Below, piece after piece: positions 1-64,000 of a stretch of DNA of 64,000 nt. The notes beneath the pieces are model-generated. The model did not search any database. It saw nothing but the letters and a program-made list of their open reading frames with translations, and had not been told where the DNA came from. A program made the translations under genes and the position numbers. This stretch comes from a bacterium (GTDB taxonomy: Bacteria; SAR324; NAC60-12). Every line of letters begins with the position of its first letter. Within the stretch, counting starts at the first letter, position 1. The stretch lies in NCBI GenBank assembly GCA_965205865.1, contig CBDBHR010000028.1, positions 32,001 through 96,000 on the forward strand. The letters run 5' to 3'.

Positions 1-77
1 TCTCCATCCAGCAGGCCCGGAAAAAACAAGAAGCCACGTTCTTCGAATTGTTCGATTTGCTCGTCGCTGAGTTGCAT
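1..77 (-). CDS. PhyH/ectoine hydroxylase-family dioxygenase, N-terminus (runs off window)
   Basis: Manual translation MQLSDEQIEQFEERGFLFFPGLLDG, a typical PhyH-family N-terminus. Confidence 0.7.
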   Translation of the reverse strand, partial: MQLSDEQIEQFEERGFLFFPGLLDG

Positions 78-116
78 GGTATGCGATCCTTTGTTTGAGA
101 TTAAACTGAGAGTGCA

Positions 117-570
117 TTAATCGATGAAACTAAAACCGACAGCCCGAGCGTGATAATACAAACCACCATCCTGGACAACCAAGCTTGTCATTCGTTTGTC
201 ACCATGATTGTGATGGGAATGCACAGCCCTTGGTGGTGTCACCATGACTGTGTTTGGCTGCCAATCAATGCGCTCGCCATCAATCATAGAATGACAATCT
301 TTACTTTGAAGACACAGGGTTAATGCCACGGCGTTATGGACATGCGGTCGTTGAGAGTTTCCACCTGGCAGGGAATTGATCGCTGAGGTCGAGATCAATC
401 AGACCGCTTGGGGTGGATTTCGAAAATGCTTTGTCACGTTCGTTGACAAACAGGTGCGTTGGTACTGGCGAACGTTTCGTTTTGAATACGTTTTCCAGAA
501 TTTCATAGATCGCACGGTGTGTATATTTAGTTTCTGCTCGCTCTATTGAATGGGGAGTGGTCTCTAACAT
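117..570 (-). pseudogene. Cupin-domain protein, split/internally deleted
   Basis: Two overlapping ORFs (334-570, 117-398); cupin motifs PHVHN and TPPRAVHSHHNHG. Confidence 0.6.
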
Positions 571-648
571 AAAGCTCTCCTGCCTCAGGATAAATTAAAA
601 CGTTTAGCTTAGGTGATTCTTATTTGCAAGCATAATCTGCCCCTTTTT

Positions 649-1704
649 CTAAACCCTGCTCACCGTGCTAACGATCTTTCCCGTATGTGCCGCTTCGACA
701 ATCGCTTCGGTAACCCTCAAATTCTGCAACCCATCTCGCACACCGACGAAAGGCTGTACCTCACCTCGGATAACAGCACAGAAGTGATCGAGCTGTCGCT
801 CCAAAGGATCAGCACGTTTCACTTCGATGTTGCTAGTTTTAAAAGGTTTCCACCAAGATCGATCCTCGGTTTTCTCATAGATTTTGAGGCGCATTGTCGG
901 AATCGCGAGTGAGCCATGGGTTCCAGCGATGAGATAACAGTCTTCGTCAGGATAGGTTGAATAACTCTCGTTCTCTTGCGAAGTCTGCTCCCAACTCCTT
1001 GCTGCGCCAACCGTGTCGGACAGAAGGAATGTGCCGAGCACACCGTTTTCGAAGCGCAGATTGATCGCCACGGTGTCTTCAACAGGGAAGCCCCGAGTGG
1101 CATTGGAGGAGAACGCCTGCACTGCGACGATCTCCCCACACAACATACGCAGGTTGTGTATTTCATGGATCATGTTAATCAGGATTGGGCCTCCCCCTAA
1201 CTGGCGACGCCACGAGGCGGCATTATAGTAATCATCAGGCTTAAAAAACAATGCGCTCCCCATAACTGCCACGAGCTGACCGAGTTTGCCATGGTCTATA
1301 ATTAGTTTAGAGCATGTCATGATCGAACTGTATGCCCGATGATGGCCGATAAGGATTTTAGCCTTGGCCGCATCCGCTATTTCACACAACTGCTCACCCT
1401 CCTCGAGTGTTTGCGTAATCGGCTTTTCGAGCAGCATCGGCACTCCGGCATCGATGCATTTTAGGGCATGTTCGAGGTGTATCTGATTCGGTGTGGCGAG
1501 AATCATACCATCCGGACAATCCTTCTCGAATAGTTCGTCAAGCGTCTCGAAGAGGGCTACTCCGGTTTTCGATGCGGTTTGCCTAACACTCGGAGAAGGG
1601 TCGATAATGGCGGCCAGTTTACATGCCGAACTGGCTTGAATGCACTCGATATGGCGTCGTCCGATCAACCCTGCGCCAGCGACAGCAATCCTGATTTTGT
1701 TCAT
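649..1704 (-). CDS. Gfo/Idh/MocA-family oxidoreductase
   Basis: GAGLIGRRH Rossmann motif, LLEKP, GHHR, GGGPILINMIHEI. Confidence 0.92.
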   Translation of the reverse strand: MNKIRIAVAGAGLIGRRHIECIQASSACKLAAIIDPSPSVRQTASKTGVALFETLDELFEKDCPDGMILATPNQIHLEHALKCIDAGVPMLLEKPITQTLEEGEQLCEIADAAKAKILIGHHRAYSSIMTCSKLIIDHGKLGQLVAVMGSALFFKPDDYYNAASWRRQLGGGPILINMIHEIHNLRMLCGEIVAVQAFSSNATRGFPVEDTVAINLRFENGVLGTFLLSDTVGAARSWEQTSQENESYSTYPDEDCYLIAGTHGSLAIPTMRLKIYEKTEDRSWWKPFKTSNIEVKRADPLERQLDHFCAVIRGEVQPFVGVRDGLQNLRVTEAIVEAAHTGKIVSTVSRV

Positions 1705-1982
1705 GTGGGAATTTCCTTGCGAACAAATTAGTATTTAGAAAAAGTGCAAGATACCACTATACTGAGGGACTTTAAAGTCTTTATATTTTGTTTATTTTTA
1801 TAATTATTTACAATTGAATTTTAAATTTGTTAAATTGGGCGCCAACGGGCGATCTTCGTATTCCAACACGGCCACCGAAAGGTTGTTTGGTTCCGTGTCC
1901 TCCGGTAAGCAACTTTTCAGGGCATAGGGTCTCCTTATAACTGATGTTATACTGTGAACGGATTATTTCTGGATTCATTTTT

Positions 1983-2062
1983 TGTCATCCTGAGGGAACC
2001 GAAGAATCTTCTTGATTCCCATGAGATTCTTGCTTAGGCAGCCCCCTTAGCTCGGAATGACA
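1983..2062. repeat. TGTC-tagged REP-like palindrome (family A)
   Basis: TGTCATCCTGAG...GAATCT / AGATTCT...CTCGGAATGACA inverted arms. Confidence 0.65.
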
Positions 2063-2211
2063 GTTCTTTTGAAAAGTGAAATTTAAACCCGTTTAGAGTA
2101 TATGTGAATAGATTTTGCAAGAAGTTAATATTTCCTCCAATGGATTATCCAGGGACAAAGGCCGACATGGAACGGGCAATTGAGGTTTGACCCCTTTTCA
2201 TTTTCAAATGT

Positions 2212-2650
2212 TTCGAAGCCTTCAAAGAAGATGTCAGCAAGCCAGTGATTGTGGTAACGATGTATGCTGATACCTTCCGGCGCCAGTTTCTTGATACGGC
2301 AGGCAAACCGGTTCATCATGCCGGAAAATTGATCTTGAAAGTACCCAAAACGACCTTTGAGCGCTTGCAATTGGACCAACTATTTGCCACCTGCCAGCAT
2401 GCATTGGCGCCAATCTGATCAACGGGTTTCGCTTCAACTAAAAAACAAAAACATTAAAGTTTAAGGGGATGAGTGCGTCCATGACATGAGAAATGAAGAC
2501 TTTCCACATCTGAAAACAGCATTTTGATGCTCATTCTCACTCCAACTTCCATGGATTTGATGATCAAAATCTGATTTCAGAACGATTGCATTTCTCAAGC
2601 AAAAAAATCATCTTGAAAATCTGATCCTTTTTCAGAATCGCTCAATTTAG
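2212..2650 (+). mobile_element. IS1380-family remnant (transposase C-terminus and right end)
   Basis: Frame reads FEAFKEDVSKPVIVVTMYADTFRRQFLDTAGKPVHHAGKLILKV...*; ends in ATTTAGG like the IS1380 TIR at 31606. Confidence 0.65.
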
Positions 2651-2686
2651 GTTGTAATAAGGTCTATCTTAGTCCCGGGGGGAGGC

Positions 2687-3740
2687 CTATCGTTTCCTTG
2701 GACTGATCGAGTGATTCCTCATTTTCTTCGCCATCGATGGGGATGTAGCGCACTCCCCCGCATGATTTACGATGGAGTGGTCAGTTTCAACGCGAAACTT
2801 TTTTCCATGGTGGGTGACGATCTGATTCATGATTTGGCCATACGTTTTTCCGGAGGTTCGCTCCCACGGGGGAATAGGCCCCCGAGGATCTTCAAAATTC
2901 CAGACTTCATCGATTTTGAGCAGTTGACGGAACCGCTCCCCATTGCGAGCCAGATTTTCTTCCGAAATCCGGCTGGGGGGTAATGCTCTTGCGTGCGGCA
3001 GTAGAAGGCACTGTAATAAGCGGTGACCCACAATCGAAAACCTGGATTGATCCGAGGAAAGGCTCCGTGCAAGAGGGTGCCTATGAAAACAATGACCGAA
3101 CCCGCGGGTGCTTCGACAGCGATGGCCTGATCCACCTCCTCACCCGGCTTGGGGTGGCGGCGGAGTTTATGGGATCCCGGGACGATCGCCAGGGCGCCAT
3201 TGTCTTTGGTATAATCGATCAGACACCAGTTTGTATTGAACACCATTGGGGGATCGGGAAGCGGTTCAAAAGGATAGAGGTGGGTATCGGCATGTAAGCC
3301 CATTGTGTGCCCATAGCCCACCGGGTCCTGCCATTTGACAATCCCGTTGAACGCGGAAAGCAGGCAACCGGAACCCAGGTAGTAATCTATCAAGGGCAGA
3401 GTCAGAGGATGCTGGATGATTTCCTCAATAATCGGATCCTTTTCCATAAACCCGAAGTACCAATTTTGGGTTTGGTTGGTGCCATGTTGTCGGTGAAACC
3501 ATGTTCCCCGGTCTCTTCATCGGGCCGCACCCCAGTGATTTCTTCCCCAACCCGTAAGAGCGCTTCTTTGGTTTGCTCTAACAGGCGAGTGTCGCCCATT
3601 TGCTCAGGGGTGATCACGGTGAATCCCTGCTCTTCAATCTCATCCAGATTTTTAGTAAGGCCACGCTCTTCGATCTGCTGAGAGGCCATTTTCTTCCAAT
3701 TCTCCCAAGTGCGCCATTCTGACCATTTTTTGGTAATCAT
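2687..3740 (-). pseudogene. PhyH-family Fe(II)/2-OG dioxygenase, two frameshifts
   Basis: Three overlapping ORFs (3402-3740, 2827-3447, 2687-3031); LHAD, NGALAIVPGSH, LLHG motifs. Confidence 0.75.
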
Positions 3741-3874
3741 ATAACTCCTTACTTATTTCTCTATTTAAGTACTTATGCAAAAGAAAAATTCACATTTTTA
3801 CCACTCATAATCGTTCCACTCCATAATCACGCAAGGCTATCCATAATGAAAGACATTTTTCGGACAAGCGCTAA

Positions 3875-4750
3875 TTATTCCTTGATAGCGCCTGCCGTGA
3901 GCCCCTGGACAAACTTCCGCTGGAAAATTACATACACCACGATAATTGGCGGCATGACGATGATCGCGCCGGCCATTTCCAGCGAGTAAGCTCTACTGTA
4001 GGCGTCTCGGAAGAACATCATGCCCACCATGATGGGCCTTAGGCTGCCTCTCTGCATGTAAACCAGGGGCAGCAGAAATGCGTTCCATGCTGCCATAAAG
4101 TTAAAAACCACCATGGCGGAAATGGCCGGCCCAGACAGCGGCAACATGACCCGCCAAAAGACACCAAATTCGTTACACCCATCGATCTTCGCTGCATCGG
4201 CCAATTCGTAAGGTAGCCCGGTGAAAAACGCACGCATAAAGAATATGCTAAACGGCAACCACAGTGCGATCTGAGGCAGAATCATCGCCCAATAGGTACC
4301 TAGCAAGTGGATGTCTTTCAAGAAGTGGAAGAGCGGGATCATGATCGATGTAAACGGTACCATCAGCCCTATCAGGATGAAGTAAAAGACAAAATTGGCG
4401 CCCGGCAGTTTGAGACGGGCCAAGGCGCAGCCGGCCAGGCTGGCAAGACACACCGTACCCAGGACAATTGGAACGGACACGATTACACTGATGAGAAAGT
4501 ATCTGCCGAATCGACCTTGTTCCCACACCTTCGAGACATTCTCCCAATGCAGAGTGGTTGGTGGTGCTAGAGGGTTCCTTGAGATTTCTCTTTCCGTCTT
4601 GAAAGCGGTGGAAACCACAAAGTAAAATGGTGCTAAGCTGATCAGCGCATAGAGGAGTAGAACCCGGTACTTAAAACCTCTACTCAGCCAATAACGCCTT
4701 GATCGCCTCGGCGTCAACTGCCTCACCGTATCGGTAGTTGCGATCTCCAT
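3875..4750 (-). CDS. Carbohydrate ABC transporter permease (MalG-like)
   Basis: EAA loop ELADAAKIDGC, WNAFLLP, QRKFVQGLTAGAIK. Confidence 0.92.
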   Translation of the reverse strand: MEIATTDTVRQLTPRRSRRYWLSRGFKYRVLLLYALISLAPFYFVVSTAFKTEREISRNPLAPPTTLHWENVSKVWEQGRFGRYFLISVIVSVPIVLGTVCLASLAGCALARLKLPGANFVFYFILIGLMVPFTSIMIPLFHFLKDIHLLGTYWAMILPQIALWLPFSIFFMRAFFTGLPYELADAAKIDGCNEFGVFWRVMLPLSGPAISAMVVFNFMAAWNAFLLPLVYMQRGSLRPIMVGMMFFRDAYSRAYSLEMAGAIIVMPPIIVVYVIFQRKFVQGLTAGAIKE

Positions 4751-4754
4751 CTCG

Positions 4755-5637
4755 CTACTCCCCCCTCTCTCGTACGCGGATAAATATGTAAGATGTAACC
4801 AGCGCCAGGCTGGTCAAAACCATCGACACCGCTGCACTATAGCCAATGTCACTCTCCCTGAAAGCTATCTTGTAGATATAGGTGGCGATCACCTGTGATG
4901 CCGTGCCGGGGCCGCCACTGTTCATGATCCAAATGAGGTCGAAAACCTGGAAGCCACCGATGAGCGTGAAAGTGATCAGCATAGTCAGCACGTGCCGCAG
5001 CTCAGCAATGATGATGTAGATGAACCTTTGCCAGGCATTGGCCCCGTCAATCAAAGCGGCCTCGATCAGCTCTGGGTTAATATTCTGCAAACCGGCCAAG
5101 ATGATGACAAAACAGAAGCCAACATGGGTGCAGACAGCAGCCACGATTATGGACGGCAGAGCCCAAGTCGGATCCGCCAACCAGGCTCTCGCCAGAAAGT
5201 CAAGACCGATGCCCTTCAGCACCTTGTTGACAACCCCGTACAGTGGGTTATACATCCAGCTCCAAATGATCCCGACCACGACCTGGGATAGAACTACCGG
5301 CAAGAAATAGATGGTCCGAAAGACCACCCTGCCCCGCACCCCACTCCATACGAGAACCGCCAGCACGAGTCCGATTAAAATAGGCGTTATCGAGCCCAGG
5401 ATGATCCAAATCAGGTTGTGGTACTGTGCCTCCCATAGCAGCGGGTCGACTATTAGGGCGCGATAGTTCGCCAACCCGACAAACTCTTTTACGGGCTTTG
5501 CCCCATTCCAACTGGTGAGGCTGTAGTAGAACGAGGTGCACAAGGGATACGATGAAGAAAACGTATACGATAAGCGCTGGTATGATAAAAGCGTAGCCTG
5601 TAGCGACGACTCGCACCGACCTGCTAAGGGTAACCAT
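4755..5637 (-). pseudogene. Carbohydrate ABC transporter permease (MalF-like), frameshift near 5545
   Basis: N-terminus GYAFIIPAL is in a different frame from SFYYSLTSWNG...ELIEAALIDGAN. Confidence 0.75.
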
Positions 5638-5754
5638 GCGTGCTCCGCCCATCACCCCACCGGCTTGAACAACCTCTTTCCTCGAGATTTCCTGACTCAT
5701 TGAACTATCACTTGATGTGAACCTGAATTCGACAAATAGTTTTGGCCTGTCATT

Positions 5755-5863
5755 CAAAGGCGATTTCGTTGAGAACTATCAAAAAAGAAAAAGAAAGACT
5801 AACAGAAATTCTAAAAAATCTTCAGCCAAAGGCGATTTCGTTGAGAACTATCAAAAAAGAAAA
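5755..5863. repeat. Two identical 37-bp direct repeats, 72-bp period
   Basis: CAAAGGCGATTTCGTTGAGAACTATCAAAAAAGAAAA at 5755 and 5827. Confidence 0.85.
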
Positions 5864-6005
5864 CGACAGACAGATCTTCGATGCGGAGTGTCGCTTCCGC
5901 GGACGTGGTCCGGCATCCAGGGCGCATCAGCGTACTGGCCCAGGGAAATTTACGAGAGAATTTTTTTGATATTTTGGCAGGTTTCTTGAGGGGAGGGGCG
6001 AGTTA

Positions 6006-6359
6006 TTATAGAGATCTTGGTTCAAATAAAAGTTTGATTCCATCCAGAATCTCTTGAAATTTCTTTTCGGAAACTTTTCCAATTTTTTCTCCTAAATCTG
6101 ATTTGTTGATCGTATAGATTCGTAAAATATTGACGACACTTTTCTTTTGTAAATTGGCCTCGCCTTTGGGCAAGAGCACATTCCCAGGTGCGCTCGCTCG
6201 TTTCAAATTCGAAGTGAGAGAACAGACGACAACCGTATTTAATTTACTGACATTGAAAAGATTATTTTGAACTACAATATACGGATGCCGATGGGCTGGT
6301 TCTGACCCTCTTGGCTCTGCCAAATCTATCCAATAGATTTCTCCTTGCTTGATTACCAT
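6006..6359 (-). CDS. mazF: PemK/MazF-family toxin
   Basis: GEIYWIDL..PRGSEP..RHPYIVVQNN, VVVCSLTSN. Confidence 0.9.
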   Translation of the reverse strand: MVIKQGEIYWIDLAEPRGSEPAHRHPYIVVQNNLFNVSKLNTVVVCSLTSNLKRASAPGNVLLPKGEANLQKKSVVNILRIYTINKSDLGEKIGKVSEKKFQEILDGIKLLFEPRSL

Positions 6360-6610
6360 TTTATTTCCTTCATACTCGATTTTTGTTTTAGAATCATTTG
6401 CTTGTGTTTGATATTTTCTTCTTCATCCGGAAAATCACTATAGGCCGTATTGAGTTGTTCTAAGAGCATTTGATTTTCTTTACTCTTCATATAATCTTCG
6501 ATCGCTAAGGCAAAAAGTCGGCTCCTTGAAACATGGAGTTCTTCAGCGAAATGATTCACCTTTTCATAAAGGTTTTGATCCAGCGAAATAGCCGTTTTTA
6601 CTGTTGGCAT
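6353..6610 (-). CDS. RHH/CopG-type antitoxin
   Basis: KTAISL...VSRSRLFALAI; overlaps the toxin start. Confidence 0.85.
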   Translation of the reverse strand: MPTVKTAISLDQNLYEKVNHFAEELHVSRSRLFALAIEDYMKSKENQMLLEQLNTAYSDFPDEEENIKHKQMILKQKSSMKEIKW

Positions 6611-6990
6611 TGGAATCTCCTTGAAATAAGTATTGATAATATTATTACTGAAAATTATACTAAATAATCATACTTATGCAATACTTTTGTGAGTTTTCTG
6701 GAGGAATGCAAGACCGTGAAACAGGAGCTGAGGGTCGTTGATGACGAACACTGAGGTCGGGACTCCATTTCCCTTCAATTTGGAGGGGGCAAAGCTCTAG
6801 GCTTTCTAATCGTATAGCTAACCCATTGATTGTCTCTAAAGCTATCCCTGAAAAAGCCGCTCAAGATTCCCTTCATATTGCAATTGCCTGTCTACATGGT
6901 ATTGATTATTTATTAACTTGATTTAAATCATCGGATTTAATAAAGATGATAGCGCTAATATTTTTAAAAGCAGCCTTTTGATTCTCCTAA

Positions 6991-8181
6991 ATGGACAGTG
7001 AGGTTAATATGAGTATAGATCATCCATCTTTAGAAAAGAGCGTCCTTGTGGATTATGGGACAGAAGAATCAGCCATGGTTCGTTATCGGGAGGAGGGCAC
7101 CCGACGCGCTTTGGTACTCGACAACCGAAGTGCGATCCGTTTTGATGAAGAAGGCCGTCTTGATCCGGTCATCCTTCAATCCTATTCACGCAACGGGTTC
7201 TACATTTTCGAAGGGATTCTCAAAGAAGAGGAACTCCAGGACATCGAACAAGATCTGGCCGATCTGCTGGACCATGCACCGGTGACTAAAGGTGCGCAAG
7301 TCGATCATCAGGGACGCCCGGCCTTCAATGCAGCTTGCCAATTGCAAGACATTAGTTGGGTCAAGCCCCTTTCAGATGAGGCTGGGGGAACCACCAAAAA
7401 TCATAGTCGTCACCAGGTCAAGATGTTTGAACCAGTGGCATCGGAAGATGCCCCGGAGTTTGTAATACAATACATCAATGGTTCCTTGCAGTTTTCTGAG
7501 ACCTGCCTGCACGTTTATGGACATCCCCAACTCCTTGCCATTGCTGAAGCGATCAACGGCGAGGATTTCACTCCATTCAATGAGGGTTTGTGGATCAAGT
7601 ATCCCAGACTGGGTGGTTCCGTCGCCTGGCACCAGGATGGCGTCACCCATTGGGACAACCACGATCTCGATGAAAACACCCACGGCTTCAATTTCATGGC
7701 ACAACTCTATGGGTGCAATGCCGCAAATGGTGTATGGGTGGTGCCGGGATCTCATCGGCAAGGCAAGGCAGACATCAAAGCCAGGGCTGAGGAAGCGGGG
7801 TCGGACCGGTTGCCCGATGCCATGCCGCTGATCTGCAATCCAGGGGATGTCGTCATCTGCAACCGTCAGATCCTTCATGGTTCCTTCGCGAACACCAGCT
7901 CCGACCTTCGCGTTACCATCAACTTCGGCTTCCACCGGCGTCAGTCGGTGTTGGATGTGCCCAGTAAAGTGCAGGCCAATCCTGATGCCGTCTACGATGC
8001 GGCGTATATCCGTGAACGTTCGCGGTTGATCATGTACGCTATCGACGCCCGGCGAAAACAGTATCCGGAGGAAGCCCCTTTTGTGTACAAACCGTTTGCA
8101 GGACAAGAGAAAGCCTACCGCTGGACCCCCAAAGCAAAAGCGGGTCTCACAGACTACCATCTGCAGGATATCCGGATCTAG
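6991..8181 (+). CDS. PhyH-family dioxygenase
   Basis: WHQDG, NGVWVVPGSH, ILHGS..N motifs. Confidence 0.85.
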   Translation: MDSEVNMSIDHPSLEKSVLVDYGTEESAMVRYREEGTRRALVLDNRSAIRFDEEGRLDPVILQSYSRNGFYIFEGILKEEELQDIEQDLADLLDHAPVTKGAQVDHQGRPAFNAACQLQDISWVKPLSDEAGGTTKNHSRHQVKMFEPVASEDAPEFVIQYINGSLQFSETCLHVYGHPQLLAIAEAINGEDFTPFNEGLWIKYPRLGGSVAWHQDGVTHWDNHDLDENTHGFNFMAQLYGCNAANGVWVVPGSHRQGKADIKARAEEAGSDRLPDAMPLICNPGDVVICNRQILHGSFANTSSDLRVTINFGFHRRQSVLDVPSKVQANPDAVYDAAYIRERSRLIMYAIDARRKQYPEEAPFVYKPFAGQEKAYRWTPKAKAGLTDYHLQDIRI

Positions 8182-8246
8182 CCAGAGGTCCGTTTTGAAT
8201 TTCACACTGGCTGTTCTGCCAAATTCAAAACGTTTTTAAGTATCAT

Positions 8247-8813
8247 TTACGATAAATTTCTCCTCGCATACGCACAGGCTCCAACAAAGACCAATCCTCT
8301 TGGGGCAACCTCATGCCCAAGAGGAAAGGGCGGCCTCGGTTCGATTTCGAGAGATTGCAGCACCCGATCGTCCTGGTAATAACATTGCGCGACCGCAGTG
8401 AGTATGAAGGAGAAGAATGGTGAATCGCGGCCTACGGTTTCTACAATTTGCATTTGAGCTTCAACACCTGCCTCAATGAATGCTTCCTTGAACTGTGCCT
8501 GTGTCGTTTGTTCAATAGCATTCAATTGTGCTGATACAAATTCGGCTTTCTATTCGCAGAGGGTGAGGATGCCTGAAAAGATTTGCGGGTCATTTGTACC
8601 AGGGACCTCATACTCGGGACTGGGGGGAATGATCAGCACAGCAAGGGCACTCAATGTCGCTTGTTGGTTGGCATCAAAAGGGTTGTTTGTCTTAGGGTCC
8701 TGATCGGTATTACCTTTCTTTTCCTCCTCAGGTGATATCCGTGTTTGCTTTGGCACCTTGCGCACACCCACTTGTTCAGGCACCCAAATTGATACACTTG
8801 TCTCGGCCATCAT
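8247..8813 (-). pseudogene. Gluconate 2-dehydrogenase subunit-3-like fragments
   Basis: LIIPPSPEYEVPG and AQCYYQDDRVLQSL..EPRPPFPLGHEV in broken frames. Confidence 0.55.
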
Positions 8814-9125
8814 AAACCACGGTGGTGAAAGCGCTATCTGAAGGCCACCAATGCCAGCCCAGCTTGTTGAAGCCTTGCGCGAGTGCGGTGCCCGACTTGC
8901 CTAAGGGGAGAGGTGGCATCACTTCCGGATTGGGAGGGTAGGCAGGATCGCCAGCAAGCCCCGCGACGCCCATCATCCAATTATTTTGATCATAATAAGG
9001 AGCAAGAGTCTCATAGGTAATGGGCTAATCCTCACCCACCCCATCCAGGGTTTTAGTGCGAAAATCGGAAGGGTGAAATCGAGGGAAATGGCCTGCAAAT
9101 AAGACAGTGCCTCCGCCCACGCTGT
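8776..9125 (-). pseudogene. GMC oxidoreductase internal fragment
   Basis: GVAGLAGDPAYP...GFNKLGWHWWPSDSA; upstream VGGGTV..HFPRFHPSDF-like segment. Confidence 0.65.
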
Positions 9126-9149
9126 TAAAATTTGTAACAGATATGGGGG

Positions 9150-9361
9150 AGTTTTCTTCGTTGATGATGACTTTATTACTCGATCTTGAAAATCTCCAGC
9201 ATTTCAGGAAGAGTGATCAACTGGCTGCTTATGTGGGTTTAACCCCTTCCCAGTTTTCCAGTTCCGATCAGGTCCATATGGGCATTACTCGCTCCGGCAA
9301 AGCGGATCTGCGAGGAATGCTCGTCGAAACCGCTTGGATCTTGGTGCGTAAAGATCCTTGA
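9150..9361 (+). mobile_element. IS110-family transposase fragment
   Basis: FRKSDQLAAYVGLTPSQFSSS..GITRSGKADLRGMLVETAW. Confidence 0.75.
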
Positions 9362-9366
9362 TGGAT

Positions 9367-9591
9367 CTACCCTCGCTGGCCAGGATTTGGTGGCCAAGCC
9401 ATGTCTCCGGCATTTCTTCCTCCGTCTACTTGTTTGACAACGTGCTCTGTTTTCTTTTCGTTACGGGCTGCTATGACAATCTCTGAACCATGTTCGGTAA
9501 GTCCCATTGCTATGGCTCGTCCTATCCCACTGTTTCCACCGGTAACGATTGAAACCTTACCTGTGAGATCGAATAAGTTGCTCATTTTCAC
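9367..9591 (-). pseudogene. SDR oxidoreductase N-terminal fragment
   Basis: LFDLTGKVSIVTGGNSGIG then truncated. Confidence 0.75.
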
Positions 9592-9636
9592 TCCTGATCT
9601 AGAAGTTTTGCGCTCCGACTGGGGAGAGGGCTCCTC

Positions 9637-10596
9637 CTAAGAGAACGGGTTGATCAACCCGTTCAAGAGGCCTCGTTTGCGTTTCACTTTCGCGGTACCA
9701 TAACTGCCCTCACCACCCCGCATCCTGGGGTCGAGCAGGTCTCTCACCGCGTCGCCGAACATGTTGAGGGAGTAAACGACAATCGTCAGGAAAAGCCCCG
9801 GCCAGAGAGCTGGCCATGTCGCCATCTCCATGTACACACGCCCTTCCCGGCTGAGCATCCCTCCCCAGCTAGGAATCTGGACCGGCAGTCCGAATCCCAG
9901 GAAGCTCAGCGAGGCTTCGGAGTTGATGACCCCGCCAATGTTGATCGAGAAGACAATGATGACGGGTGCCATAATATTAGGCAGCGCATGTCGTAAGAGG
10001 ATTTGGCTCGTGGGGGTGCCCACGGCCATGGCGGCCAGAAAATAGTCATTCTCTTTGACACCGATCACGGCGCTTCTGATGACACTCGAGCCGCCGATGC
10101 CTCCTGATATCCCCAGAACCAGTATTATCTGTAACAATCCCTTTCCGGCTATGGACATGATGGTTAACAACAGGAGCAGTCCCGGGAGACACATCCAGGC
10201 ATCGACAAAGCGCTGCACCACCAGGTCCAATTTGCCACCAATGTACCCTGAAATGCCACCGATCAGCACCGCCACCACATCATTAACAGCGGTCGCTGAC
10301 AGACCGACAACCATGGAAAGACGAGCCCCGTAGATCAGGCGGCTCAGGAAGTCTCGCTCCAGCTGGTCGGTACCCAGCAGGTACCGGGCTGATGGGCCCT
10401 GCATCCTGTCTACCGGGTGTAATTGCCAAAAAGGATAAAGAGCCAGCACATCGGCGAAGATCGCGACGAGAATCAAGAGCAAGACGATCATCCCGCAGAA
10501 CGTCCCCAGCTGCTTCTCCTTGAGAAGCCTGCTGAAGAAATCCACAAACCGACCCCGTCGCTTGGGCTCATGGATGGGGGAGGATTTCTCACTCAT
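9637..10596 (-). CDS. Peptide/nickel ABC transporter permease (DppC-like)
   Basis: LLGTDQL.RD, HALPN, SFLGFG, GDAVRDLLDPR. Confidence 0.9.
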   Translation of the reverse strand: MSEKSSPIHEPKRRGRFVDFFSRLLKEKQLGTFCGMIVLLLILVAIFADVLALYPFWQLHPVDRMQGPSARYLLGTDQLERDFLSRLIYGARLSMVVGLSATAVNDVVAVLIGGISGYIGGKLDLVVQRFVDAWMCLPGLLLLLTIMSIAGKGLLQIILVLGISGGIGGSSVIRSAVIGVKENDYFLAAMAVGTPTSQILLRHALPNIMAPVIIVFSINIGGVINSEASLSFLGFGLPVQIPSWGGMLSREGRVYMEMATWPALWPGLFLTIVVYSLNMFGDAVRDLLDPRMRGGEGSYGTAKVKRKRGLLNGLINPFS

Positions 10597-11250
10597 ACCG
10601 CACCCTGGGGTCCAAATAGGGATAAATCAGGTCGATCATTAGATTTATTGCTAAAACCGCGGTGGCGAAAATCAGGTTTACCCCGGAGACCACCGGGTAG
10701 TCTCTTTCCTCGAGTGCATTCACCATAAGACGACCTAGCCCCGGCAGGTTGAATATGTTCTCCATGATAATGGCGCCGCCTACCAGCAAAGGTAACTGCA
10801 TGCCAATCAGGGTGATAACCGGGATGAGGGCATTTTTGATAGTGTGTCGGATAATCACGACCCGACCCCGGATCCCCTTGGAACAGGCGGTGCGGATATA
10901 ATCCTGCCGGAGCCTCCAGCATCATGGTGCGCGTCATCCGCATGGTGGCGGCAGACAGGGCCGTCCCCGGAATCACGCTGGGAATGATGAACACCCCGAG
11001 ATTCCTCAGCGGGTCTTCCATGAAAGAAACCAGCTTCATTGGTGGCGACCAGCCCCACCAGATTGCCGGGAAGATCATGACCATGAGTGCCGGCCAGAAG
11101 TTGGGTGTTGCCAGGCCGATGATGGCATGGCGCGCCCAGTCGGCGGCCGTATCCTGGCGAATCGCCGAGTAGATGCCGACTGGCAGCGCTATCAGCAGCC
11201 CGATTACGATTGCCATGAAACCGAGTTCAATGGTCACCGGCAATCTACCT
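10589..11250 (-). pseudogene. DppB-like permease, 5'-truncated and frameshifted
   Basis: Two frames; close paralog of 61227-62240. Confidence 0.8.
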
Positions 11251-11366
11251 ATGACATGACTTTCGGATATTAGGAAAATAATTTGCGTTTTTAATTAATA
11301 GGTGTAGAATACCATGAGATTACAAACTAACTCGTGCTGTTATGGAATCTTCTCTTAGAGAAACCT

Positions 11367-11481
11367 TGTCATTCCTGCGAAAGCAGGAATCCGGAGGTAT
11401 GCAGCCAGACTGAAATCCGGATCCCCGCTCCCCGCTTTCGCGGGGACAAGTTTCACGGGGACAAGTTTCGCGAGGATGACA
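11367..11481. repeat. TGTC-tagged REP-like palindrome (family A)
   Basis: TGTCATTCCTGCGAAAGCAGGAATCC ... GGAT..CGC..TTTCGCGAGGATGACA. Confidence 0.7.
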
Positions 11482-11675
11482 TATACGCTAGGATACTCAT
11501 ATTATTGAAGATTTATCTCGAACTCAGGTTAAACTACAGACTTGAACATGCTGGTCAACCGGACGCGGACTCGCAAACGTCGAGTCTGGAGTTCCGCACA
11601 AAATGCGGGACCACCCACGCCACCACCGTCGAGATGCGGCTTGTGATAGCGCCATGAAATAATTCCGGGCATCGA

Positions 11676-12146
11676 TCATGCGGAAGGAATCTTTTTGAGG
11701 AGGTTGACCATTTCAATGGCGCTGAGCGTCGCCTCTGCGCCTTTATTGCCCGATTTGGACCCGGCGCGTTCGATCGCCTGTTCGGTGGAATCGGTGGTAA
11801 GAACGCCAAATGCGATGGGAAGTTGGTTCTGTAAGGCCAGGGAGGCGATACCCCTTGCCGATTCGGAGCAAATATAGTCGAAATGAGGAGTGGCTCCGCG
11901 GATCACCGCCCCTAAACATACAATCGCGTCGTACTGCTTTGCGCGGGCCAGTTTCTGGGCAGCCAATGGAATTTCAAAGGCGCCCGGCACCCTGACCACG
12001 GTAATATGCGCCTCATCGCCCCCATGGCGGTAAAAACAATCCAATGCGCCTCGCAGTAGGTTTTCGGTTATCACTCCGTTGAAACGGGAAACCACGAAGG
12101 CCAACTTCAAATCGTTGGCCATCAATGCGCCATCAATGCTTTTCAT
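11676..12146 (-). CDS. ribH: 6,7-dimethyl-8-ribityllumazine synthase
   Basis: [38 protein letters not shown]. Confidence 0.97.
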
Positions 12147-12220
12147 TTAAATTTCTCCCGGAAAAATACGGATCTTTCACCAGTGCGCAGATCGACCGCT
12201 GAATACGGAATGGAGAATTA

Positions 12221-12565
12221 TCAGAAATTTACGCTTTCCCGTTTCTCTGAAAGACAGATCGAACAGGCGCAGATGGCTCTTAAAAACTTAAACGAGTACA
12301 ACCCTGTATTGTGCCCGTCACTCCAATTGATTCGTAAGGCATAATTGCCAATGTACTCGGATTGGCGGATACGAATGTCGGAGGGAATCTCCGTCGTCTT
12401 CAATGTCTTTTCTCCAGTCATTTCATCAATGCAGCTGGCACAGGGGCACCTGTCACGCAGCATGAAAAAGGGATAACGACTTTCGTGCCCATCTTTCCAA
12501 AGTATATATAAGTCGTCGCGCGCCAGAATGGTTTCCGGCTTTCGACGCTTCAAAGGGTTCGACAT
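12221..12565 (-). CDS. DUF971/GBBH-like N-terminal domain protein
   Basis: W.DGHES.Y...LR..CPCA.C, GNYAL.I.WSDGH.TG.Y. Confidence 0.85.
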   Translation of the reverse strand: MSNPLKRRKPETILARDDLYILWKDGHESRYPFFMLRDRCPCASCIDEMTGEKTLKTTEIPSDIRIRQSEYIGNYALRINWSDGHNTGLYSFKFLRAICACSICLSEKRESVNF

Positions 12566-12824
12566 TTTTTCTGAAAGACAAAGCTGAGTTCGTTTTGCTG
12601 AAAACCAGGCTGAATTCTCTCACAAAACAACACTCCTGAAAAGACAAAACTGTCTGTGGATTTGATTGCAACGTGAGATGTCCCTCTTTTACTCACTTCA
12701 ACAAAGTCGCTTCTTGCTCGCGCGGGAATTTTGACAAACCCGGTCTTGCAAGGTATAGCATGTTTTCGAGAAGGAGAGGAAAAACTCCAAACCGGCACCC
12801 GGCAGAAGATTCGACGCTCAAACG

Positions 12825-13445
12825 ATGGCAGTAATGACTCCCAAGGACCTATTGTGTCAGCGCTGGAGAAAATCCCGCATCATCACCAATGAAAGGGTCT
12901 TGTCCGCTTTCATGCGAGTGGCGCGCGAAAAATTCGTTCACGCGAATTCTGTCGATATGGCCTATCTGGACCATCCGCTTCCCATTGGTTATGACCAGAC
13001 GATTTCACAGCCCATGACCGTCCTTGTCATGATTCAACTGCTGGAAGTTGAAAAAAATCACAAAGTTTTGGAAATTGGCGCGGGAAGCGGATACAATGCG
13101 GCCATCCTTTCCATACTGGGTCAATATGTCCATAGCTTGGAAATGATTCCCGAGTTGGTGGCCTTTGCCAGACAGAATATCGACCGCAGCGCCATTACAA
13201 ACGTCGAGGTCCTGCAACGTGATGGCAAACAGGGATACCCCTCTGCTGCTCCTTTTGACCGTATCATCGTGACGGCAGCCGCTTCCGGAGTACCTGAAAA
13301 ATTGCTGGAACAATTGGCGGACGATGGCATTTTGGTCATTCCAGTGGGCAATCCTTATGGATGCGAAATGCTCAAAATCCACAAGCAGGGTCCGGATTTC
13401 AAAACCAGTAAACACGGATTGTTTTCTTTTGTTCCTTTAGTTTGA
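12825..13445 (+). CDS. pcm: Protein-L-isoaspartate O-methyltransferase
   Basis: QTISQP, VLEIGAGSGYNAA, APFDRIIVTAA, FVPL. Confidence 0.95.
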   Translation: MAVMTPKDLLCQRWRKSRIITNERVLSAFMRVAREKFVHANSVDMAYLDHPLPIGYDQTISQPMTVLVMIQLLEVEKNHKVLEIGAGSGYNAAILSILGQYVHSLEMIPELVAFARQNIDRSAITNVEVLQRDGKQGYPSAAPFDRIIVTAAASGVPEKLLEQLADDGILVIPVGNPYGCEMLKIHKQGPDFKTSKHGLFSFVPLV

Positions 13446-13478
13446 ATCACTATATATTTATCATTCTTTCGATTTTTA

Positions 13479-14405
13479 ATGATGAAAGGCGTCATACTGG
13501 CCGCAGGATATGCGACTCGTTTTTTACCGGCCTCCAAAACCATCCCCAAGGAAATGTTTCCATTGGTGGACACTCCGGTGATTGATTTCATCGTACGGGA
13601 AATGGTCACGTCCGGCATTCAGGATATTTTGCTGGTTTCCTCTCGACGGAAAAAAGCCCTGGAGGACTATTTTGACCGCGAAGTCGAATTGGCAACCAGT
13701 TTTTCCCAATCGAATGAATTGAAAAAACTGGAGCGAATTCAACCAATCGCCGTCAATCTCTTCACCATGCGTCAACAATACATGATGGGAACCGGAAACG
13801 CGCTCATGCTGGTAGAGCCTTTTGTGGCAAAAGAACCCTTTGTGGTGGCTTACCCGGACGACGTCATTTTTGATACCCCTCCTCTTTCCAGGCAACTGAT
13901 CGATGCGTACCACCAGACCGGAGATACGATTTTAGCGGTGCAAGAAGTTGCCGGACAAGATGTATCCCGTTACGGCGTGATTGATCCGCAGGGAGACGGC
14001 CCTTTGCTCAAAGTGCGTCGGATGGTGGAAAAACCCGCTCCGGGAACCGAACCCAGCCGCTTTGTTTCTTATGGACGGTACCTGTACACTCCCGAAATCT
14101 TCGAAATTCTGCGGGAAACCGCGCGCAGCCATACCCAGCAAGGAGAGTTCACCCAAACCGAAGCCCTCAATGAACTGGCCAGAAGAGGGCGCGTGTCCGC
14201 GGTTCACTTTCAGGGAGAGCGTTTCGACGTGGGGGAGCCGCTGGGATATGCGCAAACTTCGATCAAACTGGCTTTACGCCGCCAGGAGTATCGCCAACCA
14301 TTGTTGGAATTTCTGCGGAAAGTACTCGAGGAAGAGGAAACGCGCCGGCAAAATGGCGAATCCACCTCGCAACCGGCATCCCCAAAGGCAACTCATGGGA
14401 AGTAG
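13479..14405 (+). CDS. galU: UTP-glucose-1-phosphate uridylyltransferase
   Basis: ILAAGYATRFLPASKTIPKEMFP, VEKP. Confidence 0.9.
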   Translation: MMKGVILAAGYATRFLPASKTIPKEMFPLVDTPVIDFIVREMVTSGIQDILLVSSRRKKALEDYFDREVELATSFSQSNELKKLERIQPIAVNLFTMRQQYMMGTGNALMLVEPFVAKEPFVVAYPDDVIFDTPPLSRQLIDAYHQTGDTILAVQEVAGQDVSRYGVIDPQGDGPLLKVRRMVEKPAPGTEPSRFVSYGRYLYTPEIFEILRETARSHTQQGEFTQTEALNELARRGRVSAVHFQGERFDVGEPLGYAQTSIKLALRRQEYRQPLLEFLRKVLEEEETRRQNGESTSQPASPKATHGK

Positions 14406-15393
14406 AACGGATGTGGCACACACGGTATTGACATTCCAGTACATGCGGATCAATCAGCAACCCGAAACCTTACTCGGGTTTCTGCTACGAAAGTTTCGCT
14501 ATCACGACCGTGAGGAATGGCTTGATCACATTCAGGCGGGAAGGTTGTTGGTCGACCGCAACATGGGAGATCCCGCACAGTTGCTGAAAAACGGCCAAAT
14601 CGTCCGCTACCTCCGTCCGGACTATCTGGAACCGGCAGTGGACCCATCGTTCGAGGTGATTTTTGAGGACGAATACCTGATTGCCGTCAACAAGTCGGGG
14701 AACCTGCCCACCGCTCCTTCGGGTAAGTACTTCAAAAACACGCTGGTTCATCTCCTTAAAATGTCGTCAGGCTGCCAGAATTTGTACACCCTGCACCGTC
14801 TCGACCGGGAAACCAGTGGGGTTATATTGTTTGCCCGTCAAAAAGAAATTGCGCAGCGCATGGCCGCTCTATTCCGTGAGCATCGAATAGAAAAAACCTA
14901 CACCGCCATCTTGAGCCGTCCTCTTCCTTCACCCGACGTTTTCGTTTCTGTGCCAATCGCGCCGGATCCAAACAGCATCGTTCGTATCAAACAAGGCGTC
15001 GTCCCTGAAGGCAAACTCAGTCAAACCCATTTCCGGGAATTGCAGTGGCCCTTTCGCCAGAACGCGGCAGATGCAAAAATCGGACAATACGCAAAAGTGG
15101 AAGCGGTCCCCTTGACCGGACGCACCCACCAAATTCGAACACACGCCGCTTATCTGGGATGCCCCATTGCCGGAGATAAACTGTATGGTTTGCAAAATGA
15201 CGGGTTCTTGCATTGGCTGCAGAAAGGCGAGGCCTACCTGCGCGAGCAGCGTTTTCCTCTCCATCGCCAGCTTTTACACGCTTGCCGACTGCGTTTCAGA
15301 CATCCGGTGACTGAAAAGGAAATGACCCTTGAAGCATCAGACCACTGCTTGATGGCGGATTATTTTTCCGGTTCTTCACTCTCCCCCGAGTAA
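14395..15393 (+). CDS. RluA/RluD-family pseudouridine synthase
   Basis: AVNKSG, HRLDRETSG, TGRTHQIR, GDKLYG; ATG at 14395 overlaps the galU end. Confidence 0.9.
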   Translation: MGSRTDVAHTVLTFQYMRINQQPETLLGFLLRKFRYHDREEWLDHIQAGRLLVDRNMGDPAQLLKNGQIVRYLRPDYLEPAVDPSFEVIFEDEYLIAVNKSGNLPTAPSGKYFKNTLVHLLKMSSGCQNLYTLHRLDRETSGVILFARQKEIAQRMAALFREHRIEKTYTAILSRPLPSPDVFVSVPIAPDPNSIVRIKQGVVPEGKLSQTHFRELQWPFRQNAADAKIGQYAKVEAVPLTGRTHQIRTHAAYLGCPIAGDKLYGLQNDGFLHWLQKGEAYLREQRFPLHRQLLHACRLRFRHPVTEKEMTLEASDHCLMADYFSGSSLSPE

Positions 15394-15398
15394 GCCTT

Positions 15399-17108
15399 AT
15401 GGGATCCTTTACCGAGAACGCCCGATATTGGGCCCGGTCCTCCGTTTTTGATCAAGCCACACGCCAGGAAGTGCGGAAGCTCTTGGAGCAACAAGATGTA
15501 AAAGAACTGGCAGACCGGTTTTCCAGCCCCCTCGAATTTGGAACTGCAGGAATGCGGGGCATTATGGCAGCCGGAGTGAACCGTATGAATCGTTATACGG
15601 TTCGTCAAGCCACGGAGGGATTGGCGCGCTACCTCGAAAAACACGCGGACGATGACCATGCCGGCGTAGTGATAGGCTACGACTCCCGCCACAATTCTCC
15701 GCAATTCGCGCAGGCTGCCAGTGAAGTCCTCGCCGCTCATGGTATCCCCGTTTTTTTGTTCCGGGAAATGGCGCCCACTCCCATGGTCTCCTTTGAAGTG
15801 CTCGAGCAGAAGGCCATGGCTGGCATCGTCATTACCGCCAGCCACAACCCTGCCGAGTACAATGGTTATAAAGTCTATTGGAAAAACGGTGGTCAGATCA
15901 TTGCTCCGCAAGATCAGGGTATCATCGCTGAAGTGCGACAAGTGACCGATATGGCATCGATTGCGCACATCCCTTTCGAAAACGCGCTCCGGGAGGGAAT
16001 CATTCAAAAACTCGCGGAAGATTCGGACGCCCGCTATCTGGCAGTCTTGGAAAAACAGGCGCTGGGAGACCCTGCGCAGAACAGACGATTGGCAGTGATC
16101 TACACCCCCTTGCATGGCACGGGCATACGCTGCGTTCCTCCTCTTTTGAGAAAACGGGGTTTCCGACAATTGAAACAAATCGAAGCGCAATGCGTACCTG
16201 ACAGCAATTTTTCCACGGTACGCTCCCCCAATCCCGAAGATGCCCGGGTTTTTGAAATGGCAAGGGCCGCCGCCGCACCCGAAGATGAACTGATCTTAAC
16301 CAACGACCCCGATGCGGACCGGCTTGGAGTGATGCTCCGTCACAATACCGAATGGCGCCACTTGAATGGCAATCAAACAGGGGCTCTCTTGCTGGACTAT
16401 TGGCTGTCACGACTGCAAGCATTGAAAAAACTGCCTGAAGATGGCGTCTTTATGCTGAGCAACGTCTCCTCGCCCTTGGGAACAAAAATCGCCGGCTTTC
16501 ATGGCCTCAGGGTTATCGAAACCCTGACTGGATTCAAATGGATGCGCGCCGAAGCGACGAAGATTGAAGAAGAAGGCAGAGGCACTTTTGTTTTTGCCAT
16601 GGAAGAAAGTCTGGGTTTCCTGGCAGGGAATCATACCGGAGACAAAGACGGCGTGTGGGCGGCCCTGGCATTTGCGGAAATGACCGCCTCCTTGAAAGCC
16701 CGGGGACTGACTCCGCTGGATCGCTTGCGGCAGTTGCACCAGCAATTCGGATTCCATCTGGATGATTTGGAAAATCGTACTTTGCCCGGCATTGACGGTC
16801 GACGGCGGATAGAAGCGATCATGCAGGGTTTTCGCCATCATCCGCCGGCCACGATTGGCGGAAGCCGCTTGCTGCGAATCACGGACCTTCTGGAAAAGCT
16901 GGTGACCACGCCGGGATCCGGCGAAACACTCCCGGGTCCGGATTTGCCCGTTTCCGACGTGCTTATTTTTCAGTTGGAAGACGACGCCCGCGTTATCGTG
17001 CGCCCTTCCGGCACGGAACCTAAAATCAAATACTATTTCAACCTTTGCGGCACCAATGAGGCGTTGTTGCAAGAACGTCTGGATCGTCTCAAAAAAGATA
17101 TGCTATGA
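15399..17108 (+). CDS. pgm: Phosphoglucomutase/phosphomannomutase
   Basis: FGTAGMRG, TASHNP, DPDADR, RPSGTEPKIK. Confidence 0.93.
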   Translation: MGSFTENARYWARSSVFDQATRQEVRKLLEQQDVKELADRFSSPLEFGTAGMRGIMAAGVNRMNRYTVRQATEGLARYLEKHADDDHAGVVIGYDSRHNSPQFAQAASEVLAAHGIPVFLFREMAPTPMVSFEVLEQKAMAGIVITASHNPAEYNGYKVYWKNGGQIIAPQDQGIIAEVRQVTDMASIAHIPFENALREGIIQKLAEDSDARYLAVLEKQALGDPAQNRRLAVIYTPLHGTGIRCVPPLLRKRGFRQLKQIEAQCVPDSNFSTVRSPNPEDARVFEMARAAAAPEDELILTNDPDADRLGVMLRHNTEWRHLNGNQTGALLLDYWLSRLQALKKLPEDGVFMLSNVSSPLGTKIAGFHGLRVIETLTGFKWMRAEATKIEEEGRGTFVFAMEESLGFLAGNHTGDKDGVWAALAFAEMTASLKARGLTPLDRLRQLHQQFGFHLDDLENRTLPGIDGRRRIEAIMQGFRHHPPATIGGSRLLRITDLLEKLVTTPGSGETLPGPDLPVSDVLIFQLEDDARVIVRPSGTEPKIKYYFNLCGTNEALLQERLDRLKKDML

Positions 17109-17189
17109 AGATCCGGAATAGCCCATCCAGGCAACTCGGACCGCCTCGAGATTGAATCGTTTTGGCAAGAATGATAGTTTCTCAGTCAT

Positions 17190-17283
17190 GTTACCGTGAA
17201 GAAAACTATCTAACCTACTGAAACTATATGGTTTGTTATTTTTATTCATCCTCCGGGGTGAAAATAATTTACATGAAGGTTAC
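17190..17283 (-). mobile_element. 84-bp non-autonomous MITE with the same ends as the adjacent IS110, flanked by duplicated GTTAC core
   Basis: Reverse complement reads GTAAC-CTTCATG...TTTCACCCCGGAGGATGAA...TTCACG-GTAAC; empty site at 26339-26365. Confidence 0.8.
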
Positions 17284-17335
17284 GCGTATATTTTTTGCAT
17301 TCTGCGGTTTCCATGAATACGCTTCACCACAAGTG

Positions 17336-17419
17336 TGTCATTCCTGGCGAAGACCAGGAATCCAGGAATCACCCTGGAACGCTAGCAAAGTGGATTCCTG
17401 GTCTTCGCCAGGAATGACA
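17336..17419. repeat. REP doublet (family A), perfect 29-bp inverted repeat
   Basis: TGTCATTCCTGGCGAAGACCAGGAATCCA / TGGATTCCTGGTCTTCGCCAGGAATGACA. Confidence 0.9.
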
Positions 17420-17513
17420 ACTCGATGAGACGCATAACTGCAAAAATCGTTCACGTAACCTTCATGAAAACTTATGCTTTCACCCCGGAGGATGAAAATG
17501 TTATATACCAATA

Positions 17514-17701
17514 GAGGCTGAAGCGCTCGTTTCTCATGTTAGCGACTTGATCCTGTCACGTAACCTGAGCGTAGCTTTCATTGGTTCGCACCCCGGAGTG
17601 TTTCGTAGTATTTCTACAGAAGGTACGGTAAGAAGACCGACTTCAGGATTCAATTTTGATTCATGGAGCCAGGTAACCCAAGAAAGTGATTTTTCAGCCT
17701 C
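17514..17701 (+). ncRNA. Candidate bridge/seek RNA of the IS110
   Basis: Closing stem GAGGCTGAA/TTCAGCCTC; internal segments match target and donor junctions. Confidence 0.7.
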
Positions 17702-17746
17702 CTTTACGAGTGAAGCCAACTACTACATTCAGGAAAGGAGGAGAAG

Positions 17747-18973
17747 ATGATTCAACCCTTAGCTCAAAGTAGTGCTGGTCTAGATATTCATCGCGCTGTG
17801 ATTGTGGCCACAGTGCTTCATGAGAATCGCGATGGACAAATAAGCAAAAAGGTCAAAGAATTCGAGACCTTTTCACAAGATTTGGAAGAACTCGCTCAGT
17901 GGTTAAAGCAGTTAAACCCAGAGTTAGTGGTCATGGAATCCACAGGCATTTACTGGAAACAAGTTTATGAGTCTCTCGAAAATGTGGGAATTATTCCTTG
18001 GGTGGTCAATGCCTACCATATCAAAAAAGTTCCTGGTCGAAAGAGCGACGTCCAGGATTCAGAATGGTTAGCAGAACTTGCCTGTTGTGGATTACTCAAA
18101 GCCAGTTTTGTTCCTCCAAAAGATTTTCGTCAACTTCGTTTGTTGACACGTTACCGTAAAAAACTTTCAGGCGTTTTGAGTAGCGAAAAAAATCGCTTGC
18201 ACAAAATCCTTGAAAGTTGTGGTATCAAATTAGGGCTCGTGCTCAGTGACATCGATGGCGTTTCGGCACGAAGAATGATCGCTACTCTCATCGAGAGTGG
18301 CGGGATTCAGCCGGATAAACTTGCCTCCCTTTTAGATGGTAGGTTGCTTCCGAAGTTGGCTCTGATTGAAAAATCATTGTCCACTTCTTTGAGTGAGCGC
18401 CAACGTTTTTTGCTCAAACAGATTCAGGCCCATATGGTATGGCTCGAATCCAGGATAGAGCAAATCGATGAGCAGCTCGTTGCGGCGATGGTCCCGTATC
18501 AGGAGCAATATCACTTATTGCAAACCATTCCTGGAATTGACCACATCTCTGCCACGATGTTACTGGCCGAGCTTAGCACCGATATGGGTGCTTTTCCCAA
18601 TAAACACCATCTTTGTTCATGGGTGGCACTCTCGCCTGGAAACAATGAAAGTGCAGGAAAACGCAAAACCGGTAAAACTCGTAAAGGCAATGCATATGTT
18701 CGTTCATTATTATGTGAATGTGCTAATGCTGCCATCAAAACCAAATCGCAATTTAAAGGACGATATCAAGGCCTTGTGATTCGCCGGGGACACAAGCGTA
18801 GTATCGTTGCCATTGCTCATAAAATGCTTCAAATAATTTACATTGTTCTCAAGAAGCAAGAACCTTATCGAGATCCTCAAATTGATTATGAGGCACTCGT
18901 TGTCAAAAAAAATGCTCCCAGATGGTTGAAGGCGCTTAGTAAATATGGGTATTTGCCAAAAAACTCAAACTGA
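17747..18973 (+). CDS. IS110-family DEDD recombinase/transposase
   Basis: AGLDIH, VMESTG, KSDVQDS, ESAGK conserved Ser, AIAHK; RBS AGGAGG. Confidence 0.95.
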   Translation: MIQPLAQSSAGLDIHRAVIVATVLHENRDGQISKKVKEFETFSQDLEELAQWLKQLNPELVVMESTGIYWKQVYESLENVGIIPWVVNAYHIKKVPGRKSDVQDSEWLAELACCGLLKASFVPPKDFRQLRLLTRYRKKLSGVLSSEKNRLHKILESCGIKLGLVLSDIDGVSARRMIATLIESGGIQPDKLASLLDGRLLPKLALIEKSLSTSLSERQRFLLKQIQAHMVWLESRIEQIDEQLVAAMVPYQEQYHLLQTIPGIDHISATMLLAELSTDMGAFPNKHHLCSWVALSPGNNESAGKRKTGKTRKGNAYVRSLLCECANAAIKTKSQFKGRYQGLVIRRGHKRSIVAIAHKMLQIIYIVLKKQEPYRDPQIDYEALVVKKNAPRWLKALSKYGYLPKNSN

Positions 18974-19130
18974 GAAGCGCATCACCTAGAAAATCCATCT
19001 GATTGTGGCTAAAACGTGAACTTCAGGCCCACTCACTCTATGTGCGCCCTCAGCCACCAGATATTTTCACGGTAACATCAGTTTCTAATTGCAAATCATT
19101 GCGCACATTTACTTTTGATCAGGGAAATCC

Positions 19131-19709
19131 ATGAGCGACGAAAAACACGAAGACAGTTTGGAAATGATGAGCTTGACGGCCAAAGTTCTCAAATCCCGCA
19201 CGATTATCATTTCAGATCAAGTCAACAACGAATTGGCGAAAAAAGTACTCAATCAACTGCTGTTGCTGGAGCAGGAAGATCCGCAGAAAGAGATCACCGT
19301 CTTCATCAATTGCCCCGGTGGCGAGGTTTTTTCAGGTTTTGCTATTTATGACGCCTTGCAATTCATCCAATGCGAGGTCACGACGATTGTTGCCGGATTT
19401 GCCGCCAGCATGGGCTCGATTCTCAGTCTGGCTGCCACCAAAAGCCGTCGTTTCGCCTTTCCCCGTTCCAAAATCATGATCCACCAACCGCTTTTAACCG
19501 GCTATCAAGGGCGGGCCACGGATCTTGAAATCCAGGCCAATGAAATCCTCAAAACCCGGGATTTCATCATCGATATCTACTGCCAGGCCACCGGCAAAAC
19601 CTATCAAGAAATCAAGATGGCTATCGACCGCGACAATTGGTTCACTGCAGAAGAAGCCTTGGCGTTCGGTCTGATCGACCGCGTGATTTCCTCCCGCAAC
19701 GAGATGTGA
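19131..19709 (+). CDS. clpP: ATP-dependent Clp protease proteolytic subunit
   Basis: INCPGG, AASMGS, IMIHQP, DRDNW. Confidence 0.93.
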   Translation: MSDEKHEDSLEMMSLTAKVLKSRTIIISDQVNNELAKKVLNQLLLLEQEDPQKEITVFINCPGGEVFSGFAIYDALQFIQCEVTTIVAGFAASMGSILSLAATKSRRFAFPRSKIMIHQPLLTGYQGRATDLEIQANEILKTRDFIIDIYCQATGKTYQEIKMAIDRDNWFTAEEALAFGLIDRVISSRNEM

Positions 19710-20171
19710 GCCGCCACCTGTTGCGCGATCTTCTCCGGAATCGGAGGAGTTGGAGCGAGCCGCTCTTAAGTTCGTCGGTGCTGCCGGCGAGACGAGGCGG
19801 ATCTCGAGCAGAACGCGCTTGTCGATGCGTCCGCTGAGACGTGACACCAGATTAATGAGGCGCATCTGCCAACCGTACTTCTCACGCAGGACTGCGTAGG
19901 CGCGTTTTTCGACGTCGCCGTCCTCAACGATGAATGCCTCCGCGTCAAGCCAAGCGCCGCGCAGGTCTCCGCGACTGCCACAAGCCGCGACGCGGGCGCG
20001 CGGCGAGTTGCGAAGACGCTTGACCTTTCCCGCCCCGGCCTCGGAAAATACGTAGTATCGACCGTCCAACGCCGCGAACCAGACCGCCGTTTCGATCGCC
20101 CTCCCGCTCTTTCGGAAGGTCGCCAGATTGACGTATTTCTCGCCTGTGAGTGGATCCATGGGCGTGGGCAT
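19494..20171 (-). CDS. PPOX-class F420-dependent-like oxidoreductase (domain about 19790-20171) with read-through tail
   Basis: KYVNLATFRKSG...VWFA...GKVKRLRNSPR.RVAAC..RG; no stop until 19494. Confidence 0.75.
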   Translation of the reverse strand: MPTPMDPLTGEKYVNLATFRKSGRAIETAVWFAALDGRYYVFSEAGAGKVKRLRNSPRARVAACGSRGDLRGAWLDAEAFIVEDGDVEKRAYAVLREKYGWQMRLINLVSRLSGRIDKRVLLEIRLVSPAAPTNLRAARSNSSDSGEDRATGGGSHLVAGGNHAVDQTERQGFFCSEPIVAVDSHLDFLIGFAGGLAVDIDDEIPGFEDFIGLDFKIRGPPLIAG

Positions 20172-20464
20172 TCTAATCCCTCGGAGCGCGTTGTAGCAGG
20201 AAAAAATGATTGCGAATCGGGACCAAATTAATCTCCCCATAAGGGACAATCAAAAATTTACTGAGGACGGTAACATCTGAAAATAGAGGTGTAAAGACAA
20301 AGTTACGGGGAATATTTCTATTTTTTGGCAGGTTTCTCGAAGGGATAAACGGCCTATTCAATTTTTCGCAGTTTTTCTTCCATCCTGCTTTAAAAAACTT
20401 GACTTCGAGTGAGGGGCAGGCGTGGAAATTTGGAATTTTAAACAAAAATTCGGACCTGAAGGGA

Positions 20465-20765
20465 TTCGAGAAAATCTTGGAGGTTCCGGGATTGCTTGTT
20501 CTGAAAGGGGGTCAAGTCTTTCTTTGCTTCGCTTTCCGAGGCATCTTGGCAAATTGAAAAAGATTAAAATTTACATTTTTGCAAACTTGCAAGCCTGACC
20601 CCATTTCGAGAAAATCTTGGAGGTTCCGGGATTGCTTGTTCTGAAAGGGGGTCAAGTCTTTCTTTGCTTCGCTTTCCGAGACATCTTGGCAAATTGAAAA
20701 AGATTAAAATTTACATTTTTGCAAACTTGCAAGCCTGACCCCATTTTTTGCAAGCCTGACCCCAT
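20465..20765. repeat. 140-bp tandem duplication containing GGGGTCA/TGACCCC REP-like motifs (family B)
   Basis: 20465-20604 is nearly identical to 20605-20744; an extra GCAAGCCTGACCCC follows. Confidence 0.9.
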
Positions 20766-20876
20766 TTTCGCGTTTATTATGATATCAATTATGAGCAAGG
20801 CAGGGTTGAAGTTCAGGCGATTGGCATCAAAATTCGAGATAAAATATCCATTGCCGGAGAAGAGATCCCACTATGA
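20766..20876 (+). pseudogene. RelE/ParE-family toxin C-terminal remnant
   Basis: FRVYYDINYEQGRVEVQAIGIKIRDKISIAGEEIPL*, ATGA overlap with the antitoxin. Confidence 0.7.
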
Positions 20877-21145
20877 AATTCGCATCCTTAGCAGAAGTTA
20901 AAAACCAACTCAGTGCCTTTATTAAACAATGTGAAGAGGGAGAAACCGTGATCATTACCAAAAATGGGAAACCTGCGGTCGCTCTTGTTAACATTGAAGA
21001 TGAAGCGGATTTAGAAAGTCTCCTGTTAGCCAAATCCAATCAGTTTCAACAGATCATTGAAGAATCCCGAAAGAGTTTTCAGCGAGAGGAAGGCATACCT
21101 CATGAGCAATTTTGGGAAGAGATGAAAGAGAAGGAAGACTTATAG
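20873..21145 (+). CDS. Phd/YefM-family antitoxin
   Basis: SLAEVKNQLS...VIITKNGKPAVALV. Confidence 0.88.
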   Translation: MKFASLAEVKNQLSAFIKQCEEGETVIITKNGKPAVALVNIEDEADLESLLLAKSNQFQQIIEESRKSFQREEGIPHEQFWEEMKEKEDL

Positions 21146-21230
21146 CATTGGCTGAATTTGATGCGGAGAACAGGATGCGCGGACTTTTTACAAAAATCCG
21201 GGTAATATCGCAACGAGTTGTTTTAATCCC

Positions 21231-22244
21231 TCAAATCAGGGGCAGCCGGTCCGTTGGATTTTTTTGCAGAATTTCCTGATCATGGAAATAACGGATGGTG
21301 GTGTTGGCCGAGGAATGCCGGGCATAGGCCTGTACTTTCTGCAGGGGCTCCCCCAATTCCAGAGCCAGGGTGATGGCGGTGTGGCGCATGGTATGGGCCG
21401 AGATATCCAGTCCCACCGCTTTTCCGAGGCGGAAGACGACGTCATTGACCCCTTTACCGGTCATTTTTTGTCCGAAGGTACGAAAGCCCAGAGAAATGAA
21501 GACCCATGCGCCCTCCAGGTTTTTTTCGCGCAAGGTATCCCGCCACTCCTGCAATTCGGCAAACAGTTCATTACGGATTTTCAAACGCTGGGGAACCCCG
21601 CTTTTGGTGTTGTGGAGTAACGCCACATGAAATTTCCCATCCTGGCGGAGGTCTTCCCAACGCAATTCCGCCACCTCTCCTCGCCGCGCTGCCGTGAGAT
21701 AAAGAAATCGCAAGAGCAAGGCATTGCGCTGACGCATCAACTCTGCCACTCGGGGATCATACGTCTCATTGGCATTGGCTGTCATCATGGCATTCAATTG
21801 AGTAATCAGTAACGCCCCCTTCGTGCTGACGTCCGAGACCTTTTCATTACGAATGATGGTGGATTTGAATGGATTGGCAGGAAGGTAGCCAAATTCCGTG
21901 AGCACCTTGAAAACCTTGCGTAACGCGCTCATAGACTGGTTGATGCTTGCCGGTTTTTTCCCCTGAGCCTTGAGAAAGGATTTGTACTCGAGGATAGTGA
22001 GACTGGTCAGTGTTTGCAGTTTCCCGCCACGGTATCGTTTGGACGATCGAGTGGGAACTCTCACCCCCTGAAGGGAAGCCCATTTTTGAAAATCGGCAAA
22101 AATCCGCGTGTATGCCCGCCGGGTATTGGGTTTGTAATCCTCGAACAGCAGCATCAATGCCTGGGAAGGAGTGAACTCTCCTCGCTTTTCCCATGAAACC
22201 GGTACATCCTCGATGGTGTTGCTGATTTTTTCCACAATCTTCAT
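21231..22244 (-). CDS. Tyrosine recombinase/integrase (XerC/D-like)
   Basis: TAARRGE, TKSG, HTMRHTA, ARHSS..TTIRY catalytic set; start placed at MKIVEK. Confidence 0.88.
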   Translation of the reverse strand: MKIVEKISNTIEDVPVSWEKRGEFTPSQALMLLFEDYKPNTRRAYTRIFADFQKWASLQGVRVPTRSSKRYRGGKLQTLTSLTILEYKSFLKAQGKKPASINQSMSALRKVFKVLTEFGYLPANPFKSTIIRNEKVSDVSTKGALLITQLNAMMTANANETYDPRVAELMRQRNALLLRFLYLTAARRGEVAELRWEDLRQDGKFHVALLHNTKSGVPQRLKIRNELFAELQEWRDTLREKNLEGAWVFISLGFRTFGQKMTGKGVNDVVFRLGKAVGLDISAHTMRHTAITLALELGEPLQKVQAYARHSSANTTIRYFHDQEILQKNPTDRLPLI

Positions 22245-22314
22245 AATTACGGAGCTGTCTGTTTCGTCAACCCATTGAATCGGGGGATATCCACTGTGAC
22301 CACCGGCAGCGCTT

Positions 22315-22914
22315 CTAGAATACTTCCATTGCGCTGAAGTAGCCTTCGATACGAGATCCGGATTTACCACTTCGCCAGTTGCCTGCGAAACCATTGGTGC
22401 TGATCTCACCTACTTCCAGCACGGCGTAGGCGCCGTCGTAACGCCGGAGGTCACGCTGGTTTGCGATCGAGCCGAGTCTCAAAAGAATGCTTCGTTCACC
22501 GGCGTAGTTTCCCTCGAGCACGAGCGCGCCGGGAGCCTGCGGGTCTTGACTGGCGAGACTGCCGACGCGGTATGCGCCAACCGCTTTGATATCGACGTCC
22601 GTGAATCCATACAAAGGCGTTGACGCGCTGCCCGGCGATTCGAGTCCTTGCGGCTGCTTCCGCAGCGTGAGCTTACCCCGCACGGAGCGACTATCATTGC
22701 CATTTACGACCTCCACGAGCGTCAACTGGTAATTACCACTTCTACCCACCAGGGTCTCATCCGCACTAAGGCGCCCGGAAGTAGCCATGCAAGAATCCTT
22801 CCCTATCCGCGCCATCTCGGGACCATCTTGCGCAGTGGGTTTACCGGAGGTCCAGCATCCTACCAGCATAGTGAGGGCCATCGTCGTCAGGAATGCGTTC
22901 TTATACAAAACCAT
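22315..22914 (-). CDS. Hypothetical lipoprotein
   Basis: Signal peptide with LVGC lipobox. Confidence 0.55.
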   Translation of the reverse strand: MVLYKNAFLTTMALTMLVGCWTSGKPTAQDGPEMARIGKDSCMATSGRLSADETLVGRSGNYQLTLVEVVNGNDSRSVRGKLTLRKQPQGLESPGSASTPLYGFTDVDIKAVGAYRVGSLASQDPQAPGALVLEGNYAGERSILLRLGSIANQRDLRRYDGAYAVLEVGEISTNGFAGNWRSGKSGSRIEGYFSAMEVF

Positions 22915-23266
22915 ACTCTTCTGAATCTGAATCCCGGACTATTTTCTGATCTGGAATATCGCTTGTAATGATTGACTCCCATCTCCGAGCCGCCTGCCGG
23001 AACAACTCTTTTTGGTCTTCCGTGACGTCGCCGACAAAAATGAGATCGATATCGAAGGTAAGGTTATCCGGGCCGTTCTCACTGTTATCCGGGTTGTTCC
23101 CACCGTTATCCGGGTCGTTCCCATCGTCTCCACCGCCTCCACCACACCCGGCAAGAGTAATCAGGCAGATAAGGAACGCGAATACCTGCAACCGGAGCAG
23201 GCAAAATGCGTCCGTGAAATTTACCAGGATTTTCTGCGATATGACGATTTTGAGCGGACTTTTCAT
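22901..23266 (-). pseudogene. Truncated lipoprotein (possible M8/leishmanolysin-like N-terminus)
   Basis: LAGC lipobox, Gly/Asn/Asp linker, FDIDLIF...F.QAARRWESII. Confidence 0.5.
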
Positions 23267-23278
23267 ATTTCAGAGCCG

Positions 23279-24478
23279 TTATTGGTGTTTTCTGCGTTGG
23301 GGGTCATTGAATTGATGATGAACTTCGCTGAGGAACTGGGGGATGGGAAGTTCCTCCGGACAACGGGGCAGGCAGTCGCCACATTCCGTGCAGGCATCGG
23401 CAAAACGGCCGGAAAACCAAGGTCCGACCGGATTCAACATATTGTAGCGATAGCGGACGAATTGCCGCATGTCATAAGCTTTCCACATGTTACGAAAGCG
23501 CAGCACCTCCGGGATGTCGATCGATTCGGGACAAGGCAGGCATTTCTGGCAGAGAGTGCAGTACTCGCGACCCTGCTGTCGGAAGGCTTCAGCTGCCTGG
23601 TCCACGCGGGATTTGATGCGGGCAAACCAGGATTCCGGCGCGGCATCATCCTTGATTTCCGCAGCAATGGAGGCAAGATGAACGTCGACGTGTTCCTGCT
23701 TTTCGGCCCCCAAACTGAGGGTATGGATTTGCGGGTGAGAAAGGCAGAAGCGGTCGTTGAAATTCATGGCTGAGAGGGGATGAGTCAACTTCAACAATTT
23801 TTGAGGAGGTTGAAACAATTGTCCTCCTTTGTCGTTGGGAGAAATGATGAACACTCCCATGTCTCGGGCAGCCGCTTCCTCGATGGCGGGTAAGTTGTGC
23901 TGGAAAAAATAGTAATAGTGAAGATTGATGGACTCGAAAACACCGCTGCGGATTGTTTTCAAGATGATGGGTAACTTGCCATGCGTGCTGAAACCCAAGT
24001 GCCGGATTAGTCCTTCCTCGATGGCATCCTGCACTGCCTGCAGACATCCCCCCTTTCGAAAAATGCACTCTAAATCTTCCTCCTGGTTGACCCCGTGAAA
24101 ATCAAAATTGTCGATCACCTCCAACTGCAGTCGCTCCAGGGAATCCTCGATGCATTCACGCATTTTTTTATAGCTGGGCATAGGCCTGATTTTCGTAGTG
24201 AAGAGGAGACGGCGGCGCAACTGCATTTTGGTTTCAGCAGGTTTGCCGAGTCGAGGCCAGATTTTGCCATAGATTCGTTCGCTGCGCCCATAATCCCGGG
24301 CTGTCTCAAAATGATGAATCCCCCTTTCCAGGGCATACCGGCTCACTTCCAAAGCATGCTGCAGCGTGTCGTCAGGGAGCAGGTCATGGGGACCTTCCCA
24401 TCCATGGATATAACGCATGCCTCCCAACGTGAAGACCGGAAGTCGTAATTCAGTTTTTCCAAAACGCCGGTAGAGCAT
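23279..24478 (-). CDS. Aldo/keto reductase with C-terminal Fe-S domain
   Basis: MLYRRFGKT, HFETARDYG, LGFSTHG, CTLCQKCLPCP and CTECGDCLPRCP. Confidence 0.9.
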   Translation of the reverse strand: MLYRRFGKTELRLPVFTLGGMRYIHGWEGPHDLLPDDTLQHALEVSRYALERGIHHFETARDYGRSERIYGKIWPRLGKPAETKMQLRRRLLFTTKIRPMPSYKKMRECIEDSLERLQLEVIDNFDFHGVNQEEDLECIFRKGGCLQAVQDAIEEGLIRHLGFSTHGKLPIILKTIRSGVFESINLHYYYFFQHNLPAIEEAAARDMGVFIISPNDKGGQLFQPPQKLLKLTHPLSAMNFNDRFCLSHPQIHTLSLGAEKQEHVDVHLASIAAEIKDDAAPESWFARIKSRVDQAAEAFRQQGREYCTLCQKCLPCPESIDIPEVLRFRNMWKAYDMRQFVRYRYNMLNPVGPWFSGRFADACTECGDCLPRCPEELPIPQFLSEVHHQFNDPQRRKHQ

Positions 24479-24627
24479 CTGTTTTCTCCTTCTTTGGCAA
24501 TTGAGTTTTCTCAAAAAAAGGGTATACTCGGGATTTACATTCGATTTGTTCTCCCTGCCACCATTATTTTTCCTGATGGATAGAAAGAATTCGATTCCTT
24601 GTCAATCTCTTTTTAACAAACCGATCC

Positions 24628-25599
24628 ATGTTTGAGCCACTCGAGTTAATGAATTTACGTTTTAAAAATAGTATTCTTTTCCCACCTGCTTCAGAAAATC
24701 AAGCCAATGTCAACGGTAAAGTCAATATGTCGATGATCCGGCATTATCGTGAGCAAGCCTTCCATGGAATGGGAACCATCATTCTGGAGTCCGCCTACGT
24801 GAACAAGCAGGGACGTAGTCATGTCTCTCAGTTGGGGATTTCAGAAGAAGAGCATATCCAAGGTCTGGCAAAATTGATCCGGGTCCTCAAGCAGCAAGGG
24901 GTCGTCGTCGGAATCAGACTGGCTCATGCGGGGGCCAAAACCTCCGATGAAATCTGTGGAGAGCAACCGATTGCTCCCTCGGTGATCAACATGGGAAAGG
25001 ATTTCAGTTCGAGCCGGGAATTCGACCGTGCGGATTGTGAGGAACTCAACATGTTTTTCACCCACGCCGCAGAACGGGCTGAAGAAGCAGGGGCGGATTT
25101 TGTCGAAATCAACAGCGCTCAGCAATTTCTCCTGGATCAATGCCTGTCTTTGCGTTTCAATGGACGTGATGACGAATTTGGTCACGAAACGATCGCCTCC
25201 CGTTTGAAATTGAGTTTGGACGTGGTCCGCTCCGTGCGCAGGCGCATTTCCAGGTACATTCCCATCAGCTTCTACTTTTCCATTCATGACAAGCTGGAAG
25301 ATGGCTTGTCCGTCAGGGAACTCAGAACCATGATCAAACTGCTGGAAGAAAGTGGAACCGAAATTTTTCACCCCACTACCCTCCATGCCACCAATAAAAT
25401 TTTTGGTAGCGAAGAAACTTTCATCGAATGGATGGCCAAATATACGAACAAAGCCATTGTTGCCGAGGGAAACATAAAATCTCCCCAAGTGCTCAAGGAA
25501 GTCTACAGTCTTGGCAAGGCCCATTTTTATGCTCTGGACCAGACTATCTTTTCCCGCCCTCAGTGGTATGAATTTCTTACTCGTAAACTGTTGGCTTAA
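24628..25599 (+). CDS. NADH:flavin oxidoreductase (OYE-like) with degenerate active site
   Basis: FEPL..., IRLAHAG, AERAEEAGADFVEINSAQQFLLDQ, N.R.DEFG. Confidence 0.8.
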   Translation: MFEPLELMNLRFKNSILFPPASENQANVNGKVNMSMIRHYREQAFHGMGTIILESAYVNKQGRSHVSQLGISEEEHIQGLAKLIRVLKQQGVVVGIRLAHAGAKTSDEICGEQPIAPSVINMGKDFSSSREFDRADCEELNMFFTHAAERAEEAGADFVEINSAQQFLLDQCLSLRFNGRDDEFGHETIASRLKLSLDVVRSVRRRISRYIPISFYFSIHDKLEDGLSVRELRTMIKLLEESGTEIFHPTTLHATNKIFGSEETFIEWMAKYTNKAIVAEGNIKSPQVLKEVYSLGKAHFYALDQTIFSRPQWYEFLTRKLLA

Positions 25600-25679
25600 T
25601 TGCGCGACGGACCCCATCTCAATGTCTCTAACCCGAGTGCGAGATAGCGCACTCGATGATTTGAAGCGGCGTTGTCTCT

Positions 25680-25860
25680 TTCATTCTATTGAAGGTTGGT
25701 TTTTCCGGTTGCCAGTATAAGCAATTGAGCCTGCGAGTGAATCAGCCATAAAGTTTTTGACACTGCGATGTCCGGAATGCTCAATTCGTGATATATTTTT
25801 CAGTTGGTTGTTGATGGTTTCAATAATGAAGCGTTTTCTCAGAAGGTGTTTGGCAAATAA
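25680..25860 (-). mobile_element. IS982-family transposase C-terminal remnant
   Basis: LLRKRFIIETINNQLKNISRIEHSGHRSVKNF. Confidence 0.7.
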
Positions 25861-25889
25861 ATTGCATGTCTAGTTCCATTATTTAGGAG

Positions 25890-26130
25890 GAGATGGATGT
25901 ATCCATGCGATTCAAGCGATCAGGAATGGTCTGAGTGTGAAAACCCATACGCTTCCAAAGAGCGGGGCATTGATGGGGGGGAAAAAATCAAAGGGCGTAA
26001 ACGCCATTTCAGTGTCGGTACTTTATTGATCGTATGGGAACCCTCACAACCACTGCTGAAAATATAATTCGTATTGCCATGATCAAAGTCACCTCAGCAA
26101 AGTGTCTTATTCAACCAAACGGGTTCTTGA
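25890..26130 (+). mobile_element. IS5-family remnant
   Basis: GIDGGKKIKGRKRH and TTTAENIIRIAMIKVT..KC segments. Confidence 0.65.
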
Positions 26131-26420
26131 GAAGGCTCCCTTCATCTATGAGGCGGCATCAGGTCATTGTTTTAAACTCCACCTCTGAGAGGTTTGCAGG
26201 CCAGCGGGCGGTGCCTTTATAACACCCGCAGTTTCATACATATTGACCTTTTGGATGGGGGACTGCACCAGCGGTCCTCCATCTACTTCCTTTCTGAATT
26301 TTCAAGATCATTGAATAATGCGCAATTTTTCTGTATAAGTCATGTTACGCGTATATTTTTTGCATTCAGCGGTTTCCATGAATACGCTTCCCCACAAGTG
26401 TGTCATTACTGTCCCCACAA

Positions 26421-26640
26421 GTGTGTCATTCCTGGCCAAGACCAGGAATCCAGGAGTCGCCATAGTGTGTCATTCCTGGCCAAGACCAGGAATCCAGGAG
26501 TCGCCATAGTGTGTCATTCCTGGCCAAGACCAGGAATCCAGGAGTCGCCATAGTGTGTCATTCCTGGCCAAGACCAGGAATCCAGGAGTCGCCATAGTGT
26601 GTCATTCCTGGCCAAGACCAGGAATCCAGGAGTCGCCATC
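26421..26640 (+). repeat. Tandem array of five 44-bp REP units (family A)
   Basis: GTGTGTCATTCCTGGCCAAGACCAGGAATCCAGGAGTCGCCATA x5, no unique spacers. Confidence 0.95.
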
Positions 26641-26750
26641 ATGAAAACCTACAACGTTTATATCTTGGCAAGTAAAAGAAATGGCACTCTATATTTTGAG
26701 TGACAAATGATCTTCTTAAAAGAGTTTATGAACATAAAACAATCTCGTAG
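26641..26750 (+). pseudogene. GIY-YIG nuclease (UPF0213-like), frameshifted and truncated
   Basis: MKTYNVYILASKRNGTLY then frameshift to VTNDLLKRVYEHK. Confidence 0.85.
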
Positions 26751-26771
26751 AGCCAATATTGAGGTCAGGCT

Positions 26772-27354
26772 GTGCGCCAGGAAAGCTGGCAAGAAATAGA
26801 GAGTGAAAGTCTCTTACTCGGTAAGGCAGTAACGACCCGCCGAGTCCCCGAGTCATGAGTGGTTATTCGCAAGGATAGGCGCTAAGCGTTGACAGGGGAG
26901 AACATAGGCTCGGTATTGAGCTCCGAAATCATAGTTTCAGGCGCTGACCTTGTGGTCTGGTGGGGAAAGCAATATCAACCGAAGGCCTTAGCGTGAGTCT
27001 CGGCTGAGCCTGGCGGAGTCAAAGACCCGGTGCATGTGTGGAAGTTTCTTGATCGGAACCTGGGAGATCCTGAAGACGACTGTCAACATTCTATTGGTAG
27101 TCGGATCGGGAAAATTAATAAATAACCCCGATATCTACGTCTTCAGGAAGTCGGACAAGTTCGTAGTAGCGATGAAGCGGCGAACAATGAGATCATTTGC
27201 AGAGAGCGGTTTAAGCAGAGTGCGCCAAACGGCAACGTTTGAGCGTCTGACTCGAAGCAGGAGCCGGATGCGTTAGCAGCGCACGTCCGGATCTGTACTG
27301 GAGGAATGACGAAAGGTGGCTGGAAACCACTATAAGTCAGTTCTTTACGGTGAC
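26772..27354 (+). mobile_element. ORF-less group II intron (583 nt)
   Basis: 5' GTGCG; domain V GAGCCGGATGCGTTAGCAGCGCACGTCCGGATCT; 3' end TACGGTGAC; flanks rejoin to the repeat seen at 33047. Confidence 0.85.
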
Positions 27355-27449
27355 TTTGATTAAATGAAAAGGGGGCAAAAAAACTGGACTCATTCCTAAT
27401 CAAATAATCAAAGGCCTGACCCCCTTTGAAGGATCATTTTTGAGGAAGC

Positions 27450-27487
27450 AAAAAACCGGTGGGACGGCAAACACACACGCCGTCCCA
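27450..27487 (-). terminator. Probable intrinsic terminator after SBP gene
   Basis: TGGGACGGC/GCCGTCCCA stem with A-run on + strand (U-tract on -). Confidence 0.55.
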
Positions 27488-27520
27488 TGGGGTTTAGGAG
27501 ATTCCTGGAGAAAGGCGAGA

Positions 27521-29302
27521 CTATTGCCCCATTTCTTTCTTCAGGTCCTGGTCAAACCAGAGGCGGGCGAAGATGCCAGTCCGGTCCATCCCGCCCAGTT
27601 CGACTTCTCCGTTATAGCCAACGACCCACGGCTGGGCCACATGAAACAGGGGAACCCTGGGCCCAAACACCCACCAGTTCTGCACGATGATGCGCCAATC
27701 GGCCTCACGAGCCCACTTCTGCTGCTCCTCTACGGTTTTGGCGGCTCTGGCTTTTTCAAGCAATTCGTCAAACTGGGCGTCGTTGACGTTGGGGGGGTTC
27801 CATCCCGCTTCCGAGTGCGCTTGTTCGATGGGTTGAAGGGCACCGGGATAGTCGGCGCCGACGACCTCGGTAAACAGACCGGTGTACTTATGTTCTCGGA
27901 CACTGGCGATGGTCGTCGTGCGGTCTCTGAGGTTGATCTCCGCATGAATGCCAATCTGCTTCAAGTAATCCATAGCGATCGTGAAATAGTTTAAATCGAA
28001 GAACTCGTAGTGATCATAGGTGGTCTTGATGCGAATGCCATCCGCGCCTTTCGGATAGCCGGCCTCATCCAGGAGTTTCCCGGCCCCTTCCGGGTCATAG
28101 CGATAGTATTGCTTGATCTCTTCGGGCCACTCCGCAAAGGGTTTGTGATACCCGATCACACTATAGCCGATATGCCCCACAGGGGTCGTATTAGCCCATC
28201 CTTTGTGATAGGATTGATTAATGGCTTCATAGTCGATGGCCATCTGGACAGCCCGGCGCACCCGGATGTCGTTCCAGGGTTCAATCTGGGTGTTAAACGC
28301 CATCCCTGTTTCCGCGCGATAGGCATAGGGGTAGAGCTTGAGTTCAGGGTTGGTTTTCTGCAGGCTCTCTACCTGATCCATACTGATCAGTTGCGTGTTG
28401 CCTGCCATGCCAATGTAATCCACCTTCCCTGTGCGCAATAAGGACAAATTGGTCGCGACTTCCTTCGAAACCTTGATATTGATCTCGTCAAAATAGGGCA
28501 ATTGGTTTTCCGGGTATTTTTCGTCGTGGCCCCAGTAATTCGGATTCTTGACATAGTGGTAAGAGGCGCCCTCCACATGGTCCGTCAGCTCAAAGGGACC
28601 GGTGCCAACCACATTCTTCCAATCCGAAACGTTGCCGTGTTCCTGGACCACCTCAGGGGCCACCATATATACGTGCTCTGAATTGAAGATGGCCTTAAAC
28701 GCACTGAGGCGGGGCTCCTTCAACTTGAAAACTACCGTAGAATCATCAGTGGCCGTGATCGATTCAAAAGGGAGCGAGAACAGGACGAGACCGGCTGTAT
28801 CCGCGCTCTTTTCGGTGAAACCGCTGCCTATTCCAAAGAGACGGTGATAGTTCCATTCGATATCCTTGGCCGTTAGGGGCCGACCATTCATTGGGGCCTT
28901 ATTATGCCAGTGAACGCCTTTGCGGATTTTGATCACAAAGGTTTGAGGATCCGGGGTCTCCCAGCTTTCCGCCAGTCTCCCTTTGATGACAAATTCAGGC
29001 ATGTAAATGGTTCGAAAGTCAAATTTGCTCCGGTCCAATGCCCAGTCCGCTATGCCAAGCTTCTCATTGACGGGCGAGATGACCGCTCCCGCAATGTACC
29101 GGTGAAACGGGTCGATATTGGCAGGAACGTTCGTGCGAATCGTTCTGAATGTCCCGCCATACTGTGGTGCAACCACCATCTCCCCGGTGGTGGGGTCTTT
29201 GAGCATCTTGGCTGCCCAGGCCGAACTGACTCCAAAGGCGGTCACCATCAGGATGAGGGCCAACAGAATCGATTGAATTTTACTTATTTTGCTTTTTTCC
29301 AT
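27521..29302 (-). CDS. ABC transporter substrate-binding protein, family 5 (DppA/OppA-like)
   Basis: Signal peptide, LAESWE, GVHWHN, GTGPF, RVRRAVQMAID. Confidence 0.92.
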   Translation of the reverse strand: MEKSKISKIQSILLALILMVTAFGVSSAWAAKMLKDPTTGEMVVAPQYGGTFRTIRTNVPANIDPFHRYIAGAVISPVNEKLGIADWALDRSKFDFRTIYMPEFVIKGRLAESWETPDPQTFVIKIRKGVHWHNKAPMNGRPLTAKDIEWNYHRLFGIGSGFTEKSADTAGLVLFSLPFESITATDDSTVVFKLKEPRLSAFKAIFNSEHVYMVAPEVVQEHGNVSDWKNVVGTGPFELTDHVEGASYHYVKNPNYWGHDEKYPENQLPYFDEINIKVSKEVATNLSLLRTGKVDYIGMAGNTQLISMDQVESLQKTNPELKLYPYAYRAETGMAFNTQIEPWNDIRVRRAVQMAIDYEAINQSYHKGWANTTPVGHIGYSVIGYHKPFAEWPEEIKQYYRYDPEGAGKLLDEAGYPKGADGIRIKTTYDHYEFFDLNYFTIAMDYLKQIGIHAEINLRDRTTTIASVREHKYTGLFTEVVGADYPGALQPIEQAHSEAGWNPPNVNDAQFDELLEKARAAKTVEEQQKWAREADWRIIVQNWWVFGPRVPLFHVAQPWVVGYNGEVELGGMDRTGIFARLWFDQDLKKEMGQ

Positions 29303-29437
29303 AATTCCTCTTACAATTGAGGTGAAATTAAAAGATTCGCCATTCCATTGGACAAATCGGGAGAATTTCATTTTTCTTGATTTTCTTATTTCCATTGTGT
29401 CCTCTTACATTTGAGGTTCCAAAAAAAGATTTACCCG

Positions 29438-29665
29438 CTATGGGACGAATCGGATTTTCGCGGCAGACACGATGTCTGCCACAATCAGCCCCACGACGGG
29501 GGCGAAAAGTTGCTTCAAGTACATATGAACTCCTTTACAAGAGATTGAAAATAATTCACCCCACCATGGAGCGAATCGGGTTTTTGCGGCAGACGCAACG
29601 TCTGCCACGATCAGCCCCACCAAAAGGGTGAGGCATAACGAAAACAATTTTTTCGGTTGCATCAT
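29438..29665 (-). repeat. Two diverged copies (about 120-bp period) of a signal-peptide-like coding segment
   Basis: VGLIVADVASAAKTRFAP vs VGLIVADIVSAAKIRFVP. Confidence 0.6.
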
Positions 29666-29910
29666 ATGACTCCCTCATTACAGATTAATCATTCCCCACC
29701 TTCTTCACTCACTCGAGCGTGAAGCATTCTCGAATGACACGCTAGCACATTCGACTCACGAGTCATTAACAGGAATACAGTATGCATTATGAGGATGTCA
29801 ACCCCCTGATTTCACTTTTTTGCAAAAAGCGTTGGATTGCATTAAATGGCGTTTCGATTCTCTCTTGGTAACTATTCAGGTCTCTGAAAAACCCGTTTAG
29901 TTAAATATCA

Positions 29911-31606
29911 CCTAAATCCTGCAATTGAATATTTTGATTGAGTTTCCCCCCACTCTTTGAGAGGTTTTTTTAAAAAAAAGGATTTGAGAGTTGAATTTCC
30001 ATCAGTCCTTGCTCATAAAGGTTTTTCCGCCCTCCATTAGATCGTCATATTTTGTGATGATCTGATACCCGCTTTCGCGGGCACAAGATTCAAGACGTAC
30101 TTCTCCCTGGATTTGGGAATCTACATCTCAGCAAAATGTATCCACTGGAGTGAAACAAAGGATCCAGGTCTCTCCAACAGCGACCCATGCATCCCATTGA
30201 GCATTGTAAAGTGTTCTTTCCGGAACTCTCAGTTTTTGTTGACGAGCGCCACTCGTCCATTTTCCTGCCATTCGGACAAGATAGGTGCGCATGGTGGCCG
30301 GTTCCCAACGGCGCAGTATTGCGTTACCACTACAAAGGGCCATCCAGCGCAGCGTGTTGTAAGCGAGTATCGCGCATTGGAACAAGGCACTGTTGGCCCA
30401 AAAATCGTCGGTTTTAATCTGAGCCAGCGCAGTTTGATTTTTTGCTTCCTCAATCCATGTCTCAGCGACCGCCCTTTGGCCATACTCTTTGTGAGCCTGC
30501 CAGGGAGTGAGCGCGTCAGTGAGAACATAACAAAAATAATCGTACTCCTTCATCTCAAAGAGGGTGGCCATCCCTTTGAGTTCCTCCTCTTTCTCCCTGC
30601 GTACGGCCATGAATTTTCTTGACCTCCTCCAAGTTTCACATTGGTGGGAAAACTCACACCCTTCCCAAGCGGGCTGCCCCTTCACTTTTTGCCATTTTTG
30701 GGTTTCCAACAACGAGACAAGCCCCTTGAGTTTGACCTTGATCAGATAGCCATGGCCTCGTTCTTCGAGGAAATCCAGCAAATCCCCCACAAAAAAACCA
30801 CTGTCTCCACGAAACAGAGTGCGAGTCCGATTTGGAAGGTGAGCGAGAAGTTGCCGCATGAATTCAACGACTCCATTGCTGGTATAGGCACTCCCATCAC
30901 GAAGCCAACCCTGAAGAATCTCCTTTGTCTCTGCGCAAAATGCCAGCAGAGGATGATACGAAGCTGCACCGCGTTTGTGGGGATTATATCCGACAGACAC
31001 TCCTTGCTGCTTGCCGTAGGCCGTTTTCACAGTGGAGTCCACGTCAATCACAAGACAGTGTAACACCCCAACGATGCTTGTCCCACTTCGAAGCGCCTTA
31101 CGCCAGATACCGGCTCGAATCCGATGGTTCAAGCTCTCCATCTCATTGATGTTTTTCTGTGTGAAAGTACGCAGTATCCGGCCGAATGTGGTTTCATCCG
31201 GAATCCTCAGCCAACCGGCCACACGACTCAAAACACGGTCGTTCCAAACTGTCACAATCGAACGAATCGAACGGGCGCCACCAACAATGCCGACCACCGA
31301 CAAAATGACCATGTCCACCGCGTCATAAAGACCCGTGGCGCCACGCCGATGATCTACGGTCTGCTCTGTCTTTGAAACAATCCCTTCTTTGTGAAAAAAT
31401 TTGACAACCGGAATCAAGCCTGCTTGCGCGGTCAGGTCTCTGCCTCCCTGGCTGATATGGATGTTTTTTGCTGTCGTTCTTGCCGATCTTGCGCTACCTT
31501 TGTTTTTCATGGTAATGGTGATCTCTTAAAATGTTGATTCTGGTGTTAACTATTTGAGTATATTACCATTTCCATGTTTGATTGTCATCTAATTGCAGGA
31601 TTTAGG
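29911..31606 (-). mobile_element. IS1380-family element, complete
   Basis: 16-bp TIR CCTAAATCCTGCAATT/AATTGCAGGATTTAGG, 5-bp TSD TATCA on both sides. Confidence 0.93.
30128..31510 (-). CDS. IS1380-family transposase
   Basis: LTAQAGL, IDVDST, GYNPHK, RGDSGF, RAVAETWIEEAK. Confidence 0.93.
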   Translation of the reverse strand: MKNKGSARSARTTAKNIHISQGGRDLTAQAGLIPVVKFFHKEGIVSKTEQTVDHRRGATGLYDAVDMVILSVVGIVGGARSIRSIVTVWNDRVLSRVAGWLRIPDETTFGRILRTFTQKNINEMESLNHRIRAGIWRKALRSGTSIVGVLHCLVIDVDSTVKTAYGKQQGVSVGYNPHKRGAASYHPLLAFCAETKEILQGWLRDGSAYTSNGVVEFMRQLLAHLPNRTRTLFRGDSGFFVGDLLDFLEERGHGYLIKVKLKGLVSLLETQKWQKVKGQPAWEGCEFSHQCETWRRSRKFMAVRREKEEELKGMATLFEMKEYDYFCYVLTDALTPWQAHKEYGQRAVAETWIEEAKNQTALAQIKTDDFWANSALFQCAILAYNTLRWMALCSGNAILRRWEPATMRTYLVRMAGKWTSGARQQKLRVPERTLYNAQWDAWVAVGETWILCFTPVDTFC

Positions 31607-32010
31607 TATCATTAAAAAAGATTCCCGGGGAGGATCAATCGTTTTCAATTCCTCTCACGATATTGTTCAATCGATCGGGAACCTTCTCTGTCACTAAAAC
31701 AACTTAACGAAGGCATGATTCTAGCACTATAATGTAATGTCAACCCCCCAAGGCAAAATAAATGCGGGATTCGCAAAAAAAACAAAAAATCAATAAATCT
31801 GCTCAAATCCGGGGACAGTCAGAAGCCGTTCAGTTCAATAACGTTGAAAAAAGATTCCCGGCAAGGATCAATCGTTTTCACATCCTCCCGGGGTATTGTT
31901 CAATCGATCGAGCGGGAACCCTCCCACAGCTAATTTTGAATCAAACGAGCGGAAGTCCTCTCCTTCCCTAAAACAACAAGGCATGATTTCAGCACTACTA
32001 CGCGGCGCAA
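31607..32010 (-). repeat. Two diverged copies of a non-coding module (31607-31745, 31826-32010)
   Basis: Shared AAAAAAGATTCCCGG..AGGATCAATCGTTTTCA...TATTGTTCAATCGATCG...GGCATGATT..AGCACTA. Confidence 0.75.
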
Positions 32011-32059
32011 AGCCTATAGCAAGTTTGGATCAGGAGAATTGCGCAACAAAGGAGGTCAG

Positions 32060-32911
32060 CTATGAAAAAATATTTAGCGGTCCATCTTCGGCATGAGCCA
32101 AAAAGCGAATGTTCGCTCCACAATCCAGCGTTTTTTCCAACGGTGATGAGATTTTCTGTTTCAATTTGACCATGCGGATATCTCTCTCGGCTTGGTTGTT
32201 GTCAAAAGGAACTTGAAAGTCATGCATGAATAACAAGCTTTCCTTTTCATAGAGGATCAAACGATCGAGTAAATTTTTTGCTTTCGTCTGTTTGGGGCGT
32301 CCTCGTTTCTTTTTTTGAGGTTTTGCAGGATAGAGCTCGAGTGCTTCTTGGCTGATGTCGACGTTTAAGCGTGGCCTCAACCGTCACCTTGGATAAATCT
32401 TCTCCACAGGCTTCACAGGTGTTGACAATTCCACATGATCTGGCGATTCACTGAAAGCCAAATGATGGCCTTGATGACCGGGTTGACCTCCCACGATATA
32501 GTTTAATCGATCGTGTGGGAACCCTCCGCGAGAGCGATCCCTGCATTTACGTAAGCTCCTGCTCTTGCGACTTGCATCGCTGGAAGGAGGCTTACTCGAG
32601 TTTTGGCTGTTGAGAGCCAACTGATCCCGGAGTTGCTTATTTTCTGCTTCGAGAGCTTCAATACGCTTATTTTCTGTCTCGAGAACTTCAATACGTTTGA
32701 GGACTTCTAAGCGCTCTTGCTTCCATTGCTCACGTTCTTTTTCAGAGAGTAGACAGGCTTCTTGAACTTGAAGAGCCTCGAGCTGGCGAGTCGATGAAAT
32801 AGAATCAATATATTTTTGAACTTTCGAGAGCATAAAATCCTTTCTGTATTTTATGCTACGCAAAATCCGTGCTTAAATCGATGGGCCTTCTGAAGATATC
32901 TGAATAGTTAC
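32060..32911 (-). mobile_element. IS66-family remnant (broken transposase and GTAACTATTCAG end)
   Basis: [42 protein letters not shown]. Confidence 0.8.
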
Positions 32912-32914
32912 CTT

Positions 32915-33046
32915 TGAAGATCGTTATCGCGACTGACGTCCCGTTCCCCAATTCTGATTGATCCCTGGTTGGGCGTATCAATGCCACTGATCAGGTTTAA
33001 AATCGTACTCTTTCCCGAGCCGCTTTTCTCCAGGATAACAAAAAAA
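32915..33046 (-). pseudogene. ABC ATPase fragment
   Basis: [27 protein letters not shown]. Confidence 0.6.
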
Positions 33047-33129
33047 GGGGGCTCAGGCCTTTGATTAAATGAAAAGGGGGCAAAAAAACTGGACTCATTC
33101 CTAATCAAATAATCAAAGGCCTGACCCCC
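33047..33129. repeat. REP-like palindrome (family B), intron-free copy
   Basis: TCAGGCCTTTGATTA...TAATCAAAGGCCTGA; identical to 27355-27424. Confidence 0.9.
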
Positions 33130-33302
33130 TCTTCTTCGCCCTGGTAAATCGATTGGACGAGGCGAATTGCGTCCGTTAAACGAACTGGAAGTCAAATATG
33201 GGGATGCTTAGCGTAGGTTTTCGTTCCTTTGGGCTTCAAACCCCGTGTTCGCATGATAATAAAGAACTTGTTCAGACTTCCATTTTGTGGCAATGTTGAT
33301 AT

Positions 33303-33584
33303 ATGGAATTTGAATGGGATCCAGAAAAGGATCGTCAGAATTTTCGAAAACACGGAGTTTCATTTGCCGAGGCAGCAACTGTATTTGCCGATTCGTTATC
33401 CTTGTCATTTTATGACCCGGATCACTCGATTGAAGAAGATCGTTACTTGATAATAGGCATGTCAGCAAGGGGGCGTTTGGTTATTGTCTCCCATACTGAG
33501 CATAACGACAAAGTACGAATAATTAATGCTCGTACACCGATAAAATCAGAAAGAATAAGTTATGAAGAAGGTGACAAATTCTAA
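33303..33584 (+). CDS. BrnT-family toxin
   Basis: MEFEWDPEK...N.RKHGVSF.EA, EDRY..IG, RIINAR. Confidence 0.9.
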   Translation: MEFEWDPEKDRQNFRKHGVSFAEAATVFADSLSLSFYDPDHSIEEDRYLIIGMSARGRLVIVSHTEHNDKVRIINARTPIKSERISYEEGDKF

Positions 33585-33771
33585 CGCAAGCGATGAAATG
33601 CGTCTGGAATACGACCTGTCCGAGCTCAAATTTGTTGGGCGCGGTATCTATGCGGATCGCTTTCGCCAAGGGCACAATCTTGTGTTTTTAGAGCCAGACG
33701 TTGCTAAAGTATTCCCGGACACCAAGTCCGTAAATGAAGCACTTCGCTCCCTGATACAAGGTACTGTTTAA
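33562..33771 (+). CDS. BrnA-like antitoxin
   Basis: EMR.EYD, LEPDVA..FPD..SVNEALR; overlaps the toxin. Confidence 0.8.
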   Translation: MKKVTNSNASDEMRLEYDLSELKFVGRGIYADRFRQGHNLVFLEPDVAKVFPDTKSVNEALRSLIQGTV

Positions 33772-34138
33772 TTCTTGGTAGCCGTATCTATTGTCCCATC
33801 GACATGCGAACAAGGAGAAAAGGGGACAAATTTATTTTCTGTTTTTGGGTCGTCCTTATCCACGCCATTTCACTCTCAATCCTATTTTTTTCCCAACTTG
33901 ATCGACAAACCGTTCGCTCCCAGTCAACTGCTCTCGCTGAAGAGCCTGACGGATACTCCTATTCTTGAAGATTTTTGTCGAACTCAGGTTATAAATAAGT
34001 CATCTATTTGGTCTTTTGCCTGAACCCAATCTTTTTGTTGATGAAGAATGGAGCTCCTAAACCCCGGGGATCGCTTTGTCTGCAATCCGGATTTTTCAAA
34101 CCAGAACAGAAGAAAAGCGGCTAAAAATTCAAGAAAAG

Positions 34139-35257
34139 TCAGCTTTTCCAGAAATCGGTGATCAATCGGTTGACCTCCGATGCGCTTTCCATCTGGATCA
34201 TGTGCCCCCCGTCTTCGAGGATATGGACATTTACAGAACCTGGGAGGTTTTGGGCATGGTCTGCCGGCAGGATGAGATCCTTTGCACCCCAAATCACCAA
34301 GGCGGAAATGTCCTTCTCTTCCAGAATAAATCGTAAATTAACAGCCTGGTTTGCTCCGTCGATGAAACGGTCCAGCAGTGTTTCCAGACAGGATTGCGTT
34401 CCGTCGATACGTTTGTACTTGAGGAGATCTTCGACCAACGGGCGGGTCACGAGTGAAGGATCCTTGAAGAGTTGCTGAACGTGTGGTTTGAGCTCCCGTC
34501 GACTCTTGCTGTAAGTGAATCCTTGCAAATATTCCGCGTTGATTTCCGTACCCAGTCCGGCGCTGCCGATCAGTGTGAGGGAGCGAACCAGTTCCGGGTA
34601 CGATTGCGCCAGTTGCAAGGCGATAGCCCCTCCCATGGAATGACCGACCCAATCCGCCTCACCAACATCGAGTTCCTGCATCAATTGTTGAAGAGTTTCC
34701 GCCATGAAAGTAAGACTGCCGTCTCCCACGTTTTTTGTGGAACTCCCGTGTCCTGGCAGGTCGACGGCAATAACCGTGTGATTTGCGGTCAGAGCGAGAT
34801 GATTGAAAAGCCAGTTGTTGAGATCCCCTCCGAATCCGTGCAGGAGGACTGCGATTTTCTCAGCAGATCCCTGGCGTAGGAAGTTGATTGTCAATTCCCC
34901 GACCCGTGCAGTTTCCGACTCGGGTCCACTGTCTTCCTCTTCTGTTTCTTCGGGGACGAAACTTTCCTGAAATTCTTGGATATAGGAGTCGATATCCCCG
35001 TCGGAAACATCTTCTTCAGCAATCACTCCCAGCAATGCTCCCACCGGAAGGACCTCTCCCGGAACTGCCACAGTACGTCGCAGCGTCCCCCAATCGGCTA
35101 CTTCCACGGCGCTTGTGATTTTGTCGGTTTCTACCTCCACTACCTCCATGCCGGCATCCACCGTGTCACCTTCTTCGATAAGCCAATCACCTACCTGTCC
35201 TTCTTTCATGGAAAGGCCCCACTTCGGCATTGTGATCGGTTTAATTTTAATTTCCAT
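34139..35257 (-). CDS. acoC: Acetoin dehydrogenase E2 (lipoyl + alpha/beta hydrolase type)
   Basis: MPKWGLSM, ETDKI lipoyl motif, HGFGGD, GHSMGG. Confidence 0.92.
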   Translation of the reverse strand: MEIKIKPITMPKWGLSMKEGQVGDWLIEEGDTVDAGMEVVEVETDKITSAVEVADWGTLRRTVAVPGEVLPVGALLGVIAEEDVSDGDIDSYIQEFQESFVPEETEEEDSGPESETARVGELTINFLRQGSAEKIAVLLHGFGGDLNNWLFNHLALTANHTVIAVDLPGHGSSTKNVGDGSLTFMAETLQQLMQELDVGEADWVGHSMGGAIALQLAQSYPELVRSLTLIGSAGLGTEINAEYLQGFTYSKSRRELKPHVQQLFKDPSLVTRPLVEDLLKYKRIDGTQSCLETLLDRFIDGANQAVNLRFILEEKDISALVIWGAKDLILPADHAQNLPGSVNVHILEDGGHMIQMESASEVNRLITDFWKS

Positions 35258-35265
35258 TGAGTTTC

Positions 35266-36273
35266 CTAGTTGCTTAAGGTTTTCTGAACGGAAGCGATGA
35301 TCTTATCCGTGGAAGGGATGTAATGCTTCTCGAGATCCGGCGAAAACGGGACGGGAGTATGAGGAGCGGTTACCATCCCGATTGGCGCTTTGAGGGCTTG
35401 GAACGCGTCCCGTGCCACGGCGGCAGATACATCGGAGGCTATACTGCATCGTGGATTCGCCTCATCGACAACCACTAATCTTCCGGTATTCTCCACACTT
35501 TCAATAACGGTATCCATGTCTATGGGAGACAAAGTCCTCAGGTCTATCACCTCACATTCGATCCCCTCTTGCGCCAATTGGTTTGCCGCTTCCGTAGCTC
35601 GATGAACCATCATTCCGTAAGCAGCAATGGAGACGTCTTCTCCTTCTCGCAGAATGTTCGCCTCAGCAAACGGGATCGTATAGAGCTCTTCGGGAACGTC
35701 TCCTTGATATTCATAAATTTTCTTGTGCTCGCAATAGATGACCGGATCGTTGTCTCGAATTGCTTGAACCATCAGACCTTTAGCATCATAGGGAGACGAA
35801 GGACAAACCACTTTGATGCCGGGGATGTGAGTGAAAATGGGAGTGAGCGTTTGTGAGTGTTGCGATGCGGCAGATAAACCTGCGCCATACATGGTACGGA
35901 TAACCACCGGGGTTTCCGCTTTTCCGCCAAACATATAGCGAAATTTTGCCGCTTGATTGTAGATTTGGTCGAAGCACACCCCCAGGAAATCAATGAACAT
36001 TAGTTCAGCAACCGGGCGCATCCCACAGGTGGCTGCTCCAATAGCTGCTCCAATGAATGCCGACTCGGAAAGAGGAGTGTCCAACAAACGGTTTCCGTAC
36101 TTGCGATAGAGCCCCTTGTAGACTCCCATAGCGCCTCCCCAAGCATCATCTTCCCCAGGACTGCCGGTTCCGCCCACGATGTCTTCCCCCATCAAAATCA
36201 CGGAGGAATCTCGGGCCATTTCTTGGTCAAAGGCTTCGGTGATTGCTGCTTTAATTGTTAGTTGACGTGCCAT
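35266..36273 (-). CDS. acoB: Acetoin dehydrogenase E1 beta
   Basis: DDAWGG, DTPLSESA, NQAAKFRYMFGGKAETP. Confidence 0.95.
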   Translation of the reverse strand: MARQLTIKAAITEAFDQEMARDSSVILMGEDIVGGTGSPGEDDAWGGAMGVYKGLYRKYGNRLLDTPLSESAFIGAAIGAATCGMRPVAELMFIDFLGVCFDQIYNQAAKFRYMFGGKAETPVVIRTMYGAGLSAASQHSQTLTPIFTHIPGIKVVCPSSPYDAKGLMVQAIRDNDPVIYCEHKKIYEYQGDVPEELYTIPFAEANILREGEDVSIAAYGMMVHRATEAANQLAQEGIECEVIDLRTLSPIDMDTVIESVENTGRLVVVDEANPRCSIASDVSAAVARDAFQALKAPIGMVTAPHTPVPFSPDLEKHYIPSTDKIIASVQKTLSN

Positions 36274-36286
36274 ATTTTCCTCGCTT

Positions 36287-37270
36287 TCAATAATTTATGT
36301 AAACATCGGTGAGTAAATCCGCTTCCATAGGACTGGGAGCGACTAGGGCCTCTGCAAACGCCTCATCGATCAGGGTTGAGACCTCTTGATCAATTTCTTC
36401 CAAGTCGTCTTGTGTCAAGACACTGGACTGCGTCACTTGCTGAGAGAATTTTTTCAAACAATCTCGATTGGCTCGGATTTCGTCCACTTCTCCTTTTCCC
36501 CGATAAGTTTGGGCGTCTCCTTCAAAATGCCCATAGAAGCGGATCATGTTGCATTCCAGCAGACTGGGACCTCCTCCCTCTCGGGCGCGATTGATGATCT
36601 CTCCGGCAGCTTCGTAAACTGCGAAAAAATCGGTTCCGTCTACTGTGACGCCCGGCATGCCGAATCCTAAAGCACGGTCTACGTAACTATCGACCGCCAC
36701 TGCATAATCCCGGGAAGTAGACTGGGCATAACCATTGTTTTCTACCACAAAGATGGCCGGAATATCCCAGACTGCAGCCAGGTTCAGGCTTTCCAGAAAA
36801 TTTCCTGCATTGGAAGCGCCGTCCCCAATGAAACTGACGGCAACGCTTCCATCATTCTTGTACTTGGACGCCAAAGCAGCGCCGCACGCCAAGGGGGCCC
36901 CTGCGCCAAGGATGCCATTGGCTCCCATCATTCCCTTGTCCAAATCGGCAATGTGCATGGAGCCTCCTTTGCCATGACAAGTGCCACTGGACTTGCCATA
37001 GAGTTCTGCCACCATACCTTTTACATCGACACCTTTGGCAATACAGTGACCATGCCCCCGGTGAGTGCTTGAAATATGGTCGTCATTGTGGAGGTGCAAC
37101 ATGATTCCCGTCCCGGCTGCCTCTTCGCCGGCATAGAGATGCACAAATCCGGGAAGGACGCCTTTGGCAAACTCCACATGTACGCGTTCTTCAAATTCCC
37201 GAATTGTTTTCATGGTCCGGTATGCCCGGAGTAGCTCGTCCTGACTGATGGGAAAAAGATTTTCTGTCAT
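36287..37270 (-). CDS. acoA: Acetoin dehydrogenase E1 alpha
   Basis: PGFVHLYAGEEA, STHRGHGH, GDGASN, GHFEGDAQTYR. Confidence 0.95.
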   Translation of the reverse strand: MTENLFPISQDELLRAYRTMKTIREFEERVHVEFAKGVLPGFVHLYAGEEAAGTGIMLHLHNDDHISSTHRGHGHCIAKGVDVKGMVAELYGKSSGTCHGKGGSMHIADLDKGMMGANGILGAGAPLACGAALASKYKNDGSVAVSFIGDGASNAGNFLESLNLAAVWDIPAIFVVENNGYAQSTSRDYAVAVDSYVDRALGFGMPGVTVDGTDFFAVYEAAGEIINRAREGGGPSLLECNMIRFYGHFEGDAQTYRGKGEVDEIRANRDCLKKFSQQVTQSSVLTQDDLEEIDQEVSTLIDEAFAEALVAPSPMEADLLTDVYINY

Positions 37271-37302
37271 TGGTCCTCCTTTCGTTTTTTTAAGGTTGAC
37301 AA

Positions 37303-37475
37303 CTAAACACGAATCCGTTGCTCGGTTGTCGAATCAAACAAAAAAAATTTATTTAAGTTAATACGGACGTTCACATTTTTATTGATTTCACCAACGAAAT
37401 CCTTGTCCGCACGTATCGAAAAAATATTATCATCATCCAAATCACTGTCAAATTTTTTTTGCTTCCTGATTTTAT
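37303..37475 (-). pseudogene. Probable C-terminal (TOBE-like) remnant of a sugar ABC ATPase
   Basis: ..VNVRINLNKFFLFDSTTEQRI* typical MalK-like ending; no N-terminus. Confidence 0.5.
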
Positions 37476-38318
37476 TCACCGATCTGCGCCAAAGGTGAGA
37501 CCTTTGAGCAAATGCTTTTGGGCAAAACCCACGAAAGCAAGCGCAGGAATTATGAGCGTGACAGCGGCAGCCGTGATTTTTCCGTATTGCACTTCGTGAT
37601 AAAGAAGAAAATCCGTTATTTCCGCAGGTGCCGTTTGCGTTTTTGCCCCCGTCAGCGTCGTTGCAAACATCAGTTCGTTCCATGAAAATAAAAAGCCAAT
37701 GATACCCACGGCAATGACTCCGTTGGTGACTAAAGGTAAAGTAATGCGAAAAAATGCTCCAAACGAAGTACATCCGTCTATATGGGCCGCTTCCTCGAGT
37801 TCCGGAGGAATATGCTTGAAAAATCCAATCAGCAACCAGGTGATGATTGGCAAATTCATTCCCAGGTGAGCAATGATTAAGGCAGGGTAGGTATCTATTG
37901 CGCCTAAATTGCGAAACATCATATAAAATGGGATGAGCATGCCAACTGGTGGTGCCATACGGGTGATTAGAATCCATATCCCCAGGGATCGCTGAAAGCG
38001 AAACCTGAATCGCGCCAATCCATAGGCTGCAGGAATGCCCACCACCAAGCATAAAGCAGTTGAGACAATTCCTATTAAAATACTGTTCCCCAACGATCCA
38101 ATATGTCCTTCGCTCTTGAATACCTCTACGTAATTTTCAAAGGTGGGTATGAAGATAAACTTGGGCGGGATAGTTAACGAGTCGGGTGTCGTCTTAAGAG
38201 ACGAAAGAATCAGCCAAATAATCGGCAGCATAAGAAAGGCAATAAAAATAAAGAGTAGACCCTCTAAAATATAGTCGATTGCTACGTCTTTTCTAAGGAC
38301 GTTCATCGATACCTCCAA
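37476..38318 (-). CDS. Carbohydrate ABC permease (MalG-like)
   Basis: ELEEAAHIDGC, SWNELMFA, LLKGLTFGA. Confidence 0.92.
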   Translation of the reverse strand: MEVSMNVLRKDVAIDYILEGLLFIFIAFLMLPIIWLILSSLKTTPDSLTIPPKFIFIPTFENYVEVFKSEGHIGSLGNSILIGIVSTALCLVVGIPAAYGLARFRFRFQRSLGIWILITRMAPPVGMLIPFYMMFRNLGAIDTYPALIIAHLGMNLPIITWLLIGFFKHIPPELEEAAHIDGCTSFGAFFRITLPLVTNGVIAVGIIGFLFSWNELMFATTLTGAKTQTAPAEITDFLLYHEVQYGKITAAAVTLIIPALAFVGFAQKHLLKGLTFGADR

Positions 38319-39243
38319 CCTTGATAAAGGTTATTGAGAGCAATATGATCATCAATAGCAGAGTTATACTCAAAGCGGAAGCATAGCCCACATCAAGATA
38401 ACGAAATGCGGTCTGATAAATATAAAAATTAAATGTTTCCGTATGCCGCAACGGCCCCCCTTGTGTCATGGCATAAACGATATCAAACAATTTGAAGGAA
38501 TCGATCACTCGAATCAGCAGGGCGATCAGAATGATTGGTTTGAGCAAGGGGATCGTAATAAACCAAAAGGATTGCCATGCGGAGGCGCCATCTATCTTTG
38601 CCGCATCGAATGGTTCTTGTGGTAAAGACATCAAGCCAGATAAAAAAATCAGCGCCATAAAGGGGATCCACTGCCAGACATCAACGATGATGAGAGAAGG
38701 CATGGCCCAATAAATGTCTGCAGTCCATTCCGGCCCTTCTATCCCGATCAAGGAAAGGAGGTAATTCATAATTCCCATGTCGGGCGTATAGATCACGCGC
38801 CACATGTAAGCCACAGCGATGGGCGTCATGATAATGGGTAGCATCATCAGCGTACGATAAACACCGCGACCTCCCGTATTTTTTCGATTCAAAAGCAAAG
38901 CGAGGATCATACCAAGTAGTAACTCCAAACTGACGGCCCCTACAGAAAAATAGAGCGTATTCCATACCGAGTTCCAAAAAAATTCGTCTCCAAGAATGAT
39001 TTTTACATAATTGGCTATTCCAATAAATTTGGTACCAAAAGGATCCATCAGACTGAATTTATAGAAACTTCTGTAAAGATTATAGACTAAGGGAAAAAGC
39101 GAAATTAAAACCAGCAGGATGGTGATGGGCGCAATATAGTAATAGGGTAGAAGTTGCTTGTGCAATCGGTAATTTGAAAATCGCAAATCAGATTCTGCTG
39201 CAGTCGATTGTCGCGATGGCTTGAAACGGAGGGTCTTAATCAT
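38293..39243 (-). CDS. Carbohydrate ABC permease (MalF-like)
   Basis: DVWQWIPF, DAAKIDGA, TQGGP. Confidence 0.92.
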   Translation of the reverse strand: MIKTLRFKPSRQSTAAESDLRFSNYRLHKQLLPYYYIAPITILLVLISLFPLVYNLYRSFYKFSLMDPFGTKFIGIANYVKIILGDEFFWNSVWNTLYFSVGAVSLELLLGMILALLLNRKNTGGRGVYRTLMMLPIIMTPIAVAYMWRVIYTPDMGIMNYLLSLIGIEGPEWTADIYWAMPSLIIVDVWQWIPFMALIFLSGLMSLPQEPFDAAKIDGASAWQSFWFITIPLLKPIILIALLIRVIDSFKLFDIVYAMTQGGPLRHTETFNFYIYQTAFRYLDVGYASALSITLLLMIILLSITFIKVGGIDERP

Positions 39244-39347
39244 AAAACTTCGCGGGTTCGGCCGATTGGGACTTTAACATGTGATCTTTCATCTGAGAAT
39301 GAAAGGAAGCAAAGTCAATGAATGCCTGGTTCCCTTCAAATTGAGCA

Positions 39348-39381
39348 AAGGTGGGAAGCCATTGGAAAAACTTCCCACCTT
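39348..39381 (-). terminator. Intergenic hairpin after SBP (terminator/stabiliser)
   Basis: AAGGTGGGAAG/CTTCCCACCTT perfect stem. Confidence 0.55.
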
Positions 39382-39413
39382 AGTTTAGACTGGTTTATCC
39401 GGGCAGCCTTCAA

Positions 39414-40775
39414 TTATTTATCAAGAGCCTCCAAAGTTTGCTCTTGAGCCCGCATCATCGCTTCCTCAGCAGTATACTTTCCAGCAAAAACTTCCTGTAG
39501 GGCGACCATGACAATGTCTCCCACCGGGCCAATTTCAGGGACTTTGGGGTAGGAGTTGGTGGCCGAGTATTTTTCAAGCCCCACGGCATTCGTCTCGATA
39601 TAATCCGCAGGCCACATCTCGGCAAGAGCCGGGTCCGCCCAACTAGACGTTCGGGCGATCCAACCGGACGGTCCAGTCTTCTTGCTCATCTCTTTGGAGG
39701 TGGCCCAGAGACATAAAAGCCATGCGGCTTCCTTTTTCTTGGACCCCGAGGCGATTCCCCAAGACCAGGAGGTGATGCCGCTGACCGCCCGATTTCCATT
39801 CGGCGCTGCCGGCATAAGGGCATATCCCACTTTTCCAGCAACTTTCGATTTTTCAGGATCTTCGAAAATCCCGATGAAGGCATTGGCATCGATAAAAATA
39901 GCCAATTTCCCCTGGGCAAAGGCCTGATACCCTTCGAACCAACCATAGTTCATGGCACCGGTTGGGCCGGCGTCTTTCATCAACTTGACGAACATATCCG
40001 TCGCGGCGATGGCTTCGGGGGAATCGAGATGGGGCATCCCGGTCATGGGGTCCACCCACACGCCGCCATAGGTTGCGATCCACGCGCTGTAATGCCAGTC
40101 GGACTCATTGCGCTTGATACGCACCGAAACACCGCCATCCACTTCAGGAAGCGCTTTGAGCTTTTTTGCCACTTCATAAAGCTCTTCCTGAGTATCGGGA
40201 ACCATAACGCCGGCCTTTTCGAAAAGATCCTTGCGATAAAACATGGTCATTTGCTCGGTTACGATCGGCAAGGCGTACAAAACGCCCTTGTAGGTCTGCA
40301 TGAACTTGGCACCGGCAGCATAGTCGTCGATGTCGTACCATTCCTCATTGTACAATTCAGGGTTCTCCATATAGGAATTCAGTCCCTCGATCCATCCTCC
40401 CGTCGCATATTGGGCAATCCGATTGTGGAGGGCCATGAATACATCCGTATTTGGATTTCCGGACGACAGATCCAACAGCAATTTATTCAAGTACTGTTGT
40501 TCAGAACTTTCTTCGAGTTCTAATGTAATCCCGGTCAGTTCTTCGAATTCCGGGAGGAAGGGCTTGAGACTATCCATATAGGGATGGGTGGGGACAAAAA
40601 CTTTGATCGTTTCACCCTCATGCATTCTCCAATCTATATTTGCATCTTCTAAGTCTGCTTGAACCGAGGACACAAGAGACAAAAATAAAATACTTGGAAC
40701 GATAAACAAGAGAGTTTTCATCAAAATTTGATGAATCCTATTACCTGCGCCTTTATTTAATTTGATCTTTAACAT
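39414..40775 (-). CDS. Carbohydrate ABC substrate-binding protein
   Basis: FEELTGI, YRKDLF, F.QGK.A, SKVAGKVGYA..P, KEAAW. Confidence 0.9.
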   Translation of the reverse strand: MLKIKLNKGAGNRIHQILMKTLLFIVPSILFLSLVSSVQADLEDANIDWRMHEGETIKVFVPTHPYMDSLKPFLPEFEELTGITLELEESSEQQYLNKLLLDLSSGNPNTDVFMALHNRIAQYATGGWIEGLNSYMENPELYNEEWYDIDDYAAGAKFMQTYKGVLYALPIVTEQMTMFYRKDLFEKAGVMVPDTQEELYEVAKKLKALPEVDGGVSVRIKRNESDWHYSAWIATYGGVWVDPMTGMPHLDSPEAIAATDMFVKLMKDAGPTGAMNYGWFEGYQAFAQGKLAIFIDANAFIGIFEDPEKSKVAGKVGYALMPAAPNGNRAVSGITSWSWGIASGSKKKEAAWLLCLWATSKEMSKKTGPSGWIARTSSWADPALAEMWPADYIETNAVGLEKYSATNSYPKVPEIGPVGDIVMVALQEVFAGKYTAEEAMMRAQEQTLEALDK

Positions 40776-40976
40776 TTTCTACTCCTAAAAATAGAGTTAA
40801 TTGACATTTCACGCCTGGAGGCGAGAAACGATTGCAGCAACATTGCTGTGGTGGCAAAACTGACGACTCAGTAAGCCCTTTCATTCCAAACAAGCGACCC
40901 AAAAGTGAAACATATGCCGACAATTGCGACAACTGTTTGGAATACGAAGAAAAAATATCAGCGTCCCGAGTCGAAA

Positions 40977-42020
40977 TCAAGAACAAAAATGATGATTTTT
41001 TGCTGCGTAGCGCATACAAGCACTCACATTGATGGTGTTAAACGCATTCGAGAACAGTGTCACTTCGGCGTGGTCTTTTGAGCTAAAGTCGATTTCTCGT
41101 TCCCCATCCAAAGCAATAATGCCTGATTCCAAGCTGAGTGGAATGGTTTCTTGAACCGAAAAAAGGTGAAAATCAAGCACCCCGACGGGTGTGATTAATC
41201 CCGGAGCAATTGGAACCCGAATGGTGTTTTTTGCAATCGCCGGTGGTTGTAATCGAACATGCAATCCGAATGGTTCATGCCTGCCTATGGGTCTTAAGAG
41301 TCCTGCAATCGCGGAGAGGCCGATTGCTTCCGGATCGGCATAGGTCACGAACAGTTCTCGAAAATTTTCACTCCGCCAGAGCGCCCGGGCTCCTATATAC
41401 CGCTCCGTGGTAACGGAAGCATCGACTATGGCGATATCCGATCGATTGCTTCCATTGATTTCCACCTTCAGCATTTTATTTTTCACCAGGGCAACTTCCA
41501 AGGGAATTTGTCCGGTCACGGTCAGTCCCACTGCCAGTCCCGTGATAGTCGGTTCCCGCTGCTCGGGAAAAGCATTGTTGGTACCAGTGGAAATACCGGC
41601 TATGCAGATCGGTCCGCAGTGCTTGACCACGGCTCGATGCGTCCCGTCGCCACCCAGAACGATGATGGCATCCACTCCCTCTTGCACCATGGACCGGGTC
41701 GAAGCGATGGTGTCCTCCACATTTCCAGTGACCGGCGTATCCGTGAATTTCAGGGAAGGAAAGGTGGCATTGCCCAATTTTTTTTCACGTGCCAGACTTC
41801 GCGTCAGTGCTCTGCGAATTCCCCCATTCTCCGGCATCATGAGGACTCTGGGAACCCCACACGCTCCCAATGCTGCCATCACTCGCAGTACCACGTTTGC
41901 CCGGTCCACGATCGGCATGCTCGCGGCATTGGCAATCACCCGTCGAATATCCCTCGCGGCGATCGGATTGGCAATCAGACCAACAGTTACATTTTCTGAA
42001 ACGATGATTGGAGGAATCAG
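40977..42020 (-). CDS. acoX: AcoX / ATP-NAD kinase-family protein
   Basis: VGLIANP.AARDIRR, VLGGDGTHRAV, STGTNNAFP, LDGERE; start uncertain. Confidence 0.85.
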   Translation of the reverse strand: MIPPIIVSENVTVGLIANPIAARDIRRVIANAASMPIVDRANVVLRVMAALGACGVPRVLMMPENGGIRRALTRSLAREKKLGNATFPSLKFTDTPVTGNVEDTIASTRSMVQEGVDAIIVLGGDGTHRAVVKHCGPICIAGISTGTNNAFPEQREPTITGLAVGLTVTGQIPLEVALVKNKMLKVEINGSNRSDIAIVDASVTTERYIGARALWRSENFRELFVTYADPEAIGLSAIAGLLRPIGRHEPFGLHVRLQPPAIAKNTIRVPIAPGLITPVGVLDFHLFSVQETIPLSLESGIIALDGEREIDFSSKDHAEVTLFSNAFNTINVSACMRYAAKNHHFCS

Positions 42021-42229
42021 TGCTACCTATTTATAAGGGATAAAGTGATTTTCGTTTAAACACTTATTGAGAACTTTGTTTGAAAGAACCCTAGCTCCAA
42101 TTTTGCCTCGTGTCAATCCATAATCCCTGTAAATCCTGTCACGTCGCGCGATCACTGAGATTCCTCGGGGACAGATTTAGTGATCAAGAAAAAATACTCA
42201 ATAAGTACCGAAGTTCGTTGAGCAGATTT

Positions 42230-42574
42230 TTAATAGGGGTCGACTGCTTGCGTCTGGGGAAGTGATTGCGTTTTTTGCCGTTTCCCACGCTCCAGAAGAA
42301 TTTGTTTTTTCAAGCGCAGGATCTCGCTGTTTTGCATCTGGATTTTCAGGCGAAGGCGGGCGTGATAGCTGAAAAAATACACGGTCGAGAATAAGATACC
42401 GGCAGCCAGGGCCAGAAAAATGGGAATAAACACCGGGCGTTCAGAAAAAAAGAAGCCAATATTGATCCAGTCCAGGTAAAACTGCAAGGAGACGGGATCT
42501 TGATTCTGATACGCGAACATCACGCTGGCGACCAAGAAAAAGGACAGGAAAATCAACCAAAAGTAGCGCATCAT
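42230..42574 (-). CDS. LapA-family membrane protein
   Basis: TM-FAYQNQDPVSLQF-TM-basic coiled tail. Confidence 0.65.
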   Translation of the reverse strand: MMRYFWLIFLSFFLVASVMFAYQNQDPVSLQFYLDWINIGFFFSERPVFIPIFLALAAGILFSTVYFFSYHARLRLKIQMQNSEILRLKKQILLERGKRQKTQSLPQTQAVDPY

Positions 42575-42579
42575 CTCGT

Positions 42580-43449
42580 TTATTCCAAAAGATAGCTCAA
42601 ACGGATCCCGGAAGCGATGGGCAGAATTTCTTTCAAAGCGGCTAATCCCAACAACGAATTCAGGGAAAATTCCCTTTCATCGAACTCGATGGTGCGGACG
42701 GCGCCATCCAACCCCAATTCTTCGCCCATGGTCTGGAGCACCTGGGGATAGCTGGCCAACTCATCGATCATTCCCAACGCCCGGGCTCGTTCTCCCGCCA
42801 GAATTCTGCCATCCGCCCATTCCCGTATTTGTTCCTCTTGCGCCTGCTCGCGACCCTGCAGAATGGCTTGAATGAATTGTTCATGCGTGTCATCGACAAG
42901 TTGCTGCAGGATATGCCGTTCCGCTTCCTCTATTTCCCGGAACATCGACATCAGGTCTTTGTTTTGAACACTTTTGATGGTCAGGGTTTTTGCGCCGACT
43001 TTATTGGCAAGGTCCTGAAAATTGAACCATTGCAGCAAAACGCCGATACTGCCGGTGATGGTTCCCGGATTAGCAAAAATCCGGTCTGTCGCGCAAGCAA
43101 TGTAATAGGCCCCGGATGCCGCAATCGAACCCATAGACGCGTAGATGGGCTTGGCCGATTGCAGACGCTTCAGCCTGTCATAAATTTCCTGGGCGGCAAC
43201 GACGCTTCCTCCCGGGCTGTTCAGCCGTACGATCACGCCGAGCACACTGTCGGTGCGCTCCATTTTTTCAATTTGGGCCACGATCGGATCGGGGTCCCGG
43301 ATCACGCCCTGGATTTTAATGACGCCGATGACCCCTTGTTGCCAGAATGCGAAGCGTTCCTGTTGGGTCACGTTCAACAATCCCGTGAAAATCAACAACA
43401 GCGCGAAAAGAATCAGGATGCTGGCAAGAAAAGGGTGTTTTTTCAACAT
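42580..43449 (-). CDS. sppA: Signal peptide peptidase SppA (36K type)
   Basis: LNSPGG, AASGAYYIA, TITGSIGV, ADGRI. Confidence 0.93.
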   Translation of the reverse strand: MLKKHPFLASILILFALLLIFTGLLNVTQQERFAFWQQGVIGVIKIQGVIRDPDPIVAQIEKMERTDSVLGVIVRLNSPGGSVVAAQEIYDRLKRLQSAKPIYASMGSIAASGAYYIACATDRIFANPGTITGSIGVLLQWFNFQDLANKVGAKTLTIKSVQNKDLMSMFREIEEAERHILQQLVDDTHEQFIQAILQGREQAQEEQIREWADGRILAGERARALGMIDELASYPQVLQTMGEELGLDGAVRTIEFDEREFSLNSLLGLAALKEILPIASGIRLSYLLE

Positions 43450-43463
43450 AAATTACAGTTTCA

Positions 43464-43555
<92 letters not shown>

Positions 43556-43732
43556 GGGTTGCCGTTTCAAGTTCCTCTCGCGGCGACCGGACGCAATTTA
43601 AATCTTCCACAGGCCACGAATAGTGAGGATGAGTAAAACAAGATTGAGAATAATGAACAAGTTGCATTTTCGGATAGCCCCTGATTTTCAGAATACCGGT
43701 ATGCTGTTACTTCCGTCATTCTCCGGATTTGC

Positions 43733-44296
43733 TCACTGCCGGAGAATTTCAATTGGGACGTTTGACGGTAGCGTTTGTTTTGCTGTCTGCGCATTTAAAT
43801 CATTTTTGAAATCAACCCGCGCTTGCAAAAACCAAGGGTCGTACTTATGCGTACGCAAATCGGGAAAGGTCCAGGCAAAATGCCGGTAACCTCCTCTTTC
43901 TTTGAAAAGAGCCATATCAGCCCAAACCTGCTGTCCCAGATAAATTTTATGCCCGCCTGGTTTGCCGGAAAGCAGGATGATTTTATGCATATCCAAATAT
44001 CCGGGGTCCACGTTGACCCGGCGATTGCCATTCACTCGCACAGAGTCTTCCACTTCATTCGCCCATTTCTTCCAGCGGACTACGTCGTCGAGTGCGATGA
44101 GGCCTGCAAAACTGACAAACTGCCGGTACAGGGTCGCGGCCATCTCCGCAGCATAATAATCTGTTTCGTCGAATGGAAAGCAAGCGGATCTCCGCAGAAT
44201 AGATCCTGCTTTTGTGGCAAAGTGACGCAAGGCATTTTCAAAATCCGTCTTCTCGGAAAAAATGAATCCTGCCAGCAATTTACCGTAAAAAACCAT
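43733..44296 (-). CDS. DUF4416-family protein
   Basis: F..TDYY..EM, RRVNVDPGY, HKIYLG, WTFPD. Confidence 0.8.
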   Translation of the reverse strand: MVFYGKLLAGFIFSEKTDFENALRHFATKAGSILRRSACFPFDETDYYAAEMAATLYRQFVSFAGLIALDDVVRWKKWANEVEDSVRVNGNRRVNVDPGYLDMHKIILLSGKPGGHKIYLGQQVWADMALFKERGGYRHFAWTFPDLRTHKYDPWFLQARVDFKNDLNAQTAKQTLPSNVPIEILRQ

Positions 44297-44352
44297 TGGA
44301 ACGATTCGAATTCGCGCGCAATTTATAATGAAAGCTCGCCTGAGCATACCAA

Positions 44353-45765
44353 TCAAGCAATTGCCGGTCTGCGTTTCCAACATTGAGTGGCCTGCTCAAA
44401 GGCGAAAGCCATTTGTAACACTCCCAGGTCGTCCCGCGCTCTACCAACAATCTGGATGCCAACCGGTAATCCTTCTTCGGTAAATCCACATGGCACCGAG
44501 ATTGCGGGAAGACCTGTCACGCTGATGTACCAACAGGATTTCATCCAGTCCGTGTATTTTTCCAAAGATACGCCTTCAATCTCATCCACGTAGGGGCGAT
44601 TTACGTCAAAGGGCGGGACTTGACTGACAGGGAGGATAAGAAACTCATAATCTTCCATAAATTCCTGTACGCGGTGATAGAGGTCCGTCTGTTTGACAAC
44701 GGCCCGTCCAATGTCCGGCCCGCTCAGTCGCATGCCGTTTTCTATCTCAAAAACCACGGTATTTTTGATCAATTCCCGGTGGTTCTGCAGATCCCCGCCA
44801 TATTTGAGTTCAAACAACCAGGCACGTTCCGTCCGGAAAATTTCTTCCGCATCCCTGAGATCCGGATGCGCCTCCTCTAGTTGGCAGCCAATTGCTTCAA
44901 ACACGCTTCTCTGCTCCGTAATCGTCTTCTTCACCGCAGAATCGAGGGGAAGTTCTCCCAAATCCAAACTCCAGGCGATGCGCGTGTCTTTGAAATCGCG
45001 TTCGAGTGGCTGTTGGAACAAACTTGCCGGCTCCGTCAAAGCGATTGGTGAACGCGAATCAGGTCCTGCCATAACGCTCATCAACAATGCAACGTCTTCT
45101 ACGGTACGGGCCAAAGGACCTTGCACCGGAATTCTCACCCATGCGGCTTTGCTTGGCCAAATGGGTACCCGACCAGGAGAGGAACGGAATCCCACCACGT
45201 TGCAAAAACTTGCCGGATTGCGCAGGGACCCTCCAAAATCACTTCCATCGGCAATCGGGATCATGCCGCAGGCCAAAGCGACAGCGGCGCCTCCGCTACT
45301 GCCACCGCAGGTTTTGTTCGTATCATAAGGATTGACGGTTGCTCCGAAAACGTCGTTGAAAGTCTGGGAACCCGCGCCAAACTCTGGCGCGTTGGTTTTG
45401 CCAACCGTGATCGCCCCCGCCTTTTTCAATCGCTCGACAATCAACTCATCTTGTTCCGGGACAAAATCCTGGTAAATCCGGGAGCCGAAGGTCGTGCGAA
45501 TTCCTTCAGTCAAGGCCAAATCTTTATGCGCAACCGGAAGGCCGTGCAGGACACCCACTTCTTCCCCGCGGGCAAGCGCCTCATCGGCTTTCGCCGCCTG
45601 CTCCATCGCCTGTTCAGGCAAATAAGTAACAATGGCGTTGACCCGCGGATTCACTTTTTCAATCTGGGCCAGATGGGCTTCCATGTTCTCCCGCGCGGAT
45701 CGCTCCCCACTGCGTATTTGTCGCGCCATCTCTCCGGCAGGAAGAAAACAGGGGTCGCATGTCAT
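44353..45765 (-). CDS. Amidase (amidase-signature family)
   Basis: GLPVAHKD, GKTN.PEFG, GGSSGG, GSDFGGSLRNPA. Confidence 0.93.
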   Translation of the reverse strand: MTCDPCFLPAGEMARQIRSGERSARENMEAHLAQIEKVNPRVNAIVTYLPEQAMEQAAKADEALARGEEVGVLHGLPVAHKDLALTEGIRTTFGSRIYQDFVPEQDELIVERLKKAGAITVGKTNAPEFGAGSQTFNDVFGATVNPYDTNKTCGGSSGGAAVALACGMIPIADGSDFGGSLRNPASFCNVVGFRSSPGRVPIWPSKAAWVRIPVQGPLARTVEDVALLMSVMAGPDSRSPIALTEPASLFQQPLERDFKDTRIAWSLDLGELPLDSAVKKTITEQRSVFEAIGCQLEEAHPDLRDAEEIFRTERAWLFELKYGGDLQNHRELIKNTVVFEIENGMRLSGPDIGRAVVKQTDLYHRVQEFMEDYEFLILPVSQVPPFDVNRPYVDEIEGVSLEKYTDWMKSCWYISVTGLPAISVPCGFTEEGLPVGIQIVGRARDDLGVLQMAFAFEQATQCWKRRPAIA

Positions 45766-45769
45766 CTTT

Positions 45770-46561
45770 TTACCGTCCTTTCCACCGAGGAGGACGTTTC
45801 TCGGCAAAAGCCTTGGGTCCTTCGACCGTGTCCTCGGATTCTTGCATTGCTTTGTGTATGGGGAAAACTCTTGTAATCACCTCCGTTAGAGAATAATCCA
45901 TCCCTGCATTCACGGCTTCTTTACTGGCTCGAATCGATAACGGCGCACCTTTCATGATCTCGCCGGCATAGGCTTCGGCCGTGCTCATCAGTTGCTCCGA
46001 AGGCGCTACTTTGTTGACAAAACCGTATTCTCTCCCTTGTTCCGCACCAACCCTGTTGGAAGTAAGCAGCATTTCCATGGCCAGGTGGTAGGGAATCCTG
46101 CGGGGCAGACGGTGCGCGCCGCCCACTGCCGCCATCAAGCCCACTCGCGGTTCCGGGAAACTGAAGAGGGCGTTTTCGGCCGCAATGATGATGTCACAGG
46201 CCAGGGCAATTTCAAATCCTCCTCCAAATGCGAAACCATTGACCGCCGCAATAAAAGGCTTGCTGCAATCATGCCGGTTGGTGATGCCACCAAATCCCCC
46301 TTTCAGGCCTGCCATCAACTCCTTTACTCTGGCCGCTCCGTTCGCCGCCGTGAACTTCAAATCATTGCCTGCGGAAAAAGCGCGGTCACCTGCGCCGGTG
46401 ACAATCATCACCCACTGTTCCGCATCTTCGTCGAATTCATCGATGGCCCTCGACATCTCCCGGCTGATCATCGGGTGGATGGCATTCAACACCTCCGGTC
46501 GATTCATGGTCAAAATTGTAATATGACCCTTTTTTTCAACATTGATAAATTGATGACTCAT
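45770..46561 (-). CDS. Enoyl-CoA hydratase (CaiD-like)
   Basis: NRPEVLNA, FSAGNDLK, GGGFEIALACD, PEPRVGL, FAEKRPPRWKG. Confidence 0.9.
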   Translation of the reverse strand: MSHQFINVEKKGHITILTMNRPEVLNAIHPMISREMSRAIDEFDEDAEQWVMIVTGAGDRAFSAGNDLKFTAANGAARVKELMAGLKGGFGGITNRHDCSKPFIAAVNGFAFGGGFEIALACDIIIAAENALFSFPEPRVGLMAAVGGAHRLPRRIPYHLAMEMLLTSNRVGAEQGREYGFVNKVAPSEQLMSTAEAYAGEIMKGAPLSIRASKEAVNAGMDYSLTEVITRVFPIHKAMQESEDTVEGPKAFAEKRPPRWKGR

Positions 46562-46750
46562 TTCTTCTCCTCTCATTTTAAAACTCACTTTCCCGGTATT
46601 TTGCGTTTTCCGCTCGTGTTTGGATAACTTCGTCCCACTGTCCCGCATCATATATCACACGGTTTTTTTTGATTTGACTTGAAAATAAGCTTAGCTTATC
46701 TATCAAAGAAAGCAACGCAATGGAAGAAAATATTATTTCAGAAAAGATGC

Positions 46751-49700
46751 ATGCCCAGAATCTTCGACAACATTGAACAAAAGCTCCGCCCCGTATTGGT
46801 GGAGACCATCAATGCGGCTGACCGGGCCGACTTTTGCGTCGGGTATTTCAATCTTCGTGGCTGGCGCTTGATCGATGAGCAGGTGGAGAAATGGGAAGGA
46901 GGCGAGGGCCGTTGCTGTCGTATCCTTGCCGGCATGCAACGGCTACCGCACGAGGAATTTCAAATGGCCAGCAGGTTCTCCGACGGCCAACCTTCTCTCG
47001 ACAATCAGACGGCACTGCGGCTCAAAAAAAGACTCGCGGAAGAATTTCGAGAGCAATTGACCACCGGCGCGCCCAGTAATGAGGACGAAAAGGGCCTGCA
47101 ACGACTGGCGCGACAACTCGAGGCAAAGAAGGTCGTGGTCAAGTTATTCCTCAAACACACGCTTCATGCCAAGCTCTACCTCCTCTTTCGCTCCGATCCG
47201 ATCAATCCGATCGTGGCATATTTGGGAAGCAGCAATCTCACCCAAGCAGGGCTCTCTCGTCAGGGTGAACTCAACGTCGACGTGCTCGATCATGACGCTT
47301 GTCAGAAGCTTGCCGGGTGGTTTGAAGATCGCTGGAACGAGCATTGGTGCGTCGATATCTCGCAAGAGCTTATTAAAATCATCAAGGAGAGTTGGGCGCG
47401 TGAGGAACTGATTCCCCCCTACCAGATTTACCTTAAGATCGCCTATCACCTCTCACAGGAAGCAAGGGCGGGTCTGTCTGAATTTCGCATTCCCAAAGAT
47501 TTCGGTAACAAGTTGCTCGAGTACCAGACCGCTGCGGTCAAAATCGCAGCGCATCACCTGAACAAACGAGGGGGCGTCATCATTGGTGACGTCGTCGGGC
47601 TGGGAAAAACGCTGATGGCCACCGCCCTGGCCCGCGTGTTTGAAGACGACCATGGATATGAGACGCTGATCATTTGCCCCAAGAATTTGGTTCCGATGTG
47701 GCAGGATTACAGCCAGCAATACCGTATGCGAGCTCATGTGCTGTCGATCAGCCAGGTCATCAACAAACTGCCTGACCTGCGCCGCTATCGACTGGTCCTC
47801 ATCGACGAAAGTCATAATCTGAGAAACCGCGAAGGCAGGCGCTACCGGGCAATTCAGGAATACATCCGGGAAAATGACAGCAAGTGCATCTTGCTCTCGG
47901 CGACACCATACAATAAAACCTATGCGGATCTGTCCAGCCAGCTTCGACTGTTCGTGCCTGAACATGAAAACCTGGGACTTCGTCCCGAACGATTGTTACG
48001 TGACATCGGAGAAACGGAGTTTCATGCCAGGCATCAAGCGCCAGTCCGCTCTCTGGCTGCGTTCGAGCAATCCAATTACGCAGATGACTGGAGAGAACTG
48101 ATGCGTTTGTATCTCGTCCGCCGCACACGCAGCTTCATTCAGGAGAACTATGCCACTACGGACGAGACCAATGGGCGAAAATACCTGACCTTTGAAGACG
48201 GTACGCGGTTCTATTTTCCGACCCGGATTCCAAAGACGGTCCGATTCCACGTCGATGAGCAATACTCCCGGCTGTTCGCAGACGACGTAGTGGAGGCCAT
48301 AAACGGCCTGCAACTGCCGCGCTATGGTTTGGGAAATTATCTCCTTTCGAATCCACGAACGCTTCCCACTGATAACGAGAAGAAGATTCTCGATGACCTC
48401 TCACGCGCCGGTAAACGTCTCATGGGTTTTTGCCGCACCAACCTGTTCAAACGTCTGGAGAGCAGCGGTCACTCCTTTCTGCTGTCGCTCGAACGCCATA
48501 TCCTGCGGAATTACATCTTTCTCCACGCGATCGAGAACGATCTTTCGCTTCCAATCGGCAGCACCAATGCCGGGCTTCTGGATACGCATTCCTTTGACGG
48601 GGACGCGGAAAGGACCACCAGAGATATTTTCGATATGGATGAGGATGATGAAAACGAAGAACCCAAAGCAACGACGAATCTGAAAACCGGGGATGAATTT
48701 CGCCATCATGCCGCTGAAGCCTACGCGCTCTTTGTCGATAAATACAAAAAGCGATTCCGCTGGTTGGCGCCGCATTACTTCGATAAGGAGTTCGGCAAAG
48801 ACCTCATGACTGACGCCACTATTCTCAGTAAACTCCTGCTCCGATTCGGCGAATGGCAGGCGGACCGGGATGCGAAACTCGACGCGCTGGAAAAAATACT
48901 CGTCGAAGAACATCCCATACGCAAAGTGCTCGTCTTCAGCCAGTTCGCCGATACGATACACTACCTGGAAAGACGGCTTCAGGAGCGTGGAGTAACGGAC
49001 CTGGCTGCGGTGACCGGAGACTCTGCGAACCTGACGGAATTGGCATGGCGTTTCAGTCCCAAGAGCAACGGAAAAGAAAATCGCATAGCATCTGACAATG
49101 AACTTCGCATTTTGATCGCCACCGACGTGCTCAGCGAAGGACAGAATTTGCAGGACTGCGCCATTGTGGTGAACTATGACCTGCCGTGGGCCATCATCCG
49201 CCTCATTCAACGCGTTGGTCGCGTGGACCGCATAGGCCAGAAAGCGGAAAATATCCTCTGCTGTTCCTTTCTTCCGGCTGAAGGTGTCGATCGCCTGATC
49301 CGTCTGCGGGAGCGAGTCCGGAAACGTCTCCACCAGAATGCCGAGGTGGTGGGAACGGATGAGGCCTTTTTTGAGGATGAGGACCAACAGAACGTGCTTG
49401 ATCTGTATAATGAAAAGGCTGGAATTCTGGATAATGACGCCGAGACGGACGTCGATCTTTCCTCCTATGCCTATCAAATCTGGCGCAACGCGACGGAAAA
49501 GGATTCATCGCTCAGGAAGATAATCGAGGAAATGCCCTCGGTCGTGTATACCTCGAAGGCATACGAGCAGAAGCCGGAACGGCCCGCAGGAGCGCTGGTC
49601 TATATAAAGACTGCGCAGGGAAACGACGCGCTTACCTGGGTTGACCGCAATGGCAATAGCGTCACCGAGAGCCAGTTCGAAATTCTCCGCGCGGCGGAAT

Positions 49701-50086
49701 GCGCGCCCGGTACCCCGGCCTTGCCTCGTCACCTCGTTCACCATCATCAGGAAAAACAGGTCGGTGGCCAACTCGGCCGCCCCGCGGGAGCCCGCTTCCG
49801 CACTTACGAGCGACTGAAGCAACACGCTGAACGGGTCAAAGACACGTTGTTCGATACCAAGTCCTTGCATCGCGCGATCGAGGATATCTATCGCTATCCT
49901 CTACGCCAGGCCGCGGTGGATGCGCTCAACCGTCAGTTGCGCAGTGGGGTTTCCGACGAAGCTCTTGGCGAATTGGTCGTCACCCTTCGGGATGAAGGTC
50001 GCCTTTGCATTGTCCATGACGAAGACGAACACCAGGAATTGCGCATCATCTGCTCCATGGGACTGACTGAAAAGAACGGGAACTGA
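46751..50086 (+). CDS. PLD-nuclease / SNF2-like helicase fusion
   Basis: LHAKLY..GSSNLT, GDVVGLGKT, IDESHN, SATP, QRVGRVDRIGQ. Confidence 0.9.
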   Translation: MPRIFDNIEQKLRPVLVETINAADRADFCVGYFNLRGWRLIDEQVEKWEGGEGRCCRILAGMQRLPHEEFQMASRFSDGQPSLDNQTALRLKKRLAEEFREQLTTGAPSNEDEKGLQRLARQLEAKKVVVKLFLKHTLHAKLYLLFRSDPINPIVAYLGSSNLTQAGLSRQGELNVDVLDHDACQKLAGWFEDRWNEHWCVDISQELIKIIKESWAREELIPPYQIYLKIAYHLSQEARAGLSEFRIPKDFGNKLLEYQTAAVKIAAHHLNKRGGVIIGDVVGLGKTLMATALARVFEDDHGYETLIICPKNLVPMWQDYSQQYRMRAHVLSISQVINKLPDLRRYRLVLIDESHNLRNREGRRYRAIQEYIRENDSKCILLSATPYNKTYADLSSQLRLFVPEHENLGLRPERLLRDIGETEFHARHQAPVRSLAAFEQSNYADDWRELMRLYLVRRTRSFIQENYATTDETNGRKYLTFEDGTRFYFPTRIPKTVRFHVDEQYSRLFADDVVEAINGLQLPRYGLGNYLLSNPRTLPTDNEKKILDDLSRAGKRLMGFCRTNLFKRLESSGHSFLLSLERHILRNYIFLHAIENDLSLPIGSTNAGLLDTHSFDGDAERTTRDIFDMDEDDENEEPKATTNLKTGDEFRHHAAEAYALFVDKYKKRFRWLAPHYFDKEFGKDLMTDATILSKLLLRFGEWQADRDAKLDALEKILVEEHPIRKVLVFSQFADTIHYLERRLQERGVTDLAAVTGDSANLTELAWRFSPKSNGKENRIASDNELRILIATDVLSEGQNLQDCAIVVNYDLPWAIIRLIQRVGRVDRIGQKAENILCCSFLPAEGVDRLIRLRERVRKRLHQNAEVVGTDEAFFEDEDQQNVLDLYNEKAGILDNDAETDVDLSSYAYQIWRNATEKDSSLRKIIEEMPSVVYTSKAYEQKPERPAGALVYIKTAQGNDALTWVDRNGNSVTESQFEILRAAECAPGTPALPRHLVHHHQEKQVGGQLGRPAGARFRTYERLKQHAERVKDTLFDTKSLHRAIEDIYRYPLRQAAVDALNRQLRSGVSDEALGELVVTLRDEGRLCIVHDEDEHQELRIICSMGLTEKNGN

Positions 50087-50087
50087 A

Positions 50088-53000
50088 ATGCCATCACCTT
50101 TCGACCGTAATAAAGTCAGAAAATATCTGCAGGATTTCACTCTCCAATCCCTGTTCATTTGTGAACTCGGCTGGGAGCACGGTGGCGTGGATGCGGAAGT
50201 CTCAGTCGCCGGCGAGACCTTTGCTCTCCAAGCCATTGCCCACAAACGCGGCATGGTCGCCTACCAGTGCATTGCAGAGACCGAAAATACTTTCCCCGAT
50301 TATCCCACTAGGCAGAAGATCGAAAAAGCCGTGGCAAAGATCGTCCACGAGCACATTATCGTCTACGTCTCACACGACCGGAACAGGCACTACTGGCAAT
50401 GGGTGAAGCGTCAACCCGGCCATCCCGGCAGAACGCGCCAGCACACCTATAGATCGGGACAAGCGGGAGAAGCGTTGATTCAAAAGCTGGAGCAAATCGC
50501 CTTCACCTTTGAAGAAGAAGAGAAGCTGACCCTCGTCGACGTATCGGGCCGAGTGCGGGCCGCCTTCGACGTCGAGAAGGTGACCAGGAAATTCTACGAC
50601 CGGTTCAAAAAAGAACACGACGTATTTCTACGATTCATCGAAGGAATCGAGAACGTGGCCGACCGTGCATGGTACGCCTCGCTCATGCTGAACCGCATGA
50701 TGTTCATCTACTTCATTCAGAAAAGGGGGTTTCTCGACAGCGACCCGCACTATTTGAGCAACCGTCTGCAACGCATGCAAACTGAGCAGGGTAGGGACCG
50801 CTTTCAGACTTTCTATCGCTTGTTCCTGTTGCGACTGTTCCACGAGGGACTGGGCCAACCCGAAACCGACCGTTCACCTGAATTAGTGGAACTGCTCGGC
50901 CAAGTCCCATACCTCAATGGCGGTTTGTTCGACGTCCACGATTTGGAGCGCGACAACCCGCAGATACATATCCCCGACATGGCCTTTGCCACCATTTTCG
51001 ACTTCTTCGACGCCTACCAGTGGCATCTCGACGACCGCCCGTTGCGCAACGACAACGAGATCAACCCCGACGTGCTCGGCTATATCTTCGAGAAATACAT
51101 CAACCAGAAGCAGATGGGGGCCTACTACACCAAGGAGGACATCACAGGCTATATCAGCCGCAACACCGTCATTCCCTTCCTTTTCGACCAAGCCGGAAAG
51201 CACTGTCCCATCGCATTCCAACCAGGCGGGGGCGTATGGCGATTGTTGTCGGGCGACCCGGACCGCTATTTTTATGAAGCGGTCCGCCACGGCATCAGCT
51301 ACGATATTCACACAAATGAAGAACTTGCGGACAGGCGCGAACTACCGCCGGAAATTGCCGCCGGGTTGCACGACGTCTCGAAACGAAGCGGTTGGAACAA
51401 GGCGGCTTCACGAGATTTTGCCCTGCCGACGGAGACCTGGCGCGAGCACGTCTCCCGTCGCCAGCACTATGAAACAGTTCACGACAGACTGTCCGCGGGA
51501 GTGGTCTCTTCGATCAACGAACTGATCACCTACAACCTGGACGTCGAGCAATTCGCCCGGGACGTGGTCACCTTAAGCGAGGGGCCCGAACTGGTGCGCG
51601 CCTTCTGGAAGACGCTCAACACGGTCTCCATCCTCGACCCGACTTGTGGTTCCGGCGCCTTCCTATTCGCCGCGCTCAACATCCTGGAGCCCTTGTACTT
51701 CGCCTGTCTGGCCGCAATGCGAGGATTCCTCGACGACCTTGAACGCTCCGGACGCAAGCACCACCCTGAGAAACTGAACGATTTCCGCAAGGTGCTGCAA
51801 CAGGTAGACGCTCATTCCAGCGAATCCTACTTCATTCTAAAATCCATCATCGTCGATAACCTCTATGGCGTGGACATCATGGCAGAGGCCGTGGAAATCT
51901 GCAAATTGCGGCTCTTCCTCAAGCTCGTCGCGCAATTGGAAAGTTACGAGCAGATCGAGCCACTGCCGGACGTCGACTTCAACGTCCGCGCCGGCAACAC
52001 CCTCGTCGGCTTCACTTCCCTGGAGAAGATACGGGAAGCCCTCACCATAACCAGCGACGGTCAACGAAGAATTCTCTATCCTGAGGATGAAGCCGAACTG
52101 CGTCGCCTCGAAGAGGACGCTGAAATCGCCGATCGCGCCTTCCACCGTTTCCGCGAAATGCAAACCGGACACGATATGGATGCCAGCGAATTTTCTGTCG
52201 CCAAATTGGAATTGAGAAAACGGTTGGATGGACTGCGCGAAGAGTTGAACCGCTACTTGGCGAGGGAATACGGTGTGGAGTCCACCGACAAAATTGCCTA
52301 CAAACAATGGCGGGACAGCCACCAACCTTTCCACTGGTTCGTTGAATTTTATGGAATTATGAGCAGCGGTGGTTTTGACGTGATTATCGGCAATCCACCG
52401 TATGTTGCAACGGGAAAGATTCGCAAATCCTACTCGGTGAGGAATATGGAAACTGAGGGCTGCCCCGACGTTTATGCTTGGATACTGGAGCGTACGGCAA
52501 ACCTGCTTAGCGACAAGGGACGTTCCGGAAAGATCGTACCGTTGAGCCTCGGCTTCAGTTCCCAGTTTGATGTTTGCCGAAAATTCCTATTTCGTCATTA
52601 CGAGCAAAATTGGTTCTCATCCTTTGGCAGAATCCCCGATGCTCTATTCAGTTTTAACGTCCGGGTCCGTAATACCGTTCATCTCGGGCACAGATCGGCT
52701 GATCCAAGAGTCTCCTATTCTACGCGCCTCCATCGCTGGTACAAGGAAGCGCGTGCACTGCTATTTGACAACATCCAGTACGTTCGTTTTCAGCCTAAAC
52801 TATGGGATCACCGCGTACCCAAACTGAATACGCAACCGCTTGCACAAGCCTTTGAATCGGCTCTTGAGCGCGGAAAGACGCTGGAACTCACTTTGCAACG
52901 CGTGACAAATCACAAACTGTACTTCAAGCAGACCGCCTACAATTGGCTTACCGTTTGTCGTATACTTCCCCCCTGTTACGAAGGAATGCAACAAGTTCCT

Positions 53001-53405
53001 CACTCGAAGGTAGCGGATCTTTACTTTGTGGATGCCAACACTCGTGAGCTTGCGATGCTGCTCGCGAGTGGCAAGCTGATGTTGGTTTTTTGGCTCGTGA
53101 TTGGTGACGATTTTGATGTAACGAGATCGAACCTCGCTAATTTTCCCGTGGACTTTGCCAGCTTACCCGAAACGACAAAGAAAAGCCTTTTGTCTATTTT
53201 GCCAGACTTGGAATCTGCTATGTCGGCTTCCATTCAGTACAAGGTGAATGCAGGCCTGCGCGTCGGTACATATAACTTGGCGAAATGTCGGCATGTGACT
53301 GACCTGAGCGATGCGCTGTTTGCATCGGCAATAGGATTCGACAACGTATTGGAGGACATTGATCTATACTACACCCAAGCGATAAAAACCGATTTTGGCA
53401 AATAA
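50088..53405 (+). CDS. Eco57I-like N6-adenine DNA methyltransferase with TRD
   Basis: PYLNGGLF, GAYYT, ILDPTCGSGAFL, LYGVDI, FDVIIGNPPY. Confidence 0.9.
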   Translation: MPSPFDRNKVRKYLQDFTLQSLFICELGWEHGGVDAEVSVAGETFALQAIAHKRGMVAYQCIAETENTFPDYPTRQKIEKAVAKIVHEHIIVYVSHDRNRHYWQWVKRQPGHPGRTRQHTYRSGQAGEALIQKLEQIAFTFEEEEKLTLVDVSGRVRAAFDVEKVTRKFYDRFKKEHDVFLRFIEGIENVADRAWYASLMLNRMMFIYFIQKRGFLDSDPHYLSNRLQRMQTEQGRDRFQTFYRLFLLRLFHEGLGQPETDRSPELVELLGQVPYLNGGLFDVHDLERDNPQIHIPDMAFATIFDFFDAYQWHLDDRPLRNDNEINPDVLGYIFEKYINQKQMGAYYTKEDITGYISRNTVIPFLFDQAGKHCPIAFQPGGGVWRLLSGDPDRYFYEAVRHGISYDIHTNEELADRRELPPEIAAGLHDVSKRSGWNKAASRDFALPTETWREHVSRRQHYETVHDRLSAGVVSSINELITYNLDVEQFARDVVTLSEGPELVRAFWKTLNTVSILDPTCGSGAFLFAALNILEPLYFACLAAMRGFLDDLERSGRKHHPEKLNDFRKVLQQVDAHSSESYFILKSIIVDNLYGVDIMAEAVEICKLRLFLKLVAQLESYEQIEPLPDVDFNVRAGNTLVGFTSLEKIREALTITSDGQRRILYPEDEAELRRLEEDAEIADRAFHRFREMQTGHDMDASEFSVAKLELRKRLDGLREELNRYLAREYGVESTDKIAYKQWRDSHQPFHWFVEFYGIMSSGGFDVIIGNPPYVATGKIRKSYSVRNMETEGCPDVYAWILERTANLLSDKGRSGKIVPLSLGFSSQFDVCRKFLFRHYEQNWFSSFGRIPDALFSFNVRVRNTVHLGHRSADPRVSYSTRLHRWYKEARALLFDNIQYVRFQPKLWDHRVPKLNTQPLAQAFESALERGKTLELTLQRVTNHKLYFKQTAYNWLTVCRILPPCYEGMQQVPHSKVADLYFVDANTRELAMLLASGKLMLVFWLVIGDDFDVTRSNLANFPVDFASLPETTKKSLLSILPDLESAMSASIQYKVNAGLRVGTYNLAKCRHVTDLSDALFASAIGFDNVLEDIDLYYTQAIKTDFGK

Positions 53406-53464
53406 AAGGTTAGCTGACGAAGGCGCTAGGAGATCCGATATGTGACAACGGGACGGGTCACGCC

Positions 53465-53602
53465 GACAAGTTTGATCAGAAACCTTTAAAACCCATCGTT
53501 GACGAAATTGACCGAGTGTTCACACAGCAATACAGCTTCACGGACGAGGAGTTGGATTACATCATCAACTACGACATCAAGTACCGGATGGCAATTTGCT
53601 AA
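53465..53602 (+). pseudogene. Orphan alternative C-terminus of the same MTase family
   Basis: KPIVDEIDRVFTQQYSFTDEELDYIINYDIKYRM*. Confidence 0.7.
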
Positions 53603-53704
53603 GTCATACGAGACCATGAGCGACTTGACAAAACACGCGTGGTAAACTCGAAAAAACAGGATTGTCAACAGCAGGGCTCCGACTCCTATAGATCGGAAGT
53701 GAAA

Positions 53705-55105
53705 ATGACAGAATTTTTCAGATTCAGAAGTATAGAACAGTTGCTAGGAGATAAATACCAGGAGCTTGAAAGGCTAACTATCTACTTCGCCAGTCCTGAG
53801 GAACTCAATGATCCCATGGAAGGTTTCCGGGACATTGTGTGGAGCGGAGACAAAATTGTCTGGACCAATCTTTTCAAACATTACGTTCACTGCCTTTTTT
53901 TGACATATGTTAATTTTCAAGTAATTGGGGACACTACCGATTTGAAAGTCGTCGGCATCCCAATTTGGGGACGGTGGGATGAACCACTAAGCCCTCAAGC
54001 AAAAATTCAGTTTGATAACATCTGGGATAGGGTCTTCAATAAATGCGGACTAAGTAGACTCATTGAGAAAATAGTGAATATGAAGCGCAAAGTCAGACAC
54101 AATGAGCTACTGATTTATCTCTGGCCTATACATATTGATGTTGTGTTAGAAATCCAAGCAGAACTTGTTAAGCATGGTCTATTAACAGAATTAAAACTTC
54201 CACCACTTGGAAAATTACCCAGCGTAAAACAGTTTAACAAGATTTGTTTCTTTGAATCAATGGGACAGATTTAAGACAAAGAACTCATTGAAGTTTTCTC
54301 TTTATTTTCTCAATTAGTGTATCAATTAAAAATTGAGATGCGGCTTGTTTATAACAAAAATCGTACAATTGCTCCAGGAGTTCTAGAAAAGAACATGCAA
54401 CGGGTGTTAATCGATTTTCTCGAGATGTATGTGAAACGAATCGAGATCCTGCTTTGGCCCCAATGGTACACTGCTTGTTTTATGGGAAACTACCACAACT
54501 CGTCCGCATGGGGGCATTACGGAGGTGGCCATAAAGGCGTGTGTTTGATCTTTGAGGCTGTAGAATCGGATAAATCAAACAGCTTGGCATTGGATGGTTC
54601 CCCGAGGACTTTCTATGAGGTCAAATATGTGGAGAAAGCAGCTGAGATTTACTTCTTTCGGTCTATTGGTACGCTGCCAGAAGCCAAGCTGATGAATTTA
54701 TGGTATAGCGATCAAGATGGTAATCTCAGTGAATGTGGCAACCATATTGGAAAGGATGGTGACATTGACTCATGGAGGAAAAGCTATTGGGACGACTTTT
54801 ACGACTCAATCAGCATTAAAACCAAAGATTGGAACTATGAGCAAGAGCACCGGTTGATCTTAGATGGTCTACTCGGAAATCTCGAGAAAACGCAACGAGC
54901 CCTGAACTACGATTTCAACTCGTTGAAAGGTATTATTTTTGGAATGAGAACATCCGAAGAGGATAAGTTGAGAATTATTGAAATAATTAAACGGAAGTGC
55001 ATGGAAGAGAACCGTATTGACTTCAAGTTTTTTCAGGCCGACTACTCTCATGAGAGTGGCGACTTTCGCAAATATGAGATTTCTCAGATGTTTTCTGGTA
55101 CATAA
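53705..55105 (+). pseudogene. DUF2971-like protein with in-frame TAA at 54272
   Basis: FASPEELNDPMEG...WGHYGGGHKGVCLIF...KTKDWNYEQEHR; both halves in the same frame. Confidence 0.75.
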
Positions 55106-55291
55106 TAATATCGACATACTTGGGAACTTTTCATGTAACCGGGATTCCCAAACTCCTGCGGTCTGGACTACGCTGCCCTCTTCTGCTCCACCCGCTGTCC
55201 CGCAGACGTTGTCCTCAAAATGTTCGATTTCACATCCCAGGCAGCGGGAGATGGGACTTGATAGCTGGACATAATTTTAGAAGAAATTGCC

Positions 55292-56218
55292 ATGCTGGTA
55301 TTTGACCTATTCTCGAAACGCCAAAAGAAACTTCGAGGGGATATCCCTGACGTCTATGTTTATGACGATTTGCCTGATCCTCTTAGAGTAAAAATTGTAC
55401 AAATCTGGTTGAAGACTCTTGGCAATGAACAACAAGCTATGTATGGAAATTATGTTTACGAACAAATAGTAGAAATCCTAAGGCATGAATATGGTGTTTT
55501 TCAATTACCAGTTACAAAAATGACTCCTCAGAACGCTTGTCAAGAGTTTGTAAATTTCTTCCTCCAAGAGAATGATATCGAAAAGGCTCTTGATGCAGTA
55601 GAGTTGTCATTTCGTTTAATAGATGGACCTACGAGAGAGTGGCAATACCTAAAACGACATGACGCTTCAGAAAAAGCAGATGACGCAATAGAAGAATTAA
55701 ATTACAGGTTCAGGGAGCATGGCATTGGTTATCAATTTTCGAATGGACAAATTATTCGCATGGATTCCGAGTTGATTCATGCCGAAATTGTTAAGCCTGC
55801 TCTCGAGTTGCTCAACCAACGTTACTATGCCGGAGCACAACAGGAGTTTTTGAAAGCGCACGAACACTAACGGAAGGGGAACGCGAAAGAAGCACTCAAT
55901 GAGTGTCTCAAAGCGTTCGAGAGTATAATAAAGGCAATTTGCGATAAGAGAGGCTGGAAAAATTTTAAAAAAGCAGCAGCAAAAGACTTAATAGAGGTGT
56001 GTTTTGACAACGACTTGATCCCATCGTTTTGGCAATCGCACTATTCATCCTTGAGAAATATTTTGGAGAGTAGTGTACCTACCGGTCGCAACAAGTTGAG
56101 TGGGCACGGTCAAGGTACAACTCCGGTATCCGTGCCAAATCACCTTGTTGCGTACATGTTGCACATGACGGCATCAGCTATTGTATTTCTGGCTGAAGCC
56201 GAAGAAAAATATCCATGA
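55292..56218 (+). pseudogene. STM4504/CBY_0614-like (AbiJ-N-terminal related) protein with in-frame TAA at 55868
   Basis: DLFSKRQK...EFLKAHEH*RKGNAKEALNECLKAFES...GRNKLSGHGQG. Confidence 0.75.
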
Positions 56219-56515
56219 TGACAAGCATAGGCATTGTTGCTTAAATAAAGTCGATGAGAAAACCTTTCCTTGTCCTTCTTATGCTTTGCGGGATTCCAGA
56301 ATTTCCAATATAATTTTTAAAGCACATCAAATCAAATTTTCGGTCACGTGATTGTCGAAGCGGGAGGCTCCGACCGGCTTCAGGGAATGCAAACAGTTTG
56401 GGTCAACAAGAGTTAACGACCGACGGTTACATTTTCCTTGACATCAACCGTCCATATGTTGCCTGGGCAACCTATCGAAGCGTGCTTATAACTCCCCCGA
56501 ATATAAAATAAGGAG

Positions 56516-57435
56516 TTGAGTCCGGCACAAAAAAGGAAGCTGTCCGATGTTTTGCGAGTCAAGGATGAAGGAGAGGCAGTCGCAGAGACACTTGAGAAGC
56601 GCATCAGCGGGGGCGGGCACTGCCCTCATTGCAAGCATAATCAATTTCAAAGGTGGGGAATATCACACGGGATGCAACGCTACCGTTGTAAAAGCTGCCT
56701 GAAGACCTTCAACGCAGCCACGGGGACCCCCGCGCGCCTGCGGAAAAAGGAGAAGTGGTTGGAGTATTCCAAGGCGATGGTTAACGGCCTGAGTGTCCGC
56801 AAGGTGGCCAGAAAATGCGGGATCGACAACAGCACCAGTTTCCGGTGGCGTCACCGTTTCCTGCATGGCTTGAGGGACAAGAAGGACAGCAGCCTCAAGG
56901 GGATAGTCGAGACCGACGAGACCTTCTTCCTGGAGTCGTTCAAAGGTTCGCGGAACCTGGGGCGCACAGCTCGCAATAGGGGCGGCAAGGCCACGAAGCG
57001 GGGGTTGTCGGCGGAGCAAATCCCGGTTCTGATCGCAAGGGACCGCCACGGAGAGATGACGGACGAAGTGCTGAAAGACCTCAGCGAAGTCTCGATCACC
57101 AAAGTGCTCAAGCCTGTCTTGGCACAGGATGCGGTCCTTTGCACGGACGGGAACAAATTTTATCAGGCATTCGTGGACACTGAGAACATCGCGCATGTCC
57201 GGCTGATCGCCTCCAACGAAAGCAGGGTCATTGACAAGGTCTATCACATTCAAAATGTCAACGCATATGACAGCCGTTTAAAAGGCTGGATGCGCCGATT
57301 CAATGGGGTTGCAACAAAATACTTCCCGAATTACTTGGGATGGAGGCGATGCCTTGAAAAACAGGGAAATTCAATCGCAGCGGTGACCTATCTCCATTGT
57401 GCTTTGGAGTGACAAATACTAAACGCAAATAGAGC
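56516..57435 (+). mobile_element. IS1595-family transposase (56516-57412) with right end
   Basis: CPHC..RYRCKSC Zn ribbon, VETDETF, LCTDG, HIQNVNAY.SRLK. Confidence 0.88.
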
Positions 57436-57525
57436 AAAAAGATTGATTCTGATAATAGGATTTGCTAATATTCAGTATCTATTAAGTTACCGGACTGTAC
57501 AAATACAAGCACATCAAAATAAATG

Positions 57526-57553
57526 TTGACAGAATCGAATTATGGGCTATACT
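57526..57553 (+). promoter_or_regulatory. Sigma70-type promoter
   Basis: TTGACA-16 nt-TATACT; RBS GGAGG before ATG 57596. Confidence 0.7.
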
Positions 57554-57595
57554 GCTCATTTAATGTAATTAATTTAAATTCACGATGGAGGGAGC

Positions 57596-58051
57596 ATGAA
57601 CACTGATCAAATCATCAAAGAAAACAAGAATCTAAAAAATCTGGTAAAATTTTATGAAGACGATATTGAAGCTCATAAGATTCTCTTTGAGAAATATATG
57701 GATCTTCTTGAGAAATATAAAATAATTTTTATTGAAGAAGAAATTATAGATATTGAAGTCAAAAAGGACAAAATTACAAATATCAAAAAGAAAAGGCCAG
57801 TACCTTCTGGGATCCATTCATATTTAAAGGAACATGGAGGACCAGCTACAATTGAAGAAATTAGACAAGAATTAGTTCAAAAAGGAATTGGAAAATGGAA
57901 GGATGAGAATACTGGAAACCGAGCAGTTAACATGTCCACCTCTCGAAATAAAAATTTTAAACTCATCTCAGACAATAAAGATATCAAACTTAAAAAATAT
58001 GCACTGGTAGAATGTGAGGATGAAAATGAGAACGTGAATAAGGAAAGCTAG
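57596..58051 (+). CDS. AT-rich hypothetical protein, possible coiled coil plus winged-HTH
   Basis: Clean ORF with RBS; YLKEHGGPATIEEIRQELVQKG resembles a wHTH start. Confidence 0.6.
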   Translation: MNTDQIIKENKNLKNLVKFYEDDIEAHKILFEKYMDLLEKYKIIFIEEEIIDIEVKKDKITNIKKKRPVPSGIHSYLKEHGGPATIEEIRQELVQKGIGKWKDENTGNRAVNMSTSRNKNFKLISDNKDIKLKKYALVECEDENENVNKES

Positions 58052-58179
58052 CGTTATTCCTTATTCACGAAAAATTATATTTAACTTCAACCTCAAACAA
58101 AGGATATCTCAATGTGGAAGAAAAGAAGATAATCAGTTCGGCCTTTCTACTGAAAAGATGAAAGGTCGAACCAAAAAAC

Positions 58180-58264
58180 GAAGAGCATCGCAACATGGTT
58201 GTTGCTACTGATTGAAAATCAGATGATACTGCAGAGTTATAGGGTTCGATTCCCTTGCTCTCCG
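58180..58264 (+). tRNA. Non-canonical (8/4) allo-tRNA-like gene, anticodon GAA, Ser-type body
   Basis: 8-bp acceptor, 6-bp D stem with TGGT loop, loop TTGAAAA, long variable arm, 4-bp T stem, discriminator G. Confidence 0.72.
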
Positions 58265-58284
58265 TATCTTTAAATAATGTAAGA

Positions 58285-58356
58285 GATAGGATAAGCAAAA
58301 GGTTACGGAACTGGACTGACACTTCAGATCAGTGGGTTCGAATCCCACTCCCCAGA
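58285..58356 (+). tRNA. Degenerate tRNA-Val(GAC)-like gene
   Basis: CTGGA-CTGACAC-TTCAG and GTGGG-TTCGAAT-CCCAC intact; acceptor and D arms mispaired. Confidence 0.55.
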
Positions 58357-58443
58357 AAATACAATACGGCAACGGACGTTTTGTTTCATGGTAGCATGCC
58401 GATTTGCTTCGCAACTCACCGCACATAAGACGTAAGACGAGAG

Positions 58444-58915
58444 ATGGCGCTCGAGGAGGTTCGAGTTCAACAATTCCCTGAGAGAGTATCACGGTTAAAC
58501 GGGATATTTTGTTTCCCGGACAGCGAGGTTGCAACCGACGTTGCTCATCATTGGGGAGGCCACTTTAAGATAGAGAACCTGGCTGAGGTCAATCTTCTCG
58601 AGGCTAAAGGAAGAGATCGGTTGGATTCCAACTGGATTACCTACGCTGGCTCCAATAAAGTTCTCCCTTCGGATGCGTGGATACCGCGTTATTGGCGAGG
58701 AGAACCCTATCCTGGCAAAAAGCCAATTTGGGAAACGCTTGTCGAAGGCAAATTAACGGTACTTGGTACAGATCTTCGTAAGCAGGCATACGAAATTGTG
58801 AGAGCTAATTGGCCTGATAGCTTCATGTTTTCAGAAATCTCCCGGCTAGGTGCTTGGGTCGGCTCGGACATCGGAAGCATGAGTGTTTTCATGGCAGAGG
58901 ATATGGAAAGTAAGG
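58444..58915 (+). pseudogene. Hypothetical protein fragment (DUF2441-like)
   Basis: LEEVR..QFPE.VSRL.GIFCF motif; 3' end cut by IS remnant. Confidence 0.45.
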
Positions 58916-59264
58916 AGATTTCCTGACCTTTTTTACTATGACCCGCTGCTCCGCTCCAGAAAGAATCGATGCCATAGCTCTTCTTGCCACTTTTGGAGAT
59001 AAAAGAACAATCAATGGCGGCGATCTTCTGGTGAGGGGAGGGAATGGTTTCTTCGATGAGACGATGGTTAAACTCAGCAAAATCGAAGGACTTGCGAAAA
59101 TAGCGTAAGCAGGTCATTTCGCTCAAATCACTGTAACGACTGAGGTTGCGCAAGTTCATTCTGCCTCTCAAAACGATGATCGTTGAAAAAAGGATCATCA
59201 AAAATTTCTTCTGAGGTCTCGAAACGTTGGACATTTGCGATAGAATTCGATCAACTATGCTCAT
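58905..59264 (-). mobile_element. DDE transposase N-terminal fragment (IS701/IS4-like)
   Basis: GRMNLRNLSRY...AIDCSFISKSGKKSYG...WSG. Confidence 0.7.
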
Positions 59265-59606
59265 AGAGTACTCCTGGGTTGAAATGAAAATTTCGTATGG
59301 AAACAAAATTCTCTCAACCCGGTGTGCTCTTGTCCAATCTTTTCTTATCTCATGCAAAAACTGTTAGAACTATTGTCTCGAGGTATTGGTAAGCTATTGT
59401 TTCGAAAGTATTGCCCGAATCTCTCCTGCTCTCAAAGCGCCTGAAACAAAGGCTCAACGAAATCGAGACCCATGGGCTCGCCTCACTTTAGTCGTAGGCT
59501 GTTTTGCGTGTCATTTTCACCTCCTTTCTCAGGCATGTTGTTAACCAGTTTCAGCAGCTTTCACCGCAATCCCAAGGGCTCGCCCAAGGATTCGTTTCAC
59601 TATGCA

Positions 59607-60210
59607 TTACTTGTGAGCCCTGGCCTTGAGTTTGTTGATGGCTTTCTCAACCGACTTCGTGCGATGGACCCTCATTCGGCCGACGCCACCCCTCAATCTC
59701 GGGTCGAGCAGGTCTCTCAAAGCATCACCGAAAACGTTTATCCCGAATACAACGATGCTCAGGACGACACCCGGCCAGATAGACATCCACGGCGCCAGCA
59801 ACATGTAACGCCGACCGCCAATACTGAGCATCCCACCCCAGCTGGGAGCGGGTGGCGGGACACCATAGCCGAGGAAGCTCATCGTCGTCTCAGCTATGAT
59901 CATATAGCCGAGGGCTGCGGAAAATATGACGATTATGGGAGTGGTGATGTTGGGAAAGACATGCAGGAAAAGGATCCTCACATTACTACGGCCAATAGCC
60001 TGTGCGGCAGCTATATATTGGCTCTCCTTCAATCCAATGACGGCGCTTCTGACGATTCTCGAGTTACGGATACCATTGATCAGACCAAGCACGATGATTA
60101 CCTGGAGAAGGCCCGGCCCGATAACGGCTATGAGACCCGGCACAATGACCAGCCACGGGAAACTCATGGCGGCATCGACGAACCTTCGGACCAGGATGTC
60201 GATCTTGCCA
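59607..60210 (-). pseudogene. Second DppC-like permease, 5'-truncated
   Basis: HVFPN, SFLGYG, GDALRDLLDPRLRG; N-terminal third missing. Confidence 0.75.
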
Positions 60211-60245
60211 GTATCCTTTTCGAGGGAAGGGCTCCTTTGGTGCGC

Positions 60246-61217
60246 TTACCCGTTGAAAGGGTTGATCAGACGGGCCAGGAGGCTTCTTTTGCGTTTCACC
60301 ACCGCGGTGCCGTAACTGCCCTCACCACCACGAAGTCGGGGGTCGAGCAGGTCCCTGAGGGCATCTCCGAACATGTTGAGGGAGTAGACGATAATCGTCA
60401 GGCAGAGCCCCGGCCAGAGCGCCAACCAGGGCGCCTGCTCCATGTACTGACGCCCTTCAATGCTGAGCAAACTTCCCCAGTCAGGACTGCCGGGGGGCAG
60501 CCCGAATCCGAGGAAGCTCAGCGAAGCCAGGCTGAGGATGTGGCCTCCGATGCTGATGCTGAAAACGATGATGATGACCGGCATAATATTGGGTACGACA
60601 TGACGGATCAGGGTTCTCACTCTTCGGTTGCCAGTCGCCTCTGCCGCCAGAAAGTAATCATTCTCCTTAATGGCTATCACGGCGCCTCTGATGACTCTGG
60701 ATCCGCCGATGCCTCCGGATATCCCCAGGACCAGGATGATCTGGGGGATCCCCGGCCCCACGATGGACATGATCGTTAGCAACAGGATCAGTCCCGGGAA
60801 AACTATCCAGGCATCGACAACCCTCTGCACTATAATGTCAAACTTACCCCCAATGAATCCGGAAGTGCCGCCGATCAGGGTACTGATCACCGTACTGAGC
60901 GCGGTGATGGACAGACCGATCAGGATGGAAAGACGACCCCCCAGGATCAGGCGGCTCAGGAGGTCCCGCCCGATGTGGTCGGTCCCCAGGAGATACTGGG
61001 CGGATGAGCCCTGAAACCGGTCTCTCAAGTGTATTTTATCAGGGGGATAAGGGGTCAGCGCATCGGCAAAGATCGCCACCAGAATCCAGATCAAGATGAT
61101 CATCCCGCAGACAGTACCCAGCGGCTTCTCCCTGACCAGCCTGATCAAGAATTCCGCCAGCCTGCTACGTCTCTTTGGCTCGATTACTGGTAATGGTATC
61201 CCTGTGGCGTCACTCAT
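60246..61217 (-). CDS. DppC-like permease
   Basis: LLGTDHIGRD, HVVPN, GDALRDLLDPR. Confidence 0.92.
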   Translation of the reverse strand: MSDATGIPLPVIEPKRRSRLAEFLIRLVREKPLGTVCGMIILIWILVAIFADALTPYPPDKIHLRDRFQGSSAQYLLGTDHIGRDLLSRLILGGRLSILIGLSITALSTVISTLIGGTSGFIGGKFDIIVQRVVDAWIVFPGLILLLTIMSIVGPGIPQIILVLGISGGIGGSRVIRGAVIAIKENDYFLAAEATGNRRVRTLIRHVVPNIMPVIIIVFSISIGGHILSLASLSFLGFGLPPGSPDWGSLLSIEGRQYMEQAPWLALWPGLCLTIIVYSLNMFGDALRDLLDPRLRGGEGSYGTAVVKRKRSLLARLINPFNG

Positions 61218-61226
61218 ATTCCCCCT

Positions 61227-62240
61227 TTAGCTGTAGCGGACCCTGGGGTCCAAATAGGGATAAATCAGGTCGGTCAGGAGAATGATCACCATCACGAGGG
61301 AGGCGTAAAACATGTTGACTCCGGAGACCACCGGGTAGTCTCGCAGTTTGAGTGCATTCAGCAAGAGATCACCTAGTCCGGGCAGGTTGAAGATGTTCTC
61401 CATGATCACCGAGCCACCGATCAGGAGTGGCAACTGCATGCCGATCAGAGTCACGACCGGGATGAGGGAATTTTTAATGGCGTGTCTTATCACCACGATA
61501 CGCTCCCGGAGCCCCTTGGACCAGGCGGTGCGGATATAATCCTGCCGGAGCACCTCCAGCATCATGGTGCGCGTCATCCGCATGGTGCTGGCCGACATGG
61601 CCGTCCCCAGAATTAGGCTGGGAATGATGAGAATCCCGAGATTCCCCAGCGGGTCTTCGGTGAAAGGAACCCACTCCATCGGGGGCGACCAACCCCACCA
61701 GATCGCTGGGAAGATCATCACCATCAGGGCCAGCCAGAAGTTGGGAGTTGCCATGCCGATGATGGCGGCGGTGCGCCCCACGTAGTCGGCGGCCGTATCC
61801 TGGCGAATCGCCGAGTAGATGCCGACGGGCAGCGCGATCACCAACCCGATGACGATGGACAGGACACCAAGCCCCATGCTGACCGGTAATCTACCTATTA
61901 GCTTCTCCTCTACCGCCCACTGGCCAAACAGTGACGTGCCAAGGCTGCCCTGGAGGAGACCTTTAAAGTGGGACTCACCGGTAAGCCAGTCAGGGGTCGG
62001 CAACACTCCTATCCAGCGTCCATACTGCACGTAGACAGGCACGTCCAGTCCCAGCATACGCTCAAGAGCTTCACGGTCAATCTCCCATGCCCCCCCCAGG
62101 TACTCCTCTGACACCAGCATTCCCACCATTACGTCTATTGCATCGCCCGGGATGAAGCGCACCGAGAGAAAGACGATGATGCTCAGGATAAACAGGGTGG
62201 GGATGATCAGTAATATCCGCCTGATGATATAGGCTCTCAT
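61227..62240 (-). CDS. DppB-like permease
   Basis: YIIRR, PGDA, QDYIRTAWSKG, RHAIKN, DPRVRY. Confidence 0.93.
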   Translation of the reverse strand: MRAYIIRRILLIIPTLFILSIIVFLSVRFIPGDAIDVMVGMLVSEEYLGGAWEIDREALERMLGLDVPVYVQYGRWIGVLPTPDWLTGESHFKGLLQGSLGTSLFGQWAVEEKLIGRLPVSMGLGVLSIVIGLVIALPVGIYSAIRQDTAADYVGRTAAIIGMATPNFWLALMVMIFPAIWWGWSPPMEWVPFTEDPLGNLGILIIPSLILGTAMSASTMRMTRTMMLEVLRQDYIRTAWSKGLRERIVVIRHAIKNSLIPVVTLIGMQLPLLIGGSVIMENIFNLPGLGDLLLNALKLRDYPVVSGVNMFYASLVMVIILLTDLIYPYLDPRVRYS

Positions 62241-62294
62241 CTCGCACACCTCATCATTTTTGAAATTGGCAGGGAAACGCGGGGTATCCTAGAG

Positions 62295-62320
62295 TGGACC
62301 GGGCAGTCCTGCCCGGTCCA
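62295..62320 (-). terminator. Intergenic hairpin after SBP gene
   Basis: TGGACCGGGCAG/CTGCCCGGTCCA perfect 12-bp inverted repeat. Confidence 0.55.
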
Positions 62321-62338
62321 TCAGTACTTCCAGTCGGC

Positions 62339-64000
62339 CTACCACTGGCTCTTGTCCTTCAATTCCTGGTCAATCCAGAGCCGGGCGAAGATGGCAACAT
62401 TATTGCTCTGGACGGACAGACCGCCTTCAGCGTTGAAACCTATGACCCACGGCTGGCTCGCGTAAAACTGCGGAATTTTAGGACCCCATATATGCTCGTG
62501 CTTCAATATCTGGTGCCAATCGCACGCTTTAACCAGCCTCGCCTGCTCCTCAAGGGTGGTAGCGGCCTTGACCCCTTCATGCATTGCCTCTTGGACCGGA
62601 TCATCCGGAAGCTTCATGTAAAATTTCGAGGGCGCATAGCACGTGCTGGTAGGGGGATAGTCGAGGCCCAGATGCCACCCCTGCAACGCTAACCCGCCCC
62701 CGCCCCAAGTACCTTCCTCGGCCATAGCCATCCAAACAGGTCGCTCTATTGTCTCAATCTCTCCAGCAATGCCAATCTCAGCAAGGTAGGCTTTAACTAT
62801 TTCAAGATAGCCCAAATCAGTGTTAGAGCGGAGTACCAGGGGGAGCGAGAATCTAACGCCGTCGGCGCCGCGCGGAAACCCGGCCTCATCAAGGAGCTTC
62901 TCGGCACCTTCCGGGTCATAGATCCAGTATTGCTTGACCTCCTCGGGCCACTCTTCAAATGGGTTTCTATACCCGCCGATGATATTGTCCCCTACTTTCC
63001 CCTGAGGTATCCACTTGCCCTGACCCTTAAAGTAGGTATTTACAATGGTCTCGAGGTCCAGTGCCATCTGTATTGCGTGGCGCACCATAATGTCGTCAAG
63101 TGGCGACGGCACGAAAGGATTATAAGCCGACAAACTGTAGTTCGACCGAAAATCCCACTTGTACAACTTGATTTCGGGGTTGGTCCGCCTGATGCTCTCT
63201 GCAAATTCGACATTCATATAGGCCCCATCGTGCTTAATGATATCAATCTTAGCCGTGCGCAGTGCCGCCGCGACTGTTGCGGGTTCCTGAATAAGCAGGT
63301 TCCTTACCTGGTCAGTATAGGGCAAGCGGTTCTCCGGGTATTTTTCGTCGTAGCCCCAGTAGTCAGGATTCTTGGTATAGGTTATAGAGCTGCCTTCGAC
63401 CCAGTCCGTGATCTCATAGGGCCCGGTGCCGACCAGATTCTTCCAATCCGCTCTCTTAATAATGCCCTGTGGCACTTCAGCAGTCCTTGATTCCTCGATT
63501 ACCTCAGGGGGAAACATATAACCACTGTACGTGGTGGCGATATTCACAAGCGCATTGAGGTCAAACTGGCTCAGCTTAAAAACAACCGTCCATTTGTCGG
63601 TCGCTGTTATCGATTCCATTCGCAGCGTCCCATAAGCCATCATCCACACCCCGGGTTCGGCTTCACTGAACTCGGTCCCTGTTAACTCGTTTCCCATTAT
63701 ACGGTGAAAGTTGTATTCGACATCAGCAGCAGTAAACTCTCTCCCGTTCATCGGTGGCTTATTATGCCAGCGAACGCCCTTACGGATATGGAAGGTCCAG
63801 GTGAGGCCGTCCGGGGAAATTTCCCAGCTTTCCGCCAGCAGCCCTTTTATCACTTTAGAATCCAGGTACGATGGGGGAAAGGTCCATTCATTCCTATCTA
63901 TTCCCCAGTCCGCCATGCCTAGCGTCTCGACGACGCCGGCGATGACCCACGGCCCCCCGCAGCAGTAGTAGGTGTCAATCTGGGTCACGTTTGCTGCATG
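62339..64000 (-). CDS. Family 5 ABC substrate-binding protein (start outside window)
   Basis: LAESWE, GVRWHNKPPMNGRE, GTGPY, VRHAIQMALD; paralog of 27521-29302. Confidence 0.92.
   Translation of the reverse strand, partial: HAANVTQIDTYYCCGGPWVIAGVVETLGMADWGIDRNEWTFPPSYLDSKVIKGLLAESWEISPDGLTWTFHIRKGVRWHNKPPMNGREFTAADVEYNFHRIMGNELTGTEFSEAEPGVWMMAYGTLRMESITATDKWTVVFKLSQFDLNALVNIATTYSGYMFPPEVIEESRTAEVPQGIIKRADWKNLVGTGPYEITDWVEGSSITYTKNPDYWGYDEKYPENRLPYTDQVRNLLIQEPATVAAALRTAKIDIIKHDGAYMNVEFAESIRRTNPEIKLYKWDFRSNYSLSAYNPFVPSPLDDIMVRHAIQMALDLETIVNTYFKGQGKWIPQGKVGDNIIGGYRNPFEEWPEEVKQYWIYDPEGAEKLLDEAGFPRGADGVRFSLPLVLRSNTDLGYLEIVKAYLAEIGIAGEIETIERPVWMAMAEEGTWGGGGLALQGWHLGLDYPPTSTCYAPSKFYMKLPDDPVQEAMHEGVKAATTLEEQARLVKACDWHQILKHEHIWGPKIPQFYASQPWVIGFNAEGGLSVQSNNVAIFARLWIDQELKDKSQW

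Follow-up and report, generated by a model that had tools for sequence, protein, structure and literature searches.

Introduction

For ISPpu9, an IS110-family element of Pseudomonas putida KT2440, the accessible part of the report describes a MITE-like ssr9 module, MITEPpu9, which circularises only when the transposase is present (PMC12288879). A comparable separation of donor and machinery is described for IS621, for which a 22-bp donor works in E. coli with the bridge RNA supplied in trans (PMC11208160, accessible part), and the corresponding portion of a third report has IS1111 inserting into the REP of QMITE2 in Coxiella burnetii (PMC5896051). Tandem non-coding units have furthermore been reported beside IS110 genes, with a bridge RNA likely acting in trans (10.64898/2026.08.14.744561, accessible part). 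In our literature search, which had supplements and ISfinder outside its scope, no cargo-less IS110 mini-element of the size described below was found.

Here we analyse an 84-bp insert and its surroundings in a contiguous stretch of 64,000 nucleotides of bacterial DNA (hereafter the window, which also gives the coordinates used throughout), starting from a sequence-only reading in which the insert had been taken for a MITE with the ends of an adjacent IS110 element.

Results

A gene-less insert with the ends of an IS110-family element

The locus contains two insertions (Table 1). The larger belongs to the IS110 family by the DEDD recombinase domains of its gene product. The smaller interrupts an arm that reads, in order, GTCATGTTAC (17185-17194), the insert (17195-17278), a second GTTAC (17279-17283) and GCGTATATTTTTTGCA (17284-17299), and the same arm stands uninterrupted in another copy of the host repeat at 26339; the letters first noted for the interrupted and the uninterrupted arm were borne out when we re-read the sequence.

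Table 1. Features of the locus and of the sites compared with it (positions in the window)
Feature	Position	Strand	Remarks
Unrelated classical MITE, about 155 bp	1948-2102		inverted ends TATACTGTGAACGG / CCGTT(T/C)AGAGTATA; 21 genome copies
AGTTTCT direct repeat, borders the whole complex	17176-17182	plus	again at 19080-19086
Host palindromic element, ORF-less remnant, carries both insertions	17185-19079		own DNA 17185-17194, 17279-17459, 19072-19079
GTAAC, right junction of the mini-element	17190-17194	minus	
84-bp gene-less mini-IS110 (MITE-like)	17195-17278	minus	keeps IS left-end bases 1-36 and about the last 17 of the right end
GTAAC, left junction of the mini-element	17279-17283	minus	contains the probable crossover core TAA (core inferred from relatives)
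Full IS110-family element, 1612 bp	17460-19071	plus	GTAAC on both sides, 17455-17459 and 19072-19076
Candidate right target guide (CAUGUUA)	17535-17541	plus	complementary to core and right target; weaker support from relatives
Left target guide (UCACGUAAC)	17556-17564	plus	agrees in sense with arm sequence left of the insertion and with core
Left donor guide of the bridge RNA (UACGGUAA)	17624-17631	plus	agrees in sense with right IS end and core
DEDD recombinase gene, 408 aa	17747-18973	plus	PF01548 2e-25, PF02371 2e-22, both over curated cut-offs
Unoccupied arm, other copy of the host repeat (paralogous empty site)	26339-26364	plus	reads GTCATGTTAC and GCGTATATTTTTTGCA uninterrupted

On the minus strand, the insert starts with CTTCATG and stops with TTCACG; the IS starts with CTTCATG and stops with TTTTCACG. 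The claim that the insert carries the ends of the IS110 element thus holds, as does its description as a miniature gene-less derivative of it. The sequence common to the two is limited to the first 36 bp and about the last 17 bp, and the interior of the mini-element is unrelated to the IS. At its ends, the mini-element retains TTCACGG on the right, the core TAA, and on the left CCTTCATG followed by about 28 more bases; it has neither a recombinase gene nor guide loops. No fold beyond that of shuffled sequences was detected on either strand of the 84-bp form (z = +0.9 and -0.6) or in the 68-bp form described below.

The name MITE proved partly apt. Both ends match the parent IS, there is no coding capacity, and several dispersed copies as well as empty sites exist, all of which characterise a non-autonomous derivative. 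Long terminal inverted repeats and a duplicated target site, by which classical MITEs are recognised, are lacking: the inverted match is short and subterminal (CATGAAAA versus TTTTCACG in the IS) and weaker in the 84-bp form, and the GTAAC flanks are a shared core rather than a target duplication. Empty sites contain a single GTAAC, as does the end-to-end junction. We hence use the term MITE-like.

The junctions are spanned by other public assemblies, so the arrangement is not an artefact of the source assembly. Independent contigs cover the first junction in window order, from the upstream gene into the insert (X3 record 23, 16701-17223), and the whole IS with both flanks (X3 record 27, 17442-19083). 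In a contig of 1675 nt from an RNA library (depth 132), base 19071 is joined back to 17455 through GTAAC. This is the joint expected of an IS circle, and one that would be mimicked by a tandem IS or by DNA carry-over in the library.

Eleven copies in the source genome, ten of them in the arms of a repeat

The source genome comprises 30 contigs (4.74 Mb, 92% complete), and repeat counts are accordingly lower bounds. The sequence-only reading had called for a search for further copies and empty sites, which returned 10 more full copies of the mini-element and 23 empty arm ends. As the mini-element recurs at these 10 other sites with 88.5-100% identity, the observation is not due to chance. The 11 full copies, all of which have left-end bases 1-36 and about the last 17 bases in common with the IS, fall into two size classes, eight of 84 bp (one with a decayed right end) and three of 87 bp, the latter with 0, 2 and 1 differences from the IS over the first 36 bp; the window copy is 100% identical to one on another contig. 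Two full IS copies are present (99% identical, the second on another contig), and other partial remnants amount to one 168-bp IS left-end fragment and one 42-bp mini-element fragment.

Each 84-bp copy could in principle be the leftover of a full IS that suffered an internal deletion on the spot, a history with which the shared ends and the existence of a truncated IS left-end fragment elsewhere in the genome would agree. However, all 11 copies share one interior of ~30 bp that is absent from the IS, and eleven identical independent deletions are not credible; moreover, the sister species has the same architecture with the same left-end breakpoint. We therefore regard formation in situ as barely conceivable.

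For the arm census, we anchored each arm on its interior and read outward, setting aside eight tandem-array hits without a terminal arm. The 15 A-arm ends comprised one IS, six mini copies and eight empty ends, and the 20 B-arm ends one IS, four mini copies and 15 empty ends, that is, 12/35 ends occupied and 23/35 empty overall. The 10 arm-borne mini copies and both IS copies occupy an identical arm position (12/12) with the left end towards the repeat interior, indicating site- and orientation-specific insertion without a true target duplication. The two insertions of the window follow this rule, each with its left end towards the interior of the element, which agrees with the earlier statement that both arms of one palindromic element carry insertions in opposite orientations. 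The eleventh mini copy lies head to tail behind another, with a junction that reads right end-GTAAC-left end. Occupancy follows the match to the guide, in that ends reading CACGTAAC were occupied in 9/14 cases and other ends in 3/21 (Fisher p = 0.004, which is indicative and overstated since the ends are related to each other). The arm end that received the window copy reads CGCGTAAC, one mismatch from the guide. Each inserted mini copy recreates a near-target at its right junction.

The host is a remnant of a GIY-YIG-encoding repeat

The sequence-only reading had called the host of both insertions a palindrome. It is indeed a two-armed palindromic element, and more exactly the ORF-less remnant of a repeat of ~470 bp. 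Full copies of this repeat (e.g. L001 100-586), of which there are at least 10, have imperfect inverted ends, REP-like hairpins and an ORF of ~95-108 aa with a GIY-YIG domain (PF01541, 4e-15); this ORF has been lost from the window copy. In the contigs of 3/4 runs, position 17175 is joined to 19080, which represents an empty allele of the whole complex (the 7-nt AGTTTCT fits either side). The complex is missing from the orthologous site of the sister species G001, where about 107 bp separate the same two genes. The complex of mini-element, host remnant and IS is thus itself an insertion, and the host repeat has the look of a small mobile element, given the 7-nt direct repeat and its absence from some population contigs and from the orthologous site of the sister species. 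No comparable small GIY-YIG mobile element was among the 12 top hits of our literature search.

Several other features were observed around these repeats. The stretch 26415-27354, next to the empty arm at 26.3 kb, consists of five REP-like units of 44 bp in tandem and then a group II intron (RF02005, 9e-49, 26806-27028; domain V/VI match at 27259-27354), and another host repeat (L002) is split by an insert of ~920 bp that resembles, by eye only, a group II intron read backwards. Rfam scores for MIR821 and mir-240 over the palindrome were below threshold and caused by the palindrome hairpin, and we discarded them.

The mobility of the host raises the question of how much of the mini-element copy number it explains. 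After one or two initial insertions, the mini-element could have been multiplied solely through copying of the GIY-YIG repeat: all full mini copies but one lie inside this repeat, 8-11 bp from its tip, and would travel along with it, and the repeat is itself mobile by the empty allele and the sister-species site described above. Against such passive spread, both size classes (84 and 87 bp) are found in both arms, and as the arms differ in sequence, at least four insertions would be needed. When 10 host repeats were placed in a tree, each of the two clades contained occupied as well as empty copies, a weak argument (support of 93/98, the tree being otherwise unresolved). A tandem pair also exists, and the sister species has copies at non-arm sites. 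We consider purely passive spread improbable; the distribution of size classes and the mixed clades favour several insertions, with some passive copying possible, and part of the mini copy number could come from host-repeat duplication. Among the contigs listed, which break in repeats, none carried the joint from 17194 to 17284 that an empty allele of this very arm would give.

One further site had been proposed as a diverged target-like sequence (1939-1964), a proposal that we abandon. This stretch is the end of an unrelated MITE family of 155 bp, only 2/21 copies of which have that flank, and these two share their whole flank. Its local alignments to the two arms, with scores of 19 and 21, stayed below the maximum of 24 reached by shuffled sequences. 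The likeness of 1940-1960 to the arm end stems from the combination of a local flank with the inverted-repeat end of this MITE family.

Guides of a bridge RNA in the IS leader

The IS has a leader of 287 nt that folds modestly better than shuffled sequences (z = -2.1), and we therefore sought its guides by comparison with relatives. For this, we used G010 (same family, 80%-identical recombinase) and 62 loci at 27-61% identity from named genomes, with element boundaries fixed from multi-copy genomes. Among 22 leaders scanned, a conserved motif ending in TAA was present in 15 and absent from 7; 13 of the 15 motif-bearing leaders were used, after L041 and L047 had been dropped as near-duplicates of L042 and L046.

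The 8 nt ending in the TAA of the guide matched the right IS end without mismatch in 8/13 relatives and with one mismatch in 4/13, and this left donor guide covaries with the right end in 12/13 (L046 does not fit). The matching right ends lie 73-108 nt past the stop codon and are of five types, all tracked by the guide: CACGG, CACAG, CATGG, CACGT and CACGC. The match CACGG-TAA is intact in 10/11 mini copies. The left target guide matches the left flank in 5/6 relatives with a known flank, G010 being a poor fit. The candidate right target guide pairs perfectly with arm A and with one mismatch with arm B. TAA is common to both junctions in the relatives whose ends could be set (AAA in one), and on this comparison the crossover core is probably the TAA inside GTAAC. 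The leader thus contains what defines a bridge or seek RNA, namely non-coding sequence with guides that match the donor and the target, in the form of the left donor and left target guides. For a right donor guide, exact antisense matches sought in 11 relatives pointed to no consistent position, and candidates picked by eye at ~17620-17626 and 17672-17678 were rejected as they showed no covariation. No bridge-RNA family was matched in an Rfam scan.

Within the target loop (17535-17564), the guide complementary to the top strand sits 5' of the guide matching the bottom strand. This order is, in the accessible portion of the source, typical of the IS1111 type and opposite to that of the IS110 type (PMC11187229); the non-coding region here nevertheless precedes the gene, which is the IS110-type arrangement. 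Support is good for the 3' placement of the left target guide, whereas the 5' guide is a candidate only.

In contigs of runs X10 and X17, the IS is a variant that differs at 17557 and 17559, within the left target guide, possibly a case of natural retargeting; the RNA-library contig with the joint of 19071 to 17455 is of the same variant. The solo 168-bp fragment of the IS left end (L003 136-303) lies outside the window at a site that is not an arm and joins an 84-type start to IS leader sequence; it stops just before the left donor guide, so that the target loop is kept and the donor loop is absent. In G010, the flanks of the one fully assembled IS copy match its own target guides poorly, and a single left-end query returned no clear mini-elements in that genome.

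Mini-elements without a matching recombinase in a sister species

The sister species G001 is represented by one contig and scored 93% complete. It contains six 68-bp homologues of the mini-element with the same ends and the same left-end breakpoint, some of which occupy the arms of another repeat with that same target at its ends, the others lying elsewhere. Two of the 68-bp mini-elements stand in tandem with TAA-G-TAA between them (L010 1521-1668), and at another site the right-end part alone is duplicated (L016 1521-1620). No matching recombinase was detected in G001 at E <= 1e-40, and its five own IS110 copies were discarded as partners since their ends are unrelated. The mini family is thus older than the two species or has moved between them, and it can outlive its partner. 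Given these homologues without a matching recombinase, such copies can persist as relics, and those of the source genome might be relics too. Weak matches in G003 and G024 (33-34 nt, 88% identity) are probably due to chance and were set aside.

The same 36-bp block at the left end, together with about 11-17 bp at the right, is retained by the mini-elements of both species (84/87 and 68 bp). Such conservation might point to a mini-element that is kept for a function of the host or the IS, as a recombinase decoy or landing pad or as an outward promoter, rather than being purely selfish: the left block, with CACCCCGGAG, is conserved in the mini families of both species and in IS relatives at ~50% protein identity, the right junction recreates a near-target, and both species have tandem copies. 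A promoter scan, however, gave no site at the tandem junction, and the single promoter-like site that it gave around the window copy compares with 1.2 expected by chance; the mini-element has no significant fold, one copy has a decayed right end, and the insertion sites are other mobile DNA, not genes. A retained function hence seems very unlikely.

Discussion

Covariation links the left donor guide to the right IS end, and 10 of the 11 mini copies keep that end, which leads us to read the 84-bp insert as a mini-IS110 moved in trans. It is most probably a non-autonomous miniature derivative of the neighbouring IS110-family element, the step in trans being deduced from its anatomy and from the pattern of its copies. 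This reading is also favoured by the IS left-end fragment with its 84-type start, by the end-to-end IS joint of the RNA-library contig and by the transposase-dependent circles of the ISPpu9 module; the negative search for a right donor guide and the G001 homologues count against it. Mobilisation in trans and present-day activity are both what we infer; neither a circle junction nor an excision product was observed for the mini-element itself. According to this model, the recombinase and the bridge RNA of either full IS copy would act in trans on the mini-element, the two ends of which would be joined by copy-out or excision, and reinsertion would take place where the target loop can pair, at (T/A)CACG-TAA-CAT(G/C)A close to the tip of either inverted arm in the GIY-YIG mini-element. 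As the arms are inverted copies of one target, the mini-element and the IS point in opposite directions. Copy-out models, as set out in the accessible parts of two reports (10.1101/2025.10.25.684509; 10.64898/2026.08.31.748434), would suit the multiplication of the mini-element.

The locus can be seen as three layers of nested selfish DNA, with a mini-IS and an IS inside a GIY-YIG mini-element, and its analysis is also of value for annotation, as it explains a repeat family that would otherwise resemble an unknown intergenic motif. The mini-element would moreover be a natural read-out of what a bridge RNA needs in cis when RNA and enzyme come from elsewhere. The earlier claim that it defines the minimal cis requirements is overstated: a 22-bp donor already works for IS621 in E. 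coli, and the natural copies keep much more. We would suggest, speculatively and with more doubt than confidence, that the 36-bp left block (the subterminal inverted repeat and CACCCCGGAG) is an extra cis requirement of natural copy-out or excision and that the near-targets of inserted copies seed head-to-tail arrays. For insertion, the 22-bp laboratory donor can do without the bases of this block. The block may, for example, be contacted by the recombinase or the RNA outside the guide-paired core. The near-targets at right junctions could yield head-to-tail arrays, and with them ready-made donor junctions in the chromosome. The tandem pair and the right-end duplication of G001 resemble the tandem non-coding units found beside IS110 genes (10.64898/2026.08.14.744561, accessible part).

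The following comparisons hold for the accessible portions of the respective reports. The preference of an IS110/IS1111-type element for a target inside another miniature mobile element is shared with IS1111 and QMITE2, where only the full IS is an occupant; at the present locus the target is used by a miniature derivative as well, within a repeat that has a GIY-YIG gene (PMC5896051). With IS621, the locus shares a donor made of a few bases on each side of a core and read by the donor loop, an RNA that can act in trans (in IS621), and a left donor guide in the same sense as the top strand. It differs from IS621 in the core, which is probably TAA here and CT in IS621, in the donor retained (36 + ~17 bp in the natural mini copies versus 22 bp), and in the order of the target-loop guides, which is opposite, the 5' guide here being a candidate only (PMC11208160).

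MITEPpu9, which is often located directly behind the transposase gene, differs from the mini-element in its cargo, a small-RNA gene, and in the circles that it forms. In the 84 bp described here there is no cargo such as the ssr9 small-RNA gene, no predicted structure and no Rfam match, and circles of this element were not observed. As in MITEPpu9, the module is gene-less, bounded by IS-like ends and found in several copies with and without the IS, and as in ISPpu9, the parent IS lands in palindromic repeats (PMC12288879). By analogy with these precedents, MITEPpu9 and the 22-bp donors of IS621, the mini-element is of an already described kind, that of hitch-hiking DNA.

Follow-up and report, generated by a model that had tools for sequence, protein, structure and literature searches.

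An IS110-family insertion sequence of a SAR324 bacterium with a predicted upstream guide RNA and target guides in swapped order relative to IS621

The Insertion Sequence and Its Genomic Sites

The window, by which we mean the whole 64-kb stretch of DNA analysed, contains an insertion sequence of 1617 bp (17460..19076, + strand, one GTAAC included). A further copy of GTAAC, the stretch common to target and donor, is present at the left (17455..17459, +), and the right terminus reads TTTTCACG GTAAC (19064..19076, +). Of its two ends, the left, with the predicted RNA, measures 287 nt and the right 103 nt. The transposase/recombinase gene (17747..18973, +) encodes 408 aa, with an N-terminal DEDD/RuvC-like domain (PF01548, DEDD_Tnp_IS110; E 2.1e-25, residues 10-157) and a C-terminal Transposase_20 domain (PF02371; E 1.8e-22). 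The protein scored 267 bits with the NCBIfam IS110 model NF033542, against a cut-off of 140. The element is an insertion sequence of the IS110 family (sensu lato). A tblastn search of plasmids returned only generic 'IS110 family transposase' names, with a best match of 48.8%.

The left junction is TTCAC-GTAAC-CTTCATGAAAA (17450-17470) and the right junction is TTTTCACG-GTAAC-ATCAG (19064-19081). The ends were fixed to the base by comparing empty and occupied copies of the same host-repeat ends. BLAST to the genome placed this host repeat, with inverted ends GTTACGYG...CRCGTAAC, at 17279..17459 (no strand assigned), carrying the insertion sequence at its right end and a MITE at its left end; both inverted ends are natural targets. 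Thirty ends of the repeat were found in the genome, 18 empty and 12 occupied. The empty ends read ..CACGTAAC|ATCAGTT.. or ..ACGTAAC|ATGACTT.., and at the 12 occupied ends the insertion sequence or its 89-nt derivative was placed exactly between GTAAC and AT(G/C)A. No target duplication was seen at these sites, the insertion consisting of the element plus only the common GTAAC. The target is therefore read as TTCAC GTAAC AT(C/G)A and the donor junction as TTTTCACG GTAAC CTTCATG; written out, the target of the element also appears as ..TCACGTAACATGA.. The empty and occupied ends bore out the junctions read in the first-pass annotation, whose quoted strings, including the closing stem of the RNA, were all located where it had placed them. 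Its span of 17455-19076 has real junctions but includes both GTAAC copies, the element proper being 17460-19076.

The MITE is a non-autonomous element of 89 nt (17190..17278, - strand) with the flanks CGCGTAAC / ATGACTGAG. It is made up of the first ~37 nt of the left end of the insertion sequence and about 20 nt of the right end, without the RNA gene and without the transposase, and the genome has 11 such copies. The left-end part kept by the MITEs is a hairpin (TGAAA..TTTCA) followed by the motif CACCCCGGAGGATGAA, conserved in alignments (17463..17496, +); BLAST matches of the MITE copies stop at 17496. The sequences TTTTCACG and CATGAAAA (17463-17470) form an imperfect inverted repeat with 7/8 positions matching, and in other family members the subterminal repeats seen by eye were limited to a CACG/CGTG or CATG pair. 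A conserved right-end motif, TTTCAYGNTAA, was present at 16/23 loci scanned and in 28/38 representatives. Across the 38 elements of the family the common core is TAA or part of it.

A second copy of the insertion sequence was found by BLAST to the genome on contig C23, with 98.55% identity over 1655 nt, together with a truncated copy. In a pattern search of the genome, 14/28 matches were real insertions (2 insertion sequences, 1 truncated copy and 11 MITEs). Contigs of one public run (X1) read on into ATCAGTTATTT after 17459. A joint of right end to left end (RE-LE), from 19071 to 17455, was present in contigs of two other public runs of one study; it goes back 1617 and has 5 common letters. 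It was seen in one contig of X16 (depth 132, 255 letters on each side) and over 25 letters in X17. Tandem copies are an alternative source of this joint to circles, and tandems exist at L029, L061 and C27. The element is intact and apparently a recently active insertion sequence. The domains, sites and RE-LE joint agree with the earlier description of a complete IS110 element with this target and donor junction.

The Predicted Guide RNA

A bridge/seek RNA is predicted at 17514..17701 on the + strand and is conserved in 38 distinct elements. Its closing stem is formed by GAGGCTGAA (17514-17522) and TTCAGCCTC (17693-17701), with a duplex energy of -16.4 kcal/mol. The non-coding region was found by nhmmer at 83 places among 146 loci, the metagenome relatives being the best 80 of ~590. 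Six helices paired better within their own element than across elements in 27-33 of 34 cases. For 15 hand-placed pairs, 90% were paired, compared with 80% in shuffled and 29-50% in slid controls, and double changes were observed in 10 of the pairs. Conserved G.U pairs, present in 28/34 and 32/34 elements, fix the strand, so the RNA is placed on the + strand. RNAalifold on a MAFFT alignment gave 9 pairs only, because the variable helices were not structurally aligned; own-versus-cross duplex energies were therefore used instead.

The RNA comprises two modules. The target-binding loop (17525..17570, +; helices 1 and 2) is closed by a basal stem of GCUCG (17525-17529) and UGAGC (17566-17570), inside which lie both guide strands and a small stem-loop. 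The donor-binding module (17575..17686, +) is a multiloop with two hairpins. Its basal stem, CUUUCAUUGG (17575-17584) with CCAAGAAAG (17678-17686), had an energy of -13.2 kcal/mol within the element versus -6.2 kcal/mol across elements, and was better within its own element in 33/34. The stem is followed by a single-stranded junction, UUCGCACCCCGGAG (17585..17598, +), which is conserved in alignments and whose last ten bases equal the left-end DNA motif at 17481-17490. The hairpin HP1 (helix 3; 17599..17623, +), with the 3' arm GAAGG at 17619-17623, was 96.5% paired, with double changes at 4/5 pairs.

The minimum free energy fold of the whole left end (z = -2.1) has the two target guides paired to one another via the core; this pairing was regarded as a by-product because both guides cover GTAAC. 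No matching family and no bridge-RNA family was found in Rfam at E <= 1, and the two best matches there (plant and worm microRNA precursors) were long-hairpin artefacts of the host repeat and MITE at 17237-17499. A sigma-70 consensus and terminator scan showed no promoter-like site in the left end, where hand-picked -35/-10 candidates scored poorly. The RNA-library runs are contigs that may hold DNA, and as such cannot show transcription, ends or strand. We infer that the RNA is made and bound by the recombinase.

Left Target and Donor Guides

The 3' strand of the target loop carries the left target guide UCACGUAACC (17556..17565, +), assigned by family covariation; the DNA reads TCACGTAAC at 17556-17564. 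The guide has the same sense as the left flank and core, and a further two bases (CC) are the same as those with which the element begins, which suggests by analogy a handshake-like role. Same-sense matches of the 3' strand numbered 23/37 at LT-3, 29/37 at LT-2, 34/37 at LT-1 and 37/38 at core-1, and matches to the element start were found in 35/38 at RD+1 and 36/38 at RD+2. The left donor guide ACGGUAA (17625..17631, +) has the same sense as the right end and core, and matched in 28/28 elements at LD-3, 27/28 at LD-2, 28/28 at LD-1 and 28/28 at core-1. The same-sense diagonals (17558-17565 against LT-3..RD+2, and 17626-17629 against LD-3..core) had z-scores of 5-9; the family members are related, so that shuffle z-scores and Wilcoxon p-values here overstate significance. 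Longest matches between six RNA and four DNA segments, scored in both senses and without alignment, gave p = 1.8e-6 for the left donor guide with the left donor and p = 0.01 for the left target guide with the left target; a weaker complementary signal was seen for the former pair (p = 0.005) and nothing else stood out. Two relatives, L018 (CACGCUAAAAA) and G010 (CACAGUAAG), have donor guides that match their own right ends.

On both strands of the 64-kb window, TCACGTAAC had 3 matches versus 0.12 expected, a number reached in 0/100 shuffles, and ACGGTAA had 10 versus 3.62 expected, reached in 1/100 shuffles. Only the 9-mer TCACGTAAC was improbable on its own in the window.

The relative G010 (80% aa identity) has a changed left guide, GAAAGUUAAGC, and 3/5 of its left flanks end in AAGTTAAC. 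Judged from sequence, this left guide is a naturally reprogrammed one. Its donor guide equals the right end plus the next base at 5/5 right junctions. The agreement between site and left guide is limited to about 4-5 nt in L064, the full G010 copy that was examined first. When the two G010 guides were used to predict a 15-mer target blind, it had 0 exact matches, and 106 matches with <=3 mismatches versus 454 for a reversed control.

The left target and left donor guides covary with their own DNAs, in support of the roles proposed in the first-pass annotation for TCACGTAAC, where the reprogrammed relative adds to the family covariation, and for ACGGTAA. The possibility that the matches are DNA-level features (internal end copies from nested or tandem insertion, or protein-binding sites) and that the region is a mere leader of the transposase gene was weighed against these data. 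The promoter scan and the RNA-library contigs give no direct sign of an RNA, and tandem and nested copies do occur in the family of the element. However, six helices covary, and the conserved G.U pairs would be C.A on the other strand or meaningless in duplex DNA. The guide segments occupy unpaired strands of helices in 34-38 elements from many phyla and change along with the flanks, and NCBIfam names the transposase family RNA-guided. We consider a purely DNA-level origin extremely improbable.

The Probable Right Target Guide

The 5' strand of the target loop, UCAUGUUA (17534..17541, +; TCATGTTA in the DNA at 17534-17541), complements TAAC ATGA on the top strand and is probably the right target guide, a role that we infer. 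Against 12 readable sites it matched 8/8 at 6, 7/8 at 4 and 6/8 at 2. In the family, matches were found in 14/26 at RT+1 (0.42 expected) and 14/25 at RT+2 (0.31 expected), and pooled over RT+1..+6 in 62/151 (about 0.29 expected). A contiguous-run test of this guide was not significant (1.24 versus 0.77 nt, p = 0.13, n = 25). In the C23 copy, a T to C change at 17537 adds a mismatch to its own site. The right target guide proposed in the first-pass annotation thus fits the sites of this genome, but shows a small excess in the family and fails to reach significance in the run test.

An alternative is that only the left guides are functional. The 3'-strand guide and the core would then determine the target, and the 5' strand would agree with TAACATGA at 8/8 positions by coincidence, aided by the core and a palindromic CATG. 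The run test is in line with this, as is the frequency of TAACATGA, which by itself is not rare on both strands of the window (4 versus 1.84 expected; 10/100 shuffles reach 4). In G010 the left flanks are conserved (3/5), its five right flanks diverge beyond the first G, and the 5'-strand guide pairs with the core only; in Sansalvadorimonas, seven copies have a common (C/T)AAA on the left only and nothing on the right. Against the alternative, five further consecutive matches anchored at the core would have a chance of about 0.001, and RT+1 and RT+2 match above expectation in the same register as in the window. Long matches also occur in single elements (7 nt in L028 and 6 nt in L018), and the characterised relatives IS621 and ISEc11/ISEc21 use one guide per strand. 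We regard it as unlikely that the left guides act alone, and retain the 5' strand as the probable right target guide. The right-then-left order of the target guides, unlike that of IS621, held up from the first-pass annotation, the bottom-strand (left) guide being on the 3' side of the loop.

The Right Side of the Donor

The segment GAAGGT (17619-17624) lies directly before ACGGTAA (17625-17631). A 6-mer of this kind is expected ~0.05 times in 188 nt per register tried; for short matches of this kind, comparative tests were therefore needed. Compared with the element's own left end, the segment matched in 16/37 (0.43 expected), 11/37 (0.30) and 19/38 (0.53), equal to the cross-element expectation. 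No RNA columns complementary to the variable bases before CATG were found, and at the two most variable end positions no complementary column reached z > 3.

In the first-pass annotation GAAGGT was the right donor guide, with the donor guides abutting. Read in this way, GAAGGU would pair with ACCTTC, on the top strand of the left end, and abut ACGGUAA, and HP1 would open in the complex to free it. The 6-nt complement is present in the window, where the element, alone among 34, has a conserved G-C pair of HP1 broken (G.G), a C to G change at 17622 giving rise to the complementary match with its own end. A 5-nt match (GAUCG) occurs in L027 as well, and a truncated copy (C28:586335-586502) ends exactly at 17624|17625. 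On the other side, the match rates are no different at any variable position from those expected across elements, the column search at the most variable end positions was negative, and GAAGG is the 3' arm of the conserved, covarying HP1. The closest relative, G010, has GAAUG versus an end of TAA(C/T)CGAT, with no match. GAAGGT is not supported as a right donor guide, a role that we consider very unlikely, and the abutting arrangement is therefore also unsupported. The guide-target covariation among homologues that had been suggested as a check was found, over 38 members, for the left target and left donor, weakly for the right target, and not for the right donor.

No conventional right donor guide was identified in the family comparisons, so that donor recognition is only half explained. 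One conjecture, to which we give little credence, is that the RNA has no such guide and recognises the donor at a distance, the left-end hairpin bringing the left-end DNA motif next to the crossover. Such a mechanism would account for the exact retention of the hairpin and this motif in the 89-nt derivatives, which lack the RNA.

Comparison with Known Systems

The element resembles IS621 in its DEDD and Transposase_20 recombinase, in an RNA in the left end upstream of the gene, in having separate target and donor modules with the core included in the guides, and in left guides that have the top-strand sequence and pair with the bottom strand. Extra bases beside a target guide match the donor, as in the handshake idea, there is no target duplication, and an RE-LE joint exists. 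The protein here is 408 aa, compared with about 326 aa in IS621, and the core is TAA (GTAAC common) rather than CT. The left target guide of IS621 lies on the 5' strand and that of the present element on the 3' strand, and it is the bottom-strand guide, instead of the top-strand one, that the handshake-like bases prolong. In place of the simple internal loop of IS621, the donor module forms a multiloop in which the left donor guide sits between two hairpins. The search for a right donor guide was negative here, and a junction promoter is not evident. In IS621, the left target guide (LTG, nt 50-58) precedes the right target guide (RTG, nt 77-80), in a layout of a stem, then the LTG, a stem-loop and then the RTG(+HSG), and likewise LDG then RDG, with simple internal loops (Durrant 2024, PMC11208160; Hiraizumi 2024, PMC11208158).

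For the IS1111-type seekRNAs of ISEc11, ISPa11, ISKpn4 and ISPst6, Siddiquee 2024 (PMC11187229) places the top-strand complement 5' of the bottom-strand complement, and the same order is found here (17534-17541 before 17556-17565). The element has an imperfect 8-bp subterminal inverted repeat, possibly comparable to the 7-17 bp ones of this type, and shares with it the targeting of the ends of repeated elements, as described there for REP and ISPa11. According to Durrant 2024, many IS1111 elements have multiloop donor regions. Unlike in the IS1111 type, the non-coding region here is upstream and not downstream of the gene. The transposase of 408 aa also differs from the 330-350 aa given for IS1111 transposases (315-330 aa for the IS621 branch), and has only 22% identity (47 bits) to that of IS4321, whose 3' region has no visible sequence likeness to the element by eye. 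The seekRNA of ISEc21, an IS110-type element, is likewise in an upstream non-coding region with short matches to both target strands; Siddiquee 2024, however, places its top-strand match on the 3' side of the bottom-strand one, compared with the 5' side here, and the transposases have 23% identity (39 bits).

The guide order is thus swapped relative to IS621 but not unprecedented, being known in IS1111-type seekRNAs (Siddiquee 2024). The element combines an IS1111-type guide order with an RNA upstream of the gene, as in IS110-type elements. The layout may already appear in Fig. 6d, Extended Data Fig. 10c or the supplementary tables of Durrant 2024, or in Supplementary Fig. 2 of Siddiquee 2024.

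Discussion

We consider it very probable that 17460-19076 is an intact, recently active IS110-family element whose left non-coding end encodes a ~190-nt bridge/seek-type guide RNA on the + strand. The element ends, the target sites, and the conservation and covariation of the RNA fold were observed, as were left target and left donor guides that vary together with their DNAs and an RE-LE joint in public sequence data. The RNA would have two modules inside an outer stem. In the first, an internal loop, the 5' strand (UCAUGUUA, 17534-17541) complements the core and right flank of the top strand, and the CC bases beside the left guide correspond to the start of the element in the manner expected of a handshake guide; the second would be a multiloop. 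The complex of recombinase and RNA would recombine the circular RE-LE junction (..TTTTCACG GTAAC CTTCATG..) with sites of the form ..CACG TAA C|AT(G/C)A.., which lie at either end of the host repeat, with exchange within TAA, and may also mobilise the RNA-less 89-nt derivatives in trans. The exact crossover and strand order are presumed.

RNA-guided IS110/IS1111 recombinases are under development as programmable genome-writing tools. To our knowledge, only a few layouts have been dissected, namely those of IS621/IS622, ISEc21 and some IS1111 members. The genome described here is a complete natural data set, with empty and filled sites, two autonomous copies and a reprogrammed relative, and its eleven minimal derivatives define a donor of about 37 + 20 nt. 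New insight is to be expected above all from the right side of the donor. In this family of 38 distinct elements from several phyla, the placing of the RNA gene (upstream) and the order in which the two target guides follow each other are characters that can be separated, and this separability bears on the divergence of IS110 and IS1111 and on the design of orthogonal guides.

Element Identity, Ends and Target Sites

The transposase open reading frame (17747-18973, 408 aa) contains the DEDD_Tnp_IS110 and Transposase_20 domains, and scored 267 bits against the NCBIfam model NF033542 ('IS110 family RNA-guided transposase'; cut-off 140). All of the strings quoted in the first-pass annotation were located where they had been placed. 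The element is genuine, an RNA-guided insertion sequence with very clean documentation, and lies on contig C28 of a 4.74 Mb assembly of 30 contigs. Other IS110-family transposase gene fragments were seen at 9167-9376 (+), at C30:2772-2981 and at loci on contigs C29 and C30; none reached the family cut-off, and internal stops interrupt some of them.

A BLAST comparison of 17200-19400 with its own genome identified a second full copy on contig C23 (98.55% identity over 1655 nt), a truncated copy spanning window 17449-17624 only, and many further matches to the flanking repeat. A 12-base left-junction pattern (at most one mismatch) gave 28 matches in the same genome, of which 14 were unrelated and 14 ran on into the left end. 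Of the latter, two were full elements, one was the truncated copy and 11 were an 89-nt non-autonomous derivative (MITE).

The targets are supplied by a host repeat at 17279-17459, present also at 26415-26637 and C30:58-65 kb; its internal units (~44-74 nt) form long tandem arrays elsewhere in the genome. Two 20-base strings, one per inverted end (at most three mismatches), gave 14 and 17 matches, representing 30 distinct ends. Eighteen were empty, reading ..CACGTAAC|ATCAGTT.. or ..ACGTAAC|ATGACTT.., and 12 were filled, with the insertion precisely between GTAAC and AT(G/C)A. The comparison of empty and filled ends thus defines the element as 17460-19076 (1617 bp), with target and donor each containing one GTAAC, and confirms the target and donor strings first proposed. 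The two other insertions were a tandem behind another MITE and the truncated copy, located at TTCATGTAAC, outside the host repeat; the latter (C28:586335-586502, outside the window) has nothing of the element past its first 165 nt.

The contigs of four public sequencing runs were compared with 17200-19300. A joint from 19071 to 17455, going back 1617 with five letters that fit either side, was carried by a single contig each of runs X16 (depth 132, with 255 or more letters each side) and X17 (25 letters on its shorter side), RNA libraries from one study that may contain DNA too. The joint fits a circle, although a tandem dimer would look identical, and tandem copies are known in the family (L029, L061 and a MITE pair on contig C27). 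L029 and L061 are head-to-tail tandems: what flanks one copy on the right is the following copy's left end. In run X1, three records read ATCAGTTATTT past 17459, the empty site.

A Conserved Region Predicted to Encode a Structured RNA

Transposase relatives were collected from one-genome-per-species contigs (62 loci, most at 41-61% identity, with a few fragmentary or more distant ones lower), from metagenomes (best 80 of 590) and from related genome G010 (one relative at 80%). Three of 61 related genomes had a transposase match, the window's own included. A left-end HMM matched 83 places in 146 loci, and the removal of near-duplicates left 38 distinct elements with a defined left junction, 28 of which also have a right end.

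The alignments showed a common architecture. First come a left-end hairpin, then CACCCCNGA..ATGAAAG, then an outer closing stem. In the first module, a basal stem encloses two unpaired strands and a small inner stem-loop. In the second, the basal stem closes a multiloop containing a conserved junction (UCGYACCCCGGAUUG), hairpin HP1 (17599-17623), a conserved G(C/U)A(C/U)GGUAA segment and hairpin HP2. In all six helices, arms from one element pair more stably with each other than with arms from other elements; the second basal stem reached -13.2 kcal/mol with its own partner versus -6.2 across elements, own being better in 33/34. Fifteen hand-placed pairs were 90% paired, versus 80% when shuffled and 29-50% when slid, and 10 showed changes on both sides. 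Two G.U pairs are conserved (28/34 and 32/34 sequences), which supports a plus-strand RNA, since they would read C.A on the opposite strand. An Rfam search found no matching family for the left-end RNA, and a sigma-70 consensus scan of the left end found no promoter.

The unpaired donor-module junction (17589-17598) is identical, in the same sense, to the conserved left-end DNA motif at 17481-17490 (10/10). Across 37 elements the two covary slightly (4.1 versus 3.4 of 8 bases, p = 1.6e-4 with relatedness ignored). Locus L090 has CACCCATGA in both.

Left Target and Donor Guides

RNA alignment columns were compared with flank and end positions, and same-sense and complementary matches were scored against 200 element-label shuffles, whose z-scores ignore relatedness among elements. 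Column 17558 matched left-flank position LT-3 in the same sense in 23/37 elements, 17559 matched LT-2 in 29/37, 17560 matched LT-1 in 34/37 and 17561 matched the first core base in 37/38; 17564 and 17565 matched the first two bases of the element's left end, RD+1 and RD+2, in 35/38 and 36/38. This diagonal (z = 5.3-9.1, relatedness ignored) identifies TCACGTAAC(C) as the left target guide. The guide reaches two bases into the element, matching the left junction product, an extension that appears handshake-like. A second diagonal links 17626, 17627 and 17628 to right-end positions LD-3, LD-2 and LD-1 (28/28, 27/28 and 28/28) and 17629 to the first core base (28/28), identifying ACGGTAA as the left donor guide. 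Base 17632, after this guide, equals the first right-flank base in 15/26 (0.38 expected).

G010 provided an independent close-range test. Its left guide reads GAAAGUUAAGC in place of the window's GUCACGUAACC, and ..AAGTTAAC|CGATCATG.. is found at three of five left junctions; the donor guide, CACAGUAAG, is the same as the G010 right end plus the next G at 5/5 right junctions. The contrary case is L064, the G010 copy met first, which lies at CTGCTTTAAT and fits the left guide over only ~4-5 nt. A search of G010 for the 15-mer target that its two guides together predict found no match.

The variant bearing the joint in X16 and X17 has C>A at 17557 and C>G at 17559, within the left target guide, and reads UAAGGUAAC; this may be a second case of natural reprogramming. 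A relative at 55% identity is present in a Sansalvadorimonas MAG as seven near-identical copies (L005, L007-L011, L049), whose flanks are unrelated save for (C/T)AAA on the left; this suggests very low target specificity in this member.

Proposed Right Target and Donor Guides

The 5' strand of the target loop is probably the right target guide, judged from complementarity: UCAUGUUA is complementary to TAACATGA. The right flanks of the 12 readable insertions were ATGA in six (8/8 guide matches), ATCA in four (7/8), GTCA in one and ATCC in one, sites that are not independent because all lie in one repeat family. In the window's register, matches at right-flank positions RT+1 to RT+6 were seen in 14/26, 14/25, 10/25, 9/25, 8/25 and 7/25 elements, with 0.42, 0.31, 0.31, 0.27, 0.24 and 0.19 expected. 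While the guide fits sites in its own genome, the contiguous-run test gave 1.24 versus 0.77 nt (p = 0.13, n = 25), and in G010 pairing of the strand is confined to the core, the five right flanks diverging past the first G. Natural right guides can be short, that of IS621 being described as 4 nt (Hiraizumi 2024, PMC11208158). The C23 copy carries T->C at 17537. In metagenome locus L075 the 5' strand of the loop contains AAUGACC, in the same sense as core plus right flank TAATGACC rather than complementary; this runs opposite to expectation for a right target guide and may be chance.

GAAGGT had been proposed as the right donor guide, and two observations favour this. In the window element alone among 34, one HP1 pair is broken (G.G; G-C in 31) by a base change that creates complementarity to the element's own left end, and the truncated copy breaks off exactly at 17624|17625, between GAAGGT and ACGGTAA. 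However, columns 17619-17623 matched their own left end in 32/38, 19/38, 11/37, 16/37 and 29/38 elements, no better than the ends of other elements (0.83, 0.53, 0.30, 0.43 and 0.78 expected). They form the 3' arm of HP1, are 96.5% paired and vary in pair identity (one pair being CG in 15, UA in 14, AU in 2 and GC in 1). For the variable bases that precede CATG, no RNA column showed complementarity beyond z = 3. A guide role for GAAGGT is thus improbable, and the segment is read as a hairpin arm. From these comparisons, three of the four guides first assigned stand, one of them only probably, whereas GAAGGT does not.

Comparison with Known Layouts

The IS621 target loop is described as a stem, the left guide (nt 50-58), a stem-loop and the right guide (77-80) with handshake bases, and its donor loop as the left guide (123-130), a stem-loop and the right guide (157-165); in each loop the left guide base-pairs to the bottom DNA strand and its right counterpart to the top one (Hiraizumi 2024, PMC11208158; Durrant 2024, PMC11208160). 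In the window element, the guide for the bottom strand occupies the 3' side of the target loop. For this loop the suggested departure from IS621 thus holds; the proposed abutting donor guides are not supported, as GAAGGT is not.

In the text of Siddiquee 2024 (PMC11187229), IS1111-type seekRNAs have the top-strand complement 5' of the bottom-strand complement, and ISEc21, the sole IS110-type element studied there, has the reverse; named exceptions aside, IS110-type elements carry their long non-coding region upstream and IS1111-type elements carry it downstream. With an upstream RNA and the top-strand complement 5', the window family thus joins the IS110-type position with the IS1111-type order. 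By sequence identity, the transposase is equidistant from the two references compared, ISEc21 (23%, 39 bits) and IS4321 (22%, 47 bits), and at 408 aa is within the 395-455 aa range given for the subgroup to which IS110 itself belongs (Siddiquee 2024, PMC11187229). No description of an upstream RNA with IS1111-type order was found in the literature text searched; figures and supplements, outside that scope, may show it. Rather than a new kind of layout, this is a variation on those already known.

The 89-nt Derivative

The MITE consists of ~37 nt of left end and ~20 nt of right end, with neither RNA gene nor transposase. Its left end reaches 17496 and comprises the hairpin and CACCCCGGAGGATGAA. 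The 11 copies are at window 17190-17278 (-), on contigs C3 (one), C24 (three), C27 (two, tandem) and C30 (three), and at C28:277878, all at GTAAC sites. They were presumably mobilised in trans, and the MITE defines a minimal donor.

Follow-up and report, generated by a model that had tools for sequence, protein, structure and literature searches.

The locus lies in a window of 64 kb, the whole stretch of DNA that was analysed, and holds a promoter-like site, a small open reading frame (ORF151), two hairpins, an irregular tRNA of the allo-tRNA kind with anticodon GAA and a broken tRNA-like piece (tRNA #2). The features found on this cassette and on its flanks are the following:

56511..57435, + strand: IS1595-family insertion sequence (transposase ORF 56516-57412), left neighbour, outside the cassette
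57526..57553, + strand: sigma-70-type promoter-like site TTGACA-16-TATACT, 11/12 consensus bases
57587..57594, + strand: Shine-Dalgarno-like GGAGGGAG, just 5' of the ATG at 57596, as read from the sequence
57596..58051, + strand: ORF151, 151 aa; residues 3-46 form a long N-terminal helix and residues ~68-141 a C-terminal winged-helix domain
58033..58069, + strand: hairpin 1, 13 perfect pairs, with the TAG stop of ORF151 (58049-58051) in its loop
58136..58171, + strand: hairpin 2, 12 pairs (one G-U), ending 8 nt before the tRNA
58180..58264 (ends 58179/80 and 58264/5), + strand: (8/4) allo-tRNA, anticodon GAA, placed by ARAGORN, Rfam, MFE and RNAalifold
58285..58356, + strand: tRNA-Val(GAC)-like pseudogene or fragment (tRNA #2), with an intact-looking 3' two-thirds (58311-58356) and a degenerate 5' third (58285-58310)
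58374..58407, + strand: claimed 5' half of a third tRNA, unsupported and treated as spacer
58444..58926, + strand: ORF160, probable 5'-truncated DUF2441-like remnant (ADP-ribosyltransferase clan), right neighbour of the cassette
58707..59357, - strand: DDE_5 transposase fragment overlapping the end of ORF160 (Pfam DDE_5, E 4.6e-7, only profile positions 56-140 of 272)

The near-consensus promoter that a first-pass annotation of this DNA had placed upstream of the ORF was recovered, and it is the sole promoter-like site with at least 11 of the 12 bases on either strand within the window. Across the genome one such site is found for every ~78 kb of strand, and shuffling 57436-58180 produced one in 163 of 5000 trials (3.3%).

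ORF151 had been described as an AT-rich frame of 151 aa, as indeed it is (24-38% GC), and it is a real gene, since it has two full-length relatives and a confident model for residues 68-141. These relatives, the small proteins P0002 (48% identity) and P0006 (30%), are the only ones among 1.84 billion representative proteins; three much longer candidates (P0003-P0005, 626-3100 aa) matched in many short stretches, taken as low-complexity matches, and were dropped. Searches of genome, metagenome and viral contigs with ORF151 or its family alignment (A1) did not find it, nor was it found in 60 relatives of the host or in five whole viral records, and P0002 used as query gave no match in phage and plasmid records.

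The AlphaFold2 model of ORF151 has a mean pLDDT of 75.9, with residues 68-141 confident; its N-terminal helix may form a coiled coil and so point to a dimer. The proposed wHTH assignment agrees with the modelling, all top structural matches being winged helices (Foldseek best E 0.036, VIA best Z 7.8), scores that for such a predicted fold are at generic-fold level. The best structural match was 8x6g_E, the chain of an RNA polymerase complex that we take to be the delta subunit. The closest named family is suggested by a few shared traits: as in HARE-HTH (PF05066), three helices are followed by a beta hairpin, a C-terminal K-K-[YF]-[GA]-L-x-E motif is common to ORF151, P0002 and P0006, and both an Atlas lead and a sub-threshold Pfam match point the same way (E 0.1; the other Pfam match, also sub-threshold, is TFIIE_beta with E 0.0049). 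However, the ORF151 family reaches 13.5 bits against a HARE-HTH gathering cut-off of 25.9, one of its three members matching, and the structural scores do not go beyond the generic fold. No match was obtained for ORF151 with the PADLOC, PHROG or NCBIfam models, the sole match to a toxin-antitoxin family was HigB-like (E 0.29), and a PDB sequence search with the family alignment gave nothing below E 0.056.

The GC content of the cassette stretch is 24-39%, as compared with 48% for the genome. On its left side, the transposase of the insertion sequence carries the DDE_Tnp_IS1595 domain (Pfam, E 6e-13) plus a zinc ribbon and an HTH. Five more IS1595 copies with 93-95% identity are present elsewhere in the genome; their homology ends at 57435/57445, so these copies do not carry the cassette, and the allo-tRNA as IS1595 cargo was ruled out on this basis. 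On the right side, ORF160 is probably the 5'-truncated remnant of a DUF2441-like gene, as judged from its profile matches: it aligned with phrog_5663 (E 3e-9) at profile positions 71-169 of 175, the C-terminal part, and its Atlas features score was 0.93, with DUF2441 clusters making up 29 of the 30 hits. A six-frame match to PF10386 (16.7 bits where the Pfam cut-off is 25, E 0.018, positions 49-86 of 141) runs through a TAA, plain hmmscan against Pfam gave nothing at E<=1, and ORF160 had no match by tblastn in phages and none in the 60 relatives. DUF2441 is assigned to the ADP-ribosyltransferase clan in the text of PMC7955679.

Defence-island genes of the DUF2971/PDC-S31 and AbiJ-like/PDC-S32 types are found nearby, and decay is apparent around the cassette: the AbiJ-like gene is split, ORF160 and a permease are truncated and the DDE_5 transposase is fragmentary. 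The locus is part of a bacterial chromosome, and genes for phage structure or replication are absent from its surroundings. A complete genome of the same genus (G001) has no counterpart of the window from 46.6 to 60.2 kb, synteny being resumed at ~60232. When the 331-nt stretch from the hairpins to the tRNAs was compared with the 87 other genomes of the phylum, only T-arm-sized pieces matched, and these correspond to tRNA-Ser(UGA) genes of relatives of the same class; positions 58100-58450 gave one 30-nt, chance-level match in phages and none in plasmids.

The first-pass annotation had placed an allo-tRNA downstream of the hairpins, and this claim was sustained, with an (8/4) fold and anticodon GAA. 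ARAGORN called it as tRNA-Phe(gaa) of 87 nt, while the Rfam tRNA-Sec model gave 46.1 bits against a cut-off of 47, a score that is non-specific on its own because ordinary class II tRNAs of relatives reach 41-48 bits. The 8(9)-bp acceptor and 4-bp T stem are agreed upon by the Rfam tRNA-Sec alignment, the single-sequence MFE and RNAalifold with 26 family members. RNAalifold on the window sequence and 25 relatives yields an 8/4 cloverleaf with compensatory changes in 12 of 24 pairs; the acceptor and T-arm pairs cannot show covariation because the search pattern fixed their 3' strand. In this alignment (A3) the D arm of the window sequence is one column off, and the D-stem counts for its row were left out.

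Many elements of this tRNA are intact: U33, A37, the GG of the D loop, the T loop UUCGAUU with A58, and G73 (58264 in the 8/4 register). The D arm has a 6-bp stem (GCAACA/UGUUGC) closed by a UGGU tetraloop, and the variable arm, of 16 nt, pairs weakly. No CCA is encoded, unlike in all eight host tRNAs inspected. In the acceptor stem 7 of 8 pairs are intact, with an A:C mismatch at pair 2:71, and the anticodon stem has an A27:A43 mismatch; in the alignment both (A:C at pair 2:90, A:A at 32:48) are confined to the window row, being absent from all 25 relatives. As far as can be judged from the sequence, these stem mismatches argue for a reduced adaptor activity. The identity elements of serine tRNAs, G73 or U73 (here G73) together with a long variable arm, are thus found combined with the non-Ser anticodon GAA.

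By its predicted fold the allo-tRNA belongs to the published kind of (8/4) tRNA-Ser and allo-tRNAs, which includes phage and bacterial (8/4) tRNA-Ser (Mukai et al., Nucleic Acids Res 2017, PMC5389517; reviewed in PMC7609411). It shares with them the 8-bp acceptor, the 4-bp T stem, the long D stem with a tetraloop, the long variable arm and G73, a non-Ser anticodon on a Ser-type body, and a position near transposons and toxin-type genes, adjoining another irregular tRNA. It differs in its A:C and A:A stem mismatches and in the winged-helix ORF and two hairpins that accompany it upstream, and its host is from a small phylum (88 genomes in the collection used). The text of PMC5389517 also reports pseudogenes of allo-tRNAs in which mutations destabilise a stem, polycistrons that contain irregular tRNAs, and an association with transposons and toxin-antitoxin loci; it presents anticodon switching on a constant Ser body as a hallmark of allo-tRNAs with activity in E. 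coli. Its supplement already includes one allo-tRNA whose anticodon is GAA, and when compared by eye the 3' acceptor strand GCTCTCCG is common to that sequence and the window tRNA. As in the polycistrons described around Fig. 4 of that paper, a second irregular tRNA-like sequence follows closely behind the allo-tRNA, contigs from RNA libraries span both, and toxin-type genes are nearby; going by that description, the polycistron members tRNA0, tRNA1 and tRNA2 are complete, if odd, cloverleaves (G-1, E-loop), whereas the second member in the window has no 5' acceptor strand.

Relatives of the allo-tRNA were sought with its exact 23-nt T arm plus 3' acceptor strand as the key, and 58 public loci were obtained, 8 in viral contigs and 50 in metagenomes. 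Each viral copy of the 23-mer is part of a tRNA-Ser gene, with gct, cga or gga as the anticodon; seven of these eight loci have 3-11 tRNA genes within 1.5 kb. ARAGORN called 26 of the 58 loci as tRNA-Ser, 20 as tRNA-Sec and 1 as tRNA-Ala, leaving 11 uncalled; at least three tRNA genes are present at 22 of the 26 tRNA-Ser loci, and a single one at each of the 20 tRNA-Sec loci. The best matches to the allo-tRNA are Ser(GGA) and Ser(CGA) genes, with 78% identity, and the 15-nt anticodon stem-loop of three Ser(GGA) relatives (L044, L046, L050) differs from that of the window solely in the middle base of the anticodon. Three metagenome relatives (L054, L080, L090) combine the same 23-mer with a GAU anticodon.

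When compared with the tRNA-Ser(GGA) of phage arrays in IMG/VR (L044, L046), the window tRNA has an identical 23-nt T arm and acceptor strand, an anticodon stem-loop identical bar one base, 78% overall identity and likewise no encoded CCA. It differs from them in its anticodon (GAA, theirs being GGA), in its D arm (6 bp with a tetraloop, whereas theirs is 4 bp with a large loop), in a variable arm that is different and pairs more weakly, and in its position outside a phage genome, beside just a dead tRNA. A scan of viral contigs for its exact D arm found nothing. On these comparisons the allo-tRNA is a derivative of the phage-type (8/4) tRNA-Ser and not a member of that group, because GAA replaces GGA, GCU, CGA or UGA.

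Both hairpins are as previously described, with 13 perfect and 12 pairs, respectively. Hairpin 1 has a folding energy of -19.1 kcal/mol (z -6.7) and hairpin 2 also of -19.1 kcal/mol (z -6.3), and in neither case was any of 200 shuffles as good. Neither stem is followed by a U tract, the sequence 3' of each being A-rich; no terminator-like site was detected in 57000-59000, so that the hairpins fail as intrinsic (Rho-independent) terminators, and the + strand between ORF151 and the allo-tRNA has no promoter-like site. A 6-codon mini-ORF between the hairpins (58113-58133), preceded by an AAGGA box, was dismissed, the box being altered in other populations.

The second tRNA had been read as a tRNA-Val(GAC)-like gene with a broken acceptor, a reading that our results endorse, its 3' part being intact and its 5' acceptor strand unmatched. 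Positions 58311-58356 comprise a perfect 5/5 anticodon arm with the loop CUGACAC (U33, A37), a 4-nt variable loop, the T arm GTGGG.TTCGAAT.CCCAC and a 3' acceptor strand. In the 5' third U8, A14, GG and A21 are in place, while the acceptor strand and the D stem are broken; of the 7 acceptor positions 3 pair, no more than the background level. ARAGORN made no call here, even at relaxed thresholds (ps60), the best Rfam matches were a 17-bit Tymo_tRNA-like and a 14-bit tmRNA T-arm, and no match within the Rfam tRNA clan extended beyond the T arm. Yet among the 21 T-arm-like motifs that lie outside tRNA genes in the genome, only this one has a 5/5 anticodon stem, a canonical loop and the right spacing. 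No parent was found among the host tRNAs and no 5' partner strand nearby; two pieces of tRNA #2 used as exact patterns were not found in viral contigs, and the five viral records gave no match. That it arose from a host tRNA by att-site duplication was considered and rejected, the tRNA-Val(GAC) of the genome being unrelated and a second copy of the fragment lacking. We thus predict, from its bases, that tRNA #2 is tRNA-derived but dead. The 5' half of a third tRNA claimed at 58374-58407 did not survive: ARAGORN and Rfam gave no match, and the fold of 58355-58440 is ordinary (z 0.08, 96 of 200 shuffles as good).

RNA-library contigs extend over 57709-58371 and so join the 3' end of ORF151, both hairpins, the allo-tRNA and tRNA #2, which fits co-transcription but is no demonstration of regulation; none of them covered 57448-57708 or reached past 58371, gaps to which no meaning can be attached. 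Fifteen sequencing runs contain the stretch or at least half of the words sampled from it, and some part of it is present in 20 runs, from 10 studies. At 58186 a C>A change, disrupting a further acceptor pair, is the commoner allele in three runs (two of RNA libraries, one of DNA). A contig from one other population spans the hairpins; there both are unchanged and the spacer between them has three changes, a contrast which is not significant because the divergence is ~1.5%.

We consider it probable that this locus is what remains of a tRNA array from a mobile element or phage, next to a small winged-helix gene, with marginal or accidental function at most. This is the outcome that the first-pass annotation had kept as its fallback (a prophage relic) and had named as refuting its cassette (a decayed phage tRNA array), and the evidence from the tRNA relatives favours it. 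According to this reading, a low-GC scrap of horizontally acquired DNA would have settled at the decayed edge of a defence island, between the IS1595 copy and the truncated DUF2441-like gene that is followed by the transposase fragment. The ORF151 gene and the remains of the tRNA array probably arrived together, without making up a conserved system. The promoter would drive the gene for a small protein with a winged-helix domain of DNA-binding type; the first tRNA would be an (8/4) serine-type tRNA in which one middle-base change turned the anticodon GGA (Ser) into GAA (Phe codons UUC/UUU) and which also gained two uncompensated stem mismatches, while the second (Val, GAC) would be dead after the loss of the 5' acceptor strand and the D stem. 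Transcription from the ORF151 promoter may run through both U-tract-less hairpins into the tRNA region. If processed and CCA-tailed, the 85-nt tRNA would, by virtue of its G73 and long variable arm, be charged by SerRS, an enzyme indifferent to the anticodon, and it would place Ser at Phe codons at a low level; given the stem defects, weak or no tRNA activity is more likely, hence the locus is best read as a relic.

Several observations go against a relic. The allo-tRNA is far from ruined, with U33, A37, the D-loop GG, the T loop, G73 and 7/8 acceptor pairs in place, and its 6-bp D stem with a tetraloop, longer than in the nearest phage relatives, looks like that of a canonical allo-tRNA and not like random decay. 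The change from GGA to GAA need not be damage, because anticodon switching is a hallmark of active allo-tRNAs given in PMC5389517. There are also the strong promoter with its ribosome-binding site, the unchanged hairpins of the other population, the presence of the stretch in 15 runs and the RNA-library contigs that bridge the junctions, and uniform point decay does not predict a flawless 3' part next to a broken 5' part in tRNA #2.

The alternative that ranks next is that there are two independent functional genes here, ORF151 as an ordinary small winged-helix regulator or defence-island accessory protein and an allo-tRNA(GAA) that works uncontrolled by the protein. The preserved tertiary nucleotides, the canonical anticodon loop and the 8/4 fold with its 6-bp D stem and tetraloop are all in line with it, as are the coverage of the allo-tRNA by RNA-library contigs, the metagenome relatives with a GAU anticodon on the same 23-mer, and the efficient insertion of Ser in E. 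coli by allo-tRNAs with non-Ser anticodons that is reported in the text of PMC5389517. Such a tRNA could insert Ser for Phe at a low level, by missense decoding, or act as a regulatory non-coding RNA, a role proposed for the allo-tRNAs of acidobacteria. However, the two uncompensated mismatches occur in 0/25 relatives, the commoner allele elsewhere adds a third acceptor defect, the tRNA has no + strand promoter-like site between it and ORF151, and the next tRNA is dead; we regard this alternative as unlikely.

The reading offered initially was that of one cassette in which the protein controls the tRNAs, and comparison gave it no support: a gene like ORF151, P0002, P0006 or ORF160 is present within 1.5 kb at none of the 58 related tRNA loci (best E 0.85). 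In its most explicit form ORF151 would repress its own promoter and the hairpins would attenuate read-through, in the manner of a toxin-antitoxin or abortive-infection system; when repression failed, for example upon infection, the Ser-charged tRNA(GAA) would accumulate and mistranslate Phe codons. The layout has its appeal, since a strong promoter is followed by a DNA-binding-type ORF, U-tract-less hairpins and a tRNA, with RNA-library contigs bridging ORF151 and the tRNA, beside the DUF2971/PDC-S31 and AbiJ-like/PDC-S32 genes of the island; moreover, the text of PMC5389517 reports that induced Ser-charged allo-tRNAs with Leu anticodons arrest and kill E. coli and that allo-tRNAs are often near toxin-antitoxin genes. 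Nevertheless, no second pairing of such an ORF with an allo-tRNA was found and ORF151 is a near-orphan outside the PADLOC, PHROG and NCBIfam models, while the changes in the tRNA are destabilising, with further drift in other populations, and the neighbouring genes are broken, all of which leaves this arrangement with little probability. A working mistranslation switch, in which ORF151 and the hairpins limit read-through and loss of control, for instance in phage infection, lets an RNA toxin poison translation as in abortive infection, is more improbable still.

Least probable of all, and very much so, is a counter-defence relic in which phage-derived tRNAs were (once) kept to replace or soak up the targets of anticodon nucleases: the closest tRNA relatives do sit in phage tRNA arrays, and phage tRNAs help to evade tRNA-targeting defences according to the titles and abstracts of PMC10264068 and PMC11555353, but the locus is in a bacterial chromosome devoid of phage structural or replication genes around it, the anticodon is mismatched to the tRNA body and nothing identifies a cognate nuclease.

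If the reading as a relic is true, the locus is an ordinary one, a further case, with the rare anticodon GAA, of the allo-tRNA class published in 2017. It would still illustrate the origin of such tRNAs, with an (8/4) tRNA-Ser of phage arrays one anticodon base away in the anticodon arm, and how scraps of phage tRNA arrays can land at the edges of defence islands. Should the tRNA prove to be charged and active, or should both P0002 and P0006 also lie upstream of odd tRNAs, a mistranslating tRNA under the control of a protein would become directly testable.

A low-GC island ends on its right with the cassette; the features of the island and of the surrounding window are as follows (window positions).

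6006-6359, 20873-21145, 33303-33584, 17747-18973, 30128-31510 and 32060-32863: toxin-antitoxin and mobile genes
21231-22409: integrase
46679-53405: PLD-SNF2 helicase (1135 aa) and Eco57I/MmeI-type methylase (1105 aa), in the island
within 46679-55105: 211-aa protein of the island core, no family match
within 46679-55105: DUF2971 protein of the island core (PADLOC PDC-S31)
55292-56218: AbiJ-like gene, apparently split (AbiJ_NTD4 and DUF7014 parts)
56511-57435: IS1595-family element, left end of the region
57526-57553: promoter-like site TTGACA-16-TATACT
ahead of the 151-codon ORF: ribosome-binding stretch GGAGGGAG
57596-58051: ORF151, 151 codons
58033-58069: hairpin 1, 13 bp, perfect, with the ORF151 stop codon inside its loop
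58136-58171: hairpin 2, 12 bp, ending 8 nt ahead of the tRNA gene
58179-58265: tRNA gene, anticodon GAA (ARAGORN)
ending at 58356: tRNA-like piece
58444-58926: ORF160, 160 codons
opposite strand, overlapping the end of ORF160: DDE_5 transposase fragment

At positions 57400 to about 58250 the GC content is 24-39%, and at 58300 and beyond it is about 50%; the genome mean is 48%. Several genes of this edge are incomplete. The AbiJ_NTD4 part (55292-55870, E 4e-23, also PADLOC PDC-S32) ends in a stop, and a separate 73-aa ORF at 55997-56218 corresponds to the DUF7014 C-terminal part (profile positions 67-135 of 137). ORF160 matches only the C-terminal part of phrog_5663, and an Atlas lead to DUF2441 was accompanied by a weak six-frame match starting at profile position 49; by these profile matches it looks like a 5'-truncated DUF2441-like gene, DUF2441 being placed in the ADP-ribosyltransferase clan in PMC7955679. 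To its right lie the transposase fragment and a truncated permease, an OppC-type fragment of 186 aa (59607-60167, profile start at position 28) that adjoins a full-length paralogue at 60246-61217; the transporter operon occurs in tandem copies in a same-genus genome. Five more copies of the IS1595 element were found elsewhere in the source genome (93-95% identity), none running beyond 57445. The complete same-genus genome has no counterpart of 46.6-60.2 kb, synteny picking up again at about 60232; neither ORF151 nor ORF160 was detected among 60 relatives, and the hairpin-tRNA stretch went undetected in 87 further genomes of this phylum. Toxin-antitoxin and mobile genes are also plentiful in the window (MazF/PemK, Phd/YefM, BrnT, IS110, DDE_Tnp_1_4 and IS66 fragments).

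The first-pass annotation had called the first tRNA an allo-tRNA, and its fold bears this out. It has an acceptor stem of 8 bp (9 bp with the C58179-G58264 pair) followed by two linker bases, a D stem of 6 bp with a UGGU tetraloop, the anticodon loop UUGAAAA, a variable arm of 16 nt, a T stem of 4 bp with the loop UUCGAUU, and discriminator G. This is the (8/4) allo-tRNA design described in PMC5389517 and PMC7609411, and a GAA-anticodon allo-tRNA appears as one entry in the supplement of PMC5389517. The Rfam tRNA-Sec model aligned with it over its whole length, scoring 46.1 bits (cut-off 47). By itself this score says little, since unremarkable Leu and Ser tRNAs in related genomes reach 41-48 bits with that model. 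The same model gave four 81-nt matches of 44.8-48.2 bits within 4 kb of one contig of a 12-Mb same-family genome (G006:C418:2279-6151), a possible array of Sec/allo-like tRNAs. CCA is encoded in all eight host tRNAs inspected and is absent from both the first tRNA and the fragment after it.

Relatives were collected as exact matches to the 23 nt that comprise the T arm and 3' acceptor strand, found in 8 viral contigs and 50 metagenome loci. The loci are partly redundant (L089 and L047 are one and the same contig range, and several are near-identical). ARAGORN called tRNA-Ser at 26 of the 58 loci (gct 18, gga 6, cga 2), tRNA-Sec at 20 and tRNA-Ala at one; the 11 uncalled loci were assigned by eye to Ser(GCU) (4), allo-tRNA with a GAU anticodon (3), Sec-like (2), a match cut at a contig end (1) and a bare 3' fragment (1). 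The GAU (Ile) loci L054, L080 and L090, on which ARAGORN is silent, are metagenomic and allo-tRNA-like; the bare fragment, on a 725-kb metagenome contig (L062:1501-1523), has no tRNA body ahead of the 23-mer and is possibly an integration scar. At least three tRNA genes lie within 1.5 kb at 22 of the 26 Ser loci, and a single tRNA stands at every one of the 20 Sec loci; in the viral contigs the matched gene is tRNA-Ser in 8/8, with 3-11 tRNA genes within 1.5 kb in 7/8. The first tRNA is most similar, at 78% identity, to genes for Ser(GGA) and Ser(CGA), against 75% for the best-matching Sec gene, and the anticodon stem-loop CTGATTGGAAATCAG of L044, L046 and L050 differs from that of the window in the middle anticodon base alone. 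RNAalifold, run on the window and 25 distinct Ser-type relatives (chosen from 30 loci, five identical or near-identical ones being omitted), recovered the 8/4 cloverleaf unaided, with compensatory changes in 12 of 24 pairs, covariation being impossible in the acceptor and T pairs, where the search pattern fixes one strand. Of the 26 rows, only that of the window shows A:C in the second pair of the acceptor stem, and only that row shows A:A atop the anticodon stem; the window's D arm is misaligned by one column in this alignment and its D-stem counts were disregarded.

The downstream piece had been described as a tRNA-Val(GAC)-like gene with a broken acceptor. In the stretch 58311-58356 the anticodon arm is without fault (loop CUGACAC); a variable loop of 4 nt and the T arm GTGGG-TTCGAAT-CCCAC come next, followed by the 3' acceptor strand and discriminator, and the 26 nt ahead hold U8, A14, GG and A21 in register; acceptor pairing is just 3/7 and the D stem is broken. 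The source genome has 21 T-arm-like motifs that lie outside tRNA genes, and no other among them is accompanied by a proper, correctly spaced anticodon arm; the piece is therefore derived from a tRNA but is no working one. No parent resembling it was seen among the host tRNAs, nor a second copy in the genome, a 5' partner strand nearby or an exact relative in viral contigs. About 20 nt separate the first tRNA from its would-be 5' end, a normal array spacing. Neither ARAGORN nor Rfam nor folding supported a proposed third tRNA half at 58374-58407. Two odd ARAGORN calls occur elsewhere in this genome, an 89-nt "tRNA-Pro(cgg)" with poor stems (C29:633713-633801) and a 72-nt "tRNA-Ala(agc)" without CCA, with a D stem of 3 bp and an anticodon stem of 6 bp (C30:913280-913351).

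The simplest account, and one we moderately favor, is that the locus is a relic on a decaying island edge: a mobile or phage-derived piece of a tRNA array would have landed beside a small winged-helix gene, the first tRNA being an anticodon-shifted, slightly damaged (8/4) tRNA-Ser and the second a dead one. In this reading the promoter probably drives ORF151, with read-through probably reaching the tRNAs. If processed and charged, the first tRNA would put Ser at Phe codons, the published allo-tRNAs putting Ser at Leu codons in E. coli (PMC5389517); because of its defects, such decoding would be weak at best. That the allo-tRNA functions independently seems unlikely to us.

The stretch was found wholly or partly in 20 listed runs from 10 studies, and 57709-58371 is covered by contigs from two metatranscriptome runs (one study) and from a third run whose RNA origin is a guess. 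Individual contigs span the ORF151 end, both hairpins and the tRNA (57969-58279), bridge 58014-58316, and span hairpin 2, the tRNA and the entire second piece (58142-58371), although such bridging does not prove one transcript, and these libraries may contain DNA. In another population, a DNA contig covering 57355-58500 differs by 17 substitutions and lacks 7 nt at 58426, just upstream of ORF160, and one contig diverges past 58534. Both hairpins are unchanged there, ORF151 has two conservative changes (F45L and V69I, as in P0001, a protein matched by the ORF151 search), and the allo-tRNA has one, 58186 C>A, which breaks another acceptor pair and is also present in both metatranscriptome runs.

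A regulated toxic-tRNA cassette, the main proposal of the first-pass annotation, we regard as improbable, although its promoter, hairpins and winged helix were all recovered. Besides the promoter, no site on either strand of the 64-kb window reaches 11/12 consensus or better; the genome as a whole has about one such site for every 78 kb of strand, and one appears in 163 of 5000 shuffled versions of this AT-rich segment. Each hairpin folds at -19.1 kcal/mol, a value that none of 200 shuffles matched (z -6.7 and -6.3 for hairpins 1 and 2); neither is followed by a U tract, and a terminator scan found no site. Between them lies a six-codon mini-ORF, MWKKRR (58113-58133), preceded at 8 nt by an AAGGA box and probably a chance occurrence because the box is altered in other populations (58102 G>A, 58105 T>G).

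A search of 1.84 billion representative proteins gave ORF151 only two real relatives, P0002 (48% identity, 149 aa) and P0006 (30%, 155 aa), besides a 99%-identical copy; three long proteins matched in short stretches were set aside. ORF151, P0002 and P0006 have in common a C-terminal half that closes with K-K-[YF]-[GA]-L-x-E. The AlphaFold2 model (3-row alignment, mean pLDDT 75.9) has a helix at 3-46 and a helix-helix-helix-strand-strand domain at 68-141. All Foldseek (best E 0.036) and VIA-align matches are winged helices, the best VIA-align Z of 7.8 being typical for a model without a clear match. The predicted winged-helix fold stands; family membership does not, Pfam TFIIE_beta and HARE-HTH being sub-threshold in one of three family members, and PHROGs, PADLOC and NCBIfam gave no match. 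DNA encoding P0002 or P0006 was not found in the genome, metagenome, viral, phage or plasmid collections searched, and neither ORF151-, P0002-, P0006- or ORF160-like genes nor hairpin copies were detected within 1.5 kb of the 58 related tRNAs or in five whole viral records. A decoy role is very improbable.

PMC5389517 already describes the allo-tRNA class, with its non-Ser anticodons and pseudogenes with stem defects, as well as polycistrons in which allo-tRNAs stand with irregular tRNAs, and their association with transposons and toxin genes; to this known class, whose features are already published, the first tRNA adds a member.

Follow-up and report, generated by a model that had tools for sequence, protein, structure and literature searches.

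What does a cell gain, if anything, from a tRNA-like gene that combines a serine-type body with a phenylalanine anticodon? The question is raised by positions 58180..58264 (+ strand) of the 64-kb stretch of bacterial DNA analyzed here (the window). Allo-tRNAs, whose biology is largely a matter of speculation, are among the few tRNAs in nature with an amino-acid identity at odds with the anticodon. The initial annotation read the locus as such a gene, situated in a defence island and able, if expressed, to insert serine at UUC and UUU, and added that mismatches in its stems could mean decay. The caveat of decay proved to be the better-supported half of this reading.

The tRNA gene and its fold

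The parse of the cloverleaf offered by the initial annotation (8-bp acceptor with an A2-C mismatch, 6-bp D stem, 4-bp T stem, discriminator G73 and no CCA) agrees exactly with the sequence. The acceptor 5′ strand GAAGAGCA (58180-58187), followed by a UC linker, and the 3′ strand UGCUCUCC (58256-58263) form seven Watson-Crick pairs and one mismatch, A2 (58181) opposite C71 (58262). The D arm GCAACA-UGGU-UGUUGC (58190..58205) is of the Sec/allo type, with six perfect pairs and a UGGU tetraloop (sub-fold -7.5 kcal/mol), and a single U (58206) separates it from the anticodon arm ACUGA-UUGAAAA-UCAGA (58207..58223). The stem of the latter has four Watson-Crick pairs, among them G30-C40, then the second of the two cloverleaf mismatches, A27·A43 (A58207·A58223), and then a U·U, and is not lengthened. 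Its loop, UUGAAAA, carries the anticodon GAA (G34 A35 A36, 58214-58216) with U33 and A37. The variable region (58224..58240) is AU-rich, 17 nt long and nearly unstructured, with no more than about three contiguous pairs and a sub-fold of -0.2 kcal/mol. The T arm AGGG-UUCGAUU-CCCU (58241..58255) has a stem of four pairs and a canonical UUCGAUU loop, and G73 (58264) is directly followed by UAUC, so that CCA is not encoded. No damage is seen in the D arm, the T arm, U33, the A36-A37-A38 context or G18-G19. A ninth acceptor pair, C58179-G58264, is possible and is used by the Rfam alignment, but it is taken as coincidental because base -1 varies freely among the relatives described below. The 8/4 division of the acceptor and T stems is the better reading because a 7/5 division needs a U·U at the top of the T stem.

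The locus is a genuine tRNA gene. ARAGORN calls a tRNA-Phe(gaa) at 58179-58265, and the minimum free energy (MFE) fold is the same cloverleaf (-25.6 kcal/mol, z = -2.25), with 6 of 200 shuffles folding equally well. The general tRNA model of Rfam (RF00005) stays below its 29-bit threshold at the locus, compared with 56.8 bits for the tRNA-Ser(cga) of the host, while the tRNA-Sec model (RF01852) scores it at 46.1 bits (E = 9.4e-8), below the gathering threshold of 47. It should be noted that this score is not evidence of a Sec-like shape, because canonical serine and leucine tRNAs score alike: ordinary Ser and Leu tRNAs of relatives reach 44-48 bits, and all 20 RF01852 matches of this kind that were fetched were canonical tRNA-Ser(tga) or tRNA-Leu(taa). 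Two further odd ARAGORN calls in the genome, a Pro(cgg) of 89 nt and an Ala(agc) of 72 nt, both without an Rfam match at E ≤ 0.1, could suggest that the present call is likewise a chance cloverleaf or a false positive of the tRNA finder. This suggestion has next to no probability. When the 126-nt locus was dinucleotide-shuffled 3000 times and the whole 64-kb window was shuffled 20 times, ARAGORN called no tRNA. The E-value of the tRNA-Sec match also speaks against chance, and phage 8/4 tRNA-Ser genes share the 3′ 24 nt exactly, a homology that refutes it.

Relatives and horizontal origin

Relatives were collected with a pattern of six acceptor bases, an 11-base T-loop motif and six further acceptor bases. 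This search returned 38 loci (2 viral, 13 from genomes and 23 from metagenomes) with 32 distinct sequences, which were aligned with the 58180-58264 tRNA (n = 33). All 38 loci carry GGAGAGCA...UGCUCU and start with GG, and most have G73. The nearest relative, L170, comes from a viral tRNA cluster and is identical at 70 of 88 positions (79.5%); its T arm, like those of L171 and L187, is identical to that of the 58180-58264 tRNA. The RNAalifold consensus of the family is 8/4, and the outer T-stem pair covaries (AU 18, GC 9, UA 2). The homologs, which could have been canonical 7/5 tRNA-Ser with this gene as a mutant copy, are therefore of the 8/4 form, and together with the ARAGORN call and the MFE fold they uphold the classification as an 8/4, allo-type tRNA with a Sec-like D arm and a GAA anticodon. 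These shared bases establish homology of the acceptor and T arm with those of the 8/4 tRNA-Ser/allo-tRNA lineage.

Serine anticodons (GCU, UGA, CGA) are found in 26 of the 32 distinct relatives and other anticodons in 6, with L187, L199, L201 and L202/203 being well formed despite their non-serine anticodons. No member with a GGA anticodon was found among the 8/4 relatives, and the derivation of GAA from an 8/4 tRNA-Ser(GGA) by a single G35-to-A change is for this reason conjectural. Ser(gga) genes do occur in the L190 and L197 arrays, but they are canonical and unrelated. A looser T-loop pattern added eight phage 8/4 sequences of the tRNA-Ser(UGA) type, all with G2 and none above 56 identical positions, and blastn against phage and plasmid collections gave only matches of T-arm size. 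Other patterns proved unproductive. A TGGT..TTGAAAA..T-loop pattern matched viral contigs more than 117 times, but all 99 matches called by ARAGORN were ordinary tRNA-Ser(tga), which the pattern catches because CUUGAAA followed by A mimics the motif. A stricter version, with the loop flanked by R and Y, gave one match, which was not a tRNA. With the D loop or the anticodon arm as anchor, two further patterns matched 17 loci, all unrelated, and none, respectively; ARAGORN called tRNA-Gln in 2 of the 17 and nothing in 15, and these loci resemble tmRNA 3′ ends or other tRNA-like sequences.

The gene is foreign to its host, as no such gene was found in 87 other genomes of the phylum. In these genomes, the next-best matches to the search model (R1) reached at most 52.9 bits, and all 11 that were checked were canonical 7/5 tRNA-Ser. 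The locus had no DNA match in 60 other related genomes. Local GC content is 0.29-0.41, compared with 0.44-0.51 for the contigs, and CCA, which most of the host tRNA genes examined encode, is missing. This distribution indicates that the gene was acquired horizontally by the host genome. A clean empty site was not found in a genome of the same genus, in which 44 kb separate the flanks and paralogs of the Opp genes number in the dozens. Among the relatives, at least three tRNA genes occur in the fetched stretch at 26 of the 38 loci, with up to 23 in phage or mobile arrays, and long tRNA arrays are described as spreading through horizontal transfer (Santamaria-Gomez et al. 2021, PMC8421152).

Genomic setting and transcription

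The defence-island neighbours of the gene include an HKD-Snf2 helicase, a type IIG restriction-modification enzyme, a DUF2971/PDC-S31 protein and an AbiJ-NTD4/STM4504 gene. The location in a defence island is correct as first annotated, whereas a functional link to the defence genes finds no support: an IS1595 copy (56511-57435, one of six in the genome) stands between them and the tRNA, ending 745 bp upstream of it, and the genes around are broken. The STM4504/AbiJ-NTD4 gene is split in two, ORF160 corresponds to the N-terminal 160 aa of proteins of ~208-280 aa that mostly carry PF10386 (a truncated gene of the DUF2441 family), and an IS701-like fragment lies nearby. Carriage of the tRNA as IS1595 cargo was rejected, as the ends of the other five IS copies correspond to 57435-57445. 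Counterparts of ORF151 and ORF160 were not found near the tRNA of any relative.

The sole strong promoter-like site upstream of the tRNA on the + strand is a sigma-70-like promoter at 57526..57553 (TTGACA, 16 nt, TATACT; 11 of 12 matches), which precedes ORF151 (57596..58051, + strand). Nothing promoter-like was detected from 58052 to 58179, leaving the tRNA without a promoter of its own. ORF151, preceded by GGAGGG, is a low-GC orphan: a homolog search returned its own cluster alone, phmmer against PDB sequences gave no meaningful match, and the hints of a winged helix are both below the cut-off (TFIIE_beta, E = 0.005; HARE-HTH, E = 0.1). Its end is separated from the tRNA by 128 nt with two hairpins, one of which, in the fold of 58100-58380, has a 12-bp outer stem (58136..58171, + strand), ends 8 nt upstream of the tRNA and is followed by an A-run rather than a U-run. 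ORF151 is probably co-transcribed with the tRNA. Contig X18, from a metatranscriptome labelled as RNA, spans 58142-58371 and covers the tRNA, and contig X17, from a run guessed to be RNA, spans 57969-58279 and bridges the 3′ end of ORF151 and the tRNA; contigs of RNA-labelled runs cover the 2-kb stretch partially.

Downstream, at 58292..58363 (+ strand), lies the 3′ fragment of a second tRNA-like sequence, with a hairpin resembling an anticodon arm (loop CUGACAC) and a T arm, GUGGG-UUCGAAU-CCCAC (58332-58348). The fragment is 5′-truncated, lacking both a D arm and a 5′ strand to complete the acceptor, and its Rfam matches are weak (Tymo_tRNA-like, 17 bits; 3′ part of tmRNA, 14.3 bits; fold z = +0.41). 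Against other tRNAs it matched by its T arm alone, and it is unlike the tRNA-Val(gac) of the host.

This arrangement invites a reading in which the tRNA does not decode at all and acts as a processing or stability element of the ORF151 transcript (through RNase P/Z), as a regulatory RNA or as a recombination target. The missing promoter, the position 128 nt behind ORF151 with two hairpins between and the bridging contig X17 would all suit such an RNA, and non-translational roles were proposed by Mukai et al. for irregular allo-tRNAs near transposons or toxin-antitoxin genes (PMC5389517). Variant contigs (X14) also start or break at 58347-58352, a position within the T loop of the second tRNA-like sequence that recalls an att site; these breakpoints, however, fall outside the 58180-58264 tRNA. 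Further, ORF151 is an orphan without a conserved partner RNA, and all decoding features are preserved in the anticodon loop, although a processing signal would have no need of them. A non-decoding role is therefore considered distinctly improbable.

Condition of the gene and likeness to known systems

The tRNA departs from its family in features that bear on its charging and amino-acid identity. The G2:C71 pair is kept in all 32 distinct relatives and broken solely in this copy (1 of 33). The variable arm folds in 31 of the 32, with sub-folds mostly between -2.0 and -9.9 kcal/mol (30 of 32; L189 at 0.0 and L192 at -6.0) compared with -0.2 kcal/mol here, and the whole-molecule MFE, -24.3 kcal/mol in this comparison, ties for the weakest of the 33, the strongest being -43.1 kcal/mol. 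The 'Ser body' of the initial annotation thus holds for the homology of the acceptor and T arm to 8/4 tRNA-Ser and fails for G2:C71 and the variable-arm helix. Of the mismatches first noted as possible decay, A2·C71 retains that meaning, whereas A27·A43 is no defect because such mismatches are common in the family, with pair 27-43 unpaired in 8 of 33 members. Against such a meaning, A·C pairs can be tolerable in acceptor stems. Most bacterial tRNA-Ser keep G1-C72 and G2-C71, and variable-arm size is described as the main Ser determinant for SerRS (PMC9976931). We infer poor charging and a lack of function, as well as the co-transcription with ORF151; with pair 2-71 broken and the variable-arm helix lost, the product would therefore be a weak or inactive adaptor. 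The intact arms and decoding loop argue against a long-dead pseudogene, in which damage would be expected there too. The tRNA sequence recurs unchanged in contigs of other public runs, two of them labelled or guessed as RNA, with no differences in contigs X4 and X17 from two other studies, and among the differences listed for variant contig X14 none falls inside 58003-58294, compared with at least 11 in the 486 nt upstream. The X14 pattern is compatible with constraint, but a recombination boundary could look the same.

We favour, with about as much confidence as doubt, the explanation that the gene is left over from a mobile tRNA array and that its product is a weak or inactive adaptor rather than a dedicated mistranslation or defence device. 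The 8/4 allo-tRNA/tRNA-Ser lineage travels in phage tRNA clusters and horizontally transferred arrays, from which the host probably acquired this gene, now stranded beside the 5′-truncated second tRNA. Its present site, at the margin of the defence island, is AT-rich, riddled with IS elements and decaying. Transcription there probably occurs by read-through from the promoter of ORF151, and the tRNA would be at most a low-level reader of UUC/UUU.

Serine-for-phenylalanine mistranslation, as first proposed, is possible. An active missense allo-tRNA would be matured and receive serine from SerRS, which would recognize G73, the long variable region and the Ser-type acceptor. Bound by EF-Tu via its 12-bp branch, it would place serine at UUC/UUU with toxic or regulatory effects that the island or a mobile element might use. 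The tRNA has the architecture of the (8/4) allo-tRNAs, with G73, G30-C40 and an undamaged decoding loop, the genome has a candidate CCA-adding enzyme, RNA-labelled runs (one label being guessed) have contigs containing the gene and the non-serine anticodons in 6 of 32 distinct relatives offer parallels. From the class itself, 8/4 allo-tRNAs with Leu anticodons insert serine efficiently at CUC/UUA in E. coli, where their induction arrests growth, and one allo-tRNA for a Phe codon is reported from metagenomes (PMC5389517). However, G2:C71 is broken in this copy alone, the variable arm, as the main SerRS determinant (PMC9976931), has no stable helix, and six allo-tRNA(UAU) species with destabilized stems gave no suppression in E. 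coli (PMC5389517). The lack of a promoter of its own, the competition expected from two canonical tRNA-Phe(GAA) genes of the host and the absence of a conserved linkage to defence genes (the neighbours of the relatives share nothing with ORF151 or ORF160) add to this, and an active missense tRNA is considered unlikely.

With its Ser identity weakened, the tRNA might be won by PheRS instead, and as a supernumerary, odd tRNA-Phe would decode UUC/UUU correctly and harmlessly. The critical E. coli PheRS elements are given as G34, A35, A36, U20 and U59 (PMC9976931), and the tRNA has GAA, a U after G18-G19 in its UGGU loop and U59-U60 in UUCGAUU. U20 is not evidence of adaptation to PheRS because Y20 is a general feature of allo-tRNAs (PMC5389517, Figure 1 legend). 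The discriminator is G73, compared with A73 in both host tRNA-Phe genes, and the long variable region and 8/4 geometry may count further against charging by PheRS. Correct decoding as tRNA-Phe is considered quite unlikely. A more elaborate proposal unites both identities in a two-gene module, in which a winged-helix-like ORF151 protein and a dual-identity Ser/Phe allo-tRNA form an RNA toxin or abortive-infection effector, with A2·C71 and the floppy variable arm as tuning that keeps charging low. If true, phage attack or translational stress would switch it on and place serine at Phe codons proteome-wide, but such a module is highly improbable.

For the relic of an array that is favoured here, practical importance is modest because the evidence leans to a weak or decaying copy; were the tRNA active, it would mistranslate Phe as Ser. 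The gene nevertheless adds a rare Phe-anticodon allo-tRNA from a marine lineage, outside the soil bacteria of the class description, and ties an allo-tRNA gene by sequence directly to the 8/4 tRNA-Ser of phage clusters and transferred arrays. This suggests a route by which allo-tRNAs may originate, with array tRNAs becoming stranded and their anticodons later drifting or switching. With determinants of both SerRS and PheRS on one body, the tRNA would also be a simple natural substrate for identity competition.

Compared with known tRNAs, the gene shares with canonical tRNA-Phe (7/5, short variable loop, A73) the anticodon and the U20/U59 positions only. Canonical tRNA-Ser, as seen in four host genes, differs in its 7/5 form, short D stem with a large D loop, G1-C72/G2-C71, stable variable arm and Ser anticodon. 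Bacterial tRNA-Sec (selC) agrees in its 8-bp acceptor, its D stem of 6 bp closed by a 4-nt loop, its long variable region and G73, but has a 13-bp branch (8/5) and UCA in place of the 12-bp branch (8/4) and GAA, and a true selC gene is found elsewhere in the genome (C25:194730-194828, 64.3 bits).

Among described classes, the (8/4) allo-tRNAs come closest (Mukai et al. 2017, Nucleic Acids Res 45:2776, PMC5389517); the gene and its 38 pattern loci, on which homology to the class rests, are set beside them by description. Both have a 12-bp branch split 8/4, a Sec-like D arm (long stem, tetraloop), a long variable region, a non-serine anticodon, a setting of transposases or mobile DNA and a near-miss of the tRNA-Sec covariance model; the class has G73 or U73, and G73 is found here. 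Differences are the longer anticodon stems of the class, compared with four Watson-Crick pairs plus A·A and U·U, and the A2·C71 mismatch and 17-nt variable arm almost without helix. The hosts described there are Clostridia, Proteobacteria and Acidobacteria, from which the present phylum is absent unless SAR324 is counted with the old delta-proteobacteria. The pseudogene-like allo-tRNA(UAU) species of Edaphobacter strain C40 are alike in their stem-destabilizing changes and adjacent transposase genes, and differ in the UAU anticodon and in the overlap with a transposase ORF and the five-stem junction, neither of which occurs here (PMC5389517). Finally, the phage and array (8/4) tRNA-Ser (PMC5389517, PMC8421152) match the G-AGAGCA/UGCUCUCC acceptor, T arm and G73 nearly base for base in L170, L171 and others. 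They mostly stand in arrays of 3-23 tRNA genes, whereas here there are one and a half genes, and the remnant of the second tRNA ~16 nt downstream fits an origin in such an array.

Fold and detection of the tRNA gene

The cloverleaf described in the initial annotation was recovered base for base when positions 57900–58600 were reread. On the plus strand, the acceptor 5′ strand GAAGAGCA (58180–58187) is followed by a UC linker, the D arm GCAACA-UGGU-UGUUGC (58190–58205), the single base U58206, the anticodon arm ACUGA-UUGAAAA-UCAGA (58207–58223; GAA anticodon at 58214–58216), a 17-nt variable region (58224–58240), the T arm AGGG-UUCGAUU-CCCU (58241–58255), the acceptor 3′ strand UGCUCUCC (58256–58263) and G73 (58264). 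UAUC directly follows G58264, and thus the gene lacks an encoded CCA. There are two mismatches, A58181·C58262 (pair 2–71) and A58207·A58223 (pair 27–43); the D and T arms are intact, as are U33, A37 and G18-G19.

ARAGORN, which had been proposed as a check, called tRNA-Phe(gaa) at 58179–58265 and found no tRNA in any of 3000 dinucleotide-shuffled versions of the locus or of 20 shuffles of the whole window. The 87-mer folds optimally into the cloverleaf (−25.6 kcal/mol, z = −2.25), an energy equalled by 6 of 200 shuffles. That the fold is a chance cloverleaf is barely conceivable. The Rfam general tRNA model, which gave 56.8 bits for the host tRNA-Ser(cga) at 43468–43555, stayed below threshold at this gene, and the tRNA-Sec model scored 46.1 bits (E = 9.4e-8). 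It should be noted that the tRNA-Sec score alone must not be over-read: across 45 genomes of the host's family ordinary long-arm tRNAs also reach 44–48 bits with this model, and all 20 matches fetched from family genomes were canonical (15 tRNA-Ser(tga), five tRNA-Leu(taa)). The informative result is the combination of a failed general model and a Sec-like pass.

Several other tRNA-like calls were encountered in the genomes compared. In a 12-Mb genome of the same family (G006), five 80–81-nt tRNA-Sec-model matches lie within 6 kb (C418:458–6151) and may be an array of tRNA genes or a tRNA-like element in repeated copies. In the host genome, an 89-nt tRNA-Pro(cgg) whose acceptor stem is poor (C29:633713–633801) and a 72-nt tRNA-Ala(agc) (C30:913280–913351) were called by ARAGORN; both are probably false positives, since Rfam matches neither at E ≤ 0.1. 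About 680 nt from the Pro(cgg) call there is a weak match to a group II intron domain, and a group II intron D1-D4 domain (RF02005, 165.7 bits) at window positions 26806–27028 is unrelated to the tRNA.

An 8/4 family from phages and tRNA arrays

At the DNA level, the gene has zero matches in 60 other related genomes. Relatives were collected with a pattern of two sets of six acceptor bases and, between them, an 11-base T-loop motif; bases 1, 2, 71 and 72 were unconstrained. The 38 loci (2 viral, 13 genome and 23 metagenome; 32 distinct sequences) all start with GGAGAGCA, and most end with UGCUCUCC-G. The closest overall is L170, a tRNA-Ser(cga) of a viral tRNA cluster (70 of 88 positions identical), and the 3′ 24 nt of the window tRNA are identical to those of L170 and of the metagenome locus L187. 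Relaxing the T-loop pattern brought in eight further phage sequences of this type, each with G2.

Of the 38 relatives, 29 were called by ARAGORN: 27 as Ser, one as Asn (L173) and one as Leu (L199). By our own parse, 26 of the 32 distinct sequences carry Ser anticodons (GCU, UGA, CGA) and six do not (GUU, GAU, AAG, UAC and UUA twice). The GUU (Asn) anticodon, in the loop UUGUUAU, belongs to L173:7406–7490 in a long tRNA array of Chryseobacterium populi; in two other Chryseobacterium species (L176, L178) the 8/4 tRNA has nearly the same body and is Ser(GCU), a natural anticodon switch within the family. Well-formed non-Ser relatives also occur on metagenome contigs: L199:734–916 (AAG, adjoining a second, 90-nt tRNA called Asp(atc) by ARAGORN), L202:2825–2912 and L203:1713–1800 (both UUA, stop-reading), L201:1614–1701 (UAC) and L187:89–173 (GAU). 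On another metagenome contig (Ga0114968_10005616), ARAGORN labelled as Pyl a tRNA whose anticodon is CUA (amber; L186:6583–6654), ~5 kb from a phage-like tRNA cluster with an 8/4 tRNA-Ser(GCU).

The covariation check suggested by the annotation was made on a 33-row alignment. RNAalifold returned the 8-bp acceptor and 4-bp T stem, but six acceptor pairs have no evidential weight because they were fixed by the search pattern. Paired cells amount to 96.6%; shuffles reach 81.8 ± 1.0% (none of 500 as high), and sliding the 3′ partners leaves no more than 60.2%. Covariation is seen in all of the informative pairs, which are five in the anticodon stem and the two outermost of the T stem. Eleven of the 33 sequences, including the window tRNA, have before the T stem a U or C (counted by eye) that cannot pair with the U after it, so that only the 8/4 reading works. 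Most of these 11 also have a long, Sec-like D stem, for example CUAGCC-UGGU-GGCUAG in L190. Mukai et al. (PMC5389517) use as criteria an 8/4 branch, a D arm resembling that of tRNA-Sec, a long variable arm, and either G73 or U73 as discriminator.

Fetched stretches at 26 of the 38 loci hold 3 to 23 tRNA genes, in phage tRNA clusters and long tRNA arrays of Chryseobacterium, Chitinophagaceae, Wocania, Tumidithrix and other genomes; long tRNA arrays are known to be horizontally transferred (PMC8421152). A covariance model built from the window tRNA and its 8/4 relatives scored 65.1 bits at the window tRNA, itself part of the training set, and no more than 52.9 bits elsewhere in 88 genomes of the host phylum (host included), where the best 11 other matches were all canonical 7/5 tRNA-Ser. 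GC near the gene is 0.29–0.41 versus 0.44–0.51 for contigs, and CCA is mostly encoded in the host tRNAs drawn; the genome has one candidate CCA-adding enzyme of the PolyA_pol family. The gene is foreign to the host lineage, because in these genomes the family match is confined to this copy, local GC is low and CCA is not encoded.

Genomic setting and occurrence in RNA libraries

Upstream lie defence genes for an HKD-Snf2 helicase (46679–50086), a type IIG restriction-modification enzyme (50088–53405), a DUF2971/PDC-S31 protein (54317–55105) and an AbiJ-NTD4/STM4504 protein in two pieces (55292–55870 and 55997–56218). The last, STM4504/CBY_0614 (AbiJ N-terminal domain 4, DUF7014), is a broken defence-island gene whose ORFs match profile positions 1–171 and 215–281. 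An IS1595-family copy follows (~56511–57435), one of six in the genome (93–100% identical). All five remaining copies share this end point, which rules out the tRNA as IS cargo. Loose ends at 57435 in sequencing runs X4 and X18 show other IS1595 insertion contexts.

A strong promoter-like site (TTGACA-16-TATACT, 57526–57553) precedes ORF151 (57596–58051), an orphan preceded by GGAGGG, with no relatives outside its own cluster and only sub-threshold winged-helix hints. A 12-bp hairpin read from the sequence covers its stop codon, a second folded hairpin with a 12-bp outer stem occupies 58136–58171, and the interval from ORF151 to the tRNA is free of promoter-like sites. About 16–27 nt downstream of the tRNA, a tRNA-like 3′ fragment (58292–58363) retains an anticodon-arm-like hairpin (loop CUGACAC) and a perfect T arm (GUGGG-UUCGAAU-CCCAC) and lacks the 5′ acceptor strand and D arm. 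Variant contigs of run X14 start or break at 58347–58352, inside the T loop of this fragment, in an integration-site-like manner. ORF160 (58444–58926) is the N-terminal 160 residues of roughly 208–280-residue proteins, most with PF10386 (44–83% identity), and also matches phrog_5663; it is truncated near an IS701-like fragment (58707–59357, minus strand), and three or more diverged versions of this stretch are present in run X14.

By word search, the 2-kb stretch around the tRNA turned up in runs from 10 studies. Contigs from X4 (57979–58415, kind not on record) and X17 (57969–58279, RNA by a guessed label) have no differences from the window. A contig from X18, a metatranscriptome which like X19 is labelled 'sponge metagenome', has three (58142–58371; one listed at 58295). 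The X14 contig (57517–58516, kind not on record) has 19 differences and seven gaps; among the differences listed, 11 fall in 57555–58002 and none between 58003 and 58294. These matches indicate that neither A2·C71 nor the GAA anticodon is an assembly error. The species sampled is probably the same one or a sister, and hence the samples are not independent. The region's occurrence in RNA libraries, as contigs rather than reads and with DNA carry-over possible, is a weak hint of transcription, for which read-through from the ORF151 promoter is the simplest account. It is very unlikely that the gene is instead a tRNA-like element without a decoding role in the transcript of ORF151, or a target for recombination.

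Charging, origin and relation to known allo-tRNAs

The annotation had read the mismatches as possible decay, which fits A2·C71, unique to this tRNA (GC in the other 32 of 33 sequences), but not A27·A43, since eight of the 33 sequences leave that pair open. Folding of the variable region gives −0.2 kcal/mol, compared to −2.0 to −9.9 in 30 relatives (L189, 0.0; L192, −6.0), and the whole-molecule MFE (−24.3 kcal/mol) is tied with L173 as weakest against 32 relatives, which range to −43.1. Giegé and Eriani 2023 (PMC9976931) give variable-arm size as the primary Ser determinant, G1-C72 and G2-C71 as conserved in most bacterial tRNA-Ser, and G73 in E. coli as reinforced by acceptor-stem determinants. 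The proposed Ser body therefore keeps G73 but is damaged in the two features that make a tRNA 'Ser'. An active missense tRNA inserting Ser would agree with the intact decoding loop and with published reports that other 8/4 allo-tRNAs are active in E. coli; given this damage, it is unlikely. The same review lists G34, A35, A36, U20 and U59 as critical E. coli PheRS elements, and all five are present, but with G73 versus the A73 of tRNA-Phe; a harmless extra tRNA-Phe charged by PheRS is quite unlikely.

We give roughly even chances to a stranded member of the phage/array 8/4 tRNA-Ser–allo-tRNA lineage that acts weakly or not at all as an adaptor. In this reading, a piece of an array or phage would have landed in this variable region of the genome and been cut up by IS and other insertions, leaving the tRNA and half of a neighbouring tRNA, and the ORF151 promoter would continue to drive transcription of the tRNA. 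Its GAA anticodon may have arisen by allo-type switching, proposed because it is seen in relatives (GUU in L173 versus GCU in its congeners L176 and L178). Alternatively, a single G35-to-A change in a GGA ancestor could account for it; no GGA-anticodon member of the family was found.

The titles and abstract openings listed by a full-text search of the allo-tRNA literature looked mostly methodological, with none seen about defence islands. Two published accounts (PMC5389517; PMC7609411) already describe allo-tRNAs, 8/4 tRNA-Ser relatives in phages, diverse anticodons, association with transposons, destabilised inactive copies and one Phe-codon allo-tRNA from metagenomes. Beyond these, the window tRNA extends the group to a new host lineage and habitat, clearly links by sequence a copy with a non-Ser anticodon to an array/phage tRNA-Ser body, and provides a natural substrate with dual Ser/Phe determinants.
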